DNA from: a virus | Virus record (IMG/VR): IMGVR_UViG_3300044492_000038 | Length of the DNA: 59,356 nt | Reading direction: 5' to 3' (one strand) | Shown: piece by piece, positions 1 to 59,356 of the stretch | How the letters are laid out: each line of letters opens with the position of its first letter | Numbering within the stretch: position 1 is the first letter of the stretch | Position numbers and translations under genes: made by a program | Notes under the pieces: model-generated | The model's input: only the letters and a program-made list of their open reading frames with translations | What the model was told of the DNA's origin: nothing | Databases searched by the model: none

Positions 1-127
1 ATGCTTTTTCCCATTCGGCATCGGTCACGCCGGACATGAGAAATTGCCGCTCACTTGATGTGAGATAGGGGAAGACGTTTTGAATGAGTCCGCCATTCTG
101 CCAAGCGTCGATGTCTGCTTGTGCGAC
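1..127. repeat. 127-bp exact terminal direct repeat, copy 1 (identical to 59230..59356)
   Basis: Bases 1-127 (atgctttttcccattcgg...tgcttgtgcgac) recur verbatim at 59230-59356. This implies a circular or permuted contig. Confidence 0.95.
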
Positions 128-184
128 GGGTAGGTCCATTGTGTGCCACTCGTCGGTGAGCACGCTCTTCTTTCGAATCAACAT
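1..184 (-). CDS. Hypothetical protein, 5' part of a 93-aa junction-spanning ORF (3' part = 59132..59229)
   Basis: ATG at 184 lies 8 nt after CACAGAAAGG. The frame stays open to base 1 and continues in the terminal copy to a TGA at 59132-59134. Joined length is 282 nt. Confidence 0.5.
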   Translation of the reverse strand, partial: MLIRKKSVLTDEWHTMDLPVAQADIDAWQNGGLIQNVFPYLTSSERQFLMSGVTDAEWEKA

Positions 185-217
185 TGATTGCCTTTCTGTG
201 TGTGAGATTAGATTATG
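185..217 (-). promoter_or_regulatory. Leader plus -10-like CATAAT (212-217) for the junction-spanning gene
   Basis: Minus strand reads GGCATAATCTAATCTCACACACAGAAAGGCAATCAATG, the same leader architecture as the other early cassettes. Confidence 0.4.
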
Positions 218-219
218 CC

Positions 220-414
220 CTATTTTTCTGTCGCGTTCGGCGGGCGGCTGCGATTATTCCAATCGCGTCGACCGCATGTGGTGCAAATGCGCCAATTGCT
301 CTCGCCACTCTCCCACATCCACGAGTGTGCGCGCCCGACTTTTCCTTCGGGATCACCGGCAACGGTGCAGTTGTTCTCGTCGTTGTCTGGGCGTAGGTGT
401 GCTAGGTCGCTCAT
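220..414 (-). CDS. Hypothetical protein (64 aa)
   Basis: ATG overlaps the upstream stop (ATGA at 411-414). Contains C..CTTC. Confidence 0.45.
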   Translation of the reverse strand: MSDLAHLRPDNDENNCTVAGDPEGKVGRAHSWMWESGESNWRICTTCGRRDWNNRSRPPNATEK

Positions 415-644
415 GAGTATCGAGCCTCTTGCTGTTCGTTGACGGTCTTTTGCATTTCGAGCAACTCGATGTCGCGATAGACCGATTGCAGAATGTCGTG
501 CAACGCTTTACCGTGCTGCGGTGAACCGCTCACGGTGGCGTGTGACATCGCACCGAAGAGGGTTGCGGCGAACCCTTTCTTTTGCATGATGCGCTCGTCT
601 AAGTCGCTGCGTTGCCGCTCTTCTTTCATTGACGCGAAACTCAT
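411..644 (-). CDS. Hypothetical protein (77 aa)
   Basis: ATGA overlap with the upstream gene at 641-644. Confidence 0.55.
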   Translation of the reverse strand: MSFASMKEERQRSDLDERIMQKKGFAATLFGAMSHATVSGSPQHGKALHDILQSVYRDIELLEMQKTVNEQQEARYS

Positions 645-1003
645 GCCGCTTCTGCCACCTGTGGATGAATGTCGATCACGATAGCAAGATACTTCTTCAC
701 CTGTCTATCCCACACGAGCGCAGGCACGACGCCGTTGTTCACCTCTGCGATGATTGCGCTCGCGGCAGCGATCACTACCGGATCACCCAGGCATAACAGC
801 CAGTCGTTCGGCTTGAAGCCGCGTAGCTTCTCGCGCATCTTCATGATCGAGAGTTGCGGCGAGATCAACACCGGGCCGGATGGTAGGAGCACGTCGAGCG
901 TGCCGAATTCGCGGGCCGCTGTCAGATCGTACTTATACACAAGCTCGTTGTAGACGTTGCGACGCATCGGATTCTGCGTGATGTAGACTTTGCCGGTTTT
1001 CAT
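641..1003 (-). CDS. Hypothetical protein (120 aa)
   Basis: Start moved to the internal ATG at 1003 (MKTGKVYITQ...) because CCAGAAAGGGCACACC precedes it. The longer ORF runs to 1069. Confidence 0.6.
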   Translation of the reverse strand: MKTGKVYITQNPMRRNVYNELVYKYDLTAAREFGTLDVLLPSGPVLISPQLSIMKMREKLRGFKPNDWLLCLGDPVVIAAASAIIAEVNNGVVPALVWDRQVKKYLAIVIDIHPQVAEAA

Positions 1004-1059
1004 GGTGTGCCCTTTCTGGGACGGGTAGGAGTTGTTGATTATAGTTGAGAGGTGTTGAT

Positions 1060-2640
1060 TCATGTCCATACGTGCGCAATCGCGTTTTGTAGGACTACTT
1101 CGCTGACATCCTGGGCGGACTTCAAACAGCGGACAACTTCTTCGTCGACGGTGTGTTGCGCGATCAGATCGTATACCTGCACCGTGCTCGCGCCGTCTGT
1201 TCTCGCGAGTCGGCTGATTGCCTGCAACCGCTCAAGATACGAATAGTCGTTACTGTAGAACACCATGTAAGAGGCGACGCCTTGTAAGCCGTCGAGCCCG
1301 GTGCCGCCTGACTTCTGCTGACCTACAAAGAAGCGACACGCGGCATCGTCGATGAACCGGCGCTTACTCGCGTCCTTCTCGCCCGATGTCATGCGCCCGT
1401 GATACTGAGTCACAGCCGCGTAACCGTAGACGCTTTCGAGCGTGTCGACGACGGTGTCGATCTCCGCAGAAAAGCGGCACCAGATCACGAGCTTCTCGCC
1501 TTCGCACTCCTGGGCGATTGCCAGGAGGTGCAGCACCTTCGGGTTTTCGTCCACGGGTGTGATGTGCTGGGCCTGCGGATCGTCGTCGCTGGGTGCAAAA
1601 CCGCCCACAACCTGCGCGAGCCGAATGGCTAAGGCAAGCGCACCTTCGGCGGTGAGTTGCCCGCCTGGGGCCTGTGTGACTCCCCATCGAATCAACTCTT
1701 CATAGAGCGTCTGTTGATGCGGGTGCAGCGTCACGTAACGCGGGTCTTCGTTGACGATAGGCTCGGTGCCGTTGACATCGGCCAGCGAGAGAAACGCCGA
1801 CATGCGTTCAAGCCGCTTGCGTAAGTCGCCGAGATTGCGATAGATAGGCCGGTCGAGATCGTCCTTCGCAACGATGGCAGGATAGATCGGATTGCCTTGC
1901 CTGTCGTGGCGCAAGCGTCCCTTCGCGTCGAGACTCTTCGTGATGTGCTGCACGAGCGGATTGTGCGGCGCGAGCATCAGCGCATAAGTCGACTTGAACG
2001 AAGCGAGCGATGCATGGCCTAAGCACGCATCAGCCATCAGTTCGAATTGCCCCCATGCAGAGAACGGATTTTGACGCAAGAGCGTGCCCGTTCCGATGCG
2101 CTTCACGCGGGCCATTCGCATCACCGGCTTGATTGCCTTGTAGATGTCGCTCTTCGGGTTGCTTGTGCGGTGGCTCTCGTCGTCGTCGCACATATAGCGC
2201 TTCACGCTTTGCAGTAGCGCGACGATCTTTTTCCCTCGTGGTGTTTGCAGTGCGTCGAAGCTCATTGTGAGAATGAGCATCGTGTCATCCTTCGGTGTTG
2301 CCAACACGATGCGCTCAAGTTGCGCGTAGGCTGTCTTGCTCATTTTCGAAAAATAATTACAGCACAGGGACGGTACTGCACAGTGTTTCGGCACAGCTTC
2401 TTCGATCCACTGCCGGTCGACACCGTCGGGTGAGATCACGAGCAACGCGTCGATGCGTCCGGCGAGAAAGTTGAGCGCAGCGGTATCGAGTCCGAGCTTG
2501 CTCTTGCCCGTGCCTGGGCGGCACAGGAATGCGAGCATCGGTCTATCCCACGTTGTTTCGATCACCTCACGCTGCTTGCCGCGTGGCTCGGTCTTGTACT
2601 TAAACTTCGCAGGGAATGGCGTCGGCAGCAATGACAGCAT
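1060..2640 (-). CDS. SNF2/DEAD-like superfamily-2 helicase
   Basis: 526 aa with Walker A RPGTGKSK, a DExH-type box DDDESH and the C-terminal helicase motif QQKSGGTGLDG. Confidence 0.9.
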   Translation of the reverse strand: MLSLLPTPFPAKFKYKTEPRGKQREVIETTWDRPMLAFLCRPGTGKSKLGLDTAALNFLAGRIDALLVISPDGVDRQWIEEAVPKHCAVPSLCCNYFSKMSKTAYAQLERIVLATPKDDTMLILTMSFDALQTPRGKKIVALLQSVKRYMCDDDESHRTSNPKSDIYKAIKPVMRMARVKRIGTGTLLRQNPFSAWGQFELMADACLGHASLASFKSTYALMLAPHNPLVQHITKSLDAKGRLRHDRQGNPIYPAIVAKDDLDRPIYRNLGDLRKRLERMSAFLSLADVNGTEPIVNEDPRYVTLHPHQQTLYEELIRWGVTQAPGGQLTAEGALALAIRLAQVVGGFAPSDDDPQAQHITPVDENPKVLHLLAIAQECEGEKLVIWCRFSAEIDTVVDTLESVYGYAAVTQYHGRMTSGEKDASKRRFIDDAACRFFVGQQKSGGTGLDGLQGVASYMVFYSNDYSYLERLQAISRLARTDGASTVQVYDLIAQHTVDEEVVRCLKSAQDVSEVVLQNAIAHVWT

Positions 2641-3169
2641 GAGGTGCTTTCTTCGGGTAGTGAAAGGCGCGCATCTGCACCGGAGTCATCCAACGTGTGT
2701 TCTCTGGCGTGTAGTGCTTCATCTTGTCCATGCGACACAGTCGCGTGTTCTTTGGACGCGTGCCCATGTCGACGCAGAAGTTCTCGAATGTCTGCCAGCG
2801 TTCGCACACTCTGATGCCCAGGGCACCGGCTGATTTATAGGCCGAGTGACTTCTGTTGGTGGTGCTGTAAATCATTCGCTGCCAGATGAAGTACAGCGGG
2901 TGCTTCGATATGCCGCCCTTCTTGTGCTTCTTCGAACAACCGCATGACTTGATTTTCTCGATGCGTAGGTAACGTCCTTGAATGACTTTGAATGTGCCGC
3001 ACGTGCATTCACAAAGAAATGCGCGATTGCTGCCGATGTTCTCTGCACGGCGAATCACCGTGAGCTTGCCGATTCGTGTTCCGTTGGGTATGTCTACAGC
3101 GCGCACGTCGTAAGATGTGGAGTTGTTAGGCCAAGCATTAGGCCATGTGCTAGGAGATGTTGAGGTCAT
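2600..3169 (-). CDS. Cys-rich DNA-binding / homing-endonuclease-associated-like protein (function tentative)
   Basis: 189 aa with the Cys cluster CECTCG...SCGC and the pattern HPLYFIWQRM..Y..GI.VCERW..F..F..DMG. This is typical of a widespread phage family often annotated as HNH/AP2-like. It overlaps the helicase start by 41 nt. Confidence 0.6.
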   Translation of the reverse strand: MTSTSPSTWPNAWPNNSTSYDVRAVDIPNGTRIGKLTVIRRAENIGSNRAFLCECTCGTFKVIQGRYLRIEKIKSCGCSKKHKKGGISKHPLYFIWQRMIYSTTNRSHSAYKSAGALGIRVCERWQTFENFCVDMGTRPKNTRLCRMDKMKHYTPENTRWMTPVQMRAFHYPKKAPHAVIAADAIPCEV

Positions 3170-3170
3170 G

Positions 3171-3425
3171 TCAATGCAACGTCAGCGGGTGTGCATTGAG
3201 CACGAGAAACTCGTCGAGGCGTGCTTCGACTTCTTCAAGTTGCGGTGTCTTCGTGTGCCAGCTTTTTATCTGACGCATGAACACTCGGCGCATCTTGCCG
3301 GTGAGGTACGCGGTAACGTGATTTTCTTTGTCGACAACTTCGATGCCTTCACTGTGAAGGGCTCCGCTGCCGGTGAGAGCACACACGATGTAGTGCTCGT
3401 TCTCGAATAAACATTTGAGTTCCAT
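3171..3425 (-). CDS. Hypothetical protein (84 aa)
   Basis: Internal ATG at 3425 is preceded by CCAGAAAGGACAGAA and a TGCTACAGT -10. Confidence 0.6.
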   Translation of the reverse strand: MELKCLFENEHYIVCALTGSGALHSEGIEVVDKENHVTAYLTGKMRRVFMRQIKSWHTKTPQLEEVEARLDEFLVLNAHPLTLH

Positions 3426-3454
3426 TTCTGTCCTTTCTGGGTTTCGAATGGCTG

Positions 3455-3463
3455 ACTGTAGCA
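3455..3463 (-). promoter_or_regulatory. Extended -10 TGCTACAGT (leftward promoter of the divergent control region)
   Basis: Minus strand reads GTGCTACAGT, about 30 nt upstream of the ATG at 3425. Confidence 0.45.
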
Positions 3464-3487
3464 CAGAACCGGACTGATGAGGTGATT

Positions 3488-3515
3488 TTGCAATCCTGAA
3501 AATTAGGTGTAGAAT
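3488..3515 (+). promoter_or_regulatory. Sigma70-like promoter TTGCAA-N16-TAGAAT for the rightward replication/packaging operon
   Basis: TTGCAA at 3488-3493 and TAGAAT at 3510-3515. The leader CCAGAAAGGTCTTAGAAAG follows before the ATG at 3571. Confidence 0.55.
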
Positions 3516-3570
3516 CGACCTCCCAGCCTAAGCGCTGCCCCATCAGTATACCCAGAAAGGTCTTAGAAAG

Positions 3571-4527
3571 ATGCCTGCCCTTGATGGCATAACTAACTCC
3601 ATTGTCCTAGCAGAATTGTTCAAAGGACTCGGACCAGAAGAGAGAGCAATTCTCTGTTCTGTGCGCGGCAACCCTAGCGAAGCATCACCGATGTCATGGA
3701 GTCCTATCCCGTGGCGCGGCGGCGCATGTCCACTACATCATGACCGCAACAACTATGTCGCCATCAGTTCGTTTCGCGAAGTCGAAGGCCGCTTCAAGCG
3801 ACGCATAGCGCAGTTTAGTCGAACGTGGTGCATCATGATTGATGATGTCAATACGAAGATCGACTATGACGCACTGCCGAAATCAGTGATGCCTACGCTA
3901 GTCGTTGAGACATCACCGGGCAATTTCCAATTCACTTATTTTCTCGACGAGCCGCAGACTAACGCGGATCACGTCGCTGACGCCATACGCGCCATTATCG
4001 AGAAGCTCACTGGCGGCGGCGTCGACCCAGGCATGGCCGGTGTCACGCGTGTGCTGCGCTTGCCTGAAGGCATCAACGGCAAGCCGCGTGACGGTGGACC
4101 GTGGCAATGCAAGGTGTGGCGGTGGCGTCCTGAAGTGCGCACGTCGTGGCAAGCATTGCGTGAAGAGTTCCATCTCTCTGAGCGCTATCGCAACTATGTC
4201 GAGCCGAATGACGGTGTGACGCAAGAGCGCATCCGATGCTTCAAGATCATGCGCGACGCAATTAAATTCCTGGGCCTTGTGAAGCACGCAACCGGCGGCG
4301 GTTGGATGGACATCACTTGCCCGTGGATCGAACACCACACCGCACGAGCGAACACCGGCACTGCCGTTGCACCGCCGATGAAGGCCAATGGATACATGGG
4401 CGGCTTCAAGTGCCATCACGGGCACTGTGAGGCTAAGAATTGGGGCGACTTAGAAACCTGGGTCGCTGATGAAGTCATTAGACAAGGCGAGCGCAGGCGC
4501 GGGCCTTTCTATGGAGAGAACGCATGA
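3571..4527 (+). CDS. Archaeo-eukaryotic (RepB'-/Prim-Pol-type) DNA primase with C-terminal zinc motif
   Basis: 318 aa with motifs IMIDDV, ETSPGNFQ, RLPEGINGK and CPW..HH...CHHGHC. Confidence 0.8.
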   Translation: MPALDGITNSIVLAELFKGLGPEERAILCSVRGNPSEASPMSWSPIPWRGGACPLHHDRNNYVAISSFREVEGRFKRRIAQFSRTWCIMIDDVNTKIDYDALPKSVMPTLVVETSPGNFQFTYFLDEPQTNADHVADAIRAIIEKLTGGGVDPGMAGVTRVLRLPEGINGKPRDGGPWQCKVWRWRPEVRTSWQALREEFHLSERYRNYVEPNDGVTQERIRCFKIMRDAIKFLGLVKHATGGGWMDITCPWIEHHTARANTGTAVAPPMKANGYMGGFKCHHGHCEAKNWGDLETWVADEVIRQGERRRGPFYGENA

Positions 4528-6284
4528 ATCCGGACGATCTCAATGACATGGACGAACCAGCACGACGAGAGAAAGAACGACGAGAGAAAGCACAACCGAA
4601 AGAAAAACGCATCAAGGTCACTGCGCCTGATCTTACGGATCACGCGACAGCCGATGGTCTGGGTGTACTAGACACTGACCTCAAACACGCATTCATCAGC
4701 AAGTACGGTCACTTGTTTTGTAGAGATGACACTGACAAGGGCTCAGAGCTTTATGTGTACGATACAGAAACAGGTACATGGACAAATGATGATGTGAGAG
4801 GCACGATCAGTGCGTATGTGTCGACGATGTCGAAAGACATTATTCGAGATGAGTACGCTGCATTGAGTGCACAACTTCAAACAGCGACACCGGAAGAGAG
4901 AGATCGTCTCACGCGTGAGCACACACATCTAGGCAAGCTGATTCAACGATGGGGCAAAGCCAATACGATAGCCGCAATTGCGACGATGGTCTATAACCAT
5001 CTGAAGACATTGCATTCATCTAAGCGAGTCACCATGAATCACAATCCATTGATATTGAATTGTGCTAATGGTGTGTTGGACCTTCGCACAGGTGAGTTAC
5101 GTTGGCAGAAGCCATCGGATTATTTGACGAAGAGCACAGGCACCGTCTACGTGCCTGATGTCGATTACTCGTGGTGGGAGAAAGTAGTTCGACAGATTTG
5201 CGATGAGCAAGACGATATGTATGAGTTCTTGCATCAATGGATAGGCTACAGTCTTACCGGGTTGCGTAGAGATCACGGCATCATGATGATGGTAGGCAAG
5301 GGACGTAACGGTAAGAGCTTATTCATTGACGCAATAGCAAAGGCACTCGGCGCTTATGCATTCAAGTTGCCGCGTGGATTCGTTGACGGCAAGGCCAATG
5401 CAGACAACAACGAACAATATGCAATGGCAGGCTTGAACGGTGTTCGCTTTGCACATGGCTCTGAGACATCCGAAGGCGTCGATCTCAAGGCGGGCACGAT
5501 CAAGGCAATCACTGGCGATGACACCATATCGGCACGTCACTCGCACAAAGACTTGAAGACATTCGAGGTCACTCACAAGATCACGGTTGCAACTAATCAT
5601 AGGCCGGGCATACCGGCTGAAGACGATGCGATGTGGGCGCGTTTGTTTTTGTTTCCCACACCGGCACGCTTTGGTCCGCAAGATGAAGTCGACAACGGTG
5701 AGGCAAGGTATGTATGGGATCAACAATTGCTAGAGAAGTGCAAGACACCGGAGGGACGATCAGCGCTGTTGTTCTGGGCAGCGAAAGGCACAGTGAAGTA
5801 TTTAGACAAGGGGCTCAAAGTACCGCAGACAGTGAAGAAACAAGTTGCGCTACACCGTAAGAACATGGACATCGTCGGCGCGTTCATTCAGGATTGCACT
5901 GAGTACATCGGAAAGGCAGAGATCGAGACGCTAGAGTCGTTCACTGGATCAGGCGGAAGTGCAGAAAAGCGTGCGACATGGAAAGCCATGAAGCCTTCTC
6001 AGAAGTGCGAAGTCGAGTGTGTGTTGTTCTGGAAGACCTATGTTCTATGGTGCAAGACAAACGGCGTTAACTACTCGAAGAATAAAATCAAGTTCGGTGA
6101 GTATCTCGCAAACACCGGACGCATGTGGACCGATGAATTCAGCGAAGAAGTGAAGATGCCGCCCATGCGCGCAGAAGATAGCGGCGTGCGCAGATGGCGT
6201 TGGGTCAGGCTCACAAAGCTCGGATCACAGCTATACGACGAGGCTCGCGGTCCAAGCGAGTACGACCGTCGCACTACGATGTGA
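4524..6284 (+). CDS. D5_N/P4-family SF3 replicative helicase (primase C-terminal domain)
   Basis: 586 aa with an ATGA overlap onto the primase, Walker A GKGRNGKS and a P4-alpha/D5-like layout. Confidence 0.9.
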   Translation: MNPDDLNDMDEPARREKERREKAQPKEKRIKVTAPDLTDHATADGLGVLDTDLKHAFISKYGHLFCRDDTDKGSELYVYDTETGTWTNDDVRGTISAYVSTMSKDIIRDEYAALSAQLQTATPEERDRLTREHTHLGKLIQRWGKANTIAAIATMVYNHLKTLHSSKRVTMNHNPLILNCANGVLDLRTGELRWQKPSDYLTKSTGTVYVPDVDYSWWEKVVRQICDEQDDMYEFLHQWIGYSLTGLRRDHGIMMMVGKGRNGKSLFIDAIAKALGAYAFKLPRGFVDGKANADNNEQYAMAGLNGVRFAHGSETSEGVDLKAGTIKAITGDDTISARHSHKDLKTFEVTHKITVATNHRPGIPAEDDAMWARLFLFPTPARFGPQDEVDNGEARYVWDQQLLEKCKTPEGRSALLFWAAKGTVKYLDKGLKVPQTVKKQVALHRKNMDIVGAFIQDCTEYIGKAEIETLESFTGSGGSAEKRATWKAMKPSQKCEVECVLFWKTYVLWCKTNGVNYSKNKIKFGEYLANTGRMWTDEFSEEVKMPPMRAEDSGVRRWRWVRLTKLGSQLYDEARGPSEYDRRTTM

Positions 6285-6318
6285 GCCAATGGGCCGCAAA
6301 ATCAGAGCAAAACACCGA

Positions 6319-6430
6319 GCAAAAATGCAAACATGCAAAGTTAACCCCTGTTTGGGGTTATCACTCCTAGAGAGTCTCCATAGAGAGATAACCTGAAAAC
6401 AGGGTTAAGAGTGCATTTTTGCATTTTTGC
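6319..6430. repeat. 112-bp imperfect palindrome with inverted 8-mer iterons (candidate ori/pac/terminator)
   Basis: The left arm GCAAAAATGCAAACATGCAAAGTTAACCC pairs with the right arm GGGTTAAGAGTGCATTTTTGCATTTTTGC. Hand pairing gives at least 40 bp of complementarity. Confidence 0.8.
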
Positions 6431-6488
6431 TTTGGATCGGACAGCTTTAAGGATGGGCTGAGTTGTGTCGATCTCCGGTGTTGCTCGC

Positions 6489-6515
6489 TTGACAATCGTC
6501 GATGCGTCGTATACT
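6489..6515 (+). promoter_or_regulatory. Candidate promoter TTGACA-N15-TATACT upstream of the terminase genes
   Basis: Perfect -35 at 6489-6494 and TATACT at 6510-6515. The spacer is short. Confidence 0.4.
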
Positions 6516-6559
6516 TCTGTCGGTGTTGCCTATGCTGAAACAGCGACTTACAGCGAATC

Positions 6560-6985
6560 ATGAGTGATGAAACAGAACAACCCGAAGACGAAGACCGCTC
6601 GCAAGGGTGGAACTTTCGCGGACACAAACCCGAGAACTCGGGCCGGAAGAAGGGTGTGCAAAACAAAGTGACTCGCGAGTTCAAGAGCATTGTTCAAGAC
6701 TTGATCGACGAAAACGCCGACAACGTGAAGGTGTGGCTTGATCGTGTCGCTCACGGTGTGCCGGGTGAATATCTGGATCGACCCGAAGGCGGGCGCGATG
6801 TCGTGCGGCACCCTATCGCGGCGGACCCTGCGCGGGCTGTAGACCTCCTGGGCAGGCTCGCCGAGTACGTTGCCCCCAAACTCACGCGAACAGAGGTCAC
6901 AGGCCCAGGCGGACAGCCTCTTGCCCCTCCGGTGTTGCGCGTGACCATCGAGGGCAAGCCCGGTGAGTCAGAACCCGAGTCCTGA
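6560..6985 (+). CDS. Putative terminase small subunit
   Basis: 141 aa, immediately upstream of and overlapping terL, with a basic N-terminal GRKKGVQNKVTREF. The call rests on position. Confidence 0.55.
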   Translation: MSDETEQPEDEDRSQGWNFRGHKPENSGRKKGVQNKVTREFKSIVQDLIDENADNVKVWLDRVAHGVPGEYLDRPEGGRDVVRHPIAADPARAVDLLGRLAEYVAPKLTRTEVTGPGGQPLAPPVLRVTIEGKPGESEPES

Positions 6986-8420
6986 TCTCGGCTCGATTCT
7001 GCGATTGCAGTACAAGCAAGGGCTCGCGTTCTTATCGAAGGCGACTGAGCTTCTCTATGGCGGTGCGGCGGGCGGCGGCAAGAGTTACTTGTTACGCGTC
7101 GCGGCGATTGCGTGGTGTGTGTTGATACCTGGGCTTCAGGTCTACATATTCCGTCGCACGTTTCCAGACTTGCACAAAAACCACATGGAGGGACCGACAT
7201 CGTTCCCTCTTTTGCTTGCTGGGTGGATTCTTTTTCGATGGGTGAAGATCAACTATCAAGAGGGCTTGATACGTTTCTATAACGGCTCGGTTATTCATCT
7301 GTGTCACTGCCAATACGAGCACAACGTCTATAACTATCAAGGCGCAGAGATACACGTTCTATTAATCGACGAGATTACACACTGGACCGAGCCGATGTAT
7401 ACCTATCTACGCGGACGCGTGCGCATGGTGGGCATCGTTGTCCCGCCTGAGTATGCAGAGTTGTTCCCGCGTGTTGTGGTCAGTGGCAACCCAGGCGGCA
7501 TCGGTCACAATTGGGTCAAGGCTTCTTTCATAGACAACGTCGCACCGTTCGCAATCAGGCAGATGGAAGAAGAAGATGGGGGCATGCGGCGCGCATTCAT
7601 ACCGGCGAAGCTCGCAGACAATCCCGCTCTTCTCAAGGCCGATCCGATGTATAGGGCAAGGCTCGCGGGCCTGGGCTCGCCTGCGCTCGTGCGTGCGATG
7701 CTCGAAGGCGATTGGGACATCGTTGCCGGTGGCATGTTCGATGATGTGTGGCGTCGTGACATTCACATCATCGAGCCCTTCGCTATTCCGCCATCATGGA
7801 TGATTGATCGTGCATTCGATTGGGGATCGAGTAAGCCCTTCTCTGTTGGATGGTGGGCAGAGAGCGACGGCACCGAGTGCTATCTCGCAACGGGCAAGCG
7901 TTGGTCATTCCCGCGTGGCACACTGTTTCGCGTGCATGAATGGTACGGGTGGAACGGCAAGCCTAATCAGGGCATGCGGCTGTCAGATCGGACCATCGGG
8001 CAAGGCATCATCGAACGACAGAAAGAGTGGGGCATGCACATGCGGTGTGCGCCTGGGCCTGCGGACAGCAGCATCTTCGACGAGATCAACGGCGACAGTC
8101 CTGCGAAGCAACAGGCAGCGCTCGGCGTGTATTGGACGAAGGCCGACAAGACACCGGGCTCGCGCAAACGTCGATGGGCACTGATGCGCGGTCGACTCGC
8201 AGCGTCACTCAAGCCGCGCATGGAAGACGCAGGCTTGTTCATTTTCAACACGTGCCCGCATTTCGCACGAACGATACCTGTGTTGCCGCGTCTTGAGCGT
8301 GATCCGGACGACATCGACACTGATGCAGAAGATCACGTCGCAGACGAAGCGGGCTATCGCCTGTTGAAGACAGCGAGCGACGCGATGACGATCAACATGG
8401 GATTCAGCACCAACGGTTAA
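6963..8420 (+). CDS. terL: Terminase large subunit
   Basis: 485 aa with a GTG start, Walker A GGAAGGGKSY and Walker B VLLIDEITHW. Confidence 0.9.
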   Translation: MSQNPSPDLGSILRLQYKQGLAFLSKATELLYGGAAGGGKSYLLRVAAIAWCVLIPGLQVYIFRRTFPDLHKNHMEGPTSFPLLLAGWILFRWVKINYQEGLIRFYNGSVIHLCHCQYEHNVYNYQGAEIHVLLIDEITHWTEPMYTYLRGRVRMVGIVVPPEYAELFPRVVVSGNPGGIGHNWVKASFIDNVAPFAIRQMEEEDGGMRRAFIPAKLADNPALLKADPMYRARLAGLGSPALVRAMLEGDWDIVAGGMFDDVWRRDIHIIEPFAIPPSWMIDRAFDWGSSKPFSVGWWAESDGTECYLATGKRWSFPRGTLFRVHEWYGWNGKPNQGMRLSDRTIGQGIIERQKEWGMHMRCAPGPADSSIFDEINGDSPAKQQAALGVYWTKADKTPGSRKRRWALMRGRLAASLKPRMEDAGLFIFNTCPHFARTIPVLPRLERDPDDIDTDAEDHVADEAGYRLLKTASDAMTINMGFSTNG

Positions 8421-8431
8421 AGGAGAAAGCT

Positions 8432-8641
8432 ATGCTATCAGCCGATCAACGAGCGTTATTGTCCGAGTGCAAAGAGTTCATGGAGAGCGTACACGCGGGC
8501 GAGTGGGGCGGGCGTCCTGAGTGGCGCGATGTGCTCACGCAGCGCATCACAGGCACGCTCACAGCGGACGATCAGCAGCAAGAGATGATCGGCGGGCTGC
8601 GCGGTGCGCTCACACGTTGGCTGTCGAAGAGCAAGGGCTGA
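8432..8641 (+). CDS. Hypothetical protein (69 aa)
   Basis: AAAGGAGAAAGCT precedes the ATG. Confidence 0.6.
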   Translation: MLSADQRALLSECKEFMESVHAGEWGGRPEWRDVLTQRITGTLTADDQQQEMIGGLRGALTRWLSKSKG

Positions 8642-8645
8642 CATC

Positions 8646-10307
8646 ATGGCATCACTCACAACCGGCATCGTTGCTGATGTCTCATTCAATCGCGTTCCCG
8701 AAGCAATCAAAGAGCGTTGGTCTGTCGTGCGTGATGTCGTGTCCGGCGACAATGAATTACGCAGCGGCACATATTTGCCGCAACTCAATGCCACTGATGC
8801 GAGCGTAGAGAACATAGCGCGCAATGCCGCCTATCGCGTGCGTGCGGTGTGGTATCCCGCAACGCAATTCACGCTCGAAGGGCTTGTCGGCTTAGCCTTT
8901 CATCGTGACCCTGTGACGAAGCTACCGACACAACTTGAGTATTTGCTCAAGGATTGCGATGGGATGGGCGTGTCACTCTATCAGCAGTCGCAAGCGACAT
9001 TGAACAACAATCTCGCAGTCGGTCGACACGGTTTGTTTGTCGATTGGTCAGAGGCATCGGGGCATCCGGTCATCAAGGCATATCACGCAGAGAGCATCAT
9101 CAATTGGCGATACGACATCGTCGATGGCAAGGCGACGTTGTGCATGGTGGTGCTCGAAGAAGAAGCCGAAGAAGAAGATGGCGAGTGGGGCATCTTGCTC
9201 GTGAAGCAGTGGCGCGAGATCACGCTCAACGATGCGGGCAACGTGCAAGTGCGCCTATGGCGCGAAGACACAGGCGCGGCGAAGACGAAGCGTCTCGTGT
9301 CGCTGGGTGTCGTCAAGAATATGGCGACGGGTGATGAAACGCAGATCGAGGCAGTCGAATTGCGCAGCCGTGGCAAGGTGCTCACTGAAATTCCCTTCAC
9401 GTTCATAGGCAGCAACAACAATGATGCGAGCATTGATCCGTCACCTCTTTATGGATTGGCGCAGCTTAACTTGGCCCATTTTCGTAATAGTGCGGATTAC
9501 GAAGACAGCGTTTTCTTCTGCGGGCAAGTGCAACCGTGGATCAGCGGACTAACCGAGCAATGGCGCGACTTCATGCAGAACCCTTATGTGCTCGACTCCA
9601 ACGGCGAGCGACGCTACACCGGACAGAAGATGTATATCGGCTCACGCAGCCCGATCCTACTGCCGCAAGGCGCACAATTCGGCATCGCACAGGCTGAGCC
9701 CAACATGCTCGCGAAAGAAGCGATGGAGCACAAAGAAGCGCAGATGGTTGCAGCCGGTGCGCGCATGATCGAGGCGACGAAGGGCAACAAGACCGCGACA
9801 GGTGAAGACAATGATCGAGAGGCGACGACATCGGTGTTGGCCTTGTGTGTGTCGAACGTGTCCGAAGCATATCAGCGGGCCATAGGCTTTTGCGCGATGT
9901 TCATGGACATGCCAGAGAAGGCAGAAGGCTATGATGACGCGTTTAAGATACAGCAAGACTTCGTCCGACTACAGGCGAACCCGCAACTCATGGCAGAACT
10001 CACGAAGGCATGGCAAAGCGGTCTTCTGGCGAAGAACGATGTGCGCGATTTCTTCCGTCGTCTTGGCCTTATTGCTACTGAGCGCAGTAACGAAGACATC
10101 GACAAGGATGTTGAAGAAGAAGAACCGCTCGGGACGATGGGCCTGCCAGCGGTCCCAGGTGCCCCAGGCGTGACGCCACCGGCCCTAGCAGCGGCGGCGG
10201 CAGCGTCGGCGGCGAACGGTGCGCCTGCGGCCCCAGGCAAGGCCCCAGCGGTGCCGATCCAGATCAAGCCCCAGGACGAGCGGCGGGCGAAGGCTCGGGC
10301 GCGGTAA
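8646..10307 (+). CDS. Portal protein
   Basis: 553 aa. Start set at ATG 8646, just past the upstream stop. Supported by position after terL, size, a conserved N-terminal portal-like region and an Ala/Pro-rich C-terminal tail. Confidence 0.85.
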   Translation: MASLTTGIVADVSFNRVPEAIKERWSVVRDVVSGDNELRSGTYLPQLNATDASVENIARNAAYRVRAVWYPATQFTLEGLVGLAFHRDPVTKLPTQLEYLLKDCDGMGVSLYQQSQATLNNNLAVGRHGLFVDWSEASGHPVIKAYHAESIINWRYDIVDGKATLCMVVLEEEAEEEDGEWGILLVKQWREITLNDAGNVQVRLWREDTGAAKTKRLVSLGVVKNMATGDETQIEAVELRSRGKVLTEIPFTFIGSNNNDASIDPSPLYGLAQLNLAHFRNSADYEDSVFFCGQVQPWISGLTEQWRDFMQNPYVLDSNGERRYTGQKMYIGSRSPILLPQGAQFGIAQAEPNMLAKEAMEHKEAQMVAAGARMIEATKGNKTATGEDNDREATTSVLALCVSNVSEAYQRAIGFCAMFMDMPEKAEGYDDAFKIQQDFVRLQANPQLMAELTKAWQSGLLAKNDVRDFFRRLGLIATERSNEDIDKDVEEEEPLGTMGLPAVPGAPGVTPPALAAAAAASAANGAPAAPGKAPAVPIQIKPQDERRAKARAR

Positions 10308-10310
10308 GCC

Positions 10311-11414
10311 GTGGCACAGAAGGTTAACACCGCGTTACGTGATGCGCAAATAGATCACGCAGTGGACTTGCGTGCGTACTCTGACAACGTCGTGCGGCGG
10401 CTTATCAGCATGCTCAATCGAGCCGATGCGGGCTTGTTCTCTGAGCTTGTGCAGAAGCTCGAATACATGACGCCAGAGCGTTTCACGATCAAGCGATTAG
10501 AGGTGATGCTTGAGAGTGTGCGCGTGATGAATCACGAAGCCTTTGCATCGGTCGATGAAGTGTTGCGCGGTGAGATCAAGGGGCTCACTGCTGTTGAATT
10601 GCAATTTCAAGAGGGCATGCTCGCGAAGAACATGCCGCCGTCAATCGACATCGCACGCGTCGACATCAATCAGGTGTATGCGGGCGCGATGTCTCGACCG
10701 TTCCAGGGTGCATTGCTTTCTGAGTTCATGGCGGATCAGGAAGAGTCGAAGGCGCGGCTGATTCGCAGGACCATCGCAGACGGCTACGTACAGAACCGCA
10801 CGACAGATCAGATCGTGCGCGACTTGCGCGGCACACGCGAGAACAAGTATCGTGACGGTGTGCTCGAAGGCTCACGGCGTGAGGTCGCAGCGATCACGCG
10901 CACGGCACTCTCTCACACCGCACAATTCGCGAAAGATCGTGTGACGAAAGCGAATGAAGACATACTCGGAAACCTGCAATGGCTGTCGACGCTCGACGCA
11001 CGCACAACGCCAGAGTGTCAGGTGCGAGACAACAAGCTCTACACGCTCGATCACAAGCCGGTCGATCATGAATACCCGTGGGGTGCTGGGCCTGGGCGGC
11101 TACACTGGCAATGTCGTTCGACCTATGTCATGCTCACGAAATCATGGAAAGAGTTAGGCGTCGACATCGAAGAGTTCGAACCGGGTGAGCGTGCGAGTAT
11201 GGACGGCAGCGTGCCTGCGAAGACCGACTATGAGACATGGCTCGGCAATCAATCAGAGAAAAGACAAATACAAGTGCTCGGTGAGAAGCGGGCCAAACTG
11301 TTCAACGAAGGGGGCTTGACCTTCGATGAACTCCGCAACGCAAGAGGTGAAGAGGTGACATTGAACGATCTCCGTAAGAAGCATAGCGAAGCGTTCAAAA
11401 AAGCCGGTTTGTAG
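10311..11414 (+). CDS. Head morphogenesis protein (SPP1 gp7 / Mu F-like)
   Basis: 367 aa with the LSTLDARTTPECQVRDNKLY motif. It follows the portal gene. Confidence 0.85.
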   Translation: MAQKVNTALRDAQIDHAVDLRAYSDNVVRRLISMLNRADAGLFSELVQKLEYMTPERFTIKRLEVMLESVRVMNHEAFASVDEVLRGEIKGLTAVELQFQEGMLAKNMPPSIDIARVDINQVYAGAMSRPFQGALLSEFMADQEESKARLIRRTIADGYVQNRTTDQIVRDLRGTRENKYRDGVLEGSRREVAAITRTALSHTAQFAKDRVTKANEDILGNLQWLSTLDARTTPECQVRDNKLYTLDHKPVDHEYPWGAGPGRLHWQCRSTYVMLTKSWKELGVDIEEFEPGERASMDGSVPAKTDYETWLGNQSEKRQIQVLGEKRAKLFNEGGLTFDELRNARGEEVTLNDLRKKHSEAFKKAGL

Positions 11415-11430
11415 TAGAAGGAGATACATC

Positions 11431-11574
11431 ATGACGATTGGCCTTATCTTTTTAATCGCAGCGCTCGTGCTGTTTGTTGTTGCCGCACTCGGCGTGACGA
11501 CAGGACGCATCAACCTGATGGCGGCGGGCCTTGCCTGCTGGATGGCGTCGCTGTTGGCATCGCGCAGTATATGA
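11431..11574 (+). CDS. Small membrane protein (47 aa, two hydrophobic helices)
   Basis: GAAGGAGATACATC precedes the ATG. Sequence MTIGLIFLIAALVLFVVAALGV...LACWMASLLA. The stop overlaps the next ATG (ATGA). Confidence 0.5.
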   Translation: MTIGLIFLIAALVLFVVAALGVTTGRINLMAAGLACWMASLLASRSI

Positions 11575-11888
11575 GCGACACACTCGACAAGGCTGTTGCC
11601 GATGTTCTCGCTAAGTTGCAGGAGGTCATTCCAGATGAAGACGAATGGAATACGCTGCGGTATGGCGATGGAACAGGGCGACGGTTCGCAAGCATACAAG
11701 GCAAGACACGAAAGAACGTGGTGCTTGTCAACGAGTTCGGAGAATTCAGGGTCGTAGGTGTTTTGTCAGGTGGGACTATGCTGTGGCACGAACTCACGAA
11801 GCTACTTTGTGGCGTTCACTATCAAGTGTTCGTCATGGAAGACAAATGGTATTTGATCGGCGAACTTGAGCCGGTTATCGAGGAATGA
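11571..11888 (+). CDS. Hypothetical protein (105 aa)
   Basis: ATGA coupling to the upstream micro-ORF. Confidence 0.6.
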   Translation: MSDTLDKAVADVLAKLQEVIPDEDEWNTLRYGDGTGRRFASIQGKTRKNVVLVNEFGEFRVVGVLSGGTMLWHELTKLLCGVHYQVFVMEDKWYLIGELEPVIEE

Positions 11889-11889
11889 T

Positions 11890-12093
11890 ATGGAAATGAT
11901 GAATCGTGCAATCGAAGATGCGGCGGACTTCAGCGACATGCTGACGAAGCTAGAACAGCGTGCCTCTGATGGTCATCTCGCGAAGACACTGCGCGAACAG
12001 GTTGACCAACTCGAAGCGGCGCACGCAAGGCCGGTGAAGCGCCCAGGCGAGAACCGTGTGAAGTATCGCAGTCGTGTCTATGGAGGTTCATGA
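11890..12093 (+). CDS. Hypothetical protein (67 aa)
   Basis: Start moved to ATG 11890, after GAGGAA and the upstream stop. The longer ORF starts at 11866. Confidence 0.5.
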   Translation: MEMMNRAIEDAADFSDMLTKLEQRASDGHLAKTLREQVDQLEAAHARPVKRPGENRVKYRSRVYGGS

Positions 12094-12233
12094 TGCCGCT
12101 GAAGAAGTCCACATCGAAGAAGGCATTCACGAAGAACATCAAGAGCGAGATCAAGGCGGGCAAGCCGGTGAAGCAAGCCGTCGCCATTGCCTACGCGGTC
12201 AAACGCAAGGCGGCGGCGAAGCGCAAGCGCTAG
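12090..12233 (+). CDS. Small Lys/Ala-rich basic protein (47 aa)
   Basis: GGAGG precedes an ATGA overlap. Sequence MMPLKKSTSKKAFTKNIKSEIKAGKPVKQAVAIAYAVKRKAAAKRKR. Confidence 0.5.
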   Translation: MMPLKKSTSKKAFTKNIKSEIKAGKPVKQAVAIAYAVKRKAAAKRKR

Positions 12234-12381
12234 TCTCGTCATCGTCGCGTCGCCTGCGCACTTCTGTCTTGTGCGCAGCGGCGAGCACTGCGCGTGCGAG
12301 CCTGATCTCATAGGCATAATTCGCATCGTCACTGTAAACAGGCAACAGGATGACGATGCGCTTGATTTGATCGTCAGTCAT
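12199..12381 (-). CDS. Hypothetical protein (60 aa)
   Basis: ATGA overlap with the upstream gene. The 3' end overlaps the convergent gene by 35 nt, so support is weak. Confidence 0.35.
   Translation of the reverse strand: MTDDQIKRIVILLPVYSDDANYAYEIRLARAVLAAAHKTEVRRRRDDDETSACASPPPCV
12254..12278. other. 8-bp-stem hairpin at the convergence of the rightward and leftward blocks
   Basis: CTGCGCAC-ttctgtctt-GTGCGCAG. There is no T-run, and it lies inside a weak minus-strand ORF. Confidence 0.3.
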
Positions 12382-12557
12382 CGAGCTACCATTTCGTACA
12401 GTGATGTGGTCTTGTAGCCCATAGCGGCAACTCGCTTGCAAAGTTCGTCGAAGCTTATCTGCCCTAGAGCACATTGCTCTACTAATTCGCCGATCAGTGG
12501 GGTCCTTGCCACTAAAATCACCTGAATATCAGCGATGTGGGTGACGACGATGCTCAT
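12378..12557 (-). CDS. Hypothetical protein (59 aa)
   Basis: Internal ATG 12557 forms an ATGA overlap with the upstream stop. Confidence 0.5.
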   Translation of the reverse strand: MSIVVTHIADIQVILVARTPLIGELVEQCALGQISFDELCKRVAAMGYKTTSLYEMVAR

Positions 12558-12787
12558 GTTCGATTGCTCCTGCCAGTGTGGACGAATGCCTTCGCTTGTT
12601 CGATCTCTTCGAAGCGGTACACCTGCCATGCTGCGAAGTCTTCGAACGACATGCGCCCGTTGCGTACTGCGTCGTATGCTTGCTTCTCGCCCATACCGAC
12701 CCAATAGGGACGCTCGGCGATGTTCTTCATCATGCCATCGAAGATGTTGCCTAGCATGTCTTCGGGCCATCCTGCGTAATCAGCCAT
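12554..12787 (-). CDS. Hypothetical protein (77 aa)
   Basis: Internal ATG 12787 follows GGAGACGAACA and gives an 8-nt overlap. Confidence 0.55.
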   Translation of the reverse strand: MADYAGWPEDMLGNIFDGMMKNIAERPYWVGMGEKQAYDAVRNGRMSFEDFAAWQVYRFEEIEQAKAFVHTGRSNRT

Positions 12788-13043
12788 TGTTCGTCTCCAA
12801 GTAAGCGTTAATCGCGTCGCGTAGTTCTGTGAGTCCTGCGCGATCAAGTTGCACCGTCGCGAGCATGTTGCGCTTCACGCCGCCACGTCCGCCGTGCGTG
12901 ATGCCGCCGTGATGGCGGATTTGCACTGCGCATTGAAATGGTGTGTTGGCGAACACGCGAACGGCGCTCTCTTCGATTTGGAAATGACCGCAGTCTTCGA
13001 TGGTTGCGCGTCCGGCGACTTTGATGTTTGCGAACTCGCTCAT
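12780..13043 (-). CDS. Hypothetical protein (87 aa)
   Basis: ATGA overlap at 13040-13043. Confidence 0.6.
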   Translation of the reverse strand: MSEFANIKVAGRATIEDCGHFQIEESAVRVFANTPFQCAVQIRHHGGITHGGRGGVKRNMLATVQLDRAGLTELRDAINAYLETNNG

Positions 13044-13330
13044 GATGCGTATTTCCTGTGAATGTTGATGACAGCTTGACGAGCGATTGCAGTGATGCGA
13101 GCCGGGTCAATGCTCTCGTCCTGATCGGACAGCCATTGCGCCACGGCACCGAGTTCGATGCTGCACAGCACTTGTGCCTGTAGGCTTGCGCGGTGCGGCT
13201 TTGCGGCTTCGTCTGCGAGCCCCTCGACCCGTGCAAGGGTCTTGAGGTTCAAGAGCGCATTGACGCGAGATTCGATCTCGGCTTGTTTGGCTTCTTTGCG
13301 CAGCAAGCCTGCGTTGAAAGGGATCGACAT
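13040..13330 (-). CDS. Hypothetical protein (96 aa)
   Basis: Internal ATG 13330 lies 2 nt after the upstream TAA. The Arg-rich N-terminal extension was rejected. Confidence 0.6.
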   Translation of the reverse strand: MSIPFNAGLLRKEAKQAEIESRVNALLNLKTLARVEGLADEAAKPHRASLQAQVLCSIELGAVAQWLSDQDESIDPARITAIARQAVINIHRKYAS

Positions 13331-13332
13331 GA

Positions 13333-13623
13333 TTAGGCGGTGATGAGGTTCATGATGGCGGCGCGAGCTTCGGCGCGACGATCTTCGTAGGCGTGAAGCA
13401 TCGGATCGTTGAATGCGCGCAGATGCGCGATGTAGCGTGTGCAGCGGGCGACTTCTTTGACGAGCGCAGCATGATCTTCGCGAACCCATTCGGCAGCGAG
13501 CTTCGCGCCCGTGTTGCTGTCGGAGACTGCGCGGTCAGCGTACTCGCCGTTGACGTACATGACGACTTCGACGGTGTCGCCACTGAGCGTCTCGAAGACT
13601 TGATTGATTTTCGCGGTTTTCAT
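13333..13623 (-). CDS. Hypothetical protein (96 aa)
   Basis: Preceded by type-I cassette A. Confidence 0.65.
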   Translation of the reverse strand: MKTAKINQVFETLSGDTVEVVMYVNGEYADRAVSDSNTGAKLAAEWVREDHAALVKEVARCTRYIAHLRAFNDPMLHAYEDRRAEARAAIMNLITA

Positions 13624-13647
13624 TTGCTGCTTTCTGTGTGAGGCTTG

Positions 13648-13678
13648 ATTATAGCACCGTTATCGAGTAACGGTGCAA
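13648..13678 (-). promoter_or_regulatory. Type-I cassette A: TTGCAC-N19-TATAAT with palindrome GCACCGTTA-N5-TAACGGTGC supplying TGn
   Basis: -10 at 13648-13653. Arms at 13654-13662 and 13668-13676 are perfect over 9 bp. Confidence 0.7.
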
Positions 13679-13685
13679 AATCTTT

Positions 13686-13931
13686 TTAGTTGGCGATGAT
13701 TGCGAGCTTCGCGACGCGGCACTCGCCGACAGGCTTGTATTCAGCCATCTCGCCATCCCAGAACTCATGACGCTCGGCGGCTTCGTTGTCGTACACGAAC
13801 TTGACGATGTGGCCGGTGAGGTGCGAGCGAATCTCGACTTCTTGCGGCAGCGTGCGCATGCCCAGGTCGCGAAGGCTCGCGGTCAGCAGGCGGGAATTCT
13901 TGTTGTAGGCGAATCGGTTGAGGTCAAACAT
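13686..13931 (-). CDS. Hypothetical protein (81 aa)
   Basis: Preceded by cassette B. Confidence 0.65.
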   Translation of the reverse strand: MFDLNRFAYNKNSRLLTASLRDLGMRTLPQEVEIRSHLTGHIVKFVYDNEAAERHEFWDGEMAEYKPVGECRVAKLAIIAN

Positions 13932-13958
13932 TTTGCGTCTTTCTGTTGGTGAGTCTGA

Positions 13959-13999
13959 ATTATAGCACCGTTATGCGCGGTTATCGCGTAACGGTGCAA
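13959..13999 (-). promoter_or_regulatory. Type-I cassette B (same arms, loop expanded to 15 nt)
   Basis: -10 at 13959-13964. Arms at 13965-13973 and 13989-13997. The loop tgcgcggttatcgcg is itself partly palindromic. Confidence 0.65.
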
Positions 14000-14006
14000 A
14001 TTCTTT

Positions 14007-14336
14007 TTAGAAGGGCAGATCGTCGAATTCGAGATCAGCAGCGTAGACCGGCGCGGCGCGGCGGGCCTTCGGGAAGAGCGACGCGGGAAGCAGCGGCTCG
14101 GCGACGTACCAGCTATCGTATTCATCACCGTCGAGACGCTGATGCTTGCCGTTCACGACGGGACGCATAACGCGATATTCGCAAGCGTCGTCGAGGTCAC
14201 GCAGGTAAGCGTCAGCGTAATCCTTCGACACAATGCCGGTGTCGCAGCATGCATAACACGTGTAAGGGATGCCGTCTTCGTCAAGCTCGGGATACAGGGG
14301 ATTGCACTTAGGGCAGGCGGCGGTGAGAGCGTTCAT
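14007..14336 (-). CDS. Zinc-ribbon protein with SSB-like C-terminal tip (..DLEFDDLPF)
   Basis: 109 aa with an N-terminal CPKC...CYACC and the C-terminus EFDDLPF. Preceded by type-II cassette C. Confidence 0.65.
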   Translation of the reverse strand: MNALTAACPKCNPLYPELDEDGIPYTCYACCDTGIVSKDYADAYLRDLDDACEYRVMRPVVNGKHQRLDGDEYDSWYVAEPLLPASLFPKARRAAPVYAADLEFDDLPF

Positions 14337-14350
14337 TTTGCGTCTTTCAG

Positions 14351-14396
14351 AATTCGTTGCGATGACGAATTATAGCACGACGTTTCGGCGTAACGC
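14351..14396 (-). promoter_or_regulatory. Type-II cassette C: TATAAT overlapping hairpin AATTCGT-N7-ACGAATT, with a degenerate CGTTA..AACG dyad upstream
   Basis: -10 at 14369-14374. Hairpin arms at 14351-14357 and 14365-14371. The 22-nt core ttcgttgcgatgacgaattata is shared with cassettes E and H. Confidence 0.6.
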
Positions 14397-14398
14397 AA

Positions 14399-15040
14399 TC
14401 AGATCAGAATTAATTTCTTTCTGAGCCATCGGGCTCGGCCTGTCTTAATCAAATGCATCGCAGCACCGCGTACTTGCAAGTAGGTCAGGTCACACCAACA
14501 CGCAAGGTCCATCTCGGTCATCGGGCCTTCGTCGCGTATCGCTCGCGCCACCGTCGCCGATGGTCCGCGTGCGATCACAGGCACGCTGCCGATGCTGCGC
14601 ACATGGTACTTCACGCCCATTGCATCAGCCGTCGCCATCAGGTCATTCGCATCGTAGCCCAGGTGCCTACAGGCGAGCCCGATCATGACGCCGACGAATC
14701 GCGGGCCATGTCCCTCGTCGTCCGGCGTGAGCCGGTGCGCGGCTTCGTGCAGGATCACCCACGGGTTACGCGCCCAGCGTGGCAAGGTGATCTTGTGGCA
14801 GTCGTGCGCAATCGCGCTACGCTGCCCCCAGGCGGGCCGCTCGATGGCAGGCATGGCAACCCTAGCGAGCCCATAGCGCCCGCGCTCAGAACGCCAGATC
14901 GGGCGCAGGTAGTCGGTGCACTCGTCCAGGGTTGCCAGGGTGCCGAAGTGGTGCGAGCCCTTCGTGATCCGGGTTTCCCATCGGTAAACTTTGCTCTTCT
15001 GGTTATCGCGCCCGCGTAGGGCAACATCGTTACGCGCCAT
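14399..15040 (-). CDS. SprT-like HExxH zinc metalloprotease with C-terminal winged-helix-like region
   Basis: 213 aa from the internal ATG 15040. Contains KVYRWE and VILHEAAHRL...GHGPRF. Confidence 0.7.
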   Translation of the reverse strand: MARNDVALRGRDNQKSKVYRWETRITKGSHHFGTLATLDECTDYLRPIWRSERGRYGLARVAMPAIERPAWGQRSAIAHDCHKITLPRWARNPWVILHEAAHRLTPDDEGHGPRFVGVMIGLACRHLGYDANDLMATADAMGVKYHVRSIGSVPVIARGPSATVARAIRDEGPMTEMDLACWCDLTYLQVRGAAMHLIKTGRARWLRKKLILI

Positions 15041-15329
15041 CGCGTTCTCTGAGCCATGCAAGCGCTTCACGTGCACACGGTGCGTCCCATCCAAACATGG
15101 ACGCCTGCAACGCAGAGCGAAGCACCGCATCGCTTGCGGGTCGTCCGTTAAGTTCTTCATGGTCCGGATGATGCAAAGGCCAGAAGCCTTTGTCACCGAG
15201 CTTGACGCCGATCATCGGTGCGTCGACGAACGTCAAGGCCATGTGTGCAGGCATGAAGATCATGCCCTTGACATCGGGCATGCTGCGGTTTCTTTCGCTC
15301 GGGTGTTGGATAGCTGATGCGGGTTTCAT
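15030..15329 (-). CDS. Hypothetical protein (99 aa)
   Basis: The ATG follows CACAGAAAGCACGAC and overlaps the upstream stop (ATGA). Confidence 0.55.
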   Translation of the reverse strand: MKPASAIQHPSERNRSMPDVKGMIFMPAHMALTFVDAPMIGVKLGDKGFWPLHHPDHEELNGRPASDAVLRSALQASMFGWDAPCAREALAWLRERDGA

Positions 15330-15535
15330 GTCGTGCTTTCTGTGGTTTGCATGCGTGGGTTGAGAGATGCGGCGAACAGGCTTCGAGCGTATGCGCGCAG
15401 GAGTGCGTGTTGCTCGGGCAGCAAGTAGATGCCGCGCACTTCCGTCTTGCCTTCGACAGTGCGTCGGGCTCGATAGAGTGCTTGACGTTCGGCGGTAGTT
15501 TGTGCGCTCATGATGCTTGTGCCTTTGTGGTTCAT
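15326..15535 (-). CDS. Putative ribbon-helix-helix (CopG/Arc-like) DNA-binding protein
   Basis: 69 aa with AERQALYRARRTVEGKTEVRGIYLLPEQHALLRAYA, which resembles CopG-type RHH regulators. ATGA overlap with the upstream gene. Confidence 0.5.
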   Translation of the reverse strand: MNHKGTSIMSAQTTAERQALYRARRTVEGKTEVRGIYLLPEQHALLRAYARSLFAASLNPRMQTTESTT

Positions 15536-15858
15536 GCGAAGAGGTGCGCGTCGTTGCGCGCCAGGATTGCGCCTTCGTAGTCGAACGAAGGTGCGCGGTT
15601 GAAGCTCGCGAGAACAGCCGCACCGCGTGCGTTGTGCTCGGCGACTGCTGCTGCCCATCCCTTCGGCGTGAACACGCGTGAGCATGCGCAGCCGAAGCCG
15701 TCAGTTGCAGCGGTGACGCGAAAACCGGCGATTGCGAGAGCGTCGACGACGACGGTGTCGAGCGTGGGCACGTTGGCGTATCCGTTGTTGCCCATCTCGG
15801 CTTCGGTCAGTGCGAAGAAGATCGAGGCGGTTTGTTCGGCGGTGTAGATCACGGTCAT
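15532..15858 (-). CDS. Hypothetical protein (108 aa)
   Basis: Preceded by cassette D. Confidence 0.65.
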   Translation of the reverse strand: MTVIYTAEQTASIFFALTEAEMGNNGYANVPTLDTVVVDALAIAGFRVTAATDGFGCACSRVFTPKGWAAAVAEHNARGAAVLASFNRAPSFDYEGAILARNDAHLFA

Positions 15859-15884
15859 TTGCTGCTTTCTGTTGGTGTGGAAGA

Positions 15885-15913
15885 ATTATAGCACCGTTAT
15901 CGGGTAACGGCGC
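15885..15913 (-). promoter_or_regulatory. Type-I cassette D (one arm mismatch)
   Basis: -10 at 15885-15890. Arms GCACCGTTA at 15891-15899 and TAACGGCGC at 15905-15913. Confidence 0.6.
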
Positions 15914-15921
15914 ATTTATTT

Positions 15922-16050
15922 TTACGCCTTGTAAACAGCGTGAACGACTTCGCCGACTTGGCGATGATAGGCGGCGAGCGCTGCACGCTCGAAGCCGTTA
16001 ACCCAGATGTGGGCGGTGCGAATGGAGGTGACAATTCGGATCAGGTTCAT
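15922..16050 (-). CDS. Hypothetical micro-protein (42 aa)
   Basis: Has its own type-II cassette E and the leader CGAAAGACGCAAA before the ATG. It falls below the ORF-track size cutoff. Confidence 0.4.
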   Translation of the reverse strand: MNLIRIVTSIRTAHIWVNGFERAALAAYHRQVGEVVHAVYKA

Positions 16051-16063
16051 TTTGCGTCTTTCG

Positions 16064-16112
16064 AATTTCGTTGCGATGACGAATTATAACCCGTTATTGC
16101 GTAACGTCGCAA
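16064..16112 (-). promoter_or_regulatory. Type-II cassette E, with promoter and dyad embedded in the 3' end of the upstream gene
   Basis: -10 at 16083-16088 overlaps the stop codon at 16084-16086. CGTTA-N5-TAACG at 16092-16106. TTGCGA at 16107-16112. Confidence 0.55.
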
Positions 16113-16293
16113 GCGCTTTCTGAAAATGTTCGTAGGCGTCTTCTTTTGCCGCTCGAAACGTCGTCGACTGCGAGACTTCGACACCGTTGTACTTCAGTGT
16201 CCACACGTCACCCAGGCGCGAATGTTCCTTCTGGCATGTGTAATTGCCCCAGAAGTACCGCCCGTGCGCGTACTTGGCGCGGTGCCATGTCAT
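16084..16293 (-). CDS. Hypothetical protein (69 aa)
   Basis: Internal ATG 16293 forms an ATGA overlap. Confidence 0.55.
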   Translation of the reverse strand: MTWHRAKYAHGRYFWGNYTCQKEHSRLGDVWTLKYNGVEVSQSTTFRAAKEDAYEHFQKALATLRNNGL

Positions 16294-16754
16294 GCGGGCA
16301 CCTCCACGAGCACCCAGGCTTGCACCCACTTGCGCCCGTCTTCACCTGGGACGCTCGCGATCTGCGGCAGCGGGTCGAATTGCATGACGCCTTCGCGCAC
16401 TGCGACGGCAAACTTCTGTTCTGCTGCGCGCACGATTGCCATCTCTTGCCGCGTCGATTCCTGTCGACGCTTGCGATCTTCTTCGGCCTGGGCATCGCGT
16501 TGCGCTTGCTCTGCGCGTGCTGCGTCGAGCCATCGACCGTATCGAATCCAATCAATGTTTTGCGTGAGCAACCATGCTTCGGCTTCGAGATCGTCGAAGA
16601 CGACGCTTGTGCCTAGACTACCCTCCCACGGTGCCTGTCTGCCGCTGATGCGGCCTGTGACGCTCACGCGCCCGTTCTCGTACTGGTGCACGTTGACCGA
16701 GTCGAGCAACCGGCTCGCGTTGTTCTTTGCGTCTTTGTTGATGCGAAATTTCAT
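16290..16754 (-). CDS. Hypothetical protein (154 aa)
   Basis: Internal ATG 16754 forms an ATGA overlap. The Arg-rich extension was rejected. Confidence 0.6.
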   Translation of the reverse strand: MKFRINKDAKNNASRLLDSVNVHQYENGRVSVTGRISGRQAPWEGSLGTSVVFDDLEAEAWLLTQNIDWIRYGRWLDAARAEQAQRDAQAEEDRKRRQESTRQEMAIVRAAEQKFAVAVREGVMQFDPLPQIASVPGEDGRKWVQAWVLVEVPA

Positions 16755-17155
16755 GATGCTTCTGTAGGTAGGTTGCTCAATACTTCGTCGTGCATCTCGA
16801 CATCGTCGAAGCTGACTTCGGCGTCGGGCATGTCGATTGCGGCTTCGTCGAGGTCGACGCTCTGCCATGCTTCGATCATCTCGCGCACTGCTTCGCCTTT
16901 CTCGCCTTCTTGCCACCGCTCGGACTTCTCTTCGAAATCATTCTCCCAATTCTGCGCGACATCTTCGGCGAATGCCTTCGCTTCAGTGAGCGCTTCATTG
17001 TAGATGTCTAGTGCCGCTTGCAGTTCGTTGCGTGCGACGGTCATCGCATCATTGAAGGCAACGACAGCGGTGTCGACCGCTTCGCGTTGCTCTTGAATCT
17101 TCACCGCGATTGCGTCGCGCTGTGCGATCTGTTCTTTGCCGAGTTTGAAAAGCAT
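16751..17155 (-). CDS. Highly acidic coiled-coil protein (134 aa)
   Basis: 34 Asp/Glu versus 11 Lys/Arg by my count. The leader GAAAGAAAGACGACA precedes the ATG. Confidence 0.65.
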   Translation of the reverse strand: MLFKLGKEQIAQRDAIAVKIQEQREAVDTAVVAFNDAMTVARNELQAALDIYNEALTEAKAFAEDVAQNWENDFEEKSERWQEGEKGEAVREMIEAWQSVDLDEAAIDMPDAEVSFDDVEMHDEVLSNLPTEAS

Positions 17156-17168
17156 TGTCGTCTTTCTT

Positions 17169-17342
17169 TCAGTTTGTGGATTTGAGTGCCGACACCGGCA
17201 GCGCGATCTCTCCGCGCATTTTGCGGCCTGTCACCGGGCACACTTCTTTGAGTTGCGCATACTTCTCGTTGCCGATCACGCGAAAGCCCAGGATCAAGAA
17301 GGTTCCGACTTTCGCGCCTTTGACTGTTTGTCCGATTTGCAT
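17169..17342 (-). CDS. Hypothetical protein (57 aa)
   Basis: Hand-translated: MQIGQTVKGAKVGTFLILGFRVIGNEKYAQLKEVCPVTGRKMRGEIALPVSALKSTN. Preceded by cassette F. Confidence 0.5.
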   Translation of the reverse strand: MQIGQTVKGAKVGTFLILGFRVIGNEKYAQLKEVCPVTGRKMRGEIALPVSALKSTN

Positions 17343-17369
17343 TTTGTGCCTTTCTGTTGGTGTGTAGAG

Positions 17370-17400
17370 ATTATAGCACCGTTATCGGGTAACGGTGCAA
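17370..17400 (-). promoter_or_regulatory. Type-I cassette F (perfect)
   Basis: -10 at 17370-17375. Arms at 17376-17384 and 17390-17398. TTGCAC at 17395-17400. Confidence 0.7.
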
Positions 17401-17407
17401 ATTCTTT

Positions 17408-17674
17408 TTAGTTGGCGGCGTAAACAGTGCGCTTCGCGTTCCACTTGTCGACGACGGGCTTGCCGTTCTCGTCTTCGTCGATTGCGACGTGAACGACGGT
17501 CTGCAAGACGCGAGCGAAGCGCTTTTCGCCCGTGTTGTTGAAAGCGATCTCGAAGGGGAAACCGTTCTGCGCGCCCCAGGAATCAGCGGCGGCGGTGAAG
17601 AACTCTGCCCAATGCTTGCGGCCAGAGTCGTCGCGCCATTCGATTTGTCCTGCGGGTTTGTTTGCTGCGGTCAT
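17408..17674 (-). CDS. Hypothetical protein (88 aa)
   Basis: Internal ATG 17674 follows ACAGAAAGCAGACC. Preceded by cassette G. Confidence 0.6.
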   Translation of the reverse strand: MTAANKPAGQIEWRDDSGRKHWAEFFTAAADSWGAQNGFPFEIAFNNTGEKRFARVLQTVVHVAIDEDENGKPVVDKWNAKRTVYAAN

Positions 17675-17709
17675 GGTCTGCTTTCTGTTTCCGGGTTGCT
17701 GAAGCCTAG

Positions 17710-17740
17710 AGTATAGCACACCGTTATCGAGTAACGGTGC
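17710..17740 (-). promoter_or_regulatory. Type-I cassette G (TGCTATACT; 8-bp arms CACCGTTA/TAACGGTG)
   Basis: -10 at 17710-17715. Arms at 17719-17726 and 17732-17739. Confidence 0.6.
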
Positions 17741-17751
17741 GCCTTTCTTTT

Positions 17752-18141
17752 TTATTTCGCGATCACTGCGAAGGGTTTGTTCCACTTGCCGACGTTGATG
17801 TCGACGTAGTGTCCGACGTGGAAATAATCGGTCATGCTGTCGGACTTGTCGAAGTTGTCGAGGTTCAACGCTTCGCTGATCTTTTCAAACGTCGCGGTGA
17901 TCTCGGCATCGGTGAAACATTCGTCGATGCGCTTGTGATAGATTTGCGCATACGTCATCGTCTCGGGTTTGCGATACTCACTCGGCACGAGCGCTGCGAT
18001 CAGGTTGACAGGTGCAGCCGAGATCGTCAGAACGATGGTCGAATGATTGTTGACAGCAAGAGAAAATTTCCAGCCTTTGGGCATGACTGCCTTCAGTGCC
18101 GTTGCGATCTTTGCTTTCTTCTGTTGGTCTACGTATGCCAT
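17752..18141 (-). CDS. Hypothetical protein (129 aa)
   Basis: Preceded by type-II cassette H. Confidence 0.65.
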   Translation of the reverse strand: MAYVDQQKKAKIATALKAVMPKGWKFSLAVNNHSTIVLTISAAPVNLIAALVPSEYRKPETMTYAQIYHKRIDECFTDAEITATFEKISEALNLDNFDKSDSMTDYFHVGHYVDINVGKWNKPFAVIAK

Positions 18142-18158
18142 GATTTGCTTTCTAGGTT

Positions 18159-18204
18159 AATTCGTTGCGATGACGAATTATAGCATGGCGTTTCGGCGTA
18201 ACGC
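18159..18204 (-). promoter_or_regulatory. Type-II cassette H
   Basis: Hairpin at 18159-18165 and 18173-18179. -10 at 18177-18182. Same 22-nt core and the GCGTTTCGGCGTAACGC dyad as cassette C. Confidence 0.6.
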
Positions 18205-18206
18205 AA

Positions 18207-18692
18207 CTACGGGCGAAAGAATTCTCCGAATATTTCGCGGGCCGCTTTGTCATAGGCCGCTTTCGCTTCTTCAATTGTGGCGAAGTGACCGAGATGTCGA
18301 TTGTGAATGCGCGCTTTCCACGGCTTGTCGAGTCGCTGCGAATGACTAACGCCTTTTGCGCCTGATGGGTTGTCTGCGTGCACAGAGGCATTGCCGTTGT
18401 TCATCGACTGGTTTGCGAGACGCAAATTATTCCAGCGATTATTTACTTCGTCATGATCTCTATGGTCAACGCCTGTTGTCGGCCATTCGCCGGTCATGTA
18501 GAGCCATGCCAAGCGGTGCGCGAGATGCTTGCTCCCATCGACGTTGACGTACACATAGCCAGCACCGTTAATGCTTCCGGCGACTTCACCGGCCCGACCT
18601 CCCCTAGCGTTGCTGACGGTGATGCGTCGAGTAAAAAGCCCGGTGTCGGGCTCGTAGATCAGGAGTTCGCGCAGGCGTTCGACGGTCAGCAT
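18207..18692 (-). CDS. HNH homing endonuclease with AP2-type DNA-binding domain
   Basis: 161 aa with HRLAWLYMTGEWP..VDHRDHD..NNRWNNLR (the HNH part) and GVSHSQRLDKPWKARI...LGHFATIEEAKAAYDKAA (the AP2 part). Confidence 0.85.
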   Translation of the reverse strand: MLTVERLRELLIYEPDTGLFTRRITVSNARGGRAGEVAGSINGAGYVYVNVDGSKHLAHRLAWLYMTGEWPTTGVDHRDHDEVNNRWNNLRLANQSMNNGNASVHADNPSGAKGVSHSQRLDKPWKARIHNRHLGHFATIEEAKAAYDKAAREIFGEFFRP

Positions 18693-18940
18693 CAGATCAC
18701 GTATTTATTGCGGATCAGGAATGCTAACAGATCGGCCTGCGTGCCTTCGCGGGTCTTTCCCTTATAGAGCGGGTGACAGTTTACATAGTAGACCGTCTTG
18801 CCTTCTCTGCATAGCTCGCCGATCAGCGGCAGTGCCTTCGCTTCGAGCCGCTCGATCTTGTCGACGGTCTTGTCGTCGCGATTCATGCGCGTGATGTGCT
18901 TGCGTTCCATGATCTCGTCCCAGGATTTGCGTGCTGTCAT
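18692..18940 (-). CDS. Hypothetical protein (82 aa)
   Basis: Internal ATG 18940 follows CAACAGAAAGCAGAGA. Confidence 0.55.
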   Translation of the reverse strand: MTARKSWDEIMERKHITRMNRDDKTVDKIERLEAKALPLIGELCREGKTVYYVNCHPLYKGKTREGTQADLLAFLIRNKYVI

Positions 18941-18960
18941 TCTCTGCTTTCTGTTGGTGT

Positions 18961-18985
18961 GCACCGAGTATAGCATACTCGGTGC
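18961..18985 (-). promoter_or_regulatory. Perfect 25-nt palindrome (10-bp arms) enclosing TGCTATACT
   Basis: gcaccgagta-tagca-tactcggtgc. The -10 lies at 18967-18972. Confidence 0.6.
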
Positions 18986-18993
18986 CGTTAATC

Positions 18994-19290
18994 TTACAGG
19001 CTCGTGAACAATCCCGTGTGTTGTTCGAAGACAGCGCGCAGTTTGTCGGCATAGACGCCGGACTCGCTTGACACTTGCTTGATGTTCACGCCCATGTTCG
19101 TGCGCTTGTTGAACATCACCGTGTAAGTGTCGGTGGCGTCGAGGCGCACGACGACAGAGTTGATCTTGCGGTTCGGCAGTTGGAAGTGAAGAGCGTTCTC
19201 GGTGCCGACGAAGTTCTTCGCGCCGGTCATGGCGATGAAGCGATTGCCGCCGAGTTGCTGAAGGATGGTGTTTGCGACTGCGTTGTTCAT
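18994..19290 (-). CDS. Hypothetical protein (98 aa)
   Basis: Preceded by cassette J. The N-terminus reads ANTILQQLGGNRFIAMTGAKNF. Confidence 0.65.
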   Translation of the reverse strand: MNNAVANTILQQLGGNRFIAMTGAKNFVGTENALHFQLPNRKINSVVVRLDATDTYTVMFNKRTNMGVNIKQVSSESGVYADKLRAVFEQHTGLFTSL

Positions 19291-19316
19291 TTCTGTCTTT
19301 CGGTTGGTGTGAATGA

Positions 19317-19342
19317 ATTATAGCAGCGTTATCGCGTAACGC
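19317..19342 (-). promoter_or_regulatory. Type-I cassette J (GCGTTA-N5-TAACGC + TGCTATAAT), overlapping the upstream stop codon
   Basis: -10 at 19317-19322. Arms at 19326-19331 and 19337-19342. Confidence 0.6.
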
Positions 19343-19529
19343 AAGCACCTGATGCAAAATTCTTTTTTGCAGCCCGTGCGCGGGATTGCTTGGCGCGCAG
19401 CGCTGCCCAATAGGCGACGACGACGCGAGCGCGGGCGAGTTGGTGCGGTTCGAACTTGTCGGCGCGTGCGACCATGTCAGCGGCGGTGCCGAGAGTCATC
19501 GTGAGCGAGTTTTTGCTGATCTTGTTCAT
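19329..19529 (-). CDS. Hypothetical protein (66 aa)
   Basis: Preceded by TGCTATACT at 19556-19564. Confidence 0.55.
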   Translation of the reverse strand: MNKISKNSLTMTLGTAADMVARADKFEPHQLARARVVVAYWAALRAKQSRARAAKKNFASGACVTR

Positions 19530-19555
19530 TTCTGTCTTTCTGTTGGTGTGCCGCT

Positions 19556-19564
19556 AGTATAGCA
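19556..19564 (-). promoter_or_regulatory. Extended -10 TGCTATACT
   Basis: Read on the minus strand, immediately after the terminator hairpin. Confidence 0.5.
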
Positions 19565-19565
19565 C

Positions 19566-19602
19566 AGATAAAAAGAAGAAGAGCAAGTGCCCTTCTTCTT
19601 TT
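19566..19602 (-). terminator. Rho-independent terminator after the 188-aa gene
   Basis: Minus strand reads AAGAAGAAG-GGCACTTGCT-CTTCTTCTT followed by TTTAT. The stem is 9-11 bp. Confidence 0.7.
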
Positions 19603-19604
19603 AT

Positions 19605-20171
19605 TCATACAGCCTTCGGGCGGTTGATGATGGTTTGTGCGACACCGTTATACGCACCGTGTTCTTTCACAGTGGCTTTCACCGTGACGGTTGCGCCTTG
19701 TTCGCCGAGTTCCTTGCTGCCCTTGTAGACAAATGCGTTGCCGTTCGCATCGGTCATGATGTGGATGTAGGTCATGCCATACATGCCGTCTAGTTCCATC
19801 AATTTGTTGATCGTGAGCGTGAACTCTTCGCGCTGTCCGACGGTCGACACGTGATGTCCAGAGCTTGCCGGTGCGTTGCGTGCGTCGATCTTCGCCTGTG
19901 CCTTTGCGCGGGCCTTCTCAAGCATGCCGCGTGCTGCGTTCAATTGAGCCGGTGACAGTGAGCCACGGTCTTCGAACGAGTTGTGCAAGGACTTCGCGAA
20001 CTCGGACCAACTAGAGGCGCTATAGAGGCAGTCGATCACGTCCTGTGCGTCGGTGTTCTCGCGAAAGAACTTGGCGCGGGCGGCTTCTTTGATGCGACGC
20101 TTGATGGCGGCTTCGTAGGCTGCTTCGTCTTCGATGACGCGAACTCGGGTGAAGGTGTGATTGCTGTTCAT
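19605..20171 (-). CDS. Hypothetical protein (188 aa), first gene of the leftward block
   Basis: Preceded by TGCTACAAT at 20206-20214. Confidence 0.65.
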   Translation of the reverse strand: MNSNHTFTRVRVIEDEAAYEAAIKRRIKEAARAKFFRENTDAQDVIDCLYSASSWSEFAKSLHNSFEDRGSLSPAQLNAARGMLEKARAKAQAKIDARNAPASSGHHVSTVGQREEFTLTINKLMELDGMYGMTYIHIMTDANGNAFVYKGSKELGEQGATVTVKATVKEHGAYNGVAQTIINRPKAV

Positions 20172-20205
20172 GGTGTGCTTTCTGTTGTGGGTTGCTGATG
20201 TCGCA

Positions 20206-20214
20206 ATTGTAGCA
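20206..20214 (-). promoter_or_regulatory. Extended -10 TGCTACAAT heading the leftward early block
   Basis: GTGACC lies 18 nt upstream and serves as a weak -35. Confidence 0.5.
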
Positions 20215-20377
20215 CGAGAAATTAAGCCGGGTCACGCGTAACGAGACATATCCTGAGCTTTTTAATCGGGTATTTGACGAGAATCGTTCGATGTGGCAGG
20301 AATTTGTCTTGTGTTCGCCTGGGACATGGCGTAATGTCTCGTGGCTTCGTGCTGTATCAACTCAACTAGGAACAAAC

Positions 20378-20905
20378 ATGCTGAAGATTGCGCTCGCCCT
20401 TATCACTGCAACTCTGATGACGGCGGCGCTAGCCGCGAACGTGCACTTCAAACAGAACCGAAACCCGACGCTCATTGACAACGGCTTATCCCTCACGGCA
20501 GCGGGCTCGCTCGCGGGCCTGGGCGAAGGTGACATCGCCGTCACGCTCTCTGCATCGGGCACGATCACCGCGACATGCACGAACCCTAGCGGGCAGAATC
20601 AGCCGCCCGGTCAAGTCCCGCAACCCGTGACGCTGTCGGGCTCGGTGGCAATTCCAGACGAGCAATTCAAGAATGGCAACGTCGGCTTCAGCGTGACGAC
20701 GACACCGCCCGATGCAGTCATTGCCGGTGCGCCCGACTGTCCAAATTCGCATTGGACCGAGCGCATCACCGACATCAAATTCACGTCGATGACACTCACG
20801 GTGCAACAAGGCGGCGTCACTGTTCTCTCGACAACTTGCACCACTTCTGCGCCGACGCAGAACGGTCCCGTGTCGCCGAGTCTCGTCTCTTGCACACCTA
20901 CCTGA
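20378..20905 (+). CDS. Secreted protein with Sec-type signal peptide (175 aa, 4 Cys)
   Basis: Internal ATG gives MLKIALALITATLMTAALA/ANV. The mature part is Thr/Ser/Gly-rich. Confidence 0.6.
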   Translation: MLKIALALITATLMTAALAANVHFKQNRNPTLIDNGLSLTAAGSLAGLGEGDIAVTLSASGTITATCTNPSGQNQPPGQVPQPVTLSGSVAIPDEQFKNGNVGFSVTTTPPDAVIAGAPDCPNSHWTERITDIKFTSMTLTVQQGGVTVLSTTCTTSAPTQNGPVSPSLVSCTPT

Positions 20906-21188
20906 TGAAATGTGCAGCGTCTCACTCGCAGTGGCAAGGCAACCTTCGCCGAAGGTCGCTGTGCTATTGCGTGCGAAGTCGCTGCCCGCACGCGCAGATC
21001 AATTGCGGTGTCGTCGATGCGGCTCGCAAACTTATGCGCGTGTGGTCAATGGTGCCGTGCAAGGTCGACGCGGTCCCACTGGCGGCACGGTTGTGTATGC
21101 ATGCATCTGTTATGACTGCTTGATGAGTGGGATCACTGTGCCGATGATTTGGGACGTACAATCAATCACACCCGAAGGGAATTGACGT

Positions 21189-22001
21189 ATGTTCTTGACT
21201 CGCAATGTCTTGATGAAGTATCGCTACCCTGATCCTGAAGGCGGTGGCGGCGGCGGTTCTCCCCCTCCCCCTCCTGCTCCCCCTGCTCCCCCTGCTCCCC
21301 CTCAGATACCCGAGAACCTGAAGCCCATCGTGCAAGGCATGATCGAGGCCGCAGTCAGTGAGCAAGTCGCCGGACTGAAGGCGAAGAACGGCGAGTTGAT
21401 CGGCAAAGAGAAAGAACTCAAGGCCAATCTCGCGCAGTTCGACGGCATCGACCCTGAAGCTGTTCGCACCATTCTCAAACGCTTCGTGGATGATGAAGAA
21501 GCGACGCTAATCAAACAGGGCAAGCTCGATGAAGTGTTGAACAAACGCACCGAGCGCATGGCGGCGGATTGGGATAAGAAGGTCAAGGCTGAAACTGCAC
21601 GCGCCGACAAGCTGAAAGCAAAAGCCGACAAGCTCGCAGAACGTGCGATGGCTGAATCAATCATCAAGGCATCGCAGAAGGCAGGCGCACTGCCTGAAGC
21701 AACAGAAGACATCGTGCTTCGCGCTAAGGGCGCGGGCTGGACTATCGACGACGACGGCAATGTTATCGCCATGAGCGGCGACACAATTGTCTTCGGCAAA
21801 GACGGCAAGACGCCCCTCACGCCCGAAGAGTGGGCGGCATCTCTGCGCGAGAACGCTCCCCATCTCTGGCCGAGGGCACAGGGTTCCGGTGCAACAGGCA
21901 CCAACGGTAACGCTAAGGGCGGTGCTGATCTTTCCAAACTCCCGCCCGAAGCACGCATCACACAGTTCCGCGCCCAACAAGCGCACGGTGCTGCACGCTA
22001 A
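21189..22001 (+). CDS. Capsid scaffolding protein
   Basis: 270 aa with a Gly/Pro-rich N-terminus and a charged coiled-coil centre. It lies directly upstream of the major capsid gene. Confidence 0.7.
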   Translation: MFLTRNVLMKYRYPDPEGGGGGGSPPPPPAPPAPPAPPQIPENLKPIVQGMIEAAVSEQVAGLKAKNGELIGKEKELKANLAQFDGIDPEAVRTILKRFVDDEEATLIKQGKLDEVLNKRTERMAADWDKKVKAETARADKLKAKADKLAERAMAESIIKASQKAGALPEATEDIVLRAKGAGWTIDDDGNVIAMSGDTIVFGKDGKTPLTPEEWAASLRENAPHLWPRAQGSGATGTNGNAKGGADLSKLPPEARITQFRAQQAHGAAR

Positions 22002-22028
22002 AGGGTGAACATCCTTTAAGGTGAAACA

Positions 22029-22955
22029 ATGGCACTGACCCTCGTCGAAGCCGCCAAGCTGAACTCTGGCGACATCGTGCGTTCGGCTGTCATCGAAATG
22101 TTTGCGCAGGAATCAGATATTCTGCAAGTCCTGCCGTTCGAAGACATCGCTGGCAACGCACTCAAGTACAACCGCGAAGGCTCACTACCGGGCATCAGCT
22201 TCCGGGGTGTGAACGAAGCATTTCCGGAATCGTCCGGCGTGCTCAATCCGCAAACTGAATCGCTCGTCATCGCGGGCGGCGATTTGGATGTGGACCGCTT
22301 CATCATCCAGACGCAAGGCGCAGGCGTGCGCGCAACTCACGAGCGCATGAAAGTGAAATCGCTCGCGGCGGGCTGGACGCAAAAATTCATCAAGGGTGAT
22401 TCATCCACGAACCCGCGTGAATTCGACGGCTTGCAGAAGCGTCTCGTGAACGCGCAAGTCATTTCAGCGGGCGCGACTGCGGGCGGCGCAGCGTTATCGC
22501 TCGGTGTGATCGACGACGCAACCGACACCGTCGATAACCCGACGCACTATCTGATGTCGAAGGGTCTGCGCCGGAAGTTCACCGCAGCGGCGCGCACGAC
22601 GGCTGTCGCGGGCTTCGTGACGTACACCGCCGATGCATTCGGGCGGCGCATCACGAACTACAACGATCTTCCGATTCTCGTTGCATACGGCGCGAATGGC
22701 GGCGACGACATCCTGCCCTATGACGAAGCGGCAGCAAGCGGCGCAGCAACAGCAACGTCGATGTATATCTTGAGCATCGGCTCGGGTCGCGTGTCGGGCA
22801 TTCAGAATGGCCCGATGGATGTGCGCGATCTCGGCGAGTTGCAAGCCGCGCCAGTGTTCCGCACTCGCGTCGAATGGTACAACGGCATCGTCATCGAACA
22901 TGGTCGCGCAGCCGCTCGCATTCGTCACATCGGCAACCTCGCTATCGTTGCATAA
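22029..22955 (+). CDS. Major capsid protein
   Basis: 308 aa. Supported by position after the scaffold and an N-terminal LTLVEAAKL..GD..RSAVIEMFAQESDILQVLPFEDI pattern seen in capsid families. Confidence 0.8.
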   Translation: MALTLVEAAKLNSGDIVRSAVIEMFAQESDILQVLPFEDIAGNALKYNREGSLPGISFRGVNEAFPESSGVLNPQTESLVIAGGDLDVDRFIIQTQGAGVRATHERMKVKSLAAGWTQKFIKGDSSTNPREFDGLQKRLVNAQVISAGATAGGAALSLGVIDDATDTVDNPTHYLMSKGLRRKFTAAARTTAVAGFVTYTADAFGRRITNYNDLPILVAYGANGGDDILPYDEAAASGAATATSMYILSIGSGRVSGIQNGPMDVRDLGELQAAPVFRTRVEWYNGIVIEHGRAAARIRHIGNLAIVA

Positions 22956-22986
22956 ACGATAGCTACAAGCACAAAGGAAATGTGAC

Positions 22987-23367
22987 ATGGCTTCTCGCAC
23001 CTATGACAATTTACTGCTCTTGAAAGACGCAGCCGTCGTGACAGTCGACGCTGCTGCTCAAGTTGGCGGTTCTGCTCGCGTCGTCGACGTTGGCGACGCG
23101 CACATGGACGGTGTTGCCGTCATCGACACAAGCGCAATCGACACCTCTGGCGGCAACACGTACACCGTGCGCATCCAAGGGTCGCTGACGATTGGCTTCG
23201 GCACGCCGGTTGAACTCGCGGCTCGTGCCATCACCGCCACGGGTCGCACTGAAATCCCGTTCAACAACGACATCGGCGGCACCTACTATCGCTACATTCG
23301 TGCGTTCAACGACACGAGCGGCGCGACACCGTCGATCAACAGCACGATCTTCATCGGCAAGCCGTAA
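22987..23367 (+). CDS. Putative capsid decoration/cement protein
   Basis: 126 aa, beta-rich, immediately after the capsid gene. Confidence 0.5.
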   Translation: MASRTYDNLLLLKDAAVVTVDAAAQVGGSARVVDVGDAHMDGVAVIDTSAIDTSGGNTYTVRIQGSLTIGFGTPVELAARAITATGRTEIPFNNDIGGTYYRYIRAFNDTSGATPSINSTIFIGKP

Positions 23368-23377
23368 GGGGAAACAC

Positions 23378-23983
23378 ATGCCCAAAATTGCACTACGCTA
23401 CACCGGCGATGATGAATCGCTCACGAAGAAGTTAGAAGCCACCGATGGTCTTCAATACTTCGAACCCATCGACGCACGCGAAGTTCTCTCGACGCCTGGA
23501 TGCGATTACGAGATCGACGAAGAGTCGCGCAAGTTGATCGGCCTGCAATTCGATCCGCGTCTGTTCGGCGGCAAGCCGGGTGATGCTGGCTCGTCTGAAG
23601 ACGAAGGCAAGGTCAACGTGCCGCAACTGCAAGGCGATGACGCCGAGTTGCAGACCGGCTTGTCAGCGGAGAAGTATGGCCGCAGTCAAGTTGTCAAGGC
23701 GGTGCCCGATGCATCGACGCCCACGGCAATGCGCCCGATGACGACATCGGGTCGCTCGCTGGACCTCGACGAAGCGCAGAGCGGCAAGGGTGCGGGCTCT
23801 GGTGATCCGCGCATGGGTTTCCAGCAAGCCAAAGAAGAAGACACCGGGCAAGGTGGTCGTGCTTCTGAAGGCAAGACCGCTGACGAAATGAGAGAAGCAC
23901 TCAAGGCCAAGGGAGTGCAGTTCCCGCCCGATGCGAAGAAGGCAGAACTCGCGGAATTGGTCGACCGTCACAACGCACGCTAA
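23378..23983 (+). CDS. Hypothetical virion-module protein with C-terminal HeH/SAP-like motif
   Basis: 201 aa from the internal ATG after AAGGGGAAACAC. The C-terminus reads TADEMREALKAKGVQFPPDAKKAELAELV. Confidence 0.6.
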   Translation: MPKIALRYTGDDESLTKKLEATDGLQYFEPIDAREVLSTPGCDYEIDEESRKLIGLQFDPRLFGGKPGDAGSSEDEGKVNVPQLQGDDAELQTGLSAEKYGRSQVVKAVPDASTPTAMRPMTTSGRSLDLDEAQSGKGAGSGDPRMGFQQAKEEDTGQGGRASEGKTADEMREALKAKGVQFPPDAKKAELAELVDRHNAR

Positions 23984-24043
23984 TGTGCCGTGACTTCGCA
24001 TCGAGCTAAAACTCGAATCCTGAAACATCAAGGAGATTTATTC

Positions 24044-24289
24044 ATGGCAAAACCAGACGAACCCGGCTCGCAAGGCCGAAGCAATGCACCCGGTCAAGGC
24101 GGCGGCGCACCCGGCAAGAGCGGCGAACCTGGGCGCGGTCACTCGCCCGAAGCGAAGGCAGAACGTGCGGCGCGTCGCGCAAAGGGTGAAGATGTGCCCG
24201 AGCCACCGGAAGACGAAGGTCTTGATCCTGGCAACCCATCGCAGGCACCGGGCGGCGACGAGCCGCAAGTGAACCCGCTGAAGAAGTGA
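24044..24289 (+). CDS. Gly/Pro-rich hypothetical protein (81 aa)
   Basis: AAGGAGATTTATTC precedes the ATG. Confidence 0.5.
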   Translation: MAKPDEPGSQGRSNAPGQGGGAPGKSGEPGRGHSPEAKAERAARRAKGEDVPEPPEDEGLDPGNPSQAPGGDEPQVNPLKK

Positions 24290-24306
24290 ACCCGCTGAAG
24301 AAGTGA
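24269..24306 (+). repeat. Tandem duplication of a 17-bp unit (GTGAACCCGCTGAAGAA x2 + GTGA) across a stop codon
   Basis: Read directly from the sequence. Confidence 0.9.
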
Positions 24307-24340
24307 TCTCCTGTGACCGATGTTGGTCGGTCGTAAGTTA

Positions 24341-24366
24341 CTCCGGACTTCGGTCCGGAGGTTTTT
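24341..24366 (+). terminator. Canonical Rho-independent terminator (TTCG tetraloop)
   Basis: CTCCGGAC-TTCG-GTCCGGAG followed by GTTTTT. Confidence 0.85.
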
Positions 24367-24382
24367 GATCGAGAGGCTCAAG

Positions 24383-24736
24383 ATGAACACTGCAAAGAAA
24401 GCGACGACGGACAAGTCGAGAGGGCAATCGAGCAATGCCATCATTGACGATGAAGCAGCGCTCGTCGAGAAGATTGCCAACGACATCAAGCCGTCGTCCG
24501 ATGTTGAACGGCAAGGCATGAAGGCATTGCCTGCATACGCGAGCGAAGCACCCAACGGCGCACCGTCGCAGGGACCGAATGAAGAATTCGGTATGACTGC
24601 CGTCATCGACAGCACCGTTCCCGAAGACGCTGAAGCGACTGTGCGCATGGTGAGTGCTGACGGCGTCGAAGCAGAGATGAGCGTTGCCAACGCGAAGATG
24701 CATGAGCGCTCGGGTTGGAAGAAGGTTGAGGATTGA
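24383..24736 (+). CDS. Hypothetical protein (117 aa)
   Basis: Internal ATG follows GAGAGGCTCAAG. Confidence 0.55.
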   Translation: MNTAKKATTDKSRGQSSNAIIDDEAALVEKIANDIKPSSDVERQGMKALPAYASEAPNGAPSQGPNEEFGMTAVIDSTVPEDAEATVRMVSADGVEAEMSVANAKMHERSGWKKVED

Positions 24737-24742
24737 AGCATC

Positions 24743-25195
24743 ATGCCTGTAGCCGTCTATCCGGCTCCTGGCTATGACAGCTTCATCAGCCTAGAGGACG
24801 CAAATGTCTACCTAGCGAGTCTTGGATACGCGCAGTGGATTAACGAAACCGTTCCCATGCGCGAAGCAGCACTACGGCGCGGGACGCAATACGTGTTCTC
24901 GCGCCGTCTTGTATCAGATGCGCTATGGGATTTTGATGTGCACCCGAATGTGCAGCGTGTGCATCCTAACGTCGCGGCGGCGACGGCAGAAGCAGCGATC
25001 CGCCACATCAACGGTAGCTTGTATCGCGATGTCGATGCTGCGCCGGTTGTGCAAAAGACTGTCGGACCGCTCACGCTGCGGTACGGCACGCCTTCGTATG
25101 GCGGGCAAATGAAGTTTCCTGTGATCGAAGACTTGCTCTTCGGTCTTGTGTATACCGGCGCAGGCTATGGGCCTGTGACCTTTGAGAGAGCGTGA
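24743..25195 (+). CDS. Head-tail connector/adaptor (gp6-/DnaT-like)
   Basis: 150 aa with SFISLEDANVYL...REAALRRGTQYV, typical of head-tail adaptors. Position also fits. Confidence 0.6.
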   Translation: MPVAVYPAPGYDSFISLEDANVYLASLGYAQWINETVPMREAALRRGTQYVFSRRLVSDALWDFDVHPNVQRVHPNVAAATAEAAIRHINGSLYRDVDAAPVVQKTVGPLTLRYGTPSYGGQMKFPVIEDLLFGLVYTGAGYGPVTFERA

Positions 25196-25566
25196 TGGCG
25201 TCTGCACTGTATGGCGAACTCGCACAAGCAGCGGTTGACTTGCTCAATGAGCTAGGGCAACTCGTGCTTCTGTCTCGCCCAGGTGAAGGCGGCGGTTATG
25301 ACCCTGACAGCGGCGTCGTTGACGAAGAAGCTGTCGAAGTATGGAGTGCAAGCGGTGTTGAATTCGACTATCAGCAACGTGAGGTCGACGGTTCTCTCAT
25401 ACAGAGTGGAGATCGTCGCGTGCTTATTGCTCCTGATTTGGGCACGATGCCGCAGAGCGGTGATGTCATCACGCTTGGCGTATATCGTCTCGAAGTGGTG
25501 GTGTCACGCCCGCTACAACCTGCTGGCGTAGTCGTGCTGCACGAAGTACAAGCGAGAGGCACATGA
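25192..25566 (+). CDS. Head-closure/head-tail joining protein
   Basis: 124 aa with an ATGA overlap. The call rests on position and size. Confidence 0.5.
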   Translation: MMASALYGELAQAAVDLLNELGQLVLLSRPGEGGGYDPDSGVVDEEAVEVWSASGVEFDYQQREVDGSLIQSGDRRVLIAPDLGTMPQSGDVITLGVYRLEVVVSRPLQPAGVVVLHEVQARGT

Positions 25567-25982
25567 GTTTTTCTGACGACATCAGGGCATTCCAGCGCAA
25601 GACAAACTTGTCAATGGATTTGATCGTGCGCAAAGTTGTCATTGACATGAGCGTTGCTATCACTCGCATGTCGCCAGTGGACACAGGCCGGTTTCGCGCA
25701 AACTGGATGCTCGGCATCGGCTCGCCGAATACAGCGACGATTGAAGCGGTCGATAAAAACGACGGCTTCGGTGCGGTCGGGTCGGTATCTGTTCCACGTA
25801 TCACCGCTGCGGTTGGTGATGTGCAAGCGGGCGGTGTCGTCTACATCACTAACTCATTGCCATACGCTAGGCGTCTGGAATACGGTTGGTCGAAGCAGGC
25901 ACCGTCGCCACCGGGTATCGTGCGCCTGACGGTGCAACGCTATGAAGCGTACATCGCGGCAGCGGTGAAGAGTCTCAAATGA
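25563..25982 (+). CDS. HK97 gp10-like neck/tail-completion protein
   Basis: 139 aa with SPVDTGRFRANW...ITNSLPYARRLEYGWSKQAP. Confidence 0.7.
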   Translation: MSFSDDIRAFQRKTNLSMDLIVRKVVIDMSVAITRMSPVDTGRFRANWMLGIGSPNTATIEAVDKNDGFGAVGSVSVPRITAAVGDVQAGGVVYITNSLPYARRLEYGWSKQAPSPPGIVRLTVQRYEAYIAAAVKSLK

Positions 25983-26389
25983 GCTTGCCGCAAATACGTC
26001 GAGCCCTTGAGAAGCATCTTGCGGCTCTTGCACCGGCTCTGCCTACGTCATGGGATAACGTGGGGTTCTCGCCACCGGCTGATGGCTCGGTGTATCAAGA
26101 GGCGAAGCTCGTGCCCAATGAGCCTAACGGCGAGATGATGGATACGCTCACCTATATCGAGCAAGGTTTTCTTCAAGTTGCGTTGTGCTATCCGCAGGGT
26201 AAGGGTCCAAGGGACGCTGAGAATCGAGTCGACGCATTGCGTAGGCACTTTCGTCGAGGCACAACTCTGATCGAAGGCGGTGTCGTAACGGAAATCGTTC
26301 GTATACCTGCTGTCGCGAGTGGCGTGCCCGATGAGGGACAGTGGAAAGTTCCGGTGACTATTTACTGGCAAGCGCAAGTAAGTAGTTAA
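25979..26389 (+). CDS. Tail terminator-like protein
   Basis: 136 aa with an ATGA overlap, directly upstream of the tail tube gene. Confidence 0.55.
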   Translation: MSLPQIRRALEKHLAALAPALPTSWDNVGFSPPADGSVYQEAKLVPNEPNGEMMDTLTYIEQGFLQVALCYPQGKGPRDAENRVDALRRHFRRGTTLIEGGVVTEIVRIPAVASGVPDEGQWKVPVTIYWQAQVSS

Positions 26390-26419
26390 AGATCAACGTC
26401 GTTCTTTGAGGACACAATC

Positions 26420-27646
26420 ATGGCAATCGCAAAGGGTGCAAATAAGCTCTTAATCATGAAGCGGCAAACTGCGAAGGGCACACTCGCTGTCGCTGGCACA
26501 GGTGGGCAGATCATACGTCGCGACACGTCGACATTCGACCGCTCGAAAGAGTCGTACACAACCGAGTCCGAGCAAACATCACGCAAGCAATTGATGTCGT
26601 CGCGTCATGGCGCAGTGACAGTCAACGGCTCGCTGTCTGCGCTGTTTTCTCCTGGCACATACGCGGACTTCTTCGCTGCGTTGCTGATGCGCGAGTTCAC
26701 CGCGATTGCGAACATCACCGGCATAACGGCGAGTGTTTCGGGCACCGGCCCGACGTACACCATCACACGCACGACGGGCTCGTGGCTCACAGACGGTGCG
26801 AAGATCGGGCGCGTCATTCGTCCGATTGCGGGCCTTGCTGCGGGCTCGCGCAGGAACATGCTGATCGTCGGTGTGCCGACAGCAACGACGCTCACAGTGA
26901 TACCGCTCAATCGCAAAGCGCCTGTCACTGAAACAGCGGTCCCGGCAAGCTCGTTCATGTTCCCAGGTGGCATCACGTTTGTGCCTGAGACGGGGCACAC
27001 CGACATCTACTACACCGCTGAAGAATGGTTTCCCGAAGTGCCGCGCAGTCAACGCAATCAGGACTGCAAGGCCGCATCGGTGAACGTGCGTCTGCCTGGG
27101 TCGGGCAACGCCGGTCTTGATTGGTCATTCCTGGGCCTGGATCAATCGAAGGATGTGACGCGATACTTCACCACTCCGGTGAATGAAACGACAACCGGCG
27201 TCATGGTTGCCGCAGGCGGTGCGTTGATCGTGAACGGCACACGACGCGGTACGGTGACTGATCTCTCGTTGAATCTCGACGCTCGCGGCGCGGTTGCTGA
27301 CCCTGTCGTCGGCGACAACATCCGGCCCGACGTGTTCACGGGTAAGCTGATGGCGAGCGGTAGCTTCACGGCTTACTATGACAGCGCAGAAATTCCCGAT
27401 CTATACGACGATGAAGTCGAGACGAGCATCGTGTCGGCACTTGCGGCAAGCAACGCAGACACAGCGGAGTTCAACACGTTCGCGTTGCACAAGGTAAAGC
27501 TCAATTCGAGCACGCCTGATGACGTTGAAACAGGGCTCAAGCGCACGTATAACTTCGTCGCGCTGTATAACGATGTCGGCGGACCGACACTCGTGGCGAA
27601 CGCAACCACAATCGAGCTTCAAGACAGCGCGGTTGTTCCTTCGTAA
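26420..27646 (+). CDS. Major tail (tube) protein
   Basis: 408 aa with an N-terminal tail-tube-like pattern (..SKESYTTESEQTSRKQL..G.VTVNGSLSALFSPGTYADFFAALL). Position also fits. Confidence 0.7.
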   Translation: MAIAKGANKLLIMKRQTAKGTLAVAGTGGQIIRRDTSTFDRSKESYTTESEQTSRKQLMSSRHGAVTVNGSLSALFSPGTYADFFAALLMREFTAIANITGITASVSGTGPTYTITRTTGSWLTDGAKIGRVIRPIAGLAAGSRRNMLIVGVPTATTLTVIPLNRKAPVTETAVPASSFMFPGGITFVPETGHTDIYYTAEEWFPEVPRSQRNQDCKAASVNVRLPGSGNAGLDWSFLGLDQSKDVTRYFTTPVNETTTGVMVAAGGALIVNGTRRGTVTDLSLNLDARGAVADPVVGDNIRPDVFTGKLMASGSFTAYYDSAEIPDLYDDEVETSIVSALAASNADTAEFNTFALHKVKLNSSTPDDVETGLKRTYNFVALYNDVGGPTLVANATTIELQDSAVVPS

Positions 27647-27670
27647 TTTCAAACACACAGGAGAACAGCT

Positions 27671-29155
27671 ATGGCCGAAGGCGACAAGCTCACAGGTACG
27701 TTCGTCGGGACGTTCACAGGTACGTTCACCGCTTCTGCGTCGCCTGGGCCTGCGCCGTCGCCTGCGCCGTCGCCCACTCCTGCACCATCACCGACACCGG
27801 CACCGCCTGCGGTCCCGTCTGAGAGTCCGAATGGCGCAACGATACCGCCCAATGTGCTATTGGTCGACGGCTTCGGGCACAAGTGGACGGTTCTCGACGG
27901 TGTCATTCAACGCAATGGCACGGCAACCATATCGGCGAACGTGAAGACGTTGCTGTATTTCGGCGGCGCGATCTATCAGACGAATGAGGCGGGCGGTTGG
28001 TGGAGGTGGAACGTGAATCAATGGGAGAATTCATCCGATCCACGTGCGGCAGCACCGTCGCCATCTCCTGCGCCTGGACCTTCACCGGCACCGCCACCAT
28101 CACAAGGCGTGCCTGACATTGCCAACATGGCTCGACATCCCGGCGACATGCTCGAAGTCGGCAAGTTCTGGATTTACGATAACCGCTGGGGCTCTCGTGG
28201 ATTATCCGAAGGCGGCGCGTCGCATCAGTACACGCAAGAAGTCGAGCGAGCGCTGACGCCTTCTTCATCGGGCGCTATCGCTTTCCGCATCAAGTGGAAG
28301 TGGCCCGAGTTCGATCAATCGGGCGCGAAGGTCAATGACAATCCGGCATACGGTGAAGTCAAGGGCTATCCCTGCGCGATCTACGGTCCGCCACCTGGGC
28401 TGCAAGGTCCGGATCAATATCCCGGCTGGGTCGTTGCTGTGCGTGCGGCTGATGGCGTCACGGTGCCGAATCCGCCTGCCGGTGCGCCGACAGATGTCGT
28501 GCGCGAGTGGCAACCGAAGGGCGGCTCGGTCATTCGACGCGTGCCTTCGAGTTGTGCACCTGGGCATCATCTGCCTAAGCGCCTGGGCATGCCTGACGGT
28601 TCAATCGTCGCCGACTTGAAGTGGAAGAAGACCACTGCAACAGGCAGAGGGCATCTGTCCTTTGACATCTGGCTTCAAGAGACACCCGATCAAGTGCACG
28701 GTTTCCCGAATACGTCGATCACGCACGAGATCATGATACCCGTGGGCAATTGGGGCACCTATGGGCGGCATCCAAACGGGCGCAATCCCGGTTGGTATAG
28801 CCACGACACCACTATCGACGGTGTTGTCTATCACGTGTACTTCGCGGGCGAAGGCTATTCATTCATGAATGGAACGCTCTCCGGTAAGTATGCGAACGAA
28901 GAGAAAGGCGGACAGCGCACGGGTTGGAAGTTCATTATCTTTCAACACGACGGCGACGATCATCCGAAGGGCGCGGACGGCAATATTCACTTGGACTTCT
29001 CGAAGTTCTTCGCGCACATGCAGACGCGCAAGGCCAAAGATGGCAAGCCATTCGTGCGCGGCACTGAATACTGCACCAATGTTCAACTTGGCGTTGAGAT
29101 GGTGTACGGCAACGGCGACTTAACTATCTACGACTTCAACGTCACAGGAAAGTAA
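27671..29155 (+). CDS. Virion-module protein with C-terminal GH12-like glycoside hydrolase domain
   Basis: 494 aa with GTF repeats, (PAPS)n linkers and a small N-terminal domain. The rest aligns by eye to GH12 Cel12A: FWIYDNRWGS, KWKW..VKGYP, SFDIW..THEIMIP, FIIFQ, LDFSKFF..VQLGVEMVYG. Confidence 0.65.
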   Translation: MAEGDKLTGTFVGTFTGTFTASASPGPAPSPAPSPTPAPSPTPAPPAVPSESPNGATIPPNVLLVDGFGHKWTVLDGVIQRNGTATISANVKTLLYFGGAIYQTNEAGGWWRWNVNQWENSSDPRAAAPSPSPAPGPSPAPPPSQGVPDIANMARHPGDMLEVGKFWIYDNRWGSRGLSEGGASHQYTQEVERALTPSSSGAIAFRIKWKWPEFDQSGAKVNDNPAYGEVKGYPCAIYGPPPGLQGPDQYPGWVVAVRAADGVTVPNPPAGAPTDVVREWQPKGGSVIRRVPSSCAPGHHLPKRLGMPDGSIVADLKWKKTTATGRGHLSFDIWLQETPDQVHGFPNTSITHEIMIPVGNWGTYGRHPNGRNPGWYSHDTTIDGVVYHVYFAGEGYSFMNGTLSGKYANEEKGGQRTGWKFIIFQHDGDDHPKGADGNIHLDFSKFFAHMQTRKAKDGKPFVRGTEYCTNVQLGVEMVYGNGDLTIYDFNVTGK

Positions 29156-29629
29156 ATGGAACTAGATCAAGTACAGGAAGAACCGGGCACGCAGCGTGTT
29201 GCTATTGCCTGGGATGAAGATGGCGAACCGACAGACGGCTTCATCATCGTGGGCAAGGACTCGGACGAGTATCAACGCACGATCTCGGGGCAGCGGCAGA
29301 AGGCCATTCGTCGGCAGGCGGTGAAGCGCACACGCTTCGACTTGAAGAGCGAAGAAGGTGCAGAGCAACTCGATGCCACGTTGCGTCAAAATGAATTCGA
29401 GGTTGCCGCTGCTGTTGTCGTCGGTTGGTTTGGCTTCACTGTCAACGGTCAGGCTGCGCCGTTCGTGCGCGAACGCGTGACGCAGATACTCGCGGTGAAG
29501 CCAAGTTGGAAAGACCGCATCCTTGCCGCGTTGGAGGATGAAGCGGCTTTTTTGAAGGGCTCGCCGACAAAATCTGCGAGTTCGTCGAAGCCAGTGCTCG
29601 CGGTGGCAAAAGAGGTAAAGACGGCATAG
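29156..29629 (+). CDS. Tail assembly chaperone (G-like)
   Basis: 157 aa between the tube and tape-measure genes. It contains the slippery site. Confidence 0.7.
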   Translation: MELDQVQEEPGTQRVAIAWDEDGEPTDGFIIVGKDSDEYQRTISGQRQKAIRRQAVKRTRFDLKSEEGAEQLDATLRQNEFEVAAAVVVGWFGFTVNGQAAPFVRERVTQILAVKPSWKDRILAALEDEAAFLKGSPTKSASSSKPVLAVAKEVKTA

Positions 29630-29949
29630 CGCTGTATGAGACGCTTGCTGTTGTTGAAAGGATGACGGGTGTTGCTCCTGACGAACTTGTTGAACTACGA
29701 AGCCATGAGTTGCCTCCTGGGACTGATTATCTCTGGGAGTGGTTTTCTCGTCTCAGTTCAACGCGCACACCGGGCTTCGGGCTTGCGGCTATCACAGAGA
29801 CAGAGTTGTGCTCGTTCTTTCGCAATCGGCAGATCGTTCCTACACGATGGGAATTTGATCTACTCGTTCGCATGGACAAGACTTTGCGCGAAGCGTCTGA
29901 TGATGACAAGCCGCAAGAGCGCGATGACGACGCCGATGTCGAAGGGTAA
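29156..29949 (+). CDS. Tail assembly chaperone GT-like fusion (-1 frameshift product)
   Basis: The downstream ORF 29662-29949 lies in the -1 frame relative to 29156-29629. Confidence 0.6.
29548..29554 (+). promoter_or_regulatory. Slippery heptamer T TTT TTG for a -1 programmed frameshift
   Basis: Zero-frame codons are GCT TTT TTG. The -1 frame has no stop from here to 29949 by hand translation. Confidence 0.65.
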
Positions 29950-29952
29950 GTC

Positions 29953-32900
29953 ATGGACATAACAACACTCGGCATCGGCATCGACTCACGACAGGTCGAT
30001 GAAGGTCGGCAATCGCTGGACAACTTCACGCGTGCCGCAGGCAGGGCAGAAGATGCCGCCGAAGGTGTCGGCAAAGGCGCGAAGAAGGGCGCGAGTGATG
30101 TAAAGAGTTTCGAAGATCAAATGACTGCGGCTGCGGTCAAGGGTGCTCTCTTTGCTGATGCTATTCAGAAGGGTGTGCAGATGGCAATTGATGCCGTCAA
30201 GCAACTCTATGCATTGATGGCGGAAGCAGGCGATTACGCAGACCTTGCCGACATGACGGGCGCTTCAGCGGTCAACATCGCGAAGCTACAGACTGCGGCA
30301 GATGTGGCCGGTATATCCATGCAAGGCATGGCAGGTCACATGAATGCGATGACGCGCATACTCAAGTCGACTGATGAAGAAGGCGACAAGGCTGCGAGAG
30401 CGTTAGCGCGTATCAACATCAACTATGAAGACTTTATAAAGCTGGACCCGGCAGAGCGTGTTGCAGCGCTCGGTGTGGCGATGGGCAAGTATGCTGATGG
30501 CGTCGAGAAGACGGAAATCTTGCAAGCCATAGCGGGTCGAGGTGCCGGTGAACTAGGCAAGGCAATCAAAGTGCTTGCCGATGAAACGGCATTCGCTACG
30601 CGGCTCAATAATGAGATGATTCAATCTGTCGATGGATTGAATGATGCTAACGCTGAATTCACATCGAAGTCGCGGCAATACATTCAAGCTATTCTTGTTG
30701 GCACTGTGCCTGCAACAGAAGCGTTCAAGCTCGTTATCAAAGAGACTACCGCATCTATGTTCGGCATGGGTGATGCGGCTGATGCACTTGGCGCGAATCA
30801 AGGTGCGCACAGTTTTTCTGAAGCTGTCGGACACGGTCTTGCCGGTGCGATCACTGCATTTCAATTGATCTACAGGGTTGTCGAAAGTGTCATCAACGCA
30901 GTAGTGTCGTTGATTAAAGTCATCATCGACTTAGGTACGATGGACTTCTCTGGTGCATACAAGACGGTAGAGGATTTAGGCGAGAAGATAAAGTCGATTT
31001 GGTCCGAAGACTTCGCAGGGATTTCTTTCGGCAACACGCAAGGCTTCAAGGGAAGTTTTCAAAAGAAACTCGACATGATGTCCAAGGCGGCGAGAGAAGC
31101 TGCGGCAATGGCAGCGGGCGGCGAAGGTGCCTACGAAACGCAAGAAAAAATACGGCAAGGGCAAACCGACAAAGAAATAGCGGACGCCAAAAAGAAGGCA
31201 GAAGAACTCGCGAAGATTGCGAAGAAGGCCGCTGAAGACGCACTCAAGGCAGCGGAAAAGCAAGCCGATGACTTCGACAAGATCGTCGGCGGCGGCACCT
31301 TGAAGGCTGTTGGATACAACGACAACTTCATTGAACAGATGAAGGTTATCAACGCCGAAAGTAAGAAGCGCAACTACACCGAAGATCAGTATCGAAAGAT
31401 TGTCGATGGCTTGATCTCGCAACAGCCGTTCTACACGCAAGCCATCAAGGATCAAGCGCAGGCGGCAGAAGATTATGCTGACGCAGAGAAGAGAGCGTTC
31501 GAAGCAGCGGACAAGGATCGAGCCACTGTCTTGAAGGCGTCTGATGAAGCAGCGCTTGCGGCAGAAACAGAACTCGCGAATCGCGGCAAGTTGAAGAGTG
31601 AGATCGCAGCGACGACGTTGGCACGGCTTGAGGATTTGCGCGTCGTCAATATGTCTGACCCGGTCTTGCGCGAGTTCTATGAGCGGCAGATTGCGAATCA
31701 GAAAAGAATCATCGCGGCGATGAAGGGCATCGAAGTTGTCGATGCAGCGAAGAAGAATGCCGATGAAACAGCGAAGGCATTCGAACAAGCCTGGGAACAG
31801 ATCGGGCAATCGCTTACCGATCAATTGATGAAGGGCTCGTTGAAAGCAGCGGACCTCATAAAGAATTTATTCAAGACGATGATCCTGCGTCCGACGATCA
31901 TGGGCGCGGCGCAAGGTTTCGGTGCGAGCTTCATGGGTGGTGCGGCAAGCGGCGGTGCGGCAGGCGGCGGCGGTGGCGCATTTGGCGGTATCGGTGGCAT
32001 GGCAGGATCAGCAGCCGGATCGGCGCTGTTCGGCGGTGTCGGCACGGCTGCGGCAACGACGTACACGGGCGCAATGGCCGCTGGCCTGCCGGTGGCGAAC
32101 GCGATAGGCATGGGGGCCGGTGCGGGCCTTGCTGCTATCCCGGTGGTAGGGTGGGTTGCCTTGGCTGCGATTGCGGCCTATGCGCTCTACAAGAAGTTCG
32201 GCAAAGGTGGCGGGCCAAAGATGGAGGGCTCTGCCGGTTATTCGTCTGATACTTTGATCGGCAAGTTCGGTAATGAGATGGACTCGGGTGCCGCAAATGC
32301 CGTGAAGGATTTGAACGCGAACTATAAGAAGATGGCGCAGATGCTCGGTGCTGCGCGGCAAGATGTTCAATTCGGCGTTGGTATATCGACAGACCCGCGT
32401 GGCGACGCAGCGTCGATGGTTCAATTGATTAGTTCGCTTGGCGGTAGCTACACGAACAAGAATGTCGGACGTAGCGAAGAAGAACTCGCTGCGGAGATAG
32501 CGAAGGGTGCTGCGTTTCTGATGGTTGATGCAATTCGCAATTCTGGCATGGATGCACAGTTGCTTGCGTACTTCGACAAGATGACTGAAGGCATGACCGA
32601 TGAAATGAAGCTCGCTTCTGTTGAACAGCTTGCCGCTGTTAATGTGTATTGGAAGCAAGTGCAGGGACTCGGCGGCGTCATGAAACAGTTCGCGAATATG
32701 TCGCTCGAAGCGGCTATTCGTCTCGGCGAGCTTTCCGGTGGCATCGAGAATTTCGGTGCTAATCTCACGAGCTATGTCGCGAATTACTTATCGCCCGCAG
32801 AACAACAGTCGATGAAGTTTCAACAGATTGCCGCGCAACTTAATGAAGCGGGCTCCGGGTGGACAGGTTGGAGTGAAGCGATCTTGCGCACTTACGACAG

Positions 32901-33894
32901 AGCGTCGTTTCGCAAGTTGGTCGACGGTCTTGATCTCGCAGTAGAAGGCGACAGAATGCGCTATGCGGCGTTGATGAAGGTCAATGCAGCATTCGCAGAA
33001 CTCAACCCGTTGATAGAAGAGGTGGCGGCTAAAACTGAAACGGCTGCGGAGAAATACGAACGCTTGTCGAATGTGCTTGAGACAGCGACGGATAACTTGC
33101 GCGATGCTTATGAGCGTCAACGGGATACATTGATTGGGACGCGTGACGCGATGCGTGACGCGACGCAATCGTTCTTGGACTTCAACAAGTCGCTGAAGGT
33201 TGACGAAGCATTGAGCACGCTCACACCGGGTGAGCGCATGGGGGAACTTCGCGATCAGTATGGTGCTGCACGCAGTGCGGCGGCTGCTGGTGGCTACAAG
33301 GCGGAAGACGTTGAGCGCATGCAAGCGGCTGCGCGAGCCTTGCTGCAAGGCGGCAGGGAGTTCTACAGTTCGGGCGAAGGTTACGATGAGTTGTTCAACA
33401 AGGTCACATCTGAGATGGAACTTGCAGCGGGTTCGACTAAATACTTGAGCGACGTTGCCGACATGCAATTGCTCGCGTTGAATCGTCAAGTCGATCACCT
33501 CATTTCCATTAACGAAACTTTGATGAGTGTCGACACCGCTTTGCGTTTGTTCTTAGAGGCACGTCACGATCTATACACGCTGGGTTATCCGCACGCCGAA
33601 GGCTTGTCGCGAGTCCCATTCAACAACTATCCTGCGTTGCTTCATCAAGACGAAATGGTCTTGCCTCAAAATGAATCGGCGTTCATTCGTGGTCTGCCTG
33701 ACTTCTCAGGGGAGTTGCGTGCACTGCGTCAAGAGGTTGCGGCATTGCGCAAAGAGAATCGGCAAGATGCAGGCAACACAATCGGTGCGACGTTCACAGC
33801 GGCGCAACAGTCGGCACAAGTGCAAAGCGAAGCGACTATCCGGGCCGCTCGTCAGCGAACCTATCAATCACGTTCTCGGCCTGTATTGGCCTAA
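29953..33894 (+). CDS. Tape measure protein
   Basis: 1313 aa, alpha-helical and Ala/Glu/Lys-rich, with a Gly-rich hydrophobic segment (GGAASGGAAGGGGGAFGGIGG...AIPVVGWVALAAIAAYALY). Confidence 0.9.
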   Translation: MDITTLGIGIDSRQVDEGRQSLDNFTRAAGRAEDAAEGVGKGAKKGASDVKSFEDQMTAAAVKGALFADAIQKGVQMAIDAVKQLYALMAEAGDYADLADMTGASAVNIAKLQTAADVAGISMQGMAGHMNAMTRILKSTDEEGDKAARALARININYEDFIKLDPAERVAALGVAMGKYADGVEKTEILQAIAGRGAGELGKAIKVLADETAFATRLNNEMIQSVDGLNDANAEFTSKSRQYIQAILVGTVPATEAFKLVIKETTASMFGMGDAADALGANQGAHSFSEAVGHGLAGAITAFQLIYRVVESVINAVVSLIKVIIDLGTMDFSGAYKTVEDLGEKIKSIWSEDFAGISFGNTQGFKGSFQKKLDMMSKAAREAAAMAAGGEGAYETQEKIRQGQTDKEIADAKKKAEELAKIAKKAAEDALKAAEKQADDFDKIVGGGTLKAVGYNDNFIEQMKVINAESKKRNYTEDQYRKIVDGLISQQPFYTQAIKDQAQAAEDYADAEKRAFEAADKDRATVLKASDEAALAAETELANRGKLKSEIAATTLARLEDLRVVNMSDPVLREFYERQIANQKRIIAAMKGIEVVDAAKKNADETAKAFEQAWEQIGQSLTDQLMKGSLKAADLIKNLFKTMILRPTIMGAAQGFGASFMGGAASGGAAGGGGGAFGGIGGMAGSAAGSALFGGVGTAAATTYTGAMAAGLPVANAIGMGAGAGLAAIPVVGWVALAAIAAYALYKKFGKGGGPKMEGSAGYSSDTLIGKFGNEMDSGAANAVKDLNANYKKMAQMLGAARQDVQFGVGISTDPRGDAASMVQLISSLGGSYTNKNVGRSEEELAAEIAKGAAFLMVDAIRNSGMDAQLLAYFDKMTEGMTDEMKLASVEQLAAVNVYWKQVQGLGGVMKQFANMSLEAAIRLGELSGGIENFGANLTSYVANYLSPAEQQSMKFQQIAAQLNEAGSGWTGWSEAILRTYDRASFRKLVDGLDLAVEGDRMRYAALMKVNAAFAELNPLIEEVAAKTETAAEKYERLSNVLETATDNLRDAYERQRDTLIGTRDAMRDATQSFLDFNKSLKVDEALSTLTPGERMGELRDQYGAARSAAAAGGYKAEDVERMQAAARALLQGGREFYSSGEGYDELFNKVTSEMELAAGSTKYLSDVADMQLLALNRQVDHLISINETLMSVDTALRLFLEARHDLYTLGYPHAEGLSRVPFNNYPALLHQDEMVLPQNESAFIRGLPDFSGELRALRQEVAALRKENRQDAGNTIGATFTAAQQSAQVQSEATIRAARQRTYQSRSRPVLA

Positions 33895-33909
33895 CAGGAG
33901 TGAATTCAA

Positions 33910-34353
33910 ATGCCAGCAGCAAACAAGTTCAACGACTACAGCGAACAAAAGAATCGCGGTGTTCACAATTGGGGCTCGCACACGTTCAAGATGTTTCTCA
34001 CGAACACGCTGCCAGTTGCTACACAGTCGATGCTCTCTGAAATCACGCAACTCTCTACGGGCGGCGGCTACACAGGTGGTGCGGGCGGCGGTGTTGCGCT
34101 TGGCGGGCCGCTTACCATTTCTGAAGCAGCCGGTGTGACAACGGTAGCGGCGGCTCAAGTTGTCTTCACGGCAGCGGGCGCGGCTATCGGTCCATTCCGC
34201 TACTATGGCATCTACAACGACACCGCGACGAGTCCGGCTGATGCCCTTGTGATGTGGTGGGATCACGGCTCTAACGTGACGTTGAATGACGGTGACTCGT
34301 TCACTGTGAAGTTCAACAACGCGAGCCCAGGTACGATCTTCACCGACTCGTAA
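33910..34353 (+). CDS. Putative minor tail protein (147 aa)
   Basis: Immediately after the tape-measure gene. Gly-rich centre. Confidence 0.55.
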   Translation: MPAANKFNDYSEQKNRGVHNWGSHTFKMFLTNTLPVATQSMLSEITQLSTGGGYTGGAGGGVALGGPLTISEAAGVTTVAAAQVVFTAAGAAIGPFRYYGIYNDTATSPADALVMWWDHGSNVTLNDGDSFTVKFNNASPGTIFTDS

Positions 34354-34359
34354 AGTCGT

Positions 34360-34590
34360 GTGGCGCACGTCCCGACGTGCGACCCGAATGTAGTTATCGA
34401 GTCGCAAACGCCGACGAGTGTTATCTACCTCGTACCCGTGACGGGCGAGAGGTGGAGGATTGATGGCGTGTGCAGTCAATGCGGCGAGTGCTGGCAAGGG
34501 CTCACAACACCGAAGCCGACACTCGATTGCCCGGTGCGCCCGACGATCTCGAAGTTCCCTAGCTGCACGCTTAGCGGAGAGTACCTCTAG
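34360..34590 (+). CDS. Cys-rich small tail-module protein (76 aa)
   Basis: GTG start. Contains CSQCGECW...DCP...SC. Confidence 0.5.
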   Translation: MAHVPTCDPNVVIESQTPTSVIYLVPVTGERWRIDGVCSQCGECWQGLTTPKPTLDCPVRPTISKFPSCTLSGEYL

Positions 34591-36700
34591 TGCCTTCGAA
34601 TCTATACTTCACTGCCGTTGTACCGACAGTCGGACCGACAGCCGGGACGAAGGCTACGTACCTGCCTCTCGCTTCGCCTGCCATTAACAATGTTTGGCCT
34701 GGGTCAGAGGTCAATTCGTCATTCACCGAAGTACCTCCGGACGATACGAATCAGCAGTCGCGGCAATGCCCGATGCTGAACGACACTGCGAATAGGCAGA
34801 CGTACTATCTCGGGCGTTTCTGCACATTGCCTCTTGATGCGCAGACCATTCCGGCGCAAAGCTGGGACTATCGAAATGTTGTGTGCGGCGAGTGGAATAC
34901 GCAGTGCAATACATATCACTGGCCTGTTATCTATGTATGGCGTCCCTCGACTAATTCGGTCGTTGGATACTGTCTCAACGCGTCCGCTCAAATGGGTGTT
35001 GAGTGGGCTGTCACACCGGCAGGTGTTTCGGGGCAGTTATTTGCCGGTGCGGCGGTAACGTGCCAAGCAGGCGACATACTTGTCTGTGAGTTCTGGGCTT
35101 CTGGCATTTTAGGTATGACCGGCAGTCAACAGCTTCAATGGCTGTGGACCCAGGCATCTAACACCTATATTGCTTCACCGTACAAGCTAGTTTATTACTC
35201 GGGTCCGGTAGGACCGAATACACCGAGCACCGCTGACACGCTCGTGTTCTCGCCGATGACGGCGTTCGCAGCGACATCGACAGTCACGCGCAACTACACG
35301 AGCAACGCAGTGCCGCTGACACTCTCGCCGATGTCGGCGACTGCGGCAACGTCAGGCGTGGTGAAGGTATACAACAGCGTCGCAGACCCGATGACGTATG
35401 CGCCGATGGTGCCGTTCGATGCGACGGCAACAGTGACGCGCAACTACACAAGCAGTGCGGACCCGGCAACGTATGCAACGACGCCAGTAGACGGCGAAGA
35501 GTTCTTTAGCGGCATCACGAATTTCTTTCCTTGTGCCGATCAGGCTCTAGTCTTTCCATCAGGCGGGCTGAAGGCAGGGTCACTGCCGAAGGTCGGGAAC
35601 AACAACGTCGCATCTGGCAGTGCGGTCGAAGGATCGTTGCCGTTGTTCTGGGGCGGCGGCGCGAACATCGCGAACCGCACGACAGCGACGGTGTCGAACA
35701 CCGTTGTGCAATCGCACTTCTTCGGGCGCTTTTCTTCGCGTCCATTGGCCGCGCAAACGATACCGGCGCAGAATTGGAACTATGCAGTAGTTGTCGGTGA
35801 GGGCAATCTCAATGCGAATGCGTTTCTATGGCCGGTCATGTATGTGTACCGGCCTTCGAACAGCACTGTTGTCGGTTATGTCTTCAATGCGGCGGCTGAT
35901 GCGGGCACTGAGTTGCCAGCTACAGCGGCGACGGCGACGCGGACATTCGCGGGTGCACGGGTAGCAGGCATTCAAGATGGCGACATACTTGTCGTCGAAG
36001 CGTGGACAGTTACGTCGCCGACAATCGCCGGTATCTACACGCAGACATTCAGGATCACCGACAACACATCGAAGATCGCTTCGCAGTATAAGGTGCTCTT
36101 CGCACCTAACTCGGTCCTGTTCTTTAGTAGCGCGACACCGACTTCATCGCCGACAGCGGGAACGAAGGCAACCTATCTTCCGAAGACACCGACAGCTACG
36201 CAGCACACCGCATGGGGCACTGCTGAAGGTGCGTTGCCAGAGACGATTGTTCATAATCCCGTGTGGCGCGGTGTTGTGTCGAAGGCGAACACTACTGCGC
36301 AATCGCTGTTCCTGGGTCGGTACTCGACGCCACCACTGGCAGCGCAAACCATACCGGCGCAGTTGTGGAGTTGGGAAGTATCTGCGGGACAGAATAACGC
36401 CAATGCGCATACATTCAATTGGCCGGTTCTGTATATCTGGCGTCCGTCAACGAGTCAGGTTGTTTCGTACATTCTCGATGCGTCGGCGAACTACGGCATT
36501 GAGTGGCGGCTCTTAGGCGACCCGCGTCTAGATCAACAATTCTCGGGTGCGTCTGCTGATGTTCAAGCGGGTGACTTACTGGTCTGCGAGCTTTGGGCTG
36601 TCAATGTTCAAACAGCGGCGACAGCCTACAGCGAAGATTTCTGGATCAATGCGCAAAATTCTGATTTAGTCTCGCCCTACAAGTTGCGCTACTACACAGG
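34590..36700 (+). repeat. Three tandem copies of a ~200-aa domain (about 34590-35206, 35499-36108, 36109-36700)
   Basis: Shared motifs are L.AQTIPAQ.W, WPV.Y.WRPS...VVGY, GD.LV.E.W and YK. Confidence 0.75.
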
Positions 36701-39700
36701 CGCGGCAGCGATAACATCGACAGCCGATCCGACTGCTTATAGTTGCGTCGCGCCCGATGCAATCAGCACAGTGACGGTGTATGCACCGCCATTGATGGAG
36801 ACGCTCACAGAGAACTTCGAAGCACCACTCGACACGGGCAAGTGGACGACAAGTAACTTCGATGGCACGGTGACGTTCACAGGTGGCGTCGGTGTCTTCG
36901 ATGTTTCGACTGGCATTGCTGGCGCGCAGGCCGAAATCTTTTCTGCTGGGCCGTTCTACGATCTTAGACAGAGCAAGGTCTTCTTCAAGCTCGTTAAACC
37001 ATTCAAGCAAGTCGGTGATCCTAGCACCGCCGATTTCTCGCTGGGCATTATGTCGCCCGGCAATAACACGCTAGCGTTCGCGCAAAACACTGCCGGGTAT
37101 CTGCGAATCATTAAATTCACGGGCGGTGCATGGGGCCATGTTGCAGATATAACCTTCTCCTATTTCGCAGAAGAAGACACCTATAGATGGTTGCAGATTC
37201 GCGAGCAAGCCGGGACAACATACTTCGAGTCTGCGCCGAGTAGCGCTTCTAATCCGCCGACTGCCGGTCAATGGGTTGTTCGTCACTCTGCGCTGACGAA
37301 CACGCTGCCGGTTAACTTTGCATCGTGTCAGCCTGTCTTCTGGATATACACGAACGCAGGCGGCACGAAGTTGCAGGCCGCGCAGATTGACGGGTTCAAC
37401 ACCGCTGCTTCTGCCGGTGCTGCCGCAGCAATCACGTCGGTTGCAGACCCGATGACGTATGCGCCGATGGTGCCGGTTGCGGCAACGTCGAGCGTGCAAG
37501 ACTACAGCAACGCGAACACGAACGTCTATGCGCCGATGTCGCCCGTTGCGGCAACGTCGAGCGTGCAAGCTGTCAGCAACGCAGTGCCGCTCACGTTCGC
37601 GCCGATGTCGCCGACAGCGGCAACGTCTTCGATCACGCGGGTCTACACGAGCAACGCAGTCGCAGCGTCCTACGCTCTCGCGCCGGTTGCCGCCACATCG
37701 TCAGTTGCCGTCTTCAGCAACGCAGTCGCAACGACGTACACACTCGCGCCGGTTGCCGCGACGAGCATCTATGTGCCGACTGCCGGGAACGTGGGGCCTG
37801 CGGCCTATGCGCTCGCGGCTGCGGCTGCGGTGTCGAGCGTGCAGGGCAACAGTGCTGCGTTGCCTTTCGTCTTCAGTTTCGCGGCGACGGCGACGGGCAC
37901 CGGGCGCGGCTGGGCGAGCGTCGGAAATGCGGGCCTGTACGCTCTCGGGGCCGCTCCGGGCTCCGGTAGCATTGGCAGGGTCGGGATCGCGTCGCCTGGA
38001 TCGTTCTCGCAAGCCGGTTTCCCAGGTTGGGACACCGGGGCTTACTACAGCAGCGCTGATCCGATCGGATACAGCACAACAGGCATAGCGGCGACGGTTT
38101 CGCTCGGTCGGGTTTATTCATCGGTCGCTTCGTCGACGGGCTTTGCACAGTCGCCGAATGCAACAGGCGACACCGCTGCGCTCTTCTCGGTTGCGTCACC
38201 GCTTGCATTCACGCCGCTTGCCGCAACAGCGGCAACATCGGGCTTCGCTGTTTATTCGGTTGCGCTGCAAGCGAACTACACGCACACCGCACCGAATGCG
38301 ACGGCATCGGTAGGACGCACCTACACATCGACTGCGACGGCAACGAACTTCTTCACAGCGCCTTCTGATGCAGGCGATGTGTCCGCACGGTTTTCTTCTG
38401 CGTCACCTACTGCGTACAGTCAGACAGCGATAGCGGCAACGTCCGGCGTTGTCCGCATCGTGTTCTCGACGGCGTCGCCGATAACATACAGCCACACCGC
38501 ACCGGACTCGTTCTCTGGCATTGTCCGGATTATTCCGAGCAATGCGGTGCCTGCGGTTTACTTTAACTTTCCGCAGGATGCACAAGTCAGTCTTGCGCGC
38601 ACGTCGATTGCGTTGCCGTTCACGTATGCACCGCTCACGGGCACTGCGACGACAAGCGGCTTCGCTCGATCTTCGCTTGCGATAGAGGTAGCGTACAACC
38701 TTGTCTCGCCGGTCACGTCGGATGTTCTCGGTCGGACATACACGAGTGTTGCGTCACCGGCTGCGTATGTCTTGAGCCCAGGTTATCCGGGTGATGCCGT
38801 AGCAGACAACTCGACTGCGACGAGCACTGCATACAGTTCGACTGTGTTTGCGGCGACTGCTTTCCCGAGTAAGAACTCGATTGCGCTGCAAGCGAACTAT
38901 GCGCACGATCCGCCTAACACGCAATCAGGGCGCATCACGTTTTCGACTGCGTCGCCTGTGGCGTTTACCGTTGCATCACCGGCAACGAATTCGTATGTTC
39001 CTGGCAAGGTGGCATCGGTTGCGCTGCCGCCTACATTCCTGACGACTGCGACAGCGTCTAATCATCGGCGAGACTACGCAACGAAAGCACTTGCGGCGCT
39101 CTATCTGCAAGCACCGTATGTCAACAGTGATCGTGCATCGAATGAGGTCAAGCCGCCGATAATCTTCCCGCTGCCGTCGCCGATGTCGGCGGTAACAGAT
39201 GAACAGTTCGCAGCATGGTTGAACGACGATCATGCGATTCGTGTTGTGCTGATCGAGACGAAGTGTGTTGACCCTGTCACGAACATGACCGAGTCTGTCT
39301 TCTTCGCGTCGCGTGGCTTCGTGACGAAAATCGAAGACGGTCCGAATGCTGCCTTCTATGCGCCGTTGATGCGCGGCGGGCTTGAGTTCGCGCAGACCAT
39401 CGACCTCGACTTGCAAGGCAATCAATCGTATGGCGACATCGAGCTAGACAACACCGAAGGTGATCTCGATTGGATGTTTGACCGCGTGTGGCTCTATAAA
39501 GAGTTCAAGGCATACGTCGGTGATGCGACATGGCCGCGCCGTGATTTCAGGCAGATATTCGACGGCACGATTGAAGACATTGACAGCAGCATGCGCGACA
39601 CCGTGAACGTGCGGCTGCGCGACAAGCTGTATCGTCTCGATATGCCGATCACTGATTCGAAAGTCGGCGGCATTGGACCTAACGCAGACCAACTCGTGCC

Positions 39701-41207
39701 GATCACGTTCGGCGAATGTCACAACATCACGCCGTTGATCTATAGCGCCAAGGATTTGATCTATGTCTATCATGCGCGTCTAGCAGAGGGACAGTTAGAG
39801 GTTCGCGACAACGGTGTTCCTGTGGCGTCTACATTCCTTCAAGGCGCACCGCAATCGTTTCAATTACAGAAACAGCCTTATGGCAGGGTCACATGCAGCG
39901 TGCAAGGCGATAAAACTCCTACCGCTGCGGGCTTCACTGGTGGCTACGTCAACACAGTGGCGTCTCTGGTGCGTCGGTTGCTAATTGAATGGGGCACCAT
40001 TGCTGCGAATCGTTTTACAGCAGCCGACATTGATGTTCGCAACTTCACTGTGTTCGACGCAAAGAATAAAGCGCCGGTTGGTCTACACGCAACAGAGCGA
40101 ATGACAGTGCTTGAGGCGTGTCAGCAACTTGCCGCGTCTGTGGGTGCACGCCTGACGATGACAGCGCTCGGTAAAGTACAACTCGTGAAGCTGAAGTTGC
40201 CGCCGGACGACGATTCAACGCCAGTGAACTTGCAGTACAACGGCGATTTTTCTGCGCTGCTTGATGGCTGGACCTATAACGGCGGTAGCGGCGGCGTTGC
40301 CCCTGATGCGACAGTAGGCATCAATCTTTCTGATGTCTGGACTCCGCCAAACACAAACACGTTCTATGCGCATCAACAAGGCATCGTAAATAATCCAGAA
40401 GGCTATTTCGAATACATTGGCAAAGCTATTCCAGTTGAACCCGGCAAGCAATATGTCGTTAGTGCGTACACTGGTGCCCATCGCTGTCGCGTCGCTATTT
40501 ACTTCAGTGAGTACAACGAAGCTGGCACACTTCTCGGCGGCGTGCCTGTCCTGCCGACAACGGCATTCAACAACGCAGAAGCGTTAGGCGGGCAAGGGTT
40601 GTCAGGCTATAAGCAGATATACAACTCACAGGTAACAGCGTCGACTACTAGATGGATTCGTGTTGTGATGCGCAAGTACGATACCATCTCAGGCAACACT
40701 GACTCGTGGATATTCGCTAACACGGTATCGTTCACCGGCACAGAGTCGAATGTTCTTCCGACAATTGTTGTCACCGAGTCGGACATGGTGTCGGGCTCGC
40801 TGCACATCGCGGATCGTTTGCCATTGGTGCCGGGTGCTCGCCTGGGCTATTGCAAGAATTGGACAATACAAGAAGACACAGCGCAAGGTGTGCCAGAAGA
40901 TCACAAGGAGATGTATAGACGCGAGTGGTTGACCGTATCAATTGCCGAAGCAGTTGAGCAAGAGAATTGTTTATTGTTGGATAGCTACAGCGCGAACAAT
41001 GAGTGCACTCGGCGTGTTGCGTTGCGTTCGTCACAGCGTCACGTGTATGAGTTCGTAGGCTTTGCGAACTTGATGTTCACGCCAGTGGGCGCAGCGATGA
41101 AGGTGATTCACCGTCGCTTTAATTTGTCCGCAGGCAAGACAGGACAAGTCGTGTCGGTAGCTGTAAACTGGCTAACGTCCCAGGTCACAATCAGGGTGCT
41201 AATCTGA
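34590..41207 (+). CDS. Giant tail-tip/central fibre protein (2205 aa)
   Basis: The order is 3x ~200-aa domain, ~23-aa repeat blocks, a ConA/LamG-like domain, a second repeat block, a tail-hub-like region, a CBM-like jelly roll, then a C-terminal domain. GTG start overlaps the upstream TAG. Confidence 0.85.
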   Translation: MPSNLYFTAVVPTVGPTAGTKATYLPLASPAINNVWPGSEVNSSFTEVPPDDTNQQSRQCPMLNDTANRQTYYLGRFCTLPLDAQTIPAQSWDYRNVVCGEWNTQCNTYHWPVIYVWRPSTNSVVGYCLNASAQMGVEWAVTPAGVSGQLFAGAAVTCQAGDILVCEFWASGILGMTGSQQLQWLWTQASNTYIASPYKLVYYSGPVGPNTPSTADTLVFSPMTAFAATSTVTRNYTSNAVPLTLSPMSATAATSGVVKVYNSVADPMTYAPMVPFDATATVTRNYTSSADPATYATTPVDGEEFFSGITNFFPCADQALVFPSGGLKAGSLPKVGNNNVASGSAVEGSLPLFWGGGANIANRTTATVSNTVVQSHFFGRFSSRPLAAQTIPAQNWNYAVVVGEGNLNANAFLWPVMYVYRPSNSTVVGYVFNAAADAGTELPATAATATRTFAGARVAGIQDGDILVVEAWTVTSPTIAGIYTQTFRITDNTSKIASQYKVLFAPNSVLFFSSATPTSSPTAGTKATYLPKTPTATQHTAWGTAEGALPETIVHNPVWRGVVSKANTTAQSLFLGRYSTPPLAAQTIPAQLWSWEVSAGQNNANAHTFNWPVLYIWRPSTSQVVSYILDASANYGIEWRLLGDPRLDQQFSGASADVQAGDLLVCELWAVNVQTAATAYSEDFWINAQNSDLVSPYKLRYYTGAAAITSTADPTAYSCVAPDAISTVTVYAPPLMETLTENFEAPLDTGKWTTSNFDGTVTFTGGVGVFDVSTGIAGAQAEIFSAGPFYDLRQSKVFFKLVKPFKQVGDPSTADFSLGIMSPGNNTLAFAQNTAGYLRIIKFTGGAWGHVADITFSYFAEEDTYRWLQIREQAGTTYFESAPSSASNPPTAGQWVVRHSALTNTLPVNFASCQPVFWIYTNAGGTKLQAAQIDGFNTAASAGAAAAITSVADPMTYAPMVPVAATSSVQDYSNANTNVYAPMSPVAATSSVQAVSNAVPLTFAPMSPTAATSSITRVYTSNAVAASYALAPVAATSSVAVFSNAVATTYTLAPVAATSIYVPTAGNVGPAAYALAAAAAVSSVQGNSAALPFVFSFAATATGTGRGWASVGNAGLYALGAAPGSGSIGRVGIASPGSFSQAGFPGWDTGAYYSSADPIGYSTTGIAATVSLGRVYSSVASSTGFAQSPNATGDTAALFSVASPLAFTPLAATAATSGFAVYSVALQANYTHTAPNATASVGRTYTSTATATNFFTAPSDAGDVSARFSSASPTAYSQTAIAATSGVVRIVFSTASPITYSHTAPDSFSGIVRIIPSNAVPAVYFNFPQDAQVSLARTSIALPFTYAPLTGTATTSGFARSSLAIEVAYNLVSPVTSDVLGRTYTSVASPAAYVLSPGYPGDAVADNSTATSTAYSSTVFAATAFPSKNSIALQANYAHDPPNTQSGRITFSTASPVAFTVASPATNSYVPGKVASVALPPTFLTTATASNHRRDYATKALAALYLQAPYVNSDRASNEVKPPIIFPLPSPMSAVTDEQFAAWLNDDHAIRVVLIETKCVDPVTNMTESVFFASRGFVTKIEDGPNAAFYAPLMRGGLEFAQTIDLDLQGNQSYGDIELDNTEGDLDWMFDRVWLYKEFKAYVGDATWPRRDFRQIFDGTIEDIDSSMRDTVNVRLRDKLYRLDMPITDSKVGGIGPNADQLVPITFGECHNITPLIYSAKDLIYVYHARLAEGQLEVRDNGVPVASTFLQGAPQSFQLQKQPYGRVTCSVQGDKTPTAAGFTGGYVNTVASLVRRLLIEWGTIAANRFTAADIDVRNFTVFDAKNKAPVGLHATERMTVLEACQQLAASVGARLTMTALGKVQLVKLKLPPDDDSTPVNLQYNGDFSALLDGWTYNGGSGGVAPDATVGINLSDVWTPPNTNTFYAHQQGIVNNPEGYFEYIGKAIPVEPGKQYVVSAYTGAHRCRVAIYFSEYNEAGTLLGGVPVLPTTAFNNAEALGGQGLSGYKQIYNSQVTASTTRWIRVVMRKYDTISGNTDSWIFANTVSFTGTESNVLPTIVVTESDMVSGSLHIADRLPLVPGARLGYCKNWTIQEDTAQGVPEDHKEMYRREWLTVSIAEAVEQENCLLLDSYSANNECTRRVALRSSQRHVYEFVGFANLMFTPVGAAMKVIHRRFNLSAGKTGQVVSVAVNWLTSQVTIRVLI
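37420..39140 (+). repeat. Array of about two dozen ~22-24-aa repeats (consensus roughly ..YS..A.P..Y...P.AATS.V..)
   Basis: Read from the translation. A shorter 4-unit block lies at about 35207-35498. An identical 33-nt stretch (gcagacccgatgacgtatgcgccgatggtgccg) occurs at about 35382 and about 37444. Confidence 0.75.
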
Positions 41208-41719
41208 TGGCAGTAGTAGTCAACGAGCGAGATGTCATCATGCGAAGGGCACCGGCACGTATCGTGTCTGTGACTGCGCCTAGTGAAGTCATCACGCCAA
41301 ACACAGGCATCACGCTCGTGTCTGATTGCGGGCAATGGTTGAAGATGCCTGCTGGCGATTTGTATTGGAATCGTCCGCCCGGTAGTCTTGCTCGCGAGAC
41401 GTTGACAGTGGTCTTCAAAGACATTCCATCCAACAATCCGTTAGTGTGGAAAATCGGCAGTTGGGCGAGAGCATGGAGTGAAGCAAAGCAAGCGATGGTG
41501 CTCTCGTGGTTCTCAGAAACGACAGTGGCGAATCACGGTGTTGTTCTTACTGGCACCGGCAACACAAGAACAGTTGAGATGTCCAGTTATACGAGCAACC
41601 TGCCGCATCCATCTACGCAATACAACAGGATTTGCGGCGGCGTGCGCGTCAGTACAACTTATGCGGGCACCGAGTTCGTCGGCTTCAAAGTTGTCAGCGA
41701 AGAAGGCTATGCATCATGA
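41207..41719 (+). CDS. Tail-tip-module protein (170 aa)
   Basis: The start overlaps the upstream stop. Confidence 0.6.
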   Translation: MAVVVNERDVIMRRAPARIVSVTAPSEVITPNTGITLVSDCGQWLKMPAGDLYWNRPPGSLARETLTVVFKDIPSNNPLVWKIGSWARAWSEAKQAMVLSWFSETTVANHGVVLTGTGNTRTVEMSSYTSNLPHPSTQYNRICGGVRVSTTYAGTEFVGFKVVSEEGYAS

Positions 41720-42570
41720 GCAATATCCGATTGATTTGGGACAACGCCGTTGACCGTGCGTCACTCGTCGCGTCGAGCGAGTCCGGCTTACTCGTTGTCG
41801 GAAATCTACTATCGAACCTCAAGGCTAAAGTGTGGCGTTCACTCGATGTGAATGCCGGTGTCGCTTGTAGCTGGCCGCAATCAGAAACGATCAGTTGCGT
41901 CGTTGCTGCGTTCAACAACCTCACATCACAAGCCACGATGCGCGTGATCGGATACGCGAAGGAAACAGACACGACGCCTGCGTTCGACACCGCACACGTG
42001 CTGTGCGCGGCACCTCCGGGCCTGGGACAGTTTTTATGGGGCTCGCCCCTTGGCGAGAACTTCTATCAGCGTGGCGGTGCCTCTCTGTTCTCCTATGGCT
42101 ATGGCGGTTATGGTGTCGTGTGGATACCGGGCAACTACGCTGTGCGCAAGCTCGAAGTGCACATCTTCGATCTGACCAATCCAGACACGTACATCGAAGT
42201 CGGACGACTCATTGCCGGTCCGGTGTGGTCGCCGAAATATAACTTCAACTTCGGACACAGCGTCTCGTTCATTGATTCGAGCAAGAGCAAGCGCACTGAA
42301 GCAGGCGACTTGCGCAGCGAGCGCGGACCGAAGTGGCGACGCGTTGAGTTTGAACTCGGCAACATGGATTCTGCGGATCGTGCCGCGTTGCTGCGGCTTG
42401 CTCGTTTGAACGGTACGACAGAACCGTTGTTCGCGAGCCTGTTCCCAGAAGACGACGACAAGTTGCTCGAACAGAGCTATCAACTGTGGGGCAAGTTTGC
42501 GGACAGCACGCAACTGTCTCAACCCAATTACGACATTTATGCCGCGAGAATCGCGATGGAGGAAGTGTGA
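41716..42570 (+). CDS. Tail-tip/baseplate-like protein (284 aa)
   Basis: Internal ATG 41716 forms an ATGA overlap. Confidence 0.6.
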   Translation: MSNIRLIWDNAVDRASLVASSESGLLVVGNLLSNLKAKVWRSLDVNAGVACSWPQSETISCVVAAFNNLTSQATMRVIGYAKETDTTPAFDTAHVLCAAPPGLGQFLWGSPLGENFYQRGGASLFSYGYGGYGVVWIPGNYAVRKLEVHIFDLTNPDTYIEVGRLIAGPVWSPKYNFNFGHSVSFIDSSKSKRTEAGDLRSERGPKWRRVEFELGNMDSADRAALLRLARLNGTTEPLFASLFPEDDDKLLEQSYQLWGKFADSTQLSQPNYDIYAARIAMEEV

Positions 42571-42977
42571 TGGCAACAAGCAATCGCCCCTTCGACTATG
42601 GTCGCAAAGACTACATCGACAAGCTGAATAATCTATACAACACCGGCATACCGCGTGTGCGCACTGACCCAGCGAACCCGGATGCTGCGGGCACCGATGT
42701 GACAGCAAGTAGACAGATGAAGCTCGGTGACAATGGATGCTGCGTCGATTGCAGGGGCACAGGCATAACTATCTCATTCGCTGCCGAGTGTTTGGTCGAC
42801 GGCTTCGCAGTCACCATTAACGCTGTGTCGGGCGGCTCGGTGACGATCAGCACTGCCTCTCTCGGCGTGAACTTCTTGGATGGCGCAACGTCATCGAAGA
42901 CGATGTCGGTCGGTAATGCCGCAATCATTTCGAGCGACGGCATCGGCTTTCGCATCTTCCGCATGACGGCGGCGTGA
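42570..42977 (+). CDS. Tail-module protein (135 aa)
   Basis: Internal ATG follows GGAGGAAGTG and overlaps the stop (TGATG). Confidence 0.55.
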   Translation: MATSNRPFDYGRKDYIDKLNNLYNTGIPRVRTDPANPDAAGTDVTASRQMKLGDNGCCVDCRGTGITISFAAECLVDGFAVTINAVSGGSVTISTASLGVNFLDGATSSKTMSVGNAAIISSDGIGFRIFRMTAA

Positions 42978-42984
42978 GGCAATC

Positions 42985-45015
42985 ATGGGCATACGATTCT
43001 ATGGAGGTTTGCCGATCAGAGTGCCGCCCGCTACGGTGTTGCCGAGTGCGTTGCCGGTCAACACCGTGCCAGCGGGACAGACTACCTACATCGACACGAC
43101 GAAGCGCTTTCGAGTAGCGGACAGCAATCCTGTCAAGGTTGCCGATAACGATTCACCACTCGTCACAGCGACGCTTACTTGTTCTAGCGGCATACTCGAA
43201 GTTATACCGAATGTGGGCGTGATCGTTTCCAACAACATCAGCACTCGCGTTGTTGTCATGGGCTCAACTACGAACGTAAATCGCGCATTCGACGGTTTAC
43301 GTTGGACACCGACACCGGCATTCAGTGGCACTGCAACGATCACTCTGCGCACGAGCGACGGTGACAACATTGATACCGACACTTTCAACGTCGTTGTGTC
43401 AGGTACAGCACCGCCTTATGTGCCGCCTGGGCCAACGAACTCTGTGCCGTCAGGGACGAAGATGGTGCCGTATGGCTACACGCTCAACTTCTCAGGCGAC
43501 GGCATCACTGTGTATGACCCTGATGTGGCGACGCTGACAACGACGCTCACGATGGTCGGTGGCATTGTTCACGTGACGCCAAGCGGCGCAGCCGTGACCG
43601 GCAACGATACAGGGCTCGTCACTCTCGTGGGCACACAGACGCAGATTAGTGCAGCACTCGGCACGTTGATCTTCACGCACAACGGCGGCTTCTGGGGCTA
43701 CGCTAAGATAACAGTGTCGACAAACGATGGTCCGAAGACAAGTGCGAACGACATCAACATTGTTGTCGGTGTGCCTGCACTGCCGCCTGTGCAACTCGTG
43801 CCGCCACAACCGTTCTCGGTATCTGGCTTTACTGCGGGCTCGAACATCAAGTTCACGAGTGGTCCCGGTCCTGACAATTCGATGAAGATCACCGCTGCCT
43901 ATAAGATGTCGCTTCGCACAACGATCTCGTGCGGTCACGGCATCATTAAATATGACGCCAATGCCACGGGCTACACGAATCTCGCCGATGGTTGTCCGAC
44001 GAAGGTGCTCTATGGTTATTGGAACGGTGCCGCTGCGACAACGATGCGACAGATAAACAATTATTGGAATGTCATTGGTATGGCGCGTGCACGCAATGCC
44101 GGTTCCGGCCTGGGCGGCGGTGCTGTGTCCTGGCCCTATGCAACGGGCAATGCGGGCGTGCCGCTACCGCACGATGTTCAATTCATTCGAGCCTGCGGCA
44201 AGCCTGTCTTGCTCGTTGTCGGCGGGCCTGGGTATGGCTTCAACTACACGACGCGAGCGCAGTCGGATGCCTTGCTTGGCTCGCTCATTCCGTTGATCTA
44301 TGCAATGGGTGGCGTCGACGGCATCGACATTCAGTTTTACGACGGCGACTTAACTGGCTTGAGCCTCACAACGGAAGCTGTCTATATCGCGCAGCAATTG
44401 AAGGCAGCATACGGTTCGAAGTTCATGATTGTTTATTCATTCAGGCAAAACCCAGCGTCGCAGCAAGTGAAGGACATTGCTGTCGCTTTGCACAATGCAG
44501 ACTGCTTGACGTTAGTTCAACAGATATTCATGGACAATGCAGCGAACAAAGTGGCGAATGCTGTATCAAGCAAGGTTCTTCAGTTCATAACGGACACGCA
44601 AATTCCACGTAACAAACACATGATTGGCATGTCGCATAACTATGACTACACGAACAATCTCACCCTAGCAGAAGCCGTGAATGCATATCAACAAACGAAT
44701 ACGGTCAACACCGCCTTTCGTGGCGTGTCCTGTTGGTCTATTGACCTAGATGCTGCGGTAACTGGCTCATTCAGCACAGAGTTCAAATGGACGCAGCTTG
44801 GCTATACCTTGACTGACAAAGGTACGGCACTCATAACAGGACACTCAACGAGACAAGTGACGCTCACGGGCGACTACCAACAAATTAACTCGGCGTTGGC
44901 ATCGTTCTACTATTATCCGGACCTTAACTATCAAGGCCCGGACCCTGTTGTCATGACGACAACCGATGGCACGCTATCGGACACGGACTCGATCAATGTC
45001 ACTGTGATGAATTAA
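42985..45015 (+). CDS. Tail fibre with cadherin/Ig-like repeats and a GH18-like (beta/alpha)8 barrel lacking the catalytic Glu
   Basis: 676 aa with three ~85-aa repeats (..L.G....N.A...L.YTP...F.G...I...T.DG....D...V.V). The barrel motifs are VLYGYWNG, KPVLLVVGG, DGIDIQFY (canonical form DGxDxDWE), IFMDN and GVSCWSIDLDA. Confidence 0.7.
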   Translation: MGIRFYGGLPIRVPPATVLPSALPVNTVPAGQTTYIDTTKRFRVADSNPVKVADNDSPLVTATLTCSSGILEVIPNVGVIVSNNISTRVVVMGSTTNVNRAFDGLRWTPTPAFSGTATITLRTSDGDNIDTDTFNVVVSGTAPPYVPPGPTNSVPSGTKMVPYGYTLNFSGDGITVYDPDVATLTTTLTMVGGIVHVTPSGAAVTGNDTGLVTLVGTQTQISAALGTLIFTHNGGFWGYAKITVSTNDGPKTSANDINIVVGVPALPPVQLVPPQPFSVSGFTAGSNIKFTSGPGPDNSMKITAAYKMSLRTTISCGHGIIKYDANATGYTNLADGCPTKVLYGYWNGAAATTMRQINNYWNVIGMARARNAGSGLGGGAVSWPYATGNAGVPLPHDVQFIRACGKPVLLVVGGPGYGFNYTTRAQSDALLGSLIPLIYAMGGVDGIDIQFYDGDLTGLSLTTEAVYIAQQLKAAYGSKFMIVYSFRQNPASQQVKDIAVALHNADCLTLVQQIFMDNAANKVANAVSSKVLQFITDTQIPRNKHMIGMSHNYDYTNNLTLAEAVNAYQQTNTVNTAFRGVSCWSIDLDAAVTGSFSTEFKWTQLGYTLTDKGTALITGHSTRQVTLTGDYQQINSALASFYYYPDLNYQGPDPVVMTTTDGTLSDTDSINVTVMN

Positions 45016-45324
45016 ATGTGGGATGAAGTACAGCAATGGATACTTCGCTTCGCCGGTGTTGCGGGTGCTCTCGTGTCGATGCGCTTTGTGAGTGGGTCAC
45101 TCTTCGAGCGTGTGCTCATGGTGATCGGCGGCGCGTTCTTCTCGTTCTACGCAACTGAGTGGGTCGCGCAATGGCTCGCGTTGCCGCAGGGGCTCACGGG
45201 CTTTCTCCTGGGGCTGTTCGGCATGTCGGTGCTCTCTCGCGTGTGGGAGTGGGTTCAATCGACGAATGCTGTGTCGGGCTTTCTCGATGCATGGTTGAAT
45301 AGAGGCAAGCCGAAGGATAAATGA
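45016..45324 (+). CDS. Holin-like protein (102 aa, about 3 TM)
   Basis: Hydrophobic segments, directly upstream of the muralytic gene. Confidence 0.6.
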   Translation: MWDEVQQWILRFAGVAGALVSMRFVSGSLFERVLMVIGGAFFSFYATEWVAQWLALPQGLTGFLLGLFGMSVLSRVWEWVQSTNAVSGFLDAWLNRGKPKDK

Positions 45325-45325
45325 C

Positions 45326-45628
45326 ATGATGCTCGATGCTTCTTTCGTGTCGTCGGCGTGCTGGTTCTTCATCGGCACGACGGCTATCGTCGCGAGCTTC
45401 AACGGCATGGTGCGCAAGACCGTGCTCGAATGCATTGCACTCGGCGGCGTCAGCCTGGGCGCGTTCTCACGATCCTACTATGTCTACATGCGGCAAGAGA
45501 CGGACCCTGATGCGCTTTGGATTTCGATTGCGCTCGCGATCTATTGCCTTGCCATGTGGTACAAACTCGTGTGGGTTATTCCACACCGGCCCGATTACAA
45601 GCCGCCACCGAAATCGCCTTACTACTGA
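45326..45628 (+). CDS. Second holin/antiholin-like membrane protein (100 aa, about 3 TM)
   Basis: Hydrophobic segments FVSSACWFFIGTTAIVASF, CIALGGVSLGAF and LWISIALAIYCLAMWYKLVWVI. Confidence 0.55.
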   Translation: MMLDASFVSSACWFFIGTTAIVASFNGMVRKTVLECIALGGVSLGAFSRSYYVYMRQETDPDALWISIALAIYCLAMWYKLVWVIPHRPDYKPPPKSPYY

Positions 45629-46890
45629 TGGCAAACATCACGCTCACAGACTACATCGTCAAGCGCAATGTGCGGGCGTTCCTGTGGGCGATTCGATATG
45701 GCGAAGGCACGCAAGGCGAGAACGGATACCGCACGCTGTTCGGTGGTCAATTGTTCAAGGGTCCGGACGGTGTCTATGGCACGTTCGACGACTTCGCCGA
45801 TCACCCGCGCATCAAGACGACGGTGACGCTGCGCAATGGCAAGGTCTACACGTCGACTGCGGCGGGCGCGTATCAATTCATCGTGCGCACATGGGACGGT
45901 GTTTGCAATCAATACGGCTTCATCAACTTCGAGCCACCGACACAAGACCTTGCCGCTATCGCATTGATAGCTGGCCGCAAAGCACTCGAAGATGTTGTCG
46001 AAGGTCGCATCGACATCGCAGTTGCGAAGTGCAATAAAGAATGGGCTAGCCTGCCTGGGAGTCCCTACGGGCAACCCGTTGTCACGCTGGGAGAGTTCAA
46101 GCGAGAATACGAAGAGGCAGGCGGGCTGTATTTGAATGAACAAGCGCAACCCTTGCCGATACCATTGCCACCGGAAGCAATCGCACTTGAGCCCAAATTG
46201 CCACCGGCTAACGGCAGCGAAGTCGTCGAGATTGCGAGAGGTAAAACGGCGGACATCGAGGCAAGCTACATACAGGAGAAGCAAATGCCTATACCCGCAG
46301 TTGTCGCGGCATTGTTGCCGACGCTCATTCAACTCGTGCCGCAGTTGACGAAGATTTTCGGCAGTGGCTCTGAGGTATCGAACCGCAATATCGCAGCGGC
46401 AGAAGCAGTGTTCACCGTGGCGAAGGATGCCATCGGCGCGAAGAATGAACAAGAGGTTGTCGAAGCGGTGAAGGCCGATCCTGTTCAAGCAACCATCGTC
46501 AAGAATGCTATCGAGAAGAACTACTTGAACATTCAAGAGGCGGGCGGCGGCGGCATCGAAGGCGCACGAGCGTACAGCGTCGCTGTCGCATCCATGCGCA
46601 CGCCAGAGGGACAGCCGCTCTCGTTGCTCACGCAACCGGCCTTCGTGATCTCTATCGTCATGCTCGGGCTCGTTGTCATGATGGTGCTTGTCGTGCTGTT
46701 CCCGTGGGAAATATTTCGAGCGAACGGCGGACAGATTTATACCGATGAAGTACGATTGATCGTGGTGACAGCCATCATCGGATCACTCTCGACGATAGGG
46801 GCTTTCTGGCTCGGATCGTCATTCGCAAGCCGTGGCAATAACGCGAGTGGCTCTCGCACACGTTCAACCGATTCAGGAGCAATGCAATGA
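45628..46890 (+). CDS. Lambda R-like lytic transglycosylase (GH104-type) fused to a C-terminal coiled/2-TM membrane domain
   Basis: 420 aa from ATG 45628 (TGATG overlap). AFLWAIRYGEGT, AAGAYQF and CNKEWASLPGSPYGQ match lambda R motifs. The C-terminal TM segments are PAFVISIVMLGLVVMMVLVVLF and LIVVTAIIGSLSTIGAFWLGSSF. Confidence 0.8.
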   Translation: MANITLTDYIVKRNVRAFLWAIRYGEGTQGENGYRTLFGGQLFKGPDGVYGTFDDFADHPRIKTTVTLRNGKVYTSTAAGAYQFIVRTWDGVCNQYGFINFEPPTQDLAAIALIAGRKALEDVVEGRIDIAVAKCNKEWASLPGSPYGQPVVTLGEFKREYEEAGGLYLNEQAQPLPIPLPPEAIALEPKLPPANGSEVVEIARGKTADIEASYIQEKQMPIPAVVAALLPTLIQLVPQLTKIFGSGSEVSNRNIAAAEAVFTVAKDAIGAKNEQEVVEAVKADPVQATIVKNAIEKNYLNIQEAGGGGIEGARAYSVAVASMRTPEGQPLSLLTQPAFVISIVMLGLVVMMVLVVLFPWEIFRANGGQIYTDEVRLIVVTAIIGSLSTIGAFWLGSSFASRGNNASGSRTRSTDSGAMQ

Positions 46891-47096
46891 AGATCGAATG
46901 TAGCGAAGGTTCAAGCGGCGTGTGGTCTTGGCGCTTCAAGAGCGACAACGGCGAAACCGTCATCGCCGAAGGCACGAAGACTTTCGAGTCGCAGGCAGAA
47001 GCGAAGAAGGCCATTGACGCATTCGCCGGATCAGTGGGCGTCAAGGCAAACGCGGTCAGCTATGTGCCGCTTGTGCCAGAGAAGGAAGAAGAGTAG
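46887..47096 (+). CDS. DUF1508 (YegP-like) domain protein (69 aa)
   Basis: VWSWRFKSDNGETVIAEGTKTFESQAEAKKAIDAF. ATGA overlap with the lysin gene. Confidence 0.6.
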   Translation: MKIECSEGSSGVWSWRFKSDNGETVIAEGTKTFESQAEAKKAIDAFAGSVGVKANAVSYVPLVPEKEEE

Positions 47097-47550
47097 GCAA
47101 GCGCTCGATCAGCGCTAGGGGCAAGGTAGTGCCCATGCGCGGGCCGCAGTGCCACGACGCGATCTGACGCAGGCGTGCGGCACTGGCGACGGCAAGGGCA
47201 TCCATCTCCTGCGCCGTCATCCCTCGAAGGTCGACGAGCCATGTTGCCCGCTGATTGCCGATCAGGCACCAACAGCGCCCGCCCGCCCAGGTCCGGCGAG
47301 CCGCGTACACGATCTGAGATCGGCGCATGCCGTGACCCAGGCCGAGCACCTGGGAATCGTCCCGGCGTGCGGTGTCGCTGAACTTCAATTCGAGGCCCCC
47401 TTCAACACCGTCGATGCAGTAGTCAACGTCCGGCGTGCCGTCGTTGACGACGTTCTCGACGCGCTCGAAGTGAAAGCGCAGATGCATCGTCTGACAACTC
47501 TTCACGAGGTTGGGTCTGACGCGATCATGCCAGAAGCCGACTTCATCCAT
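47056..47550 (-). CDS. VRR-NUC / PD-(D/E)xK-like nuclease
   Basis: 164 aa with GTPDVDYCIDGVEGGLELK. The 3' end overlaps the convergent gene by 41 nt. Confidence 0.55.
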   Translation of the reverse strand: MDEVGFWHDRVRPNLVKSCQTMHLRFHFERVENVVNDGTPDVDYCIDGVEGGLELKFSDTARRDDSQVLGLGHGMRRSQIVYAARRTWAGGRCWCLIGNQRATWLVDLRGMTAQEMDALAVASAARLRQIASWHCGPRMGTTLPLALIERLPTLLPSLAQAAHS

Positions 47551-47830
47551 CAGGCCACAATGCCGCGTTGATTTGATAGTCAGCGCTGCCCAGGCGCATC
47601 GCTAAGTCGCGGCATTGGTCAGGAGTTAGTCGCGGACGTTTGCCTATTGCACATTCACGCAAGATGTTTTCTACTGGCACACGTCGTCCGAGCATAGCTA
47701 TCCATGCAGTGTCTTTCTCCGGGCACCATGACGAGTAAACTTCTTCGAGTGCGTCTGAATATTCGGCATAGTCTGTGTCGTTGAGATTGTTGCGCAAGTA
47801 GCGGTCGATCTTGTCGTAAGCGTCACTCAT
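47543..47830 (-). CDS. Hypothetical protein (95 aa)
   Basis: Internal ATG 47830 gives 8-nt overlaps on both sides. Confidence 0.55.
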   Translation of the reverse strand: MSDAYDKIDRYLRNNLNDTDYAEYSDALEEVYSSWCPEKDTAWIAMLGRRVPVENILRECAIGKRPRLTPDQCRDLAMRLGSADYQINAALWPDG

Positions 47831-48260
47831 GCGTGATGCCTTTCTCAAGCATGCTGTCAAACTTCGCTTGTATTTCTTCGGCGAGTCTGTGTTGCTTCGG
47901 TGATTCGCTGTCGGCTAGTCGCCAGTATTCTTTTCCTAGATCGTATGCGCGCACGAGCGACTCGCGCACTTCTTTCGTCGTTACTTTACCGCTTGCCTCA
48001 AGTTCTCTGATGCGTTCTGTCAGCGCTTCGACGGTGCTCGCAATCATGATGATGCGTTGTATAGCGTCGATGCTTGCGCGATCACCTGAGATGCGATTGC
48101 CGCTCCATGACAGGCCGCAATCCTTCGGCCATTGATCCGGTCCTGTCGGGCGGTATTCGACGCCTACGATGTCATCCAATACGCACGGCTCGTCGTTTGT
48201 GCAAATGACGCGCCCGTCTTTGACGATGACCCAGACGGGCGGCAAGATGATTTCATTCAT
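47823..48260 (-). CDS. Hypothetical protein (145 aa)
   Basis: Internal ATG 48260 gives an 8-nt overlap. Confidence 0.55.
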   Translation of the reverse strand: MNEIILPPVWVIVKDGRVICTNDEPCVLDDIVGVEYRPTGPDQWPKDCGLSWSGNRISGDRASIDAIQRIIMIASTVEALTERIRELEASGKVTTKEVRESLVRAYDLGKEYWRLADSESPKQHRLAEEIQAKFDSMLEKGITHE

Positions 48261-48564
48261 GGTGTGTGTTGATGTAGTTGATCTGCTCTCTGCTGGGACG
48301 CTCAAGCATCGGCGTGAAGCCTTCGAGCCGATGAATGAAGATGCGCGGCAAGTTGGTTTCGAGTGCCCAATAGTCGCCCTTCTCTTTGGTCTTCATCCTG
48401 CACACGAGAACCTCAATGGCGTTGAATTTGCGCCCGTCGTGTGTCTCAAGCCATCCCTTCGTTTTGATGTTCACACGCTCGCCGATCTCTTCGCTCACGT
48501 GCTGCGGGACATCGAGCGTGCCGAGTAGTCTGTCTGTCTCGGTCGACCATAGTTCGAAGATCAT
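48253..48564 (-). CDS. Hypothetical protein (103 aa)
   Basis: ATGA overlap with the upstream micro-ORF. Confidence 0.6.
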   Translation of the reverse strand: MIFELWSTETDRLLGTLDVPQHVSEEIGERVNIKTKGWLETHDGRKFNAIEVLVCRMKTKEKGDYWALETNLPRIFIHRLEGFTPMLERPSREQINYINTHHE

Positions 48565-48653
48565 AGCGGCCTACCTCCAACAATGCCCATCAGGATCACG
48601 ATCACGTACACAAGCACGATAAGTGAAATTGCAATGATGCCCGCTTCTATCAT
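48561..48653 (-). CDS. Micro-ORF, single-TM peptide (30 aa)
   Basis: MIEAGIIAISLIVLVYVIVILMGIVGGRPL. ATGA overlaps at both ends. Confidence 0.4.
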   Translation of the reverse strand: MIEAGIIAISLIVLVYVIVILMGIVGGRPL

Positions 48654-50686
48654 GTGCAGACTCCCCAATTGTTGCCGCGTGATTGCTCCGCGATTATAGG
48701 TACGTGCAGCGTCATACAGTTCTCCATGATATATTTAACTTCCGCTATTGCCTCTTGATGCTCTTTGCTTGCATTGGCACTATGGCCTAACTCGTCGTGG
48801 CAAGTTAACTTCGGCACACCGACAACCTTCGTCGCACCGCTGCGATGAATGTCCCGCATCGCGGTCTTCATCAGGTCCGCTGCGCTGCCTTGAAGCAATG
48901 CGTTCAATGCTTTGTGAGTGTAGGCGCGTGACACTCGCGGCCCCCACTCTTCGACGGCGTCGTCGTACTTCATCGCTCGCTTGCCGCTTGAGTTCCATCT
49001 CGGTTCGAATAGATCGAAGCGTGCGCGTCTGCCGCCGAATGTCGTGATGTATCCGCGCTCGCTCGCACGTCGCTGCGCGCTGTTGTATGTCATCTTCACG
49101 AACGGCGCGGCCTTGTGATAATTCTCGATGATGGCTTCAGAGTCTTCGCGTGACAGGCCCAGGTATTCAATCAGCGTGTCGATGCCCATGCCATACACGA
49201 GCCCGAAGTTGATGTTCTTCACCGGCTTGCGCCATACCTTACGTCGTGCCGGTGTGCTGATGTCCCATCGTGCAGCCGGTGCGACGAGGTCAAGCGTCAT
49301 CTCGTGGAAGTCTGTAGTCGGATCGTTGCGATAGCGCTCGCGCACGATCTCGCCTGATGGTCCGCGTGCGTAGTGCGCTAAGAAACGATACTCGATCTGA
49401 CTCCAATCATGTCGAATCCATTGCTGTCCCTCTTCAGGAATGAACAGCGCACGCAGGCGCGGCCCCCACACTTCATCGCGTGAAGGAATGTTCTGCAAGT
49501 TAGGCAGCGATGAAGAGAAGCGCCCGAAGACCGTTCCATTCTCGTCGCCTTTGAGTTGATGGAACAACGCGTACACGCGCCCGTTGACGTGCTTGTCAAG
49601 GATGTATGAACGCACGAACGTGTTGCGATACTTCTGCAACTTGCGGCGGTGTCGCACGAGTTCACCGGCAGGGTGCCCGATGCGTTCAAGCCATCCCTTG
49701 ACGAACGACGGTCGACCGTTCGCGGTCTTTGGATAGTCAACACCGGCAGCGTCGAACAGTTGCGCGAGATGGGTTGTGCTGATGTCCTTGTCTGGGTCGA
49801 GGTTGTGCAGCAAGCCGCCCGATATACCGCGCAGGCGCATGTCAGCTTCGAGAATACCGGCAGTGAGTTCGTCGTCTAGTTGCTTCGCATACTCGATGTC
49901 GACACGCACACCGGCTTGCCGCATCTGTACCATCATTGGGATGAGTTCTGTTTCAAGATCGAACAGACCCATCATCAACTGTTGCTCAAGGATCACGCGT
50001 TGCTTCGCCCAGATACGCAACGGCAAGTCGACATCGCCTTCGGCATAGGGACCGACTAGACATGGCGGCGCGTGCCAGATGTGCGCCCGGTAGTTGTCAT
50101 CGCCATAGGCAAGCTCGATCCATGCAGCGAGATCGTTCTTCTTCTTCGTCTCGCCTAGATACGACGTAGACAAAGCATCTAAATTGTACGTGAAGCGATT
50201 GCTGTCGATCAGCGCTTCTGCATGCTGCACGTCGATGAATGGTCCCGTCACGTTGACGCCTTCACTCCACAAGGCATCAACGTCATAGGACAAGTTCGCA
50301 CCGACCTTCGCTTGCCCTTCGGTGCAGAGGTTGTCGCGTGCCCAGGCGAGCACGTGCTCGGGATCGAGGTTCTGCTCGGGCGCGACGGTGTGCCGCATGG
50401 GGAAGTACCATCGTCCGCCGTCGACGGTGCCGACACTCATGCCGACGATGTGCGCGCCTTCTTCGCCTGTGCGCCTGAAGCCCGGTCCCTTCTCGATCAG
50501 GGCTCGATCCTTCGTCTCGGTGTCCAGGCCCAGCACGCGGGCGTCTGCGAGCCTGGGGAACGCGTTAGGCGCGACCCAGCCCGTATCAGGTATCAACGGG
50601 GTGAGCCGGTCCTTGTAGCGCTTTATCTGCAAGTCTTTGTCTTGCAGTTCCTCCCAGAAGAAATCGGACTGCGGCGCGTCGATCAC
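48650..50686 (-). CDS. Family-A DNA polymerase with 3'-5' exonuclease domain
   Basis: 678 aa with a GTG start. Exo motifs are LDTETKD, NLSYDVDAL and YAEGDVD. Pol motifs are DWSQIEYRFLAH, KPVKNINFGLVYGMG and LTCHDELG. Confidence 0.95.
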   Translation of the reverse strand: MIDAPQSDFFWEELQDKDLQIKRYKDRLTPLIPDTGWVAPNAFPRLADARVLGLDTETKDRALIEKGPGFRRTGEEGAHIVGMSVGTVDGGRWYFPMRHTVAPEQNLDPEHVLAWARDNLCTEGQAKVGANLSYDVDALWSEGVNVTGPFIDVQHAEALIDSNRFTYNLDALSTSYLGETKKKNDLAAWIELAYGDDNYRAHIWHAPPCLVGPYAEGDVDLPLRIWAKQRVILEQQLMMGLFDLETELIPMMVQMRQAGVRVDIEYAKQLDDELTAGILEADMRLRGISGGLLHNLDPDKDISTTHLAQLFDAAGVDYPKTANGRPSFVKGWLERIGHPAGELVRHRRKLQKYRNTFVRSYILDKHVNGRVYALFHQLKGDENGTVFGRFSSSLPNLQNIPSRDEVWGPRLRALFIPEEGQQWIRHDWSQIEYRFLAHYARGPSGEIVRERYRNDPTTDFHEMTLDLVAPAARWDISTPARRKVWRKPVKNINFGLVYGMGIDTLIEYLGLSREDSEAIIENYHKAAPFVKMTYNSAQRRASERGYITTFGGRRARFDLFEPRWNSSGKRAMKYDDAVEEWGPRVSRAYTHKALNALLQGSAADLMKTAMRDIHRSGATKVVGVPKLTCHDELGHSANASKEHQEAIAEVKYIMENCMTLHVPIIAEQSRGNNWGVCT

Positions 50687-50823
50687 TTCTTCGGCTTCTT
50701 CTTCGGTCCGTGTGCGGGTGCCGGTGGCGGCGGCGGCGGCTTCGGTGCCGGTGGCTTCGGCTTCGGCGCAAGCGTTGTGTGCATGTTCGTAGAGTCAGCG
50801 CTGGATGTGTAATGCTTCGGCAT
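50683..50823 (-). CDS. Pro/Lys-rich micro-protein (46 aa)
   Basis: MPKHYTSSADSTNMHTTLAPKPKPPAPKPPPPPPAPAHGPKKKPKK. Its TGA overlaps the polymerase GTG. Confidence 0.4.
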   Translation of the reverse strand: MPKHYTSSADSTNMHTTLAPKPKPPAPKPPPPPPAPAHGPKKKPKK

Positions 50824-50825
50824 GG

Positions 50826-51107
50826 TCACTCTTTCGTCGTGGTGAGAATCGAATACTTGCGCGGATCAACACCGATCTTCAGACAGGCGGTGTTGCCGTC
50901 TGCCGGATCGACCTTGCTTCGCAGTGCGGTGATGAAGTAGTGTTGAACAGCATCGAGGTCCGTCACTTTTCGAGCGACTGCCTTCGCGCCTTCGTGACGC
51001 TTCGATTGCATCATGTAAGTGAAACACGTTGCGATGTTGAGATCGGCTTCAGCAGCCGGGACGCTTAACGGTGAGAGGATTGCTGCCGTCAGCATGAGTG
51101 TCTTCAT
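50826..51107 (-). CDS. Small secreted protein (93 aa, signal peptide)
   Basis: MKTLMLTAAILSPLSVPAAEA. Confidence 0.6.
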   Translation of the reverse strand: MKTLMLTAAILSPLSVPAAEADLNIATCFTYMMQSKRHEGAKAVARKVTDLDAVQHYFITALRSKVDPADGNTACLKIGVDPRKYSILTTTKE

Positions 51108-51442
51108 ATACGCTTCAAGATTTTGTCTGTCTGTTTTTCTGCATCATTCAGCGCTGCCATCATCATCGCGGCTTCGACGAACACGTCGAGCGATGTCTCG
51201 ATCAGCACAGTGCTGCCGTCTGGGCGATTGGCCCGGATGATGACCGCAGGGCTGCTGCCTGCGGCCTTGCTGACACCTCCGGGCAACCGCCCGAAGAAAA
51301 GCTCGGTCCGGTCGACACCGAGCCATTCTACGTTATCGCGTAGCGGCCAAGCGTCGTCTTGCGTCTTCGGCTTCTGCTTGTCGTGCAGGTCTGCCCAGGC
51401 CCCCTGAGTCAAGTCGAATACGATTTTCACTTCGCTTGTCAT
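51104..51442 (-). CDS. Hypothetical protein (112 aa)
   Basis: CAGGAGATCACCT precedes the ATG. ATGA overlap downstream. Confidence 0.6.
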   Translation of the reverse strand: MTSEVKIVFDLTQGAWADLHDKQKPKTQDDAWPLRDNVEWLGVDRTELFFGRLPGGVSKAAGSSPAVIIRANRPDGSTVLIETSLDVFVEAAMMMAALNDAEKQTDKILKRI

Positions 51443-51481
51443 AGGTGATCTCCTGGGCGGTAGAAAACCCTGATTCTACCG

Positions 51482-51748
51482 TCACACCGCCACGACGCGA
51501 TGCGAATAGTCGCGAGACGCGAGCATGTGCGGGACCATCACGAGACAGCCGGTCCTGAAGGGCACCGACTCGCCGTCGAAGACGTGTCGCGAGAGTTCGA
51601 TGATGTATGCGTCATAGCCATGCTCACGGTTGCACGTCTCGACGACTTTGCCTTCGTGGTAGCAGTCGTTGCGTCCTGCCATCGGTTGAAATTCGTAGGC
51701 GCGAACGGTGGTGCCGACGGTGAACTTGTTTGCGTGAGAGAGTTTCAT
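51482..51748 (-). CDS. Hypothetical protein (88 aa)
   Basis: Leader CACAGAAAGGCTAGATC and a TATAAT at 51777-51782. Confidence 0.6.
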   Translation of the reverse strand: MKLSHANKFTVGTTVRAYEFQPMAGRNDCYHEGKVVETCNREHGYDAYIIELSRHVFDGESVPFRTGCLVMVPHMLASRDYSHRVVAV

Positions 51749-51784
51749 GATCTAGCCTTTCTGTGTTGGTGACGCAATTATAGA

Positions 51785-51970
51785 TCAGTTATTCGTGCCC
51801 GTGATGCGTTCACCGATAAAATTTTTCGCCATTGCATGCGCGATCTTGATGTTCTTTGCATACGCGTAAAACTTGCCTGCCGGGTCATAGACCGCGTATT
51901 CACCGGGCTTCGCTTGTGACAGGCGGCAGGTTAGTCCGTTCGCGAGTGAGTGTGTGATGTAGTAGCCCAT
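51785..51970 (-). CDS. Hypothetical protein (61 aa)
   Basis: The start overlaps the upstream stop. Confidence 0.5.
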   Translation of the reverse strand: MGYYITHSLANGLTCRLSQAKPGEYAVYDPAGKFYAYAKNIKIAHAMAKNFIGERITGTNN

Positions 51971-52203
51971 TACTTCAGGTGGTGCTCAGATGACGGGCTA
52001 ACGCTTCGGACATCGGCGAAGATGTCGCGCACAAGTGCGTCGTAGTCAGGGTCGTTGATTGCATAGGGATAAAGCTCATACAGCGCGGCGTGAATGACAC
52101 GCGGCTGTTCTTCGATGCGACGCGTGCCCAGGAGCACCGCAAGCTCTTTGCGCACGCGTTGCTTCTGTTCGTCGGGCCATTGTGCCCAGGGGAGATTGCT
52201 CAT
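51970..52203 (-). CDS. Hypothetical protein (77 aa)
   Basis: ATGA overlap upstream. Confidence 0.55.
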   Translation of the reverse strand: MSNLPWAQWPDEQKQRVRKELAVLLGTRRIEEQPRVIHAALYELYPYAINDPDYDALVRDIFADVRSVSPSSEHHLK

Positions 52204-52391
52204 GGTGCGGACATCCAGAAGAAAATGTATTGCTCGAAGTCGCTCTCGATGTTTTCGAGCGTGTCTTCATACCCGTGCTTGTCGCACTCGTTGCAGTACC
52301 TATCGACATGCGCGGTGTTGAAGCTGTACGTGCGCTTCAGGTGCTCGCGAATAAGCGCGGGCGTCAATTTGATGGGGATTGGTGCGTTCAT
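52200..52391 (-). CDS. Hypothetical protein (63 aa)
   Basis: Follows the hairpin GGGGGC-TGCG-GCCCCC. Confidence 0.55.
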   Translation of the reverse strand: MNAPIPIKLTPALIREHLKRTYSFNTAHVDRYCNECDKHGYEDTLENIESDFEQYIFFWMSAP

Positions 52392-52424
52392 TTTGAAGAA
52401 TGGGGGCCGCAGCCCCCTTGATGA

Positions 52425-53231
52425 TTACGCTGCGACGATGTCGAGCACGCGGTTCGCGAACGTCCAGATGCCCGCATTGAAGTTGATGTCACGGTTCACC
52501 GAGTTGATGCCCGCCGTCGTGACGTTGCGGCCTGCGCGGTCCTGGGAAGCATAGCCGCCCTTCATCGCGTTCTCTTGAATGCGGTTGAACACCGACCAGA
52601 GCGTCATGTTGTCGTCTTCGGCGCGGCGGATCGACAGCAAGCCGGGAACGTGATCGGCACGCGTCTCGCCCCACTTCAGCAGCGTTGCGCCCGTGGCGAA
52701 GTCGATGGCTTGTTGCTTCGTCAACTCGACGGCGCGCATCTTCTCGATACGCGGCAGTGCGTGGTTCGCATGCACTTCGCGAATGAGATCGGTGCCGTCG
52801 ATGATGTGATCCATCATGCGCGGATCATTGTGCAGCACGCGAATCCGGCCATAGTCGGCAGACGGGATCATCATGCCATTGAGGCAGGCTAGCACCTTCA
52901 GTGCTGCCATCATCTCATAGGCCGATGTGCGGTTGTGGCTGTTCGTCATCGCGACTTCGGGAATGTAGTCGCCGACTTGCAACTTGCCTTCGAGGTAGTC
53001 GCGGTGAACAAGGCGCACGAGGTGCTTCGCGTAGGGTTTCTTGTCAGCAGAGAGCGTCTTCGATTGCGACGCCTGCACGACTTCGAAGCCGGTGGCGCGC
53101 ATCGTGTCGATGACATCGGCGGTGCGAACGAATTGATAGCGGGAAGATGCGCCCGGTGCCGGTTCTTCGGAGAAGATCGACGGTGCGACTTTGGCGATGT
53201 CAGCGTTAGAGAGAGCGATGAGGTTGCGCAT
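52425..53231 (-). CDS. DUF932-family protein
   Basis: 268 aa with PEVAMTNSHNRTSAYEMMAALKVLACLNGMM..IRVLH, matching the DUF932 NSHDGxS signature region. Confidence 0.75.
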   Translation of the reverse strand: MRNLIALSNADIAKVAPSIFSEEPAPGASSRYQFVRTADVIDTMRATGFEVVQASQSKTLSADKKPYAKHLVRLVHRDYLEGKLQVGDYIPEVAMTNSHNRTSAYEMMAALKVLACLNGMMIPSADYGRIRVLHNDPRMMDHIIDGTDLIREVHANHALPRIEKMRAVELTKQQAIDFATGATLLKWGETRADHVPGLLSIRRAEDDNMTLWSVFNRIQENAMKGGYASQDRAGRNVTTAGINSVNRDINFNAGIWTFANRVLDIVAA

Positions 53232-53258
53232 GGTTAGCCTTTCTGTGTGTGTTTGAAA

Positions 53259-53295
53259 ATCACCGCAGTGTGAATTGCTGCGGTGATGAATTATA
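53259..53295 (-). promoter_or_regulatory. TATAAT (53290-53295) followed by a 10-bp-stem leader hairpin plus TTTTC
   Basis: Minus strand reads TATAATTC-ATCACCGCAG-caattcaca-CTGCGGTGAT-TTTCAAACACACACAGAAAGG. Confidence 0.55.
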
Positions 53296-53329
53296 TGCCG
53301 GAAATGATGAGTTCGCCAGCTTTGTTGTT

Positions 53330-53530
53330 TCAGAGTGTTTCGTTGATGGCGCGATCAATAGCCATCTTGCGCATTTCGTGGCGACGGATGGCTTCGACGA
53401 GCCCGTGCTCTTTTAGGTCAGGCAGGATGCGCGCACGTGCGGATTCATAAAGAGGTTGCATTGCAACCATCGCGGCGGCGCGTGCTTCTGCTTTCTCACT
53501 GATAGTCTTTGCGTAGTTCTCGAAGCTCAT
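53330..53530 (-). CDS. Hypothetical protein (66 aa)
   Basis: ORF in the operon context. Confidence 0.55.
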   Translation of the reverse strand: MSFENYAKTISEKAEARAAAMVAMQPLYESARARILPDLKEHGLVEAIRRHEMRKMAIDRAINETL

Positions 53531-53552
53531 TTGTTTCTCTCTCGTTGTTGGT

Positions 53553-53876
53553 TTAGTGGTGTGCGGGCCTGCACTCGTTAACGATGCCTTTGCCCAGGTC
53601 GACGGCGGTGAAAGTGATCTTGTCTTTGAATTGCGGATTTGAATCGGTCAGGTACTTTGCCATTGACTCGGCACGCTTCATCGTCGTGAGGCGCACTGAC
53701 CACATGGTAGAGAGCGTGCCTTCGGTCATCTTGATGCCATAGCGCCCATGCGGGTGCGACATCATGCAGTTCGGGCCATAACTGAACCATCCATGTGATT
53801 CTTCGTCCCAGGCTTCATCAGCGACGGGCTTGCCGCAATAGATGCAATTCGGGCGGGCGGGAATGTCTCGACACAT
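53553..53876 (-). CDS. Hypothetical protein with N-terminal CxxC (107 aa)
   Basis: GTAGGAGAACGT precedes the ATG. Contains PNCIYCGKP. Confidence 0.6.
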   Translation of the reverse strand: MCRDIPARPNCIYCGKPVADEAWDEESHGWFSYGPNCMMSHPHGRYGIKMTEGTLSTMWSVRLTTMKRAESMAKYLTDSNPQFKDKITFTAVDLGKGIVNECRPAHH

Positions 53877-53888
53877 ACGTTCTCCTAC

Positions 53889-53919
53889 GGGGCACGGTGT
53901 GCCCCTTGATTTTTGATTT
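53889..53919 (+). terminator. Plus-strand-oriented intrinsic terminator inside a minus-strand gene block
   Basis: GGGGCAC-GGT-GTGCCCC followed by TTGATTTTTGATTT on the plus strand. The minus-strand flank is not U-rich. Confidence 0.55.
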
Positions 53920-54139
53920 AGTTCGCGACGCAGAAAGAGAAATGCATGCCTGCCTGAAGTGCGCGCTCGCCCAGGAAAAGAGGGAAGAAGCGGCCTTCGG
54001 CATTTGCCACAACGACGAAGTCGAGACGCTCGTTGTTCTCGGCGGTGACGCGTTCACCAAAGGTTTTTTGAACAGCTTTGATGGCGTTGTCGCGAGTTGC
54101 GTAGGTCTTGTTCGGAGTCATTTCGAGGTGGCGGATCAT
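53918..54139 (-). CDS. Hypothetical protein (73 aa)
   Basis: Internal ATG 54139 follows ACAGAAAGCACGAA. The leader hairpin is CGGCTCA-GTGGT-TGAGCCG. Confidence 0.55.
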   Translation of the reverse strand: MIRHLEMTPNKTYATRDNAIKAVQKTFGERVTAENNERLDFVVVANAEGRFFPLFLGERALQAGMHFSFCVAN

Positions 54140-54180
54140 TTCGTGCTTTCTGTTTGTTCGGCTCAACCACTGAGCCGATG

Positions 54181-54198
54181 AGTTAATGTATCCGATAA
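54181..54198 (-). promoter_or_regulatory. Shared 18-nt upstream motif TTATCGGNTACATTAACT (copy 1; copy 2 at 55942-55959)
   Basis: 17 of 18 positions are identical between the two copies. They lie 42 and 51 nt upstream of their start codons. Confidence 0.45.
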
Positions 54199-54237
54199 AT
54201 TGCCGTCGGGTCGGCATCAACTCAAAAATAGTTGTTT

Positions 54238-54492
54238 CTAGTTGTTGTTGTCCAACTGCACAGCGATGTCGCGGCTGTGTCGATTGACCCAGGCAACTAG
54301 ATCGACGAGTGATGCGTCAACAGAGAGCGTGCCCATCATGTTGCATCGCACTGACTCTTGTTCTAGTTGCTCGTCGTCAAGGATCACTTGATTAACGATG
54401 TCGATTAGTTCTGCACGCGTGCCGTCGACGGTGAGAGGGTAATAGGGATGTGCGTTTGCGGTGTCGGAGATGGGAGAGACGGTCAACTTCAC
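54238..54492 (-). CDS. Hypothetical protein (84 aa, GTG start)
   Basis: Leader CACCAGAAAGTTACC. TACAAT at 54521-54526 abuts the hairpin ATCCC/GGGAT. Confidence 0.5.
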   Translation of the reverse strand: MKLTVSPISDTANAHPYYPLTVDGTRAELIDIVNQVILDDEQLEQESVRCNMMGTLSVDASLVDLVAWVNRHSRDIAVQLDNNN

Positions 54493-54625
54493 GGTAACTT
54501 TCTGGTGGTTTGGGAATTCTATTGTATCCCAGCAATTCGGGATTTCGGCTCTTTTGGCTCGTCCGGACGATCCTTCGGCGGTAGGGGTTTATCCCGTGGC
54601 GTCGGCACGTCCTTCGGTGTCTCGC

Positions 54626-54856
54626 TCACTTCCATACTGCGATCACGGCGGTAACGATGACGGCAAAAGTGATGCTCGCGCACAGCACGGTCCAGGCCAA
54701 CAGGCCGAAGGAAACACCGGGCTTCGGCGGTGGGTCCAGGCGGGCGCGAAAGGGTCCGTCATCGTGCTCGGTGTGGGTTGGCCTGGGTGATGCGGCGTTT
54801 GCGCGTCCTGCGCGATCCTGCGGGTCATACGGCTTGTTTGCGCGGTCGATGGGCAT
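54626..54856 (-). CDS. Membrane-anchored small protein (76 aa, C-terminal TM)
   Basis: VSFGLLAWTVLCASITFAVIVTAVIAVW. Confidence 0.5.
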   Translation of the reverse strand: MPIDRANKPYDPQDRAGRANAASPRPTHTEHDDGPFRARLDPPPKPGVSFGLLAWTVLCASITFAVIVTAVIAVWK

Positions 54857-54910
54857 GGCTTCTTTCCTTTCTATTGGTGGGCAGGGGTTGCGAGCCCCTG
54901 CCGGTGATGA

Positions 54911-55891
54911 TTATTCTGCGTCGGTCTTGCCGGTGACACCGGCAAGGCGGGCTTGCACTTCTTTCTCTGCGGCTTCGCGGGCTTCGCGATTGGCCTTGAG
55001 CATGGCTTCGCGCAGGGCATCGCGCATCTCGTCGCGTTCCTTCGCTGCCTTGATGCGGGCGGCTTCTTTCGCATCGCGGGCGGCGCGGCGCATGTCTTCG
55101 CGTTCGTTCGCTGCCTTCACGCGTTGCGCTTCTTTCGCTTCGTGATTGGCGCGGCGCTCTGCTTCGCGATCTTCAGCAGCCTTCACGCGTTCTGCTTCTT
55201 TCGCTTCGCGGTCCAGGCGGTTTTGCACTTCGCGCTCTGCGCGGGCCTTGATCTTCGCTTGTGCCTCTTCCATCTTCTTCGCGGCACGGGCAGCGATCTC
55301 GGCTTCGCGGTCAACACCCTTCGTCGCGGCGGCATCATAGCGGCTGCTGCGAGCGAATTGGAATTGCGTGCTTGCCGTGGCAGGGCTGATGCCAAGCGCT
55401 TGATCCGACGTGATCGTCAGCACATCACCGCGAGTCAGCGCACGCTCGTCCCAGAGGGCAAGCTCACGAACGAAGGCAACACGCGACATCTTGCCGGTGC
55501 GCACTTGCGGGTCGAGCGTGGCGGCGAACTCGCGGGCCTTTGCCAGCAGTTCCGGTGCCGTTGCGACGCGGGCCTTCGGTGCTTCTTTCACTTTCTTGCC
55601 GACAGTGGTGCGGGTCGCTTGCGTGTTGGCGACATCTGCGGCGGCACCGAGAATCGAGTTCGTCGGGTTTTCTTCCGGTGCCGTGACGTTGGTAACTACG
55701 TCGTCGGTCTTGTCGGCGGCAGGGCTAACGGTGCCGTCTTGCGGTGCAGGCGTCGGCTCGGGCGTCGGCTCAACTGCTTGAGCACGCTTTTGCGAGTTCT
55801 TCTTCTTGTCCAGGGAGAGAGTTGCGGTGTCGTTCACGGTGGTTCCTTCTTCGTTGATGGGGGCATTGGTGTCGAGTTCGTAGGATTTCAT
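54911..55891 (-). CDS. Coiled-coil protein with 22-aa tandem repeats (326 aa)
   Basis: C-terminal EAKEA.RVKAA..RE..RRA units, from 66-bp DNA repeats at about 54961-55216. Confidence 0.7.
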   Translation of the reverse strand: MKSYELDTNAPINEEGTTVNDTATLSLDKKKNSQKRAQAVEPTPEPTPAPQDGTVSPAADKTDDVVTNVTAPEENPTNSILGAAADVANTQATRTTVGKKVKEAPKARVATAPELLAKAREFAATLDPQVRTGKMSRVAFVRELALWDERALTRGDVLTITSDQALGISPATASTQFQFARSSRYDAAATKGVDREAEIAARAAKKMEEAQAKIKARAEREVQNRLDREAKEAERVKAAEDREAERRANHEAKEAQRVKAANEREDMRRAARDAKEAARIKAAKERDEMRDALREAMLKANREAREAAEKEVQARLAGVTGKTDAE

Positions 55892-55941
55892 GATTTAAGC
55901 CTTTCTGTGCTTCGGTTTGTTTGTATCGCGAAGTGCGATGT

Positions 55942-55959
55942 AGTTAATGTAGCCGATAA
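55942..55959 (-). promoter_or_regulatory. Shared 18-nt upstream motif, copy 2
   Basis: Plus strand reads agttaatgtagccgataa. Confidence 0.45.
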
Positions 55960-56017
55960 CTCGACCGTTATTCATCGTGACGCGAAAATAGATGCAACAA
56001 AATGTAGAGCGATTAGG

Positions 56018-56374
56018 TCACGCTGCATCACCGGCAGTGTCCGGATACGTCGGCGCGGGCATGGGCCAACGGATCACACCGGCGATGTAGTCTTCAGCTT
56101 CTTTGTTGAACACAGCAACGCGTGTCGTGAACACGACGACACCGCGACGCTCGAAGTACGCTGCGTTGTCGACCGAGATCATGCGCCTATAGATAGGGTG
56201 CTGCGGATCGGCGTATATCCAGGCGGCTTCACCGTCTTTGTTAGGATTGCCATTGATGACGTAGACATCGCCCAGGCGGTGAAGATCGGCAACAAGGAAT
56301 CGCTCGCCGACGATGTCATGGAACAAGCAGCCGGTGATGATGCACTCAGGGAAGTTATAGCGTTCGTGGCTCAT
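56018..56374 (-). CDS. Hypothetical protein (118 aa)
   Basis: ATGA overlap with the upstream micro-ORF. Confidence 0.6.
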   Translation of the reverse strand: MSHERYNFPECIITGCLFHDIVGERFLVADLHRLGDVYVINGNPNKDGEAAWIYADPQHPIYRRMISVDNAAYFERRGVVVFTTRVAVFNKEAEDYIAGVIRWPMPAPTYPDTAGDAA

Positions 56375-56472
56375 GGTGTGGTGAAGAAGAAGAGATAAAA
56401 GAAAACAGCCGCACAGATAATCACTGCGATCAGCAGTAATACCCGTGCGGCCTTGATGAAACCGTTAAGCAT
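56371..56472 (-). CDS. Micro-ORF, single-TM peptide (33 aa)
   Basis: MLNGFIKAARVLLLIAVIICAAVFFYLFFFTTP. Overlaps both neighbours. Confidence 0.4.
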   Translation of the reverse strand: MLNGFIKAARVLLLIAVIICAAVFFYLFFFTTP

Positions 56473-56846
56473 TATTGTGTGGGGATTAGTTCCCCTTTGG
56501 CGCGCACTTCGGACATGATGATGCGGACGATACCGGCTAGGCGATTCAACGGTACATAGAAGCCTGTGACGCTGCTTATGCTGACGCCGACGAACGAATA
56601 GACTTGGAAATTGTAGCGGTGATTATTTTCGTCCCAGAAACACGGGCGCGGCTTGCCGTACCGCTTTCTGAATGCGCTCTCTGGCACGTGATGATTGCTG
56701 AATATGATGACAGGAGTTTTGTCCGGTGCCATCATCTTGAACAGATGCCCGTGCTTCTTCATGAAGAGGTCTGCTAGCTCTTCATCTGTCACATTTTTGT
56801 GTTGGTACTTTTGCCATGCAGGCGAGTAGAGTTCGCGTGAAGTCAT
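56472..56846 (-). CDS. Hypothetical protein (124 aa)
   Basis: ATGA overlap upstream. Confidence 0.6.
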   Translation of the reverse strand: MTSRELYSPAWQKYQHKNVTDEELADLFMKKHGHLFKMMAPDKTPVIIFSNHHVPESAFRKRYGKPRPCFWDENNHRYNFQVYSFVGVSISSVTGFYVPLNRLAGIVRIIMSEVRAKGELIPTQ

Positions 56847-57040
56847 GGTTCGAAGCCGGGTTGCAACTTGTAGTCGTCGTCGACAACGGCGTAATAGCGA
56901 GAGTAAGCTTCGCCGGTCACAGCGTTGATTGCGTCGCAGATTTTCTGCATGCGCGGACGATCCAGCACGGGCAAGCCGGTGACGAATTTCTCGTCTGGAT
57001 AGTCACCGCCGAAATTGTCGGTGTGAATGATTTTTGCCAT
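56843..57040 (-). CDS. Hypothetical protein (65 aa)
   Basis: Leader hairpin CGAGAAA/TTTCTCG, then ACAGAAAGCATC before the ATG. Confidence 0.55.
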   Translation of the reverse strand: MAKIIHTDNFGGDYPDEKFVTGLPVLDRPRMQKICDAINAVTGEAYSRYYAVVDDDYKLQPGFEP

Positions 57041-57208
57041 GATGCTTTCTGTCGAGAAATGAAGGGCAGTTTTCTCGGCATACCCAGGCTCAAGCCACTT
57101 GTGTTTGTAGACTAACAGGCGTGTGGCAGATTGGTCTTCAGTGCGTGTGAGACAGAACTTCCATCAACTACCTACACGCTAACGCTGCTGTCGCCCAGCG
57201 GCTAACGA

Positions 57209-58084
57209 TCAATATGGGATGTCGTCGTCATTGTCGGCACCGGGCTCGCGTCCCATGTCCGGCGCTTTCTCGAAGTCAGGCTTGACGGCACCGCTCTTCA
57301 CGCTCTTCGCGAACTTCTGCGCTTCGATGAAGATCGGGTCTTGCGGGCCTTTGAGATAGCCTGCATGCGTGAATGCCCATCCCATCCACGAGCCCTTTTC
57401 GTTGCTCTCTGGCACCGTCGTGACACGCCACTTGCTCGCATACATCGGCGGCGTGTAGGGACCGTTCGGGCCTTTGAGCTTCAGCATGTTCTGCTGCATG
57501 TACCATGACTTCGATTTCTTGATCTGCGTCGATGTCATGGTGATGAGCGCAGGCGTCGCGTAGCCTTCTGCTTCGTTGAAGACCATCACGAAGAACGTGC
57601 GTGTGTCGTTCAACTGATTGCCGCTCTCGATGATGTCGCGATTCTTGTCATCGCGCATGCTCTTCTCAAGCAGTCGCTCACCTTCTTCGACCGAGTGCTG
57701 ACCCTTGAAGCCACCGCCGTTCTCGCGAATGCGCCACTCGATGAAGAACCGATCATAGGCGCACGGGATCACGTACAGCGGTGTCTTGATCGGGTCATAG
57801 AGTTCTTTGGTCACGCTGTTGAATAGCATGCCTTCTGCCGCGCCTTCGATGTACTCGCCTTCGCTGCGCTTCACCTGGGGCGAGCCCGATTGCAAGATCG
57901 TCAGGAAAGGAATCGCGAGATCGTCCTTCGTCGCGCCTTGAAAGCCTTCACCGGCAAAGCCGCTGAAGTCGTCGGCTGCTGTCGTCAACGCTGCGCCGTT
58001 AGGCTTCGGCGTCACGATTGCGTTCGCTGATGCTTCGGGCGCGTTCGCCGGTTGTGTGGGAGTTGCGGTTGTGGTGTCTGTCAT
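57209..58084 (-). CDS. Putative ssDNA-binding/recombination accessory protein ending in an SSB-type tip (DNDDDIPY)
   Basis: 291 aa. The ORF is solid. The function is inferred only from the acidic C-terminal tip and the replication/recombination neighbourhood. Confidence 0.55.
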   Translation of the reverse strand: MTDTTTATPTQPANAPEASANAIVTPKPNGAALTTAADDFSGFAGEGFQGATKDDLAIPFLTILQSGSPQVKRSEGEYIEGAAEGMLFNSVTKELYDPIKTPLYVIPCAYDRFFIEWRIRENGGGFKGQHSVEEGERLLEKSMRDDKNRDIIESGNQLNDTRTFFVMVFNEAEGYATPALITMTSTQIKKSKSWYMQQNMLKLKGPNGPYTPPMYASKWRVTTVPESNEKGSWMGWAFTHAGYLKGPQDPIFIEAQKFAKSVKSGAVKPDFEKAPDMGREPGADNDDDIPY

Positions 58085-58641
58085 TTCAATGCTTTCTTTG
58101 CTGTCTTCAACTCTGCCTTCTTAAACTGAAAGATGCTAAAGGATGGCGGCAGAGCGGTGCCCTTCTCTAGCAATTCCTTCACGAGCGCTTTCAATGTCGC
58201 AGCGTGAACAGATTCAACGTCTTCCGGAGTGACATCATAACTCATAATTTGCGCGTAGAGCGCTTCGCGTTGTTCTTCTGTCAACGTGCGCACGTCGACG
58301 ACGTAGGCTTCTTTGATGACGCCACCGTGCCCGTTGTCGCGTAGCCACTTGTGCGCGAATGGGCGGTTCGCTTCGGTGATGCTTGCCTTCACATCGTCAC
58401 GCACAACGAGCTTCGTGCCGTCGCTGAGCGTGTAGTCGGCAACACCGGCAAGCTCCATCGCTTCGGGTAAGACGGTGAGTTGATAGCGGTTCAAGTCCGC
58501 TGTGCATCGGTCGAGTTCTGCCTGTGCATCGGCAACCTCTTGCAACTTCTCGCGCAGCGTGCTCGCCATACGCACGAGCATCTGCAAGTGATCTTCTGTC
58601 GGCGTGTCGTTGTTGATGCCGCTGAAATCTGGATCAGCCAT
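58081..58641 (-). CDS. Hypothetical protein with N-terminal coiled coil (186 aa)
   Basis: Internal ATG 58641 gives an 8-nt overlap upstream and an ATGA overlap downstream. Confidence 0.6.
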   Translation of the reverse strand: MADPDFSGINNDTPTEDHLQMLVRMASTLREKLQEVADAQAELDRCTADLNRYQLTVLPEAMELAGVADYTLSDGTKLVVRDDVKASITEANRPFAHKWLRDNGHGGVIKEAYVVDVRTLTEEQREALYAQIMSYDVTPEDVESVHAATLKALVKELLEKGTALPPSFSIFQFKKAELKTAKKALK

Positions 58642-58864
58642 GTTGTACCTTGAATCTTTCTCTGAACGCTGCTTCAGTGCAGACGTATGATTTCGTGGAG
58701 TGCAGTTGGTTATAGTAGACCACTGCGGGCAGTTCTGTGCCCAGGACTTCGAGCACCGTCTCGGTGTCGATGATGCCATCTTGAGTCCCTAGAAGCACCG
58801 TGTAGACGATGTCAGTCTCGATCTCGACGTAGTCGGTGTCCTGGGCGATTGGGCCTTCTAGCAT
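58634..58864 (-). CDS. Hypothetical acidic protein (76 aa)
   Basis: ORF in the operon context. Confidence 0.55.
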   Translation of the reverse strand: MLEGPIAQDTDYVEIETDIVYTVLLGTQDGIIDTETVLEVLGTELPAVVYYNQLHSTKSYVCTEAAFRERFKVQHG

Positions 58865-58868
58865 GCTG

Positions 58869-59135
58869 TCACCTTCGAATGATGCGATTCATCTCGGCTT
58901 CGATGTCTTCAGGCTTGATGACACCGCCACCTGTGTTCTTAATGGCTTCGGCGGCGAAGAGTTCGGCGTGTTGCTTCGAGCGAATCGCGCCTTCGGTGAG
59001 CATGACGACAGTCATCTCGTGTTCTACCATCAGGCGCGTCGACGGTGCGAGAGATTTTGTGTGCGCCATGAGCCGGTCCCACCAACGAGCTTTGAGTTCG
59101 TCGTCAATGAGTTGCTTGCGTTCTTCGGGTGTCAT
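58869..59135 (-). CDS. Hypothetical protein (88 aa)
   Basis: ATGA overlap with the junction-spanning gene. Confidence 0.6.
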   Translation of the reverse strand: MTPEERKQLIDDELKARWWDRLMAHTKSLAPSTRLMVEHEMTVVMLTEGAIRSKQHAELFAAEAIKNTGGGVIKPEDIEAEMNRIIRR

Positions 59136-59356
59136 TCTGCATCACCCGGTTGGACGATGATGACTTGCTTGCCCATCGTCATCGCGATCTTCGCAACGTC
59201 TCGCGGGTCGACGTTGTCTTCGTCGCCAAATGCTTTTTCCCATTCGGCATCGGTCACGCCGGACATGAGAAATTGCCGCTCACTTGATGTGAGATAGGGG
59301 AAGACGTTTTGAATGAGTCCGCCATTCTGCCAAGCGTCGATGTCTGCTTGTGCGAC
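59132..59356 (-). CDS. 3' part of the junction-spanning 93-aa ORF (duplicates 1..127 in its upstream portion)
   Basis: TGA at 59132-59134. The frame is continuous with 1..184 once the 127-bp overlap is collapsed. Confidence 0.5.
   Translation of the reverse strand, partial: VAQADIDAWQNGGLIQNVFPYLTSSERQFLMSGVTDAEWEKAFGDEDNVDPRDVAKIAMTMGKQVIIVQPGDAE
59230..59356. repeat. 127-bp exact terminal direct repeat, copy 2
   Basis: Same string as 1-127. Confidence 0.95.

Follow-up and report, generated by a model that had tools for sequence, protein, structure and literature searches.

What is the function of a hairpin-forming dyad that recurs at promoter after promoter among the small genes of one phage? 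The window analysed here (the whole stretch of DNA, 59,356 nucleotides) comes from an uncultured tailed phage whose genome of about 59 kb encodes a tape-measure protein, a family A DNA polymerase and an SPP1-gp7-like head-morphogenesis protein. Rightward head-morphogenesis genes run to 11414 and are followed by small plus-strand genes to 12233, while rightward scaffold and capsid genes begin at 20369/21189. Between these flanks lies a hyperplastic region:

12233..20260, minus strand: array of about 25 small leftward genes, almost all ORFans in Pfam/PHROGs scans, and one HNH endonuclease.

Twelve promoter-like sites (TGnTAYAAT/TTATAAT) are found on the minus strand of the array within 6.6 kb, from 13648 to 20214, against about 0.2 by chance, and each is followed 24-35 nt downstream by an ATG. 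This confirms the repeated cassette reported in a first-pass annotation of the sequence. TGCTATAMT alone has 10 matches where 0.16 are expected, all on the minus strand from 13648 to 19564; the looser TGNTAYAMT adds one site at 20206-20214, and a TTATAAT without the TG at 16083-16089 is the twelfth. As the annotation had described, this is a textbook extended -10 whose TG is supplied by the 3' arm of a dyad, and the cassettes also show an A-tract, a TTGCAC at 19-bp spacing and the leader CACCAACAGAAAG. The pattern CGTTA-N(3-17)-TAACG-N4-TAWAMT occurs five times (0.00 expected), and CCGTTA-N5-TAACGG with up to two mismatches eight times (1.13 expected), seven of these in the array and the eighth at 51330, within a coding region outside it. 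The repeat is real, but where at least seven perfect dyads had been announced, the 12 promoters carry five strong GCACCGTTA-loop-TAACGGTGC copies, one short and three degenerate; three promoters, including the first (20206-20214), lack the motif altogether. The copy given as '15885-13' is present, and its mistyped coordinates are to be read as 15885-15913. The cassettes are the following, with z scores of RNA folding against shuffles:

20206..20214, minus strand: first promoter of the array (TGCTACAAT); hairpin not significant, with a mere GTTACGCGTGAC remnant at about -45 to -34.
19556..19602, minus strand: cassette with an unrelated hairpin, AAAAGAAGAAGGGC-ACUU-GCUCUUCUUCUUUU plus UAU at 19571-19602 (z -6.6), of canonical terminator shape and directly 5' of the -10 TGCTATACT (19556-19564).
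19317..19342, minus strand: short-dyad cassette, GCGTTA-CGCGA-TAACGC (6 bp, 19326-19342) adjoining TGCTATAAT (19317-19325); the preceding ORF runs into the dyad and the fold is not significant.
18961..18985, minus strand: hairpin around the -10, GCACCGAGUA-UGCUA-UACUCGGUGC, enclosing TGCTATACT (18967-18975; z -4.5); the outer GCACC/GGTGC is common to the main dyad, the inner part is replaced, and the orthologue in relative L007 has a compensated GCGCC/GGCGC.
18159..18204, minus strand: type II cassette, degenerate core GCGTTACGCCGAAACGC with one mismatch (18188-18204), TGCTATAAT at 18177-18185; a second dyad, AATTCGT-N7-ACGAATT, spans the start site (18159-18179).
17710..17743, minus strand: 12-pair hairpin cassette, GGCGCACCGUUA-CUCGA-UAACGGUGUGCU (17715-17743) running into TGCTATACT (17710-17718; z -6.1); stop codon within the A-rich tract upstream.
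17342..17409, minus strand: canonical type I cassette, TAA plus AAAGAATTT, perfect dyad GCACCGTTA-CCCGA-TAACGGTGC (17376-17398; z -5.6), -10 TGCTATAAT (17370-17378), leader CACCAACAGAAAG (17350-17362), ATG at 17342.
16065..16106, minus strand: type II cassette within the 3' end of the preceding ORF, exact core CGTTACGCAATAACG (16092-16106), TTATAAT without TG (16083-16089), second dyad at 16065-16085.
15885..15913, minus strand: type I cassette, dyad GCGCCGTTA-CCCGA-TAACGGTGC (15891-15913; z -2.0) with one G·U pair on the transcribed strand (G·T in DNA), -10 TGCTATAAT (15885-15893).
14351..14396, minus strand: type II cassette, degenerate core GCGTTACGCCGAAACGT with one mismatch (14380-14396), TGCTATAAT at 14369-14377, second dyad at 14351-14371; hairpin not significant.
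13959..13997, minus strand: type I cassette with the same 9-bp arms (13965-13997; z -5.2) and -10 TGCTATAAT (13959-13967); its 15-nt 'loop' is a 10-nt duplication that pairs as an extra CGCG/CGCG stem, a form also found in L007.
13623..13690, minus strand: type I cassette, TAA plus AAAGATTTT, perfect dyad GCACCGTTA-CTCGA-TAACGGTGC (13654-13676; z -5.0), -10 TGCTATAAT (13648-13656), leader CACACAGAAAG, ATG at 13623.
53255..53295, minus strand: site in the replication-gene region, outside the range of the first-pass annotation; TATAAT and, 3 nt on, the hairpin TCACCGCAG-N9-CUGCGGUGA plus UUUUC.

For seven of the 12 window cassettes the folding energy is -13 to -22 kcal/mol (z -2.0 to -6.6). RNA from 13648, 13959, 17370, 17710, 18967 and 19556 folds far better than shuffles (z -4.5 to -6.6) and that from 15885 reaches z -2.0, while folding at the remaining five (14369, 16084, 18177, 19317 and 20206) is no better than in shuffles. 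Pairing of the arms was examined in 61 distinct dyads from the window and its relatives against 500 shuffles that take the copies as unrelated. Paired cells amount to 86.3% versus 79.1% in shuffles, and the covariation score to 0.207 versus 0.112 (0/500 reach the observed value in either case, kinship of the copies being ignored); pairing falls to 28-58% when the partner is slid. The outer stem changes in compensated steps, from GCACC/GGTGC to GCGCC/GGCGC, TCGCC/GGCGA or TCACC/GGTGA, as does CCGTTA/TAACGG to GCGTTA/TAACGC. Where the stems depart from Watson-Crick pairing, G·T on the transcribed strand accounts for 41 cells (10 distinct events) and A·C for 3 cells (2 events), an excess expected of RNA made from this strand. 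Taken at the level of sequence, these changes indicate that pairing of the dyad arms is under selection. The geometry around the stem is loose: the distance from dyad to -10 is 1, 2, 3, 4, about 7, 11 or 14 nt, and the loop measures 3 to 15 nt. Strong stems lie at least 7 nt past the upstream stop codon in 27-29 of 29 cases, and 18 of 32 weak stems lie inside or abut coding sequence. Conservation of the inner core CGTTA/TAACG, and of the C and A that close the loop, exceeds the needs of a hairpin, partly by ascertainment as the core served as search key, and the core persists even in cassettes whose stems lack the strength to fold (type II here, several in L052).

The same cassettes were found in about 50 related metagenomic contigs, and there the slot of the dyad is also filled by unrelated hairpins, some with T-runs behind. 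Examples are CAGCCC-GCAA-GGGCTG in L052, CGGGC-TTCG-GCCCG in L040 and AAAGCCCCAC...GTGGGGCTTT in L012/L026; in L002/L003 the dyad itself lies 11 nt upstream, followed by TTTTCT. The window holds such replacements at 19571-19602 (then a T-run) and at 18961-18985 (around the -10), and its replication region follows the same principle with other hairpins. There, the hairpin at 53255..53295 shares the design principle of the array cassettes and would be a terminator for read-through; transcripts from its own promoter would miss its 5' arm. In parallel, gene content is shuffled. Four relatives have the array region, about 9.8 kb long, reduced to 2.7-3.6 kb, units g08, g12, g13 and g17 have altered positions in L007, L047, L039 and L002, and single-gene units are relocated, inserted or deleted among relatives with breakpoints inside cassettes. 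Of 124 homology-block ends, which are not independent as HSP ends, 55 lie within 60 nt of a -10, a zone that makes up 17% of the region.

The explanation that we consider probable is that each module is a composite cassette resembling the promoter-early stem-loops (PeSLs) of T4-type phages, in which a promoter for the host RNA polymerase and an attenuator hairpin are combined and which doubles as a recombination site. The predicted promoter would be strong, presumably early, and -35-independent, read by host sigma-70 through the extended -10 TGnTATAAT. The A-rich tract upstream, which holds the stop codon of the previous gene, looks like a proximal UP element. The probable start of transcription is the CA about 7 nt past the -10, giving a predicted leader of about 20 nt that is A/C-rich and unstructured, with AGAAAG as ribosome-binding site. 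The dyad, placed between A-tract and -10, would be absent from the transcript of its own unit and transcribed only by polymerases coming from the upstream unit. Such read-through RNA would fold a 9-12-bp hairpin just past the stop codon of the upstream gene. The likeliest effect of this hairpin is to attenuate or terminate read-through and to protect the upstream 3' end, which would leave each small gene insulated under its own promoter. Insulation or termination had been a secondary idea of the first-pass annotation, and it is the better supported one. Read as a T-run, the A-tract may also let the hairpin halt antisense transcription from the flanking late genes. The module shares with Rho-independent terminators a G+C-rich 9-12-bp stem with a 3-5-nt loop directly past a stop codon, an A-tract on the 5' side and, in some variants (window 19571-19602; TTTTCT in L002/L003), a real T-run. 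It differs in having a promoter joined to the hairpin. Read in the sense direction, the type I hairpin has the -10 box, UAUAAU(C/U), behind it and not a canonical U-tract, so full termination is unlikely; its attenuation is assumed by analogy with PeSLs.

The conserved core has another possible explanation, in which the dyad CACCGTTAY-N3-RTAACGGTG is the operator of one dimeric repressor, encoded by the phage or the host, that overlaps the -35/spacer region, occludes RNA polymerase and shuts the whole array, for example at the early-to-late transition; it could replace the RNA hairpin role or act alongside it. The site is a 17-21-bp palindrome with three variable central base pairs and nearly invariant half-sites inside the RNA polymerase footprint at 9 of 12 promoters. 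Its core is retained in cassettes unable to fold stably and in relatives as distant as 74% identity in the head-morphogenesis protein. The motif is also phage-specific: bacterial genomes totalling 596 Gb contain 7 scattered matches, estimated to be about chance level. However, arm changes that are compensatory or G·U on one strand are not predicted for a protein site, the half-site tolerates A+G substitutions (TAGC, TGAC), which form wobble pairs, and two phages have in common a conserved 10-bp insertion that separates the half-sites. Unrelated hairpins take the position of the dyad, its distance to the -10 varies as described above, and the first promoter is among the three without it. Pfam or PHROGs scans of about 70 ORFs detected no HTH, RHH or other DNA-binding domain, and the protein at 15326-15511, proposed to be RHH-like, gave an alpha-beta-beta-alpha model with no fold match and is not supported as an RHH protein. 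For the claim that one regulator controls a whole early regulon there was no positive evidence, and we regard the operator as unlikely, keeping it as a possible additional role of the inner core because that core is so conserved. The Aca-controlled anti-CRISPR promoters evoked by the annotation do have an inverted repeat overlapping a strong phage promoter, but each Aca site belongs to a single operon in which the HTH regulator itself is encoded, whereas here there are 12 promoters and no HTH gene by Pfam and PHROGs. P1 C1 operators and the phiC31 conserved inverted repeats are multi-site repressor systems, and with such systems the array has in common one short conserved site repeated many times in short intergenic spaces beside promoters. 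Another such system is that of the stoperators in cluster A mycobacteriophages, asymmetric 13-bp sites to which the monomeric immunity repressor of a temperate phage binds (PMC9283540). The site here is a palindrome with compensatory changes for which other hairpins can substitute, and no repressor or integrase gene was found among about 70 ORFs scanned with Pfam or PHROGs.

A MerR-type regulator bound to the dyad would realign -35 and -10 across an over-long 19-bp spacer, and some copies do read TTGCAC-N19-TATAAT with the dyad filling the spacer. Nevertheless, the TTG is missing there in many copies (AAATGCACC, CAACGCACC, AAAAGCACC), extended -10 promoters do not need a -35, and no MerR-family domain was found by Pfam/PHROGs scans of about 70 ORFs; the mechanism, suggested in the annotation, is already contradicted by the variable spacing and loop length and is the least probable of all. 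Hardly more credible is a DNA hairpin promoter for a phage or virion RNA polymerase, as in N4, or an attC-like recombinase site, even though a hairpin-forming dyad is repeated where transcription units begin and gene cassettes have moved among relatives. Every copy goes together with a consensus sigma-70 extended -10, and the scans, which took in the 2205-aa and 1313-aa ORFs, detected no domain of an RNA polymerase, integrase or recombinase. The 9-bp stem and 5-nt loop here are also unlike those of N4 promoters, where the stem measures 5-7 bp and the loop 3 nt, and the arms do not match the attC R''/R' cores (RYYYAAC/GTTRRRY).

The PeSL-type cassette, by comparison, has a described precedent, although the first-pass annotation had recognised the motif from no known system. 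PeSLs are known from RB49/phi1, PST/T4 and nt-1/KVP40 and comprise, in order, a stop codon in an A/T-rich tract, a sigma-70-type promoter, a stem-loop, a ribosome-binding site and a start codon, the stem-loop lying mostly between -35 and -10 or overlapping the -10, with other positions also occurring (Arbiol et al. 2010, PMC2839356; Comeau et al. 2014, PMC4122927). They have lineage-specific consensus stems, G-T pairs and degraded copies near indels; the stem-loop terminated transcription in a reporter, and terminator activity, promoter activity and mini-circles were demonstrated experimentally (PMC2839356, PMC4122927). The present cassettes show the same order of parts, G-T pairs, a consensus stem of their own and degraded copies; both kinds flank ORFans in hyperplastic regions embedded among core genes, and in both indels, replacements and displacements between relatives break within cassettes. 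Differences are that the phage of about 59 kb is not T4-like, that its extended -10 lacks a usable -35 whereas RB49 has TTGACA-N17-TATAAT, that its stems share one specific sequence of mixed composition (GCACCGTTA) and are much more uniform than Gn/Cn tracts, that the ribosome-binding site is AGAAAG, and that the cassettes here are described from sequence whereas activities and mini-circles were shown there. The modules match the mobile PeSL cassettes of T4-like phages better than a new repressor-controlled regulon. Being about 65 bp long and repeated a dozen times, they would act as portable homology, and recombination inside them would duplicate, delete, relocate and swap single-gene units between related phages while keeping the copies alike, a concerted evolution that may account for the conserved stem sequence.

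The first-pass annotation had described a repeated promoter-dyad cassette on the minus strand of the window, and in substance this description is borne out. The motif TGCTATAMT is present in 10 copies against 0.16 expected, all of them on the minus strand between 13648 and 19564, and the dyad fused to this -10 is found five times against 0.00 expected. The looser TGNTAYAMT gives one more site at 20206-20214 and TTATAAT is found at 16083-16089. Altogether, 12 promoter-like elements, recognized by consensus match only, lie within 6.6 kb of one strand where about 0.2 would be expected. Each of them is located 24-35 nt upstream of an ATG that is preceded by AGAAAG. In the complete module, TAAAAAGAATTT or TAAAAATAAA precedes the dyad and AGAAAG-N6-8-ATG comes after it.

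Array genes as well as many replication genes (13623-20190, 192-204, 2640, 53239-53251, 54146-54158 and 55891) share an A/C-rich leader whose end, ACAGAAAG, lies 6-8 nt upstream of the ATG. Several other genes have a classical GGAG or AGGAG site (compare 11431, 12090, 27671 and 53876). A 16S rRNA tail ending in CCUCCUUUCU, as found in some Betaproteobacteria and Firmicutes, would be complementary to AGAAAG(G), and the DUF3567 protein (3171-3425) may give the same host hint. In the three type II cassettes, those with a degenerate dyad core, a second dyad AATTCGT-N7-ACGAATT starts inside the -10 (14351-14371, 16065-16085 and 18159-18179; 3 copies against 0.21 expected). It was rejected as a structure or an operator, one arm being changed without compensation in relatives (TTCTT, TTCCT, TTCAT), and looks like an alternative leader (TCATCGCAACGAA). 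Two freshwater metagenome contigs, L080 (2102) and L093 (2868), contain TGCTATAAT-gtaat-CACACCAACAGAAAG; their upstream sequence is otherwise different, as is the gene that follows. It may be that the half of the cassette with promoter and leader has a wider circulation than the dyad. A metagenome scan anchored on the -10 and leader yielded about two new family cassettes among the matches listed, which were mostly single chance matches.

The dyad itself was thought to be perfect in at least seven copies; five strong copies were found, together with one short and three degenerate forms:

13654-13676 and 17376-17398, minus strand, strong dyads
13965-13997, minus strand, strong dyad with a 15-nt loop
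15891-15913, minus strand, strong dyad with one G·T
17715-17743, minus strand, strong dyad of 12 pairs
19326-19342, minus strand, short form of the dyad
14380-14396, 16092-16106 and 18188-18204, minus strand, degenerate cores

Two further promoters of the array have different hairpins. With up to two mismatches, CCGTTA-N5-TAACGG has 8 matches against 1.13 expected, 7 of them within the array; the match at 51330 was discarded because it falls within coding sequence and lacks a promoter. In the enlarged loop at 13965-13997, 10 nt of the 3' half are imperfectly duplicated in tandem (CGCGATAAC followed by CGCGCATAAC). This loop is kept in two phages (window 13965-13997; related contig L007, 9008-9040), in both cases 3' of gene g16, the next gene being g17 in the window and g18 in L007. 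Upstream of the cassette at 19317, a 66-aa ORF (19329-19529, minus strand) reads through the A-tract and ends at a TAA within the 3' arm of the dyad. This cassette appears to be chimeric, joining a 5' part of type I to a core of type II.

Folded as RNA, the cassettes at 13648, 13959, 17370, 17710, 18967 and 19556 reach -13 to -22 kcal/mol with z scores of -4.5 to -6.6, and the cassette at 15885 has a z score of -2.0. Those at 14369, 16084, 18177, 19317 and 20206 fold no better than shuffles. Four positions were seen for the hairpin: in the stretch from the A-tract to the -10; around the -10 (18961-18985); upstream, followed by a T-run (19571-19602); and 3' of the -10 (53255-53286). An intrinsic terminator consists of a G+C-rich hairpin and then a U-tract; here the hairpin is there but the sense tail of the main type is UAUAAU, with no U-tract. 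A true T-run after the hairpin is found at 19571-19602 in the window and in variants of contigs L002 and L003. Read on the plus strand, the dyads at 13654-13690, 17376-17409 and 17715-17756 are followed by T-rich runs (AAATTCTTTTT, CCTTTCTTTTTTATTT), so that antisense transcripts running into the array from the rightward late genes could be terminated there as well.

In the replication-gene region (minus strand), further G+C-rich hairpins, unrelated in sequence, lie between genes at 53255-53295, 53889-53905, 54159-54177 and 54880-54902. One is located directly 3' of a TATAAT and has a U-run, two are intercistronic and have no U-runs, and one is located at a predicted transcript 5' end. At 53255-53295 (minus strand), a hairpin and UUUUC come 3 nt after TATAAT; the design principle is the same, with another hairpin. 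From its layout, this element would be a terminator in read-through RNA, and RNA started at its own promoter would be devoid of the 5' arm of the hairpin.

The window represents all or most of a phage genome, in which the following genes were recognized:

6963-8420, rightward, large terminase
8604-10307, rightward, portal
10311-11414, rightward, SPP1-gp7-type head-morphogenesis protein
21189-22001, rightward, scaffold
22029-22955, rightward, major head protein
rightward, tail protein and tape-measure-like protein of 1313 aa
45517-46890, rightward, lysozyme-domain protein

A family A DNA polymerase, a helicase, a primase and Pam3-gp32/33/34-like proteins are also encoded, mostly leftward, the primase genes being rightward. 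The window has no tRNA genes, and Pfam or PHROG scans of about 70 of its ORFs revealed no integrase, repressor or RNA polymerase domain. The rightward ORF 20369-20905 (plus strand), located between array and scaffold gene, has a signal-peptide-like N-terminus (MLKIALALITATLMTAALA...) and matches no family; a moron-like gene for a surface protein or lipoprotein is a possible identity. Another ORF of 2205 aa (34590-41207, plus strand) has no Pfam domain and matches a PHROG of unknown function at residues 1503-1873 only. It presumably encodes a tail or host-recognition protein.

Neither megablast with the array nor blastn with one cassette gave a match in 50,697 phage records. The best portal and DNA polymerase matches among cultured phages are at 48-49% amino-acid identity and, as the nearest thus do not exceed 49%, there is no annotated relative to lean on. 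Such cassettes are not mentioned in the papers on phiAH14a, Medea1 and PseuP_222, which are distant lambdoid phages. Relatives were sought in IMG/VR: searching with the dyad and -10 gave 8 loci, and with the -10 and leader, independently of the dyad, 37 loci. With the head-morphogenesis protein as query, 19 loci of 74-85% identity were obtained. The set assembled from these searches comprises 75 distinct promoter cassettes and 63 distinct dyads.

Across 61 distinct dyads, a standard pair occupies 86.3% of cells against 79.1% in shuffles, which take the copies as unrelated and of which 0 of 500 reach this value; when the partner is slid, 28-58% of cells pair. The covariation score is 0.207 against 0.112 in shuffles (0/500). 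The variation is borne by the outer four pairs: pair 8-24 is CG in 32 dyads, GC in 8 and GU in 5, while pair 5-27 is GC in 20, GU in 17, CG in 5, AU in 2 and UA in 2. Compensated changes lead from GCACC/GGTGC to GCGCC/GGCGC, TCGCC/GGCGA and TCACC/GGTGA, and from CCGTTA/TAACGG to GCGTTA/TAACGC. Pairing of the dyad is maintained through change, a result that is supportive but not conclusive. On the transcribed strand, non-Watson-Crick cells amount to 41 G·T (10 distinct events) against 3 A·C (2 events), many of the G·T cells coming from weak-stem copies; well-formed hairpins show three clear G·T events and no A·C. Such a bias is predicted for RNA made from the transcribed strand and is not predicted for a protein site on duplex DNA.

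Unrelated hairpins were found in the slot of the dyad:

window 19571-19602, AAGAAGAAGGGC...GCUCUUCUUCUU, then UUUUAU
window 18961-18985, hairpin enclosing the -10, compensated in the L007 orthologue
contig L052, CAGCCC-GCAA-GGGCTG, abutting TGCTACAAT
contig L040, CGGGC-TTCG-GCCCG
contigs L012 and L026, AAAGCCCCAC...GTGGGGCTTT
contig L007, CTCAAGAA...TTCTTGAG

The distance from dyad to -10 is mostly 2 nt, with values of 1, 3, 4, about 7, 11 and 14 nt as well. In L002/L003, the dyad (TCGCCGTTA...TAACGGCGA) lies 11 nt upstream of the -10 and is followed by TTTTCT, the shape of a canonical terminator. Loops measure 3, 5 or 15 nt and occur in both orientations. The opposite orientation was seen at L019 737, L003 8621 and L012 1069 (CGTTATCGAGTAACG, CGTTAGCGCGTAACG), as expected if the palindrome inverts at times or if recombination falls within the arms. 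Strong stems lie at least 7 nt past the upstream stop codon in 27-29 of 29 cases, and 18 of 32 weak stems are in or abut coding sequence. Taken together, the kept pairing, the G·T bias and the unrelated hairpins in the slot support, from sequence, the alternative already raised in the first-pass annotation that the element could insulate or terminate each unit as a hairpin.

The inner core CGTTA/TAACG shows hardly any variation, nor do the C and A that close the loop, and they persist where cassettes cannot fold, as in the type II cassettes of the window and several in L052. This is partly a matter of ascertainment because the core served as a search key. In the promoter-anchored set of 73 cassettes, the core is present in about 53, another hairpin is found in about 12 and about 8 are devoid of both. 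By phage type, the dyad is absent from L040-type phages, mostly degenerate in L052-type phages and present in many copies in the window type. Judged from these sequences, conservation of the inner core nevertheless exceeds the needs of a hairpin. This brings in the possibility that the dyad is a repressor operator, either instead of or in addition to a hairpin. The core is a conserved site within the polymerase footprint at 9 of the 12 promoters (about -35 to -13), and the dyad looks like a 17-21-bp operator with a free centre. It is also phage-specific: 596 Gb of bacterial genomes contain 7 scattered matches, estimated at about chance level, so that it is not the motif of a host regulon, and prophage copies were not found in them either. 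On the other hand, no regulator is at hand, as Pfam and PHROG scans of about 70 ORFs gave no DNA-binding domain, and the proposal of one regulator for the whole regulon thus gained no positive evidence. Profile searches, however, frequently miss small phage regulators. Covariation and G·U are seen in the outer four pairs, and the inner five do not vary but are themselves the search key. The kept pairing, the one-sided G·T, the unrelated hairpins in the slot and the variable distance to the -10 all oppose a sequence-reading protein as the main constraint, and an operator function appears unlikely. The protein encoded at 15326-15511, suggested earlier as an RHH-like binder, has no Pfam or PHROG support for this assignment. 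Its AlphaFold model (pLDDT 80.1) consists of a helix, a hairpin and a second helix (alpha-beta-beta-alpha), and no solved structure in the PDB matches it by sequence or fold; the RHH assignment was rejected.

A combined reading is that the dyad is bifunctional. As RNA it would be a read-through attenuator, and as double-stranded DNA its core CGTTAC-N3-ATAACG would be the operator of an unrecognisable small phage protein silencing the whole ORFan array. We regard this as a speculative proposal with a low chance of being right. If true, it would amount to a 'stoperator-like' global switch in a virulent phage, borne on a mobile promoter cassette. Equally speculative is the idea that genes flanked by cassettes might pass from one co-infecting phage to another in the form of excised mini-circles. 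Activation of the MerR type, also envisaged initially, is contradicted by the variable geometry. MerR-type promoters have a fixed 19-20-bp spacer between a good -35 and the -10 with the dyad centred in it, whereas here the -35 is absent in many copies, the dyad lies 1-14 nt from the -10 and the loop varies from 3 to 15 nt. N4-like hairpin promoters and integron attC sites were dropped on geometry and missing enzymes. An NtrC-like site (TGCACC...GGTGCA) was dropped on its spacing, which is 11 nt in the window and 5 nt in such sites.

The array consists of about 25 small genes and runs on the minus strand from about 20170 down to about 12233, between the oppositely transcribed head-morphogenesis and scaffold blocks. 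Among 21 of its ORFs that were scanned, an annotated function was obtained for the HNH endonuclease (18207-18692) alone; the rest are without a Pfam family, and a few of the proteins match PHROG families of unknown function. The distance from the head-morphogenesis gene to the scaffold gene is about 9.8 kb in the window against 2.7-3.6 kb in the related contigs L040, L041, L045 and L053, in which the first array gene alone is recognisable. Among relatives, gene order differs exactly at the single-gene units flanked by cassettes: g08, g12, g13 and g17 are found elsewhere in L007, L047, L039 and L002. Separate DNA homology blocks cover 13617-13979 (g17), 15855-16106 (g12), 15647-15927 (g13) and 17196-17412 (g08), their ends being 1-40 nt away from a -10. 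In total, 55 of the 124 block ends fall within 60 nt of a -10, positions that make up 17% of the region, with the reservation that some contigs are near-duplicates and the ends are not independent. The endonuclease gene, of the HNH_3/AP2 homing type (18207-18692, minus strand), has no promoter cassette of its own, and L039 contains two homing endonuclease copies at different places of the array (12833-13315 and 18411-18887). Homing may add to the plasticity of the region.

Comparable elements are the promoter-early stem-loops (PeSLs) of T4-type phages (Arbiol et al. 2010, PMC2839356; Comeau et al. 2014, PMC4122927). In PeSLs, an upstream stop codon in an AT-rich tract is followed by a sigma-70-like early promoter, a Shine-Dalgarno and a start codon. 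The stem-loop, with G-T pairs, lies mostly between the -35 and -10 or over the -10, and sometimes upstream or just 3' of the -10 (PMC2839356, PMC4122927). Each phage lineage has its own consensus stem, with degraded copies near indels. PeSLs cluster in hyperplastic, ORFan-filled regions where relatives differ by indels, replacements and displacements at PeSLs (PMC2839356, PMC4122927). One such stem-loop was about equal to rrnB T1 as a terminator in a reporter, and mini-circles arise by recombination between neighbouring PeSLs (PMC2839356, PMC4122927).

Every one of these sequence-level features of PeSLs is present in the window cassettes. They include a repeated intergenic motif with a sigma-70-type promoter (by consensus only), a stop codon in an AT-rich tract on the 5' side with a ribosome-binding site and start codon on the 3' side, a stable stem-loop at the promoter (7 of 12 cassettes fold, z -2.0 to -6.6), a hyperplastic ORFan-rich region among core genes, and breakpoints of indels, replacements and displacements at the cassettes. 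In contrast with PeSLs, the phage is not T4-like (tape-measure protein, SPP1-type head-morphogenesis protein, about 59 kb), the promoter is an extended -10 with no usable -35, the stem has an unusually uniform, mixed sequence and the ribosome-binding site is AGAAAG. The difference in phage group is one of taxonomic range, not of mechanism. No PeSL outside T4-like phages was reported in the literature searched, and similar repeats were not found there in other phages either. The cassette is thus probably a PeSL-type composite of promoter and attenuator that would also serve as a recombination substrate.

The roughly 75 natural variants of the ~65-bp module from related contigs represent a ready mutational series for the effects of a hairpin joined to an extended -10 on termination and initiation, and a source of short, strong and insulated expression parts. 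The ORFans flanked by cassettes are probably early host-takeover or anti-defence genes. The finding would extend mobile promoter/terminator cassettes of the PeSL type beyond T4-like myoviruses to an unrelated, uncultured lineage of about 59 kb. It points to "portable regulatory homology" as a general means by which phages take up and shuffle accessory genes and express them independently.

Follow-up and report, generated by a model that had tools for sequence, protein, structure and literature searches.

A conserved family of proteins from uncultivated phages joins an acidic zinc ribbon to a proposed C-terminal mimic of the SSB tip

The C-terminal tip of SSB is the hub peptide of bacterial genome maintenance, being read by more than a dozen enzymes of replication, repair and recombination, and it is a drug-target candidate. 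What, then, is a peptide of this kind doing at the end of a small phage protein with a zinc ribbon at its N-terminus? The question is raised by a gene for a 109-aa protein in the uncultivated soil phage IMGVR_UViG_3300044492_000038, whose 59,356-nt sequence was analysed at full length and is referred to below as the window. The initial annotation had proposed that an early, non-SSB protein carrying the tip could compete for or hijack the host enzymes that interact with SSB, or could dock onto the phage replisome.

The reading frame opens with ATG and closes with a TAA codon placed directly after ...AADLEFDDLPF, so that the last residues, DLEFDDLPF, form a free C-terminus as had been proposed; the cysteine cluster noted at the other end was also located, with CPKC at residues 8–11 and CYACC at residues 27–31 (Table 1). 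An RBS-like motif, GAAAGA (14348–14343), precedes the ATG by 8 nt, and a perfect extended -10 element, TGcTATAAT (14377–14369), precedes it by 33 nt. The latter is part of a private promoter-like cassette that also comprises TTGCGT (14398–14393), an 18-nt spacer and a dyad, AATTCGT-N7-ACGAATT (14371–14351), situated just downstream of the -10 and overlapping it. This variant of the cassette (family D6) is found in three copies in an 8-kb block of small leftward genes (14351–14398, 16065–16112 and 18159–18206), where it precedes the tip gene, an 81-aa ORF and an HNH endonuclease gene. The commoner cassette of the same phage carries a different dyad, GCACCGTTA-N5-TAACGGTGC, upstream of the -10, and the three genes with the D6 variant may perhaps be regulated differently from those with the commoner one. 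In a strict consensus promoter scan the cassette of the tip gene was not called, its -35 matching at only three of six positions. For P0001 and P0002 the gene callers assigned longer N-termini than in the 109-aa form; since these would cross the promoter cassette, the 109-aa form is likely to be the real product. Early expression, as the initial annotation supposed, is plausible from the private sigma-70-like promoter. The contigs obtained from two soil metatranscriptomes fall at 11826–12700 and 15007–15701, with none across the tip gene, and are uninformative either way.

Table 1. Coordinates in the window of the tip gene, the parts of its product, its promoter-like cassette and the second tip-bearing protein.
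Feature	Coordinates	Strand	Basis
CDS of the 109-aa zinc-ribbon/tip protein, stop codon (14007–14009) included	14007..14336	-	ORF listing; pN/pS indicating purifying selection
Private promoter-like cassette of the tip gene	14351..14398	-	read from the sequence
Residues 1–54, Cys4 zinc ribbon and acidic amphipathic helix (family core)	14175..14336	-	alignment A3, AlphaFold
Residues 59–80, β-hairpin (RPVVNGKH ... EYDSWY)	14097..14162	-	AlphaFold strands 64–70 and 75–80
Residues 81–100, Pro/Ala-rich linker containing PLLP	14037..14096	-	AlphaFold, alignments A1–A3
Residues 101–109, D-L-E-F-D-D-L-P-F, SSB-Ct-like tip	14010..14036	-	ORF listing, family alignments
Pam3_Gp34-like replication-module protein, 291 aa, ending ...ADNDDDIPY	57209..58084	-	PF23977, E 1.4e-67

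The AlphaFold model of the protein (mean pLDDT 83.7) rests on an alignment of 47 sequences, an input of six sequences having given an unusable pLDDT of 50. Two short strands at the zinc knuckles, a helix at residues 38–53 and a hairpin at residues 64–80 are predicted, followed from about residue 81 by a tail with no regular structure (pLDDT 63–75). The best defined blocks are the ribbon and the helix (pLDDT 86–95), the helix being acidic and amphipathic. In the ribbon, residues C8, C11, C27 and C30 are invariant and are accompanied by an acidic loop of sequence P-E-L-D-E-D-G (alignment A3). The hairpin is limited to the closer subfamily, and unrelated sequence takes its place in the distant members L008, L009 and L010 (alignment A2). 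The linker contains one short helical turn (residues 85–87) and otherwise no secondary structure, its pLDDT falling to 63–75, and its length and sequence vary over the family through indels and substitutions in alignments A1, A2 and A3. The P-L-L-P at the start of the linker (residues 81–84; 14085–14096, minus strand) is a PxxP motif kept in the closer subfamily but not in the wider family; for PxxP motifs in the linker of SSB, a role as a second mode of interaction has been proposed.

The carrier of the tip is not an SSB, which bears out the initial description of it as a non-SSB protein. Its model consists of a ribbon, one helix and one hairpin and lacks the five-stranded barrel of an OB fold, no match to PF00436 was obtained even at E<=1, and its net charge is -10. 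The acidity is a property of the family (mean net charge -8.5; zinc domain negatively charged in 99% of 75 members), and therefore DNA binding is unlikely, while protein binding or DNA mimicry would fit better, the mimicry being a conjecture. Pfam and PHROG scans returned no significant match for the protein or for the genes around it. No significant structural neighbour was retrieved by Foldseek against the PDB and BFVD or by an exhaustive VIA-align comparison: the best structural matches were generic zinc ribbons, with Anti-TRAP chains at a Foldseek probability of 0.38–0.47 (E 0.5), and the best VIA-align Z score, 2.2, corresponded to unrelated chains. The scores from the ESM Atlas (0.82 or less) are leads only, and a profile search of PDB sequences with the family returned chance matches only. 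Sub-threshold matches to the Anti-TRAP and DnaJ Cys-rich Pfam families were seen in 3 of 47 relatives, located in an extra Cys-rich insert of the long members. Thus, no significant structural or sequence relative points to a partner of the zinc domain.

A possible identity with Lar/RalR (PF14354), small phage and prophage proteins that likewise have a CxxC...CxxC zinc ribbon, was considered and rejected. Although nine of 47 family members gave PF14354 matches below the cut-off of 28.6 bits (best E 1.1e-3), the 109-aa protein itself gave none, and the profile comparison with E. coli RalR by hhalign reached a probability of only 14% over 22 columns.

The protein belongs to an unannotated family with members only in uncultivated phages. 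A word-indexed search recovered five relatives, and a profile search over 1.84 billion representatives gave 79 matches, two of which were spurious eukaryotic proteins, leaving about 77 representatives at 50% identity. The zinc-ribbon signature, CPxC followed by P-E-x-D-E-x-G-x-x-Y-T-C-[YF]-x-C-C, is found in all true members. No match was obtained by megablast (3 kb) or by tblastn (six family members) against 50,697 phage records, and the pattern YTCY[FAV]CC[DN] detected no relative over 185,579 species genomes; at the sensitivity of megablast and tblastn used, the family was not seen in cultured phages.

A tip of the form [DE]-x(0-1)-[ILV]-[PA]-[FYW], mostly DDIPF, ends 47 of the ~77 true members. 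In these 47 sequences the terminal residue is Phe in 43, Tyr in three and Trp in one; position -2 is occupied by Pro (45) or Ala (2), position -3 by Ile (36), Leu (7) or Val (3), position -4 by Asp (44) and position -5 by Asp (37) or Glu (6). At position -6 Asp (18) or Phe (9) is found, a pattern that echoes the F-D-D-D-I-P-F of E. coli SSB. Thus, the family peptide has the terminal aromatic residue, the Pro at -2, the aliphatic residue at -3, the acidic residues at -4 and -5, the extreme C-terminal position and the conservation of a docking peptide of the SSB-Ct type. The likeness to the tail of E. coli SSB (...M-D-F-D-D-D-I-P-F) extends to its arrangement, with a flexible linker leading to acidic residues, an aliphatic residue, Pro and a terminal Phe, and the family consensus D-D-I-P-F is often preceded by a further D or F, as in SSB-Ct. 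The tip of the 109-aa protein differs from that of E. coli in having two Asp instead of three and Leu instead of Ile, and its carrier differs from SSB in being net acidic and devoid of an OB fold and of any PF00436 match.

Fifty-nine of the profile matches were made through the N-terminal domain alone and 26 of them nevertheless end in the tip; therefore the association between the two ends is not a product of the search. The initial annotation had named homologues that do not conserve the tip as the finding that would speak against it. The tip was found at the extreme C-terminus down to ~30–40% identity, staying in place while the middle and the linker are replaced or resized. Three distant members on viral contigs illustrate this: L008 (168 aa, ending ...DLDEIPF), L009 (about 124 aa, ending ...GVDDIPF) and L010 (80 aa, ending ...YDFDDIPF) keep the zinc ribbon and the tip around unrelated middle sequence. 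At short range, comparison with the near-identical relatives L001–L006 gave pN/pS values of 0.06–0.17 at pS 0.28–0.40, so the tip gene is under purifying selection; substitutions abut the tip in these relatives (ADLEF / AEIEF / ALELD / VLEF) and DDLPF is unchanged. When the window and ten related loci were scanned in six frames for acidic tails with the ending [ILVMF][PA][FYW], only family members, the gp34-like protein of this phage and one loose match were found. Judged from these sequences, the tip is not a chance ending; the family, in which an acidic zinc ribbon is combined with a mimic of the SSB tail, is real and conserved and had not been annotated before. The L010 contig has, immediately upstream of its family member, another ORF (9608–9991, plus strand) that encodes two CxxC pairs and ends in ...GHFNLPF, a non-acidic tail with the same L-P-F.

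The remaining ~30 relatives consist of the zinc ribbon without the tip. These stand-alone ribbons (L018–L034 and L043–L052) are 45–70 aa long, end in short acidic tails such as ...DEEQI or ...EGEEDE and turn up on numerous viral contigs, the longest of them 178 kb. Since the ribbon occurs alone in many phages, it is an autonomous module, and in the larger group the tip, together with the helix and the linker, is an add-on to this independent binding module, an arrangement that the initial annotation did not anticipate.

The phage itself is tailed, with genes for a terminase, a portal, a MuF-like head protein and a tape measure, and its DNA is present in 22 soil metagenome runs. No near DNA match to it was found among the 50,697 phage records, and the identity of its polymerase to those of Variovorax, Stenotrophomonas and Pseudomonas phages does not exceed 49%. 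The replication genes encode this family-A DNA polymerase, a primase-helicase, an SF2 helicase and a RepB-type primase domain; HNH endonucleases and a DUF932 protein are also encoded. The second tip-bearing protein of the window (Table 1) is the gp34-like product, whose gene adjoins the gp33-like and helicase genes, like in PB1-like phages. PF23977 genes in PB1-like and other phages are placed after the helicase and the gp33-like gene of the replication module. The homologues in cultured phages have an acidic tail with a terminal Phe and no I-P-F signature (Luteibacter phage Pluto ...QADNF, Pseudomonas phage 4P ...EAEEF, Bordetella phage CN1 ...GKPVF), and in the present phage this gp2.5-style tail reads like the bacterial tip. 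No PDB relative of the gp34-like protein was found by sequence or profile, and the Atlas returned its own family only; that this widespread family supplies PB1-like and related phages with their SSB or annealing protein is a guess. Only when the two sequence ends are joined (1060–2640 and 57209–58779, both minus strand) is the order helicase, gp33-like, gp34-like obtained, which suggests that the 59,356-nt stretch is a complete, circularly permuted genome.

A comparison of the genomes that carry the family sheds light on whether the tip addresses a phage or a host partner. PolA is present in this phage, G001 and G002. In G003 (85.6 kb, with direct terminal repeats) and G004 (65.5 kb), both rated 100% complete and both carrying the zinc-ribbon family, no PolA, PolB or Pol III alpha could be detected with three Pfam models, by which unusual polymerases could be missed. 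G003 encodes a canonical SSB (L014 1492–2181, plus strand; PF00436, E 1.6e-39) in which DDDIPF is not terminal: 20 residues, VTSVGVEPSKSKRLRRADFR, lie between it and the stop codon, so that the tip is capped and the only free tip in this genome is that of the zinc-ribbon protein. G004 has neither PF00436 nor PF23977. Among the ORFs of G003, of G004 and of the fragment G005, none but the zinc-ribbon gene terminates in D-[DE]-[ILM]-P-[FY]-stop. The neighbouring genes are not conserved between distant members, with one weak shared neighbour between this phage and L008. The tip is thus found in phages with different replication modules, two of them with no detectable polymerase, and the common denominator would therefore be the host, where this peptide is recognised by all SSB partners. 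Of the two docking sites offered in the initial annotation, the comparative data favour host partners, and docking onto a phage polymerase is disfavoured by the two complete genomes without detectable PolA, PolB or Pol III alpha.

In the reading preferred here, which is given a probability of about 0.5, the tail docks in the SSB-Ct pockets of host proteins and the zinc module makes a second contact, the protein acting as an SSB-tail mimic that blocks or bridges. The Cys4 ribbon and helix would constitute an autonomous protein-binding module, and the C-terminal peptide would copy the SSB tip in its acidic residues, its aliphatic residue, its Pro and its terminal aromatic residue with a free carboxylate. 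This tip would enter the pocket in which SSB-interacting proteins, among them ExoI, RecQ, RecJ, PriA, RecG, the chi subunit, DnaG, Ung and RNase HI, receive SSB-Ct. If the acidic zinc domain were to lie on the basic DNA-binding face of the same enzyme, the protein would be a bivalent blocker; if it bound another protein, it would be an adaptor. Either mode would let the phage rewire a portion of its host's SSB interactome shortly after infection. What was computed here is the layout of the protein, its acidity and lack of an OB fold, the conservation at its two ends, the purifying selection on its gene and the varied replication modules of the phages that carry the family; from these we infer the binding of the tip to SSB-Ct pockets, the identity of the partner and the choice between blocking and recruiting. 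Several points weigh against the proposed mimicry or its host address. The ~30 relatives without the tip imply that the zinc module has a job independent of it. The gp34-like protein of the same phage has nearly the same tip, with which a general competitor would itself compete, a conflict avoided only if the zinc domain confers specificity. Finally, the three Pfam models may have overlooked the polymerases of those relatives in which none was detected.

A more specific form of the preferred reading, considered possible but doubtful, is that of a bipartite inhibitor, with the tip in the SSB-Ct pocket of one host nuclease or helicase and the acidic ribbon in its DNA-binding site as a DNA mimic; the target could be, for instance, ExoI/SbcB, RecJ, RecQ, PriA or a defence nuclease with the same docking system. 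Ugi and Ocr are small acidic phage inhibitors that mimic DNA, and neither they nor T7 gp5.9 are known to have an SSB-Ct tip or a zinc ribbon. The action of gp5.9 on RecBCD is the subject of PMC9836394; gp5.9 too is a small acidic inhibitor that mimics DNA. Like all three, the members of the family are small and strongly acidic phage accessory proteins, and they could cover the surfaces with which host enzymes bind DNA.

The alternatives differ mainly in what the tip is thought to bind. In T7, gp2.5 and gp4 have acidic tails with a terminal Phe that dock on the T7 DNA polymerase; work on the T7 SSB is found in PMC12339929. The tail of the 109-aa protein might similarly dock on phage replication proteins while its zinc ribbon recruits another phage factor. 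Like the T7 tails, and like those of the gp34-like family, the tip is an acidic, putative docking peptide with a terminal aromatic residue, and this phage has the family-A polymerase, primase-helicase and helicases that such an adaptor would serve. The DDDIPY end of its gp34-like replication protein and the acidic, Phe-terminated ends of the cultured-phage homologues indicate that wiring through tails exists in this phage lineage. However, the T7 tails lack I-P-F and address a polymerase, whereas the family occurs also in two complete genomes without detectable PolA, PolB or Pol III alpha, one of which lacks PF00436 and PF23977 as well; in addition, gene neighbours are not conserved between distant members, and the tip gene sits in a block of small promoter-driven genes outside the replication module. 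A role as an adaptor of the phage replisome is for these reasons rather unlikely. The tip could also turn towards the SSB fold. The acidic tails of E. coli SSB and of T7 gp2.5 bind the DNA-binding clefts of their own proteins, as is well established. This intramolecular tail-to-cleft mode is the concern of PMC3936761. By analogy, the 109-aa protein, acidic over its entire length (net -10), could bind with its tip in the ssDNA cleft of the OB fold of a host or phage SSB and modulate SSB loading. Nothing points specifically to an OB fold as the partner, and the conserved Pro and terminal aromatic residue fit the pockets of partner proteins at least as well, which leaves such regulation improbable.

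Phage proteins with host-like tips are known, and the defence systems that respond to them provide a further possibility. OB-fold SSB-like phage proteins with such tips (Bas52_0087 / Bas48 0087) and the activation of DRT10 and DRT4 by SSB-like phage proteins with DDIPF tips have been described (bioRxiv 10.64898/2026.04.29.721553, 10.64898/2026.10.27.754916), prophage DUF669 proteins end in DDDIPF (PMC13687109), and these tips have been interpreted as connecting their carriers to host factors, SbcB among them (bioRxiv 10.64898/2026.04.29.721553; PMC13687109). The family shares with the Bas52_0087-type and DUF669 proteins the phage origin, the (D)DDIPF end and its reading as an interface to host ssDNA processing, but those proteins bind ssDNA through an OB or DUF669 domain, whereas the family has an acidic zinc ribbon of ~50 aa without DNA-binding features. 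A free tip could act as a decoy that saturates or misleads defence proteins sensing SSB-like phage proteins or using SSB-type tails, which would suit a gene lying among small accessory genes with their own promoters; the published triggers act through ssDNA binding, hardly to be expected of an acidic protein of 109 aa, and the chances of this explanation are slim. It is equally hard to credit that the peptide is unrelated to SSB and serves, for example, as a degron, as an intramolecular latch or as a motif of the clamp-binding kind. Chance convergence does occur among short linear motifs, but here five positions match the SSB-Ct consensus at a free C-terminus behind a flexible linker, as in SSB, and the tip does not fit the β-clamp motif, Q-L-x-L-F.

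With these alternatives weighed, a function of the tip protein as an SSB-tail mimic is plausible. Phage SSBs that copy the tip were already known; different from these is a conserved family in which the tip occurs without a DNA-binding domain, and a full-text literature search found no report of a non-SSB protein carrying it. If the tip docks as proposed, nature would have provided, in genetically encoded form, a competitor or adaptor for the SSB hub, and with it a tool for finding out which SSB partnerships a phage has to disable or take over. The idea that phages move the tip peptide between unrelated proteins as a docking tag would likewise gain support. Should the bipartite inhibitor prove true, it would be the first case of a phage protein that acts against the host or its defences through SSB-tail mimicry, and the tip would be a portable address tag grafted by phages onto unrelated modules.

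Two further observations concern the surroundings of the gene. The gene just upstream (14399–15196, minus strand) has no Pfam or PHROGs match, and its product contains H-E-A-A-H and then H-G-P-R-F, an arrangement that we take to recall SprT-like zinc metalloproteases. A low-depth contig from a soil run joins position 17125 to 18660 with 111 other letters in between, the support being weak (21 letters on one side). This junction skips 1.5 kb, including most of the HNH endonuclease gene (18207–18692), and would fit a phage variant without the mobile endonuclease.
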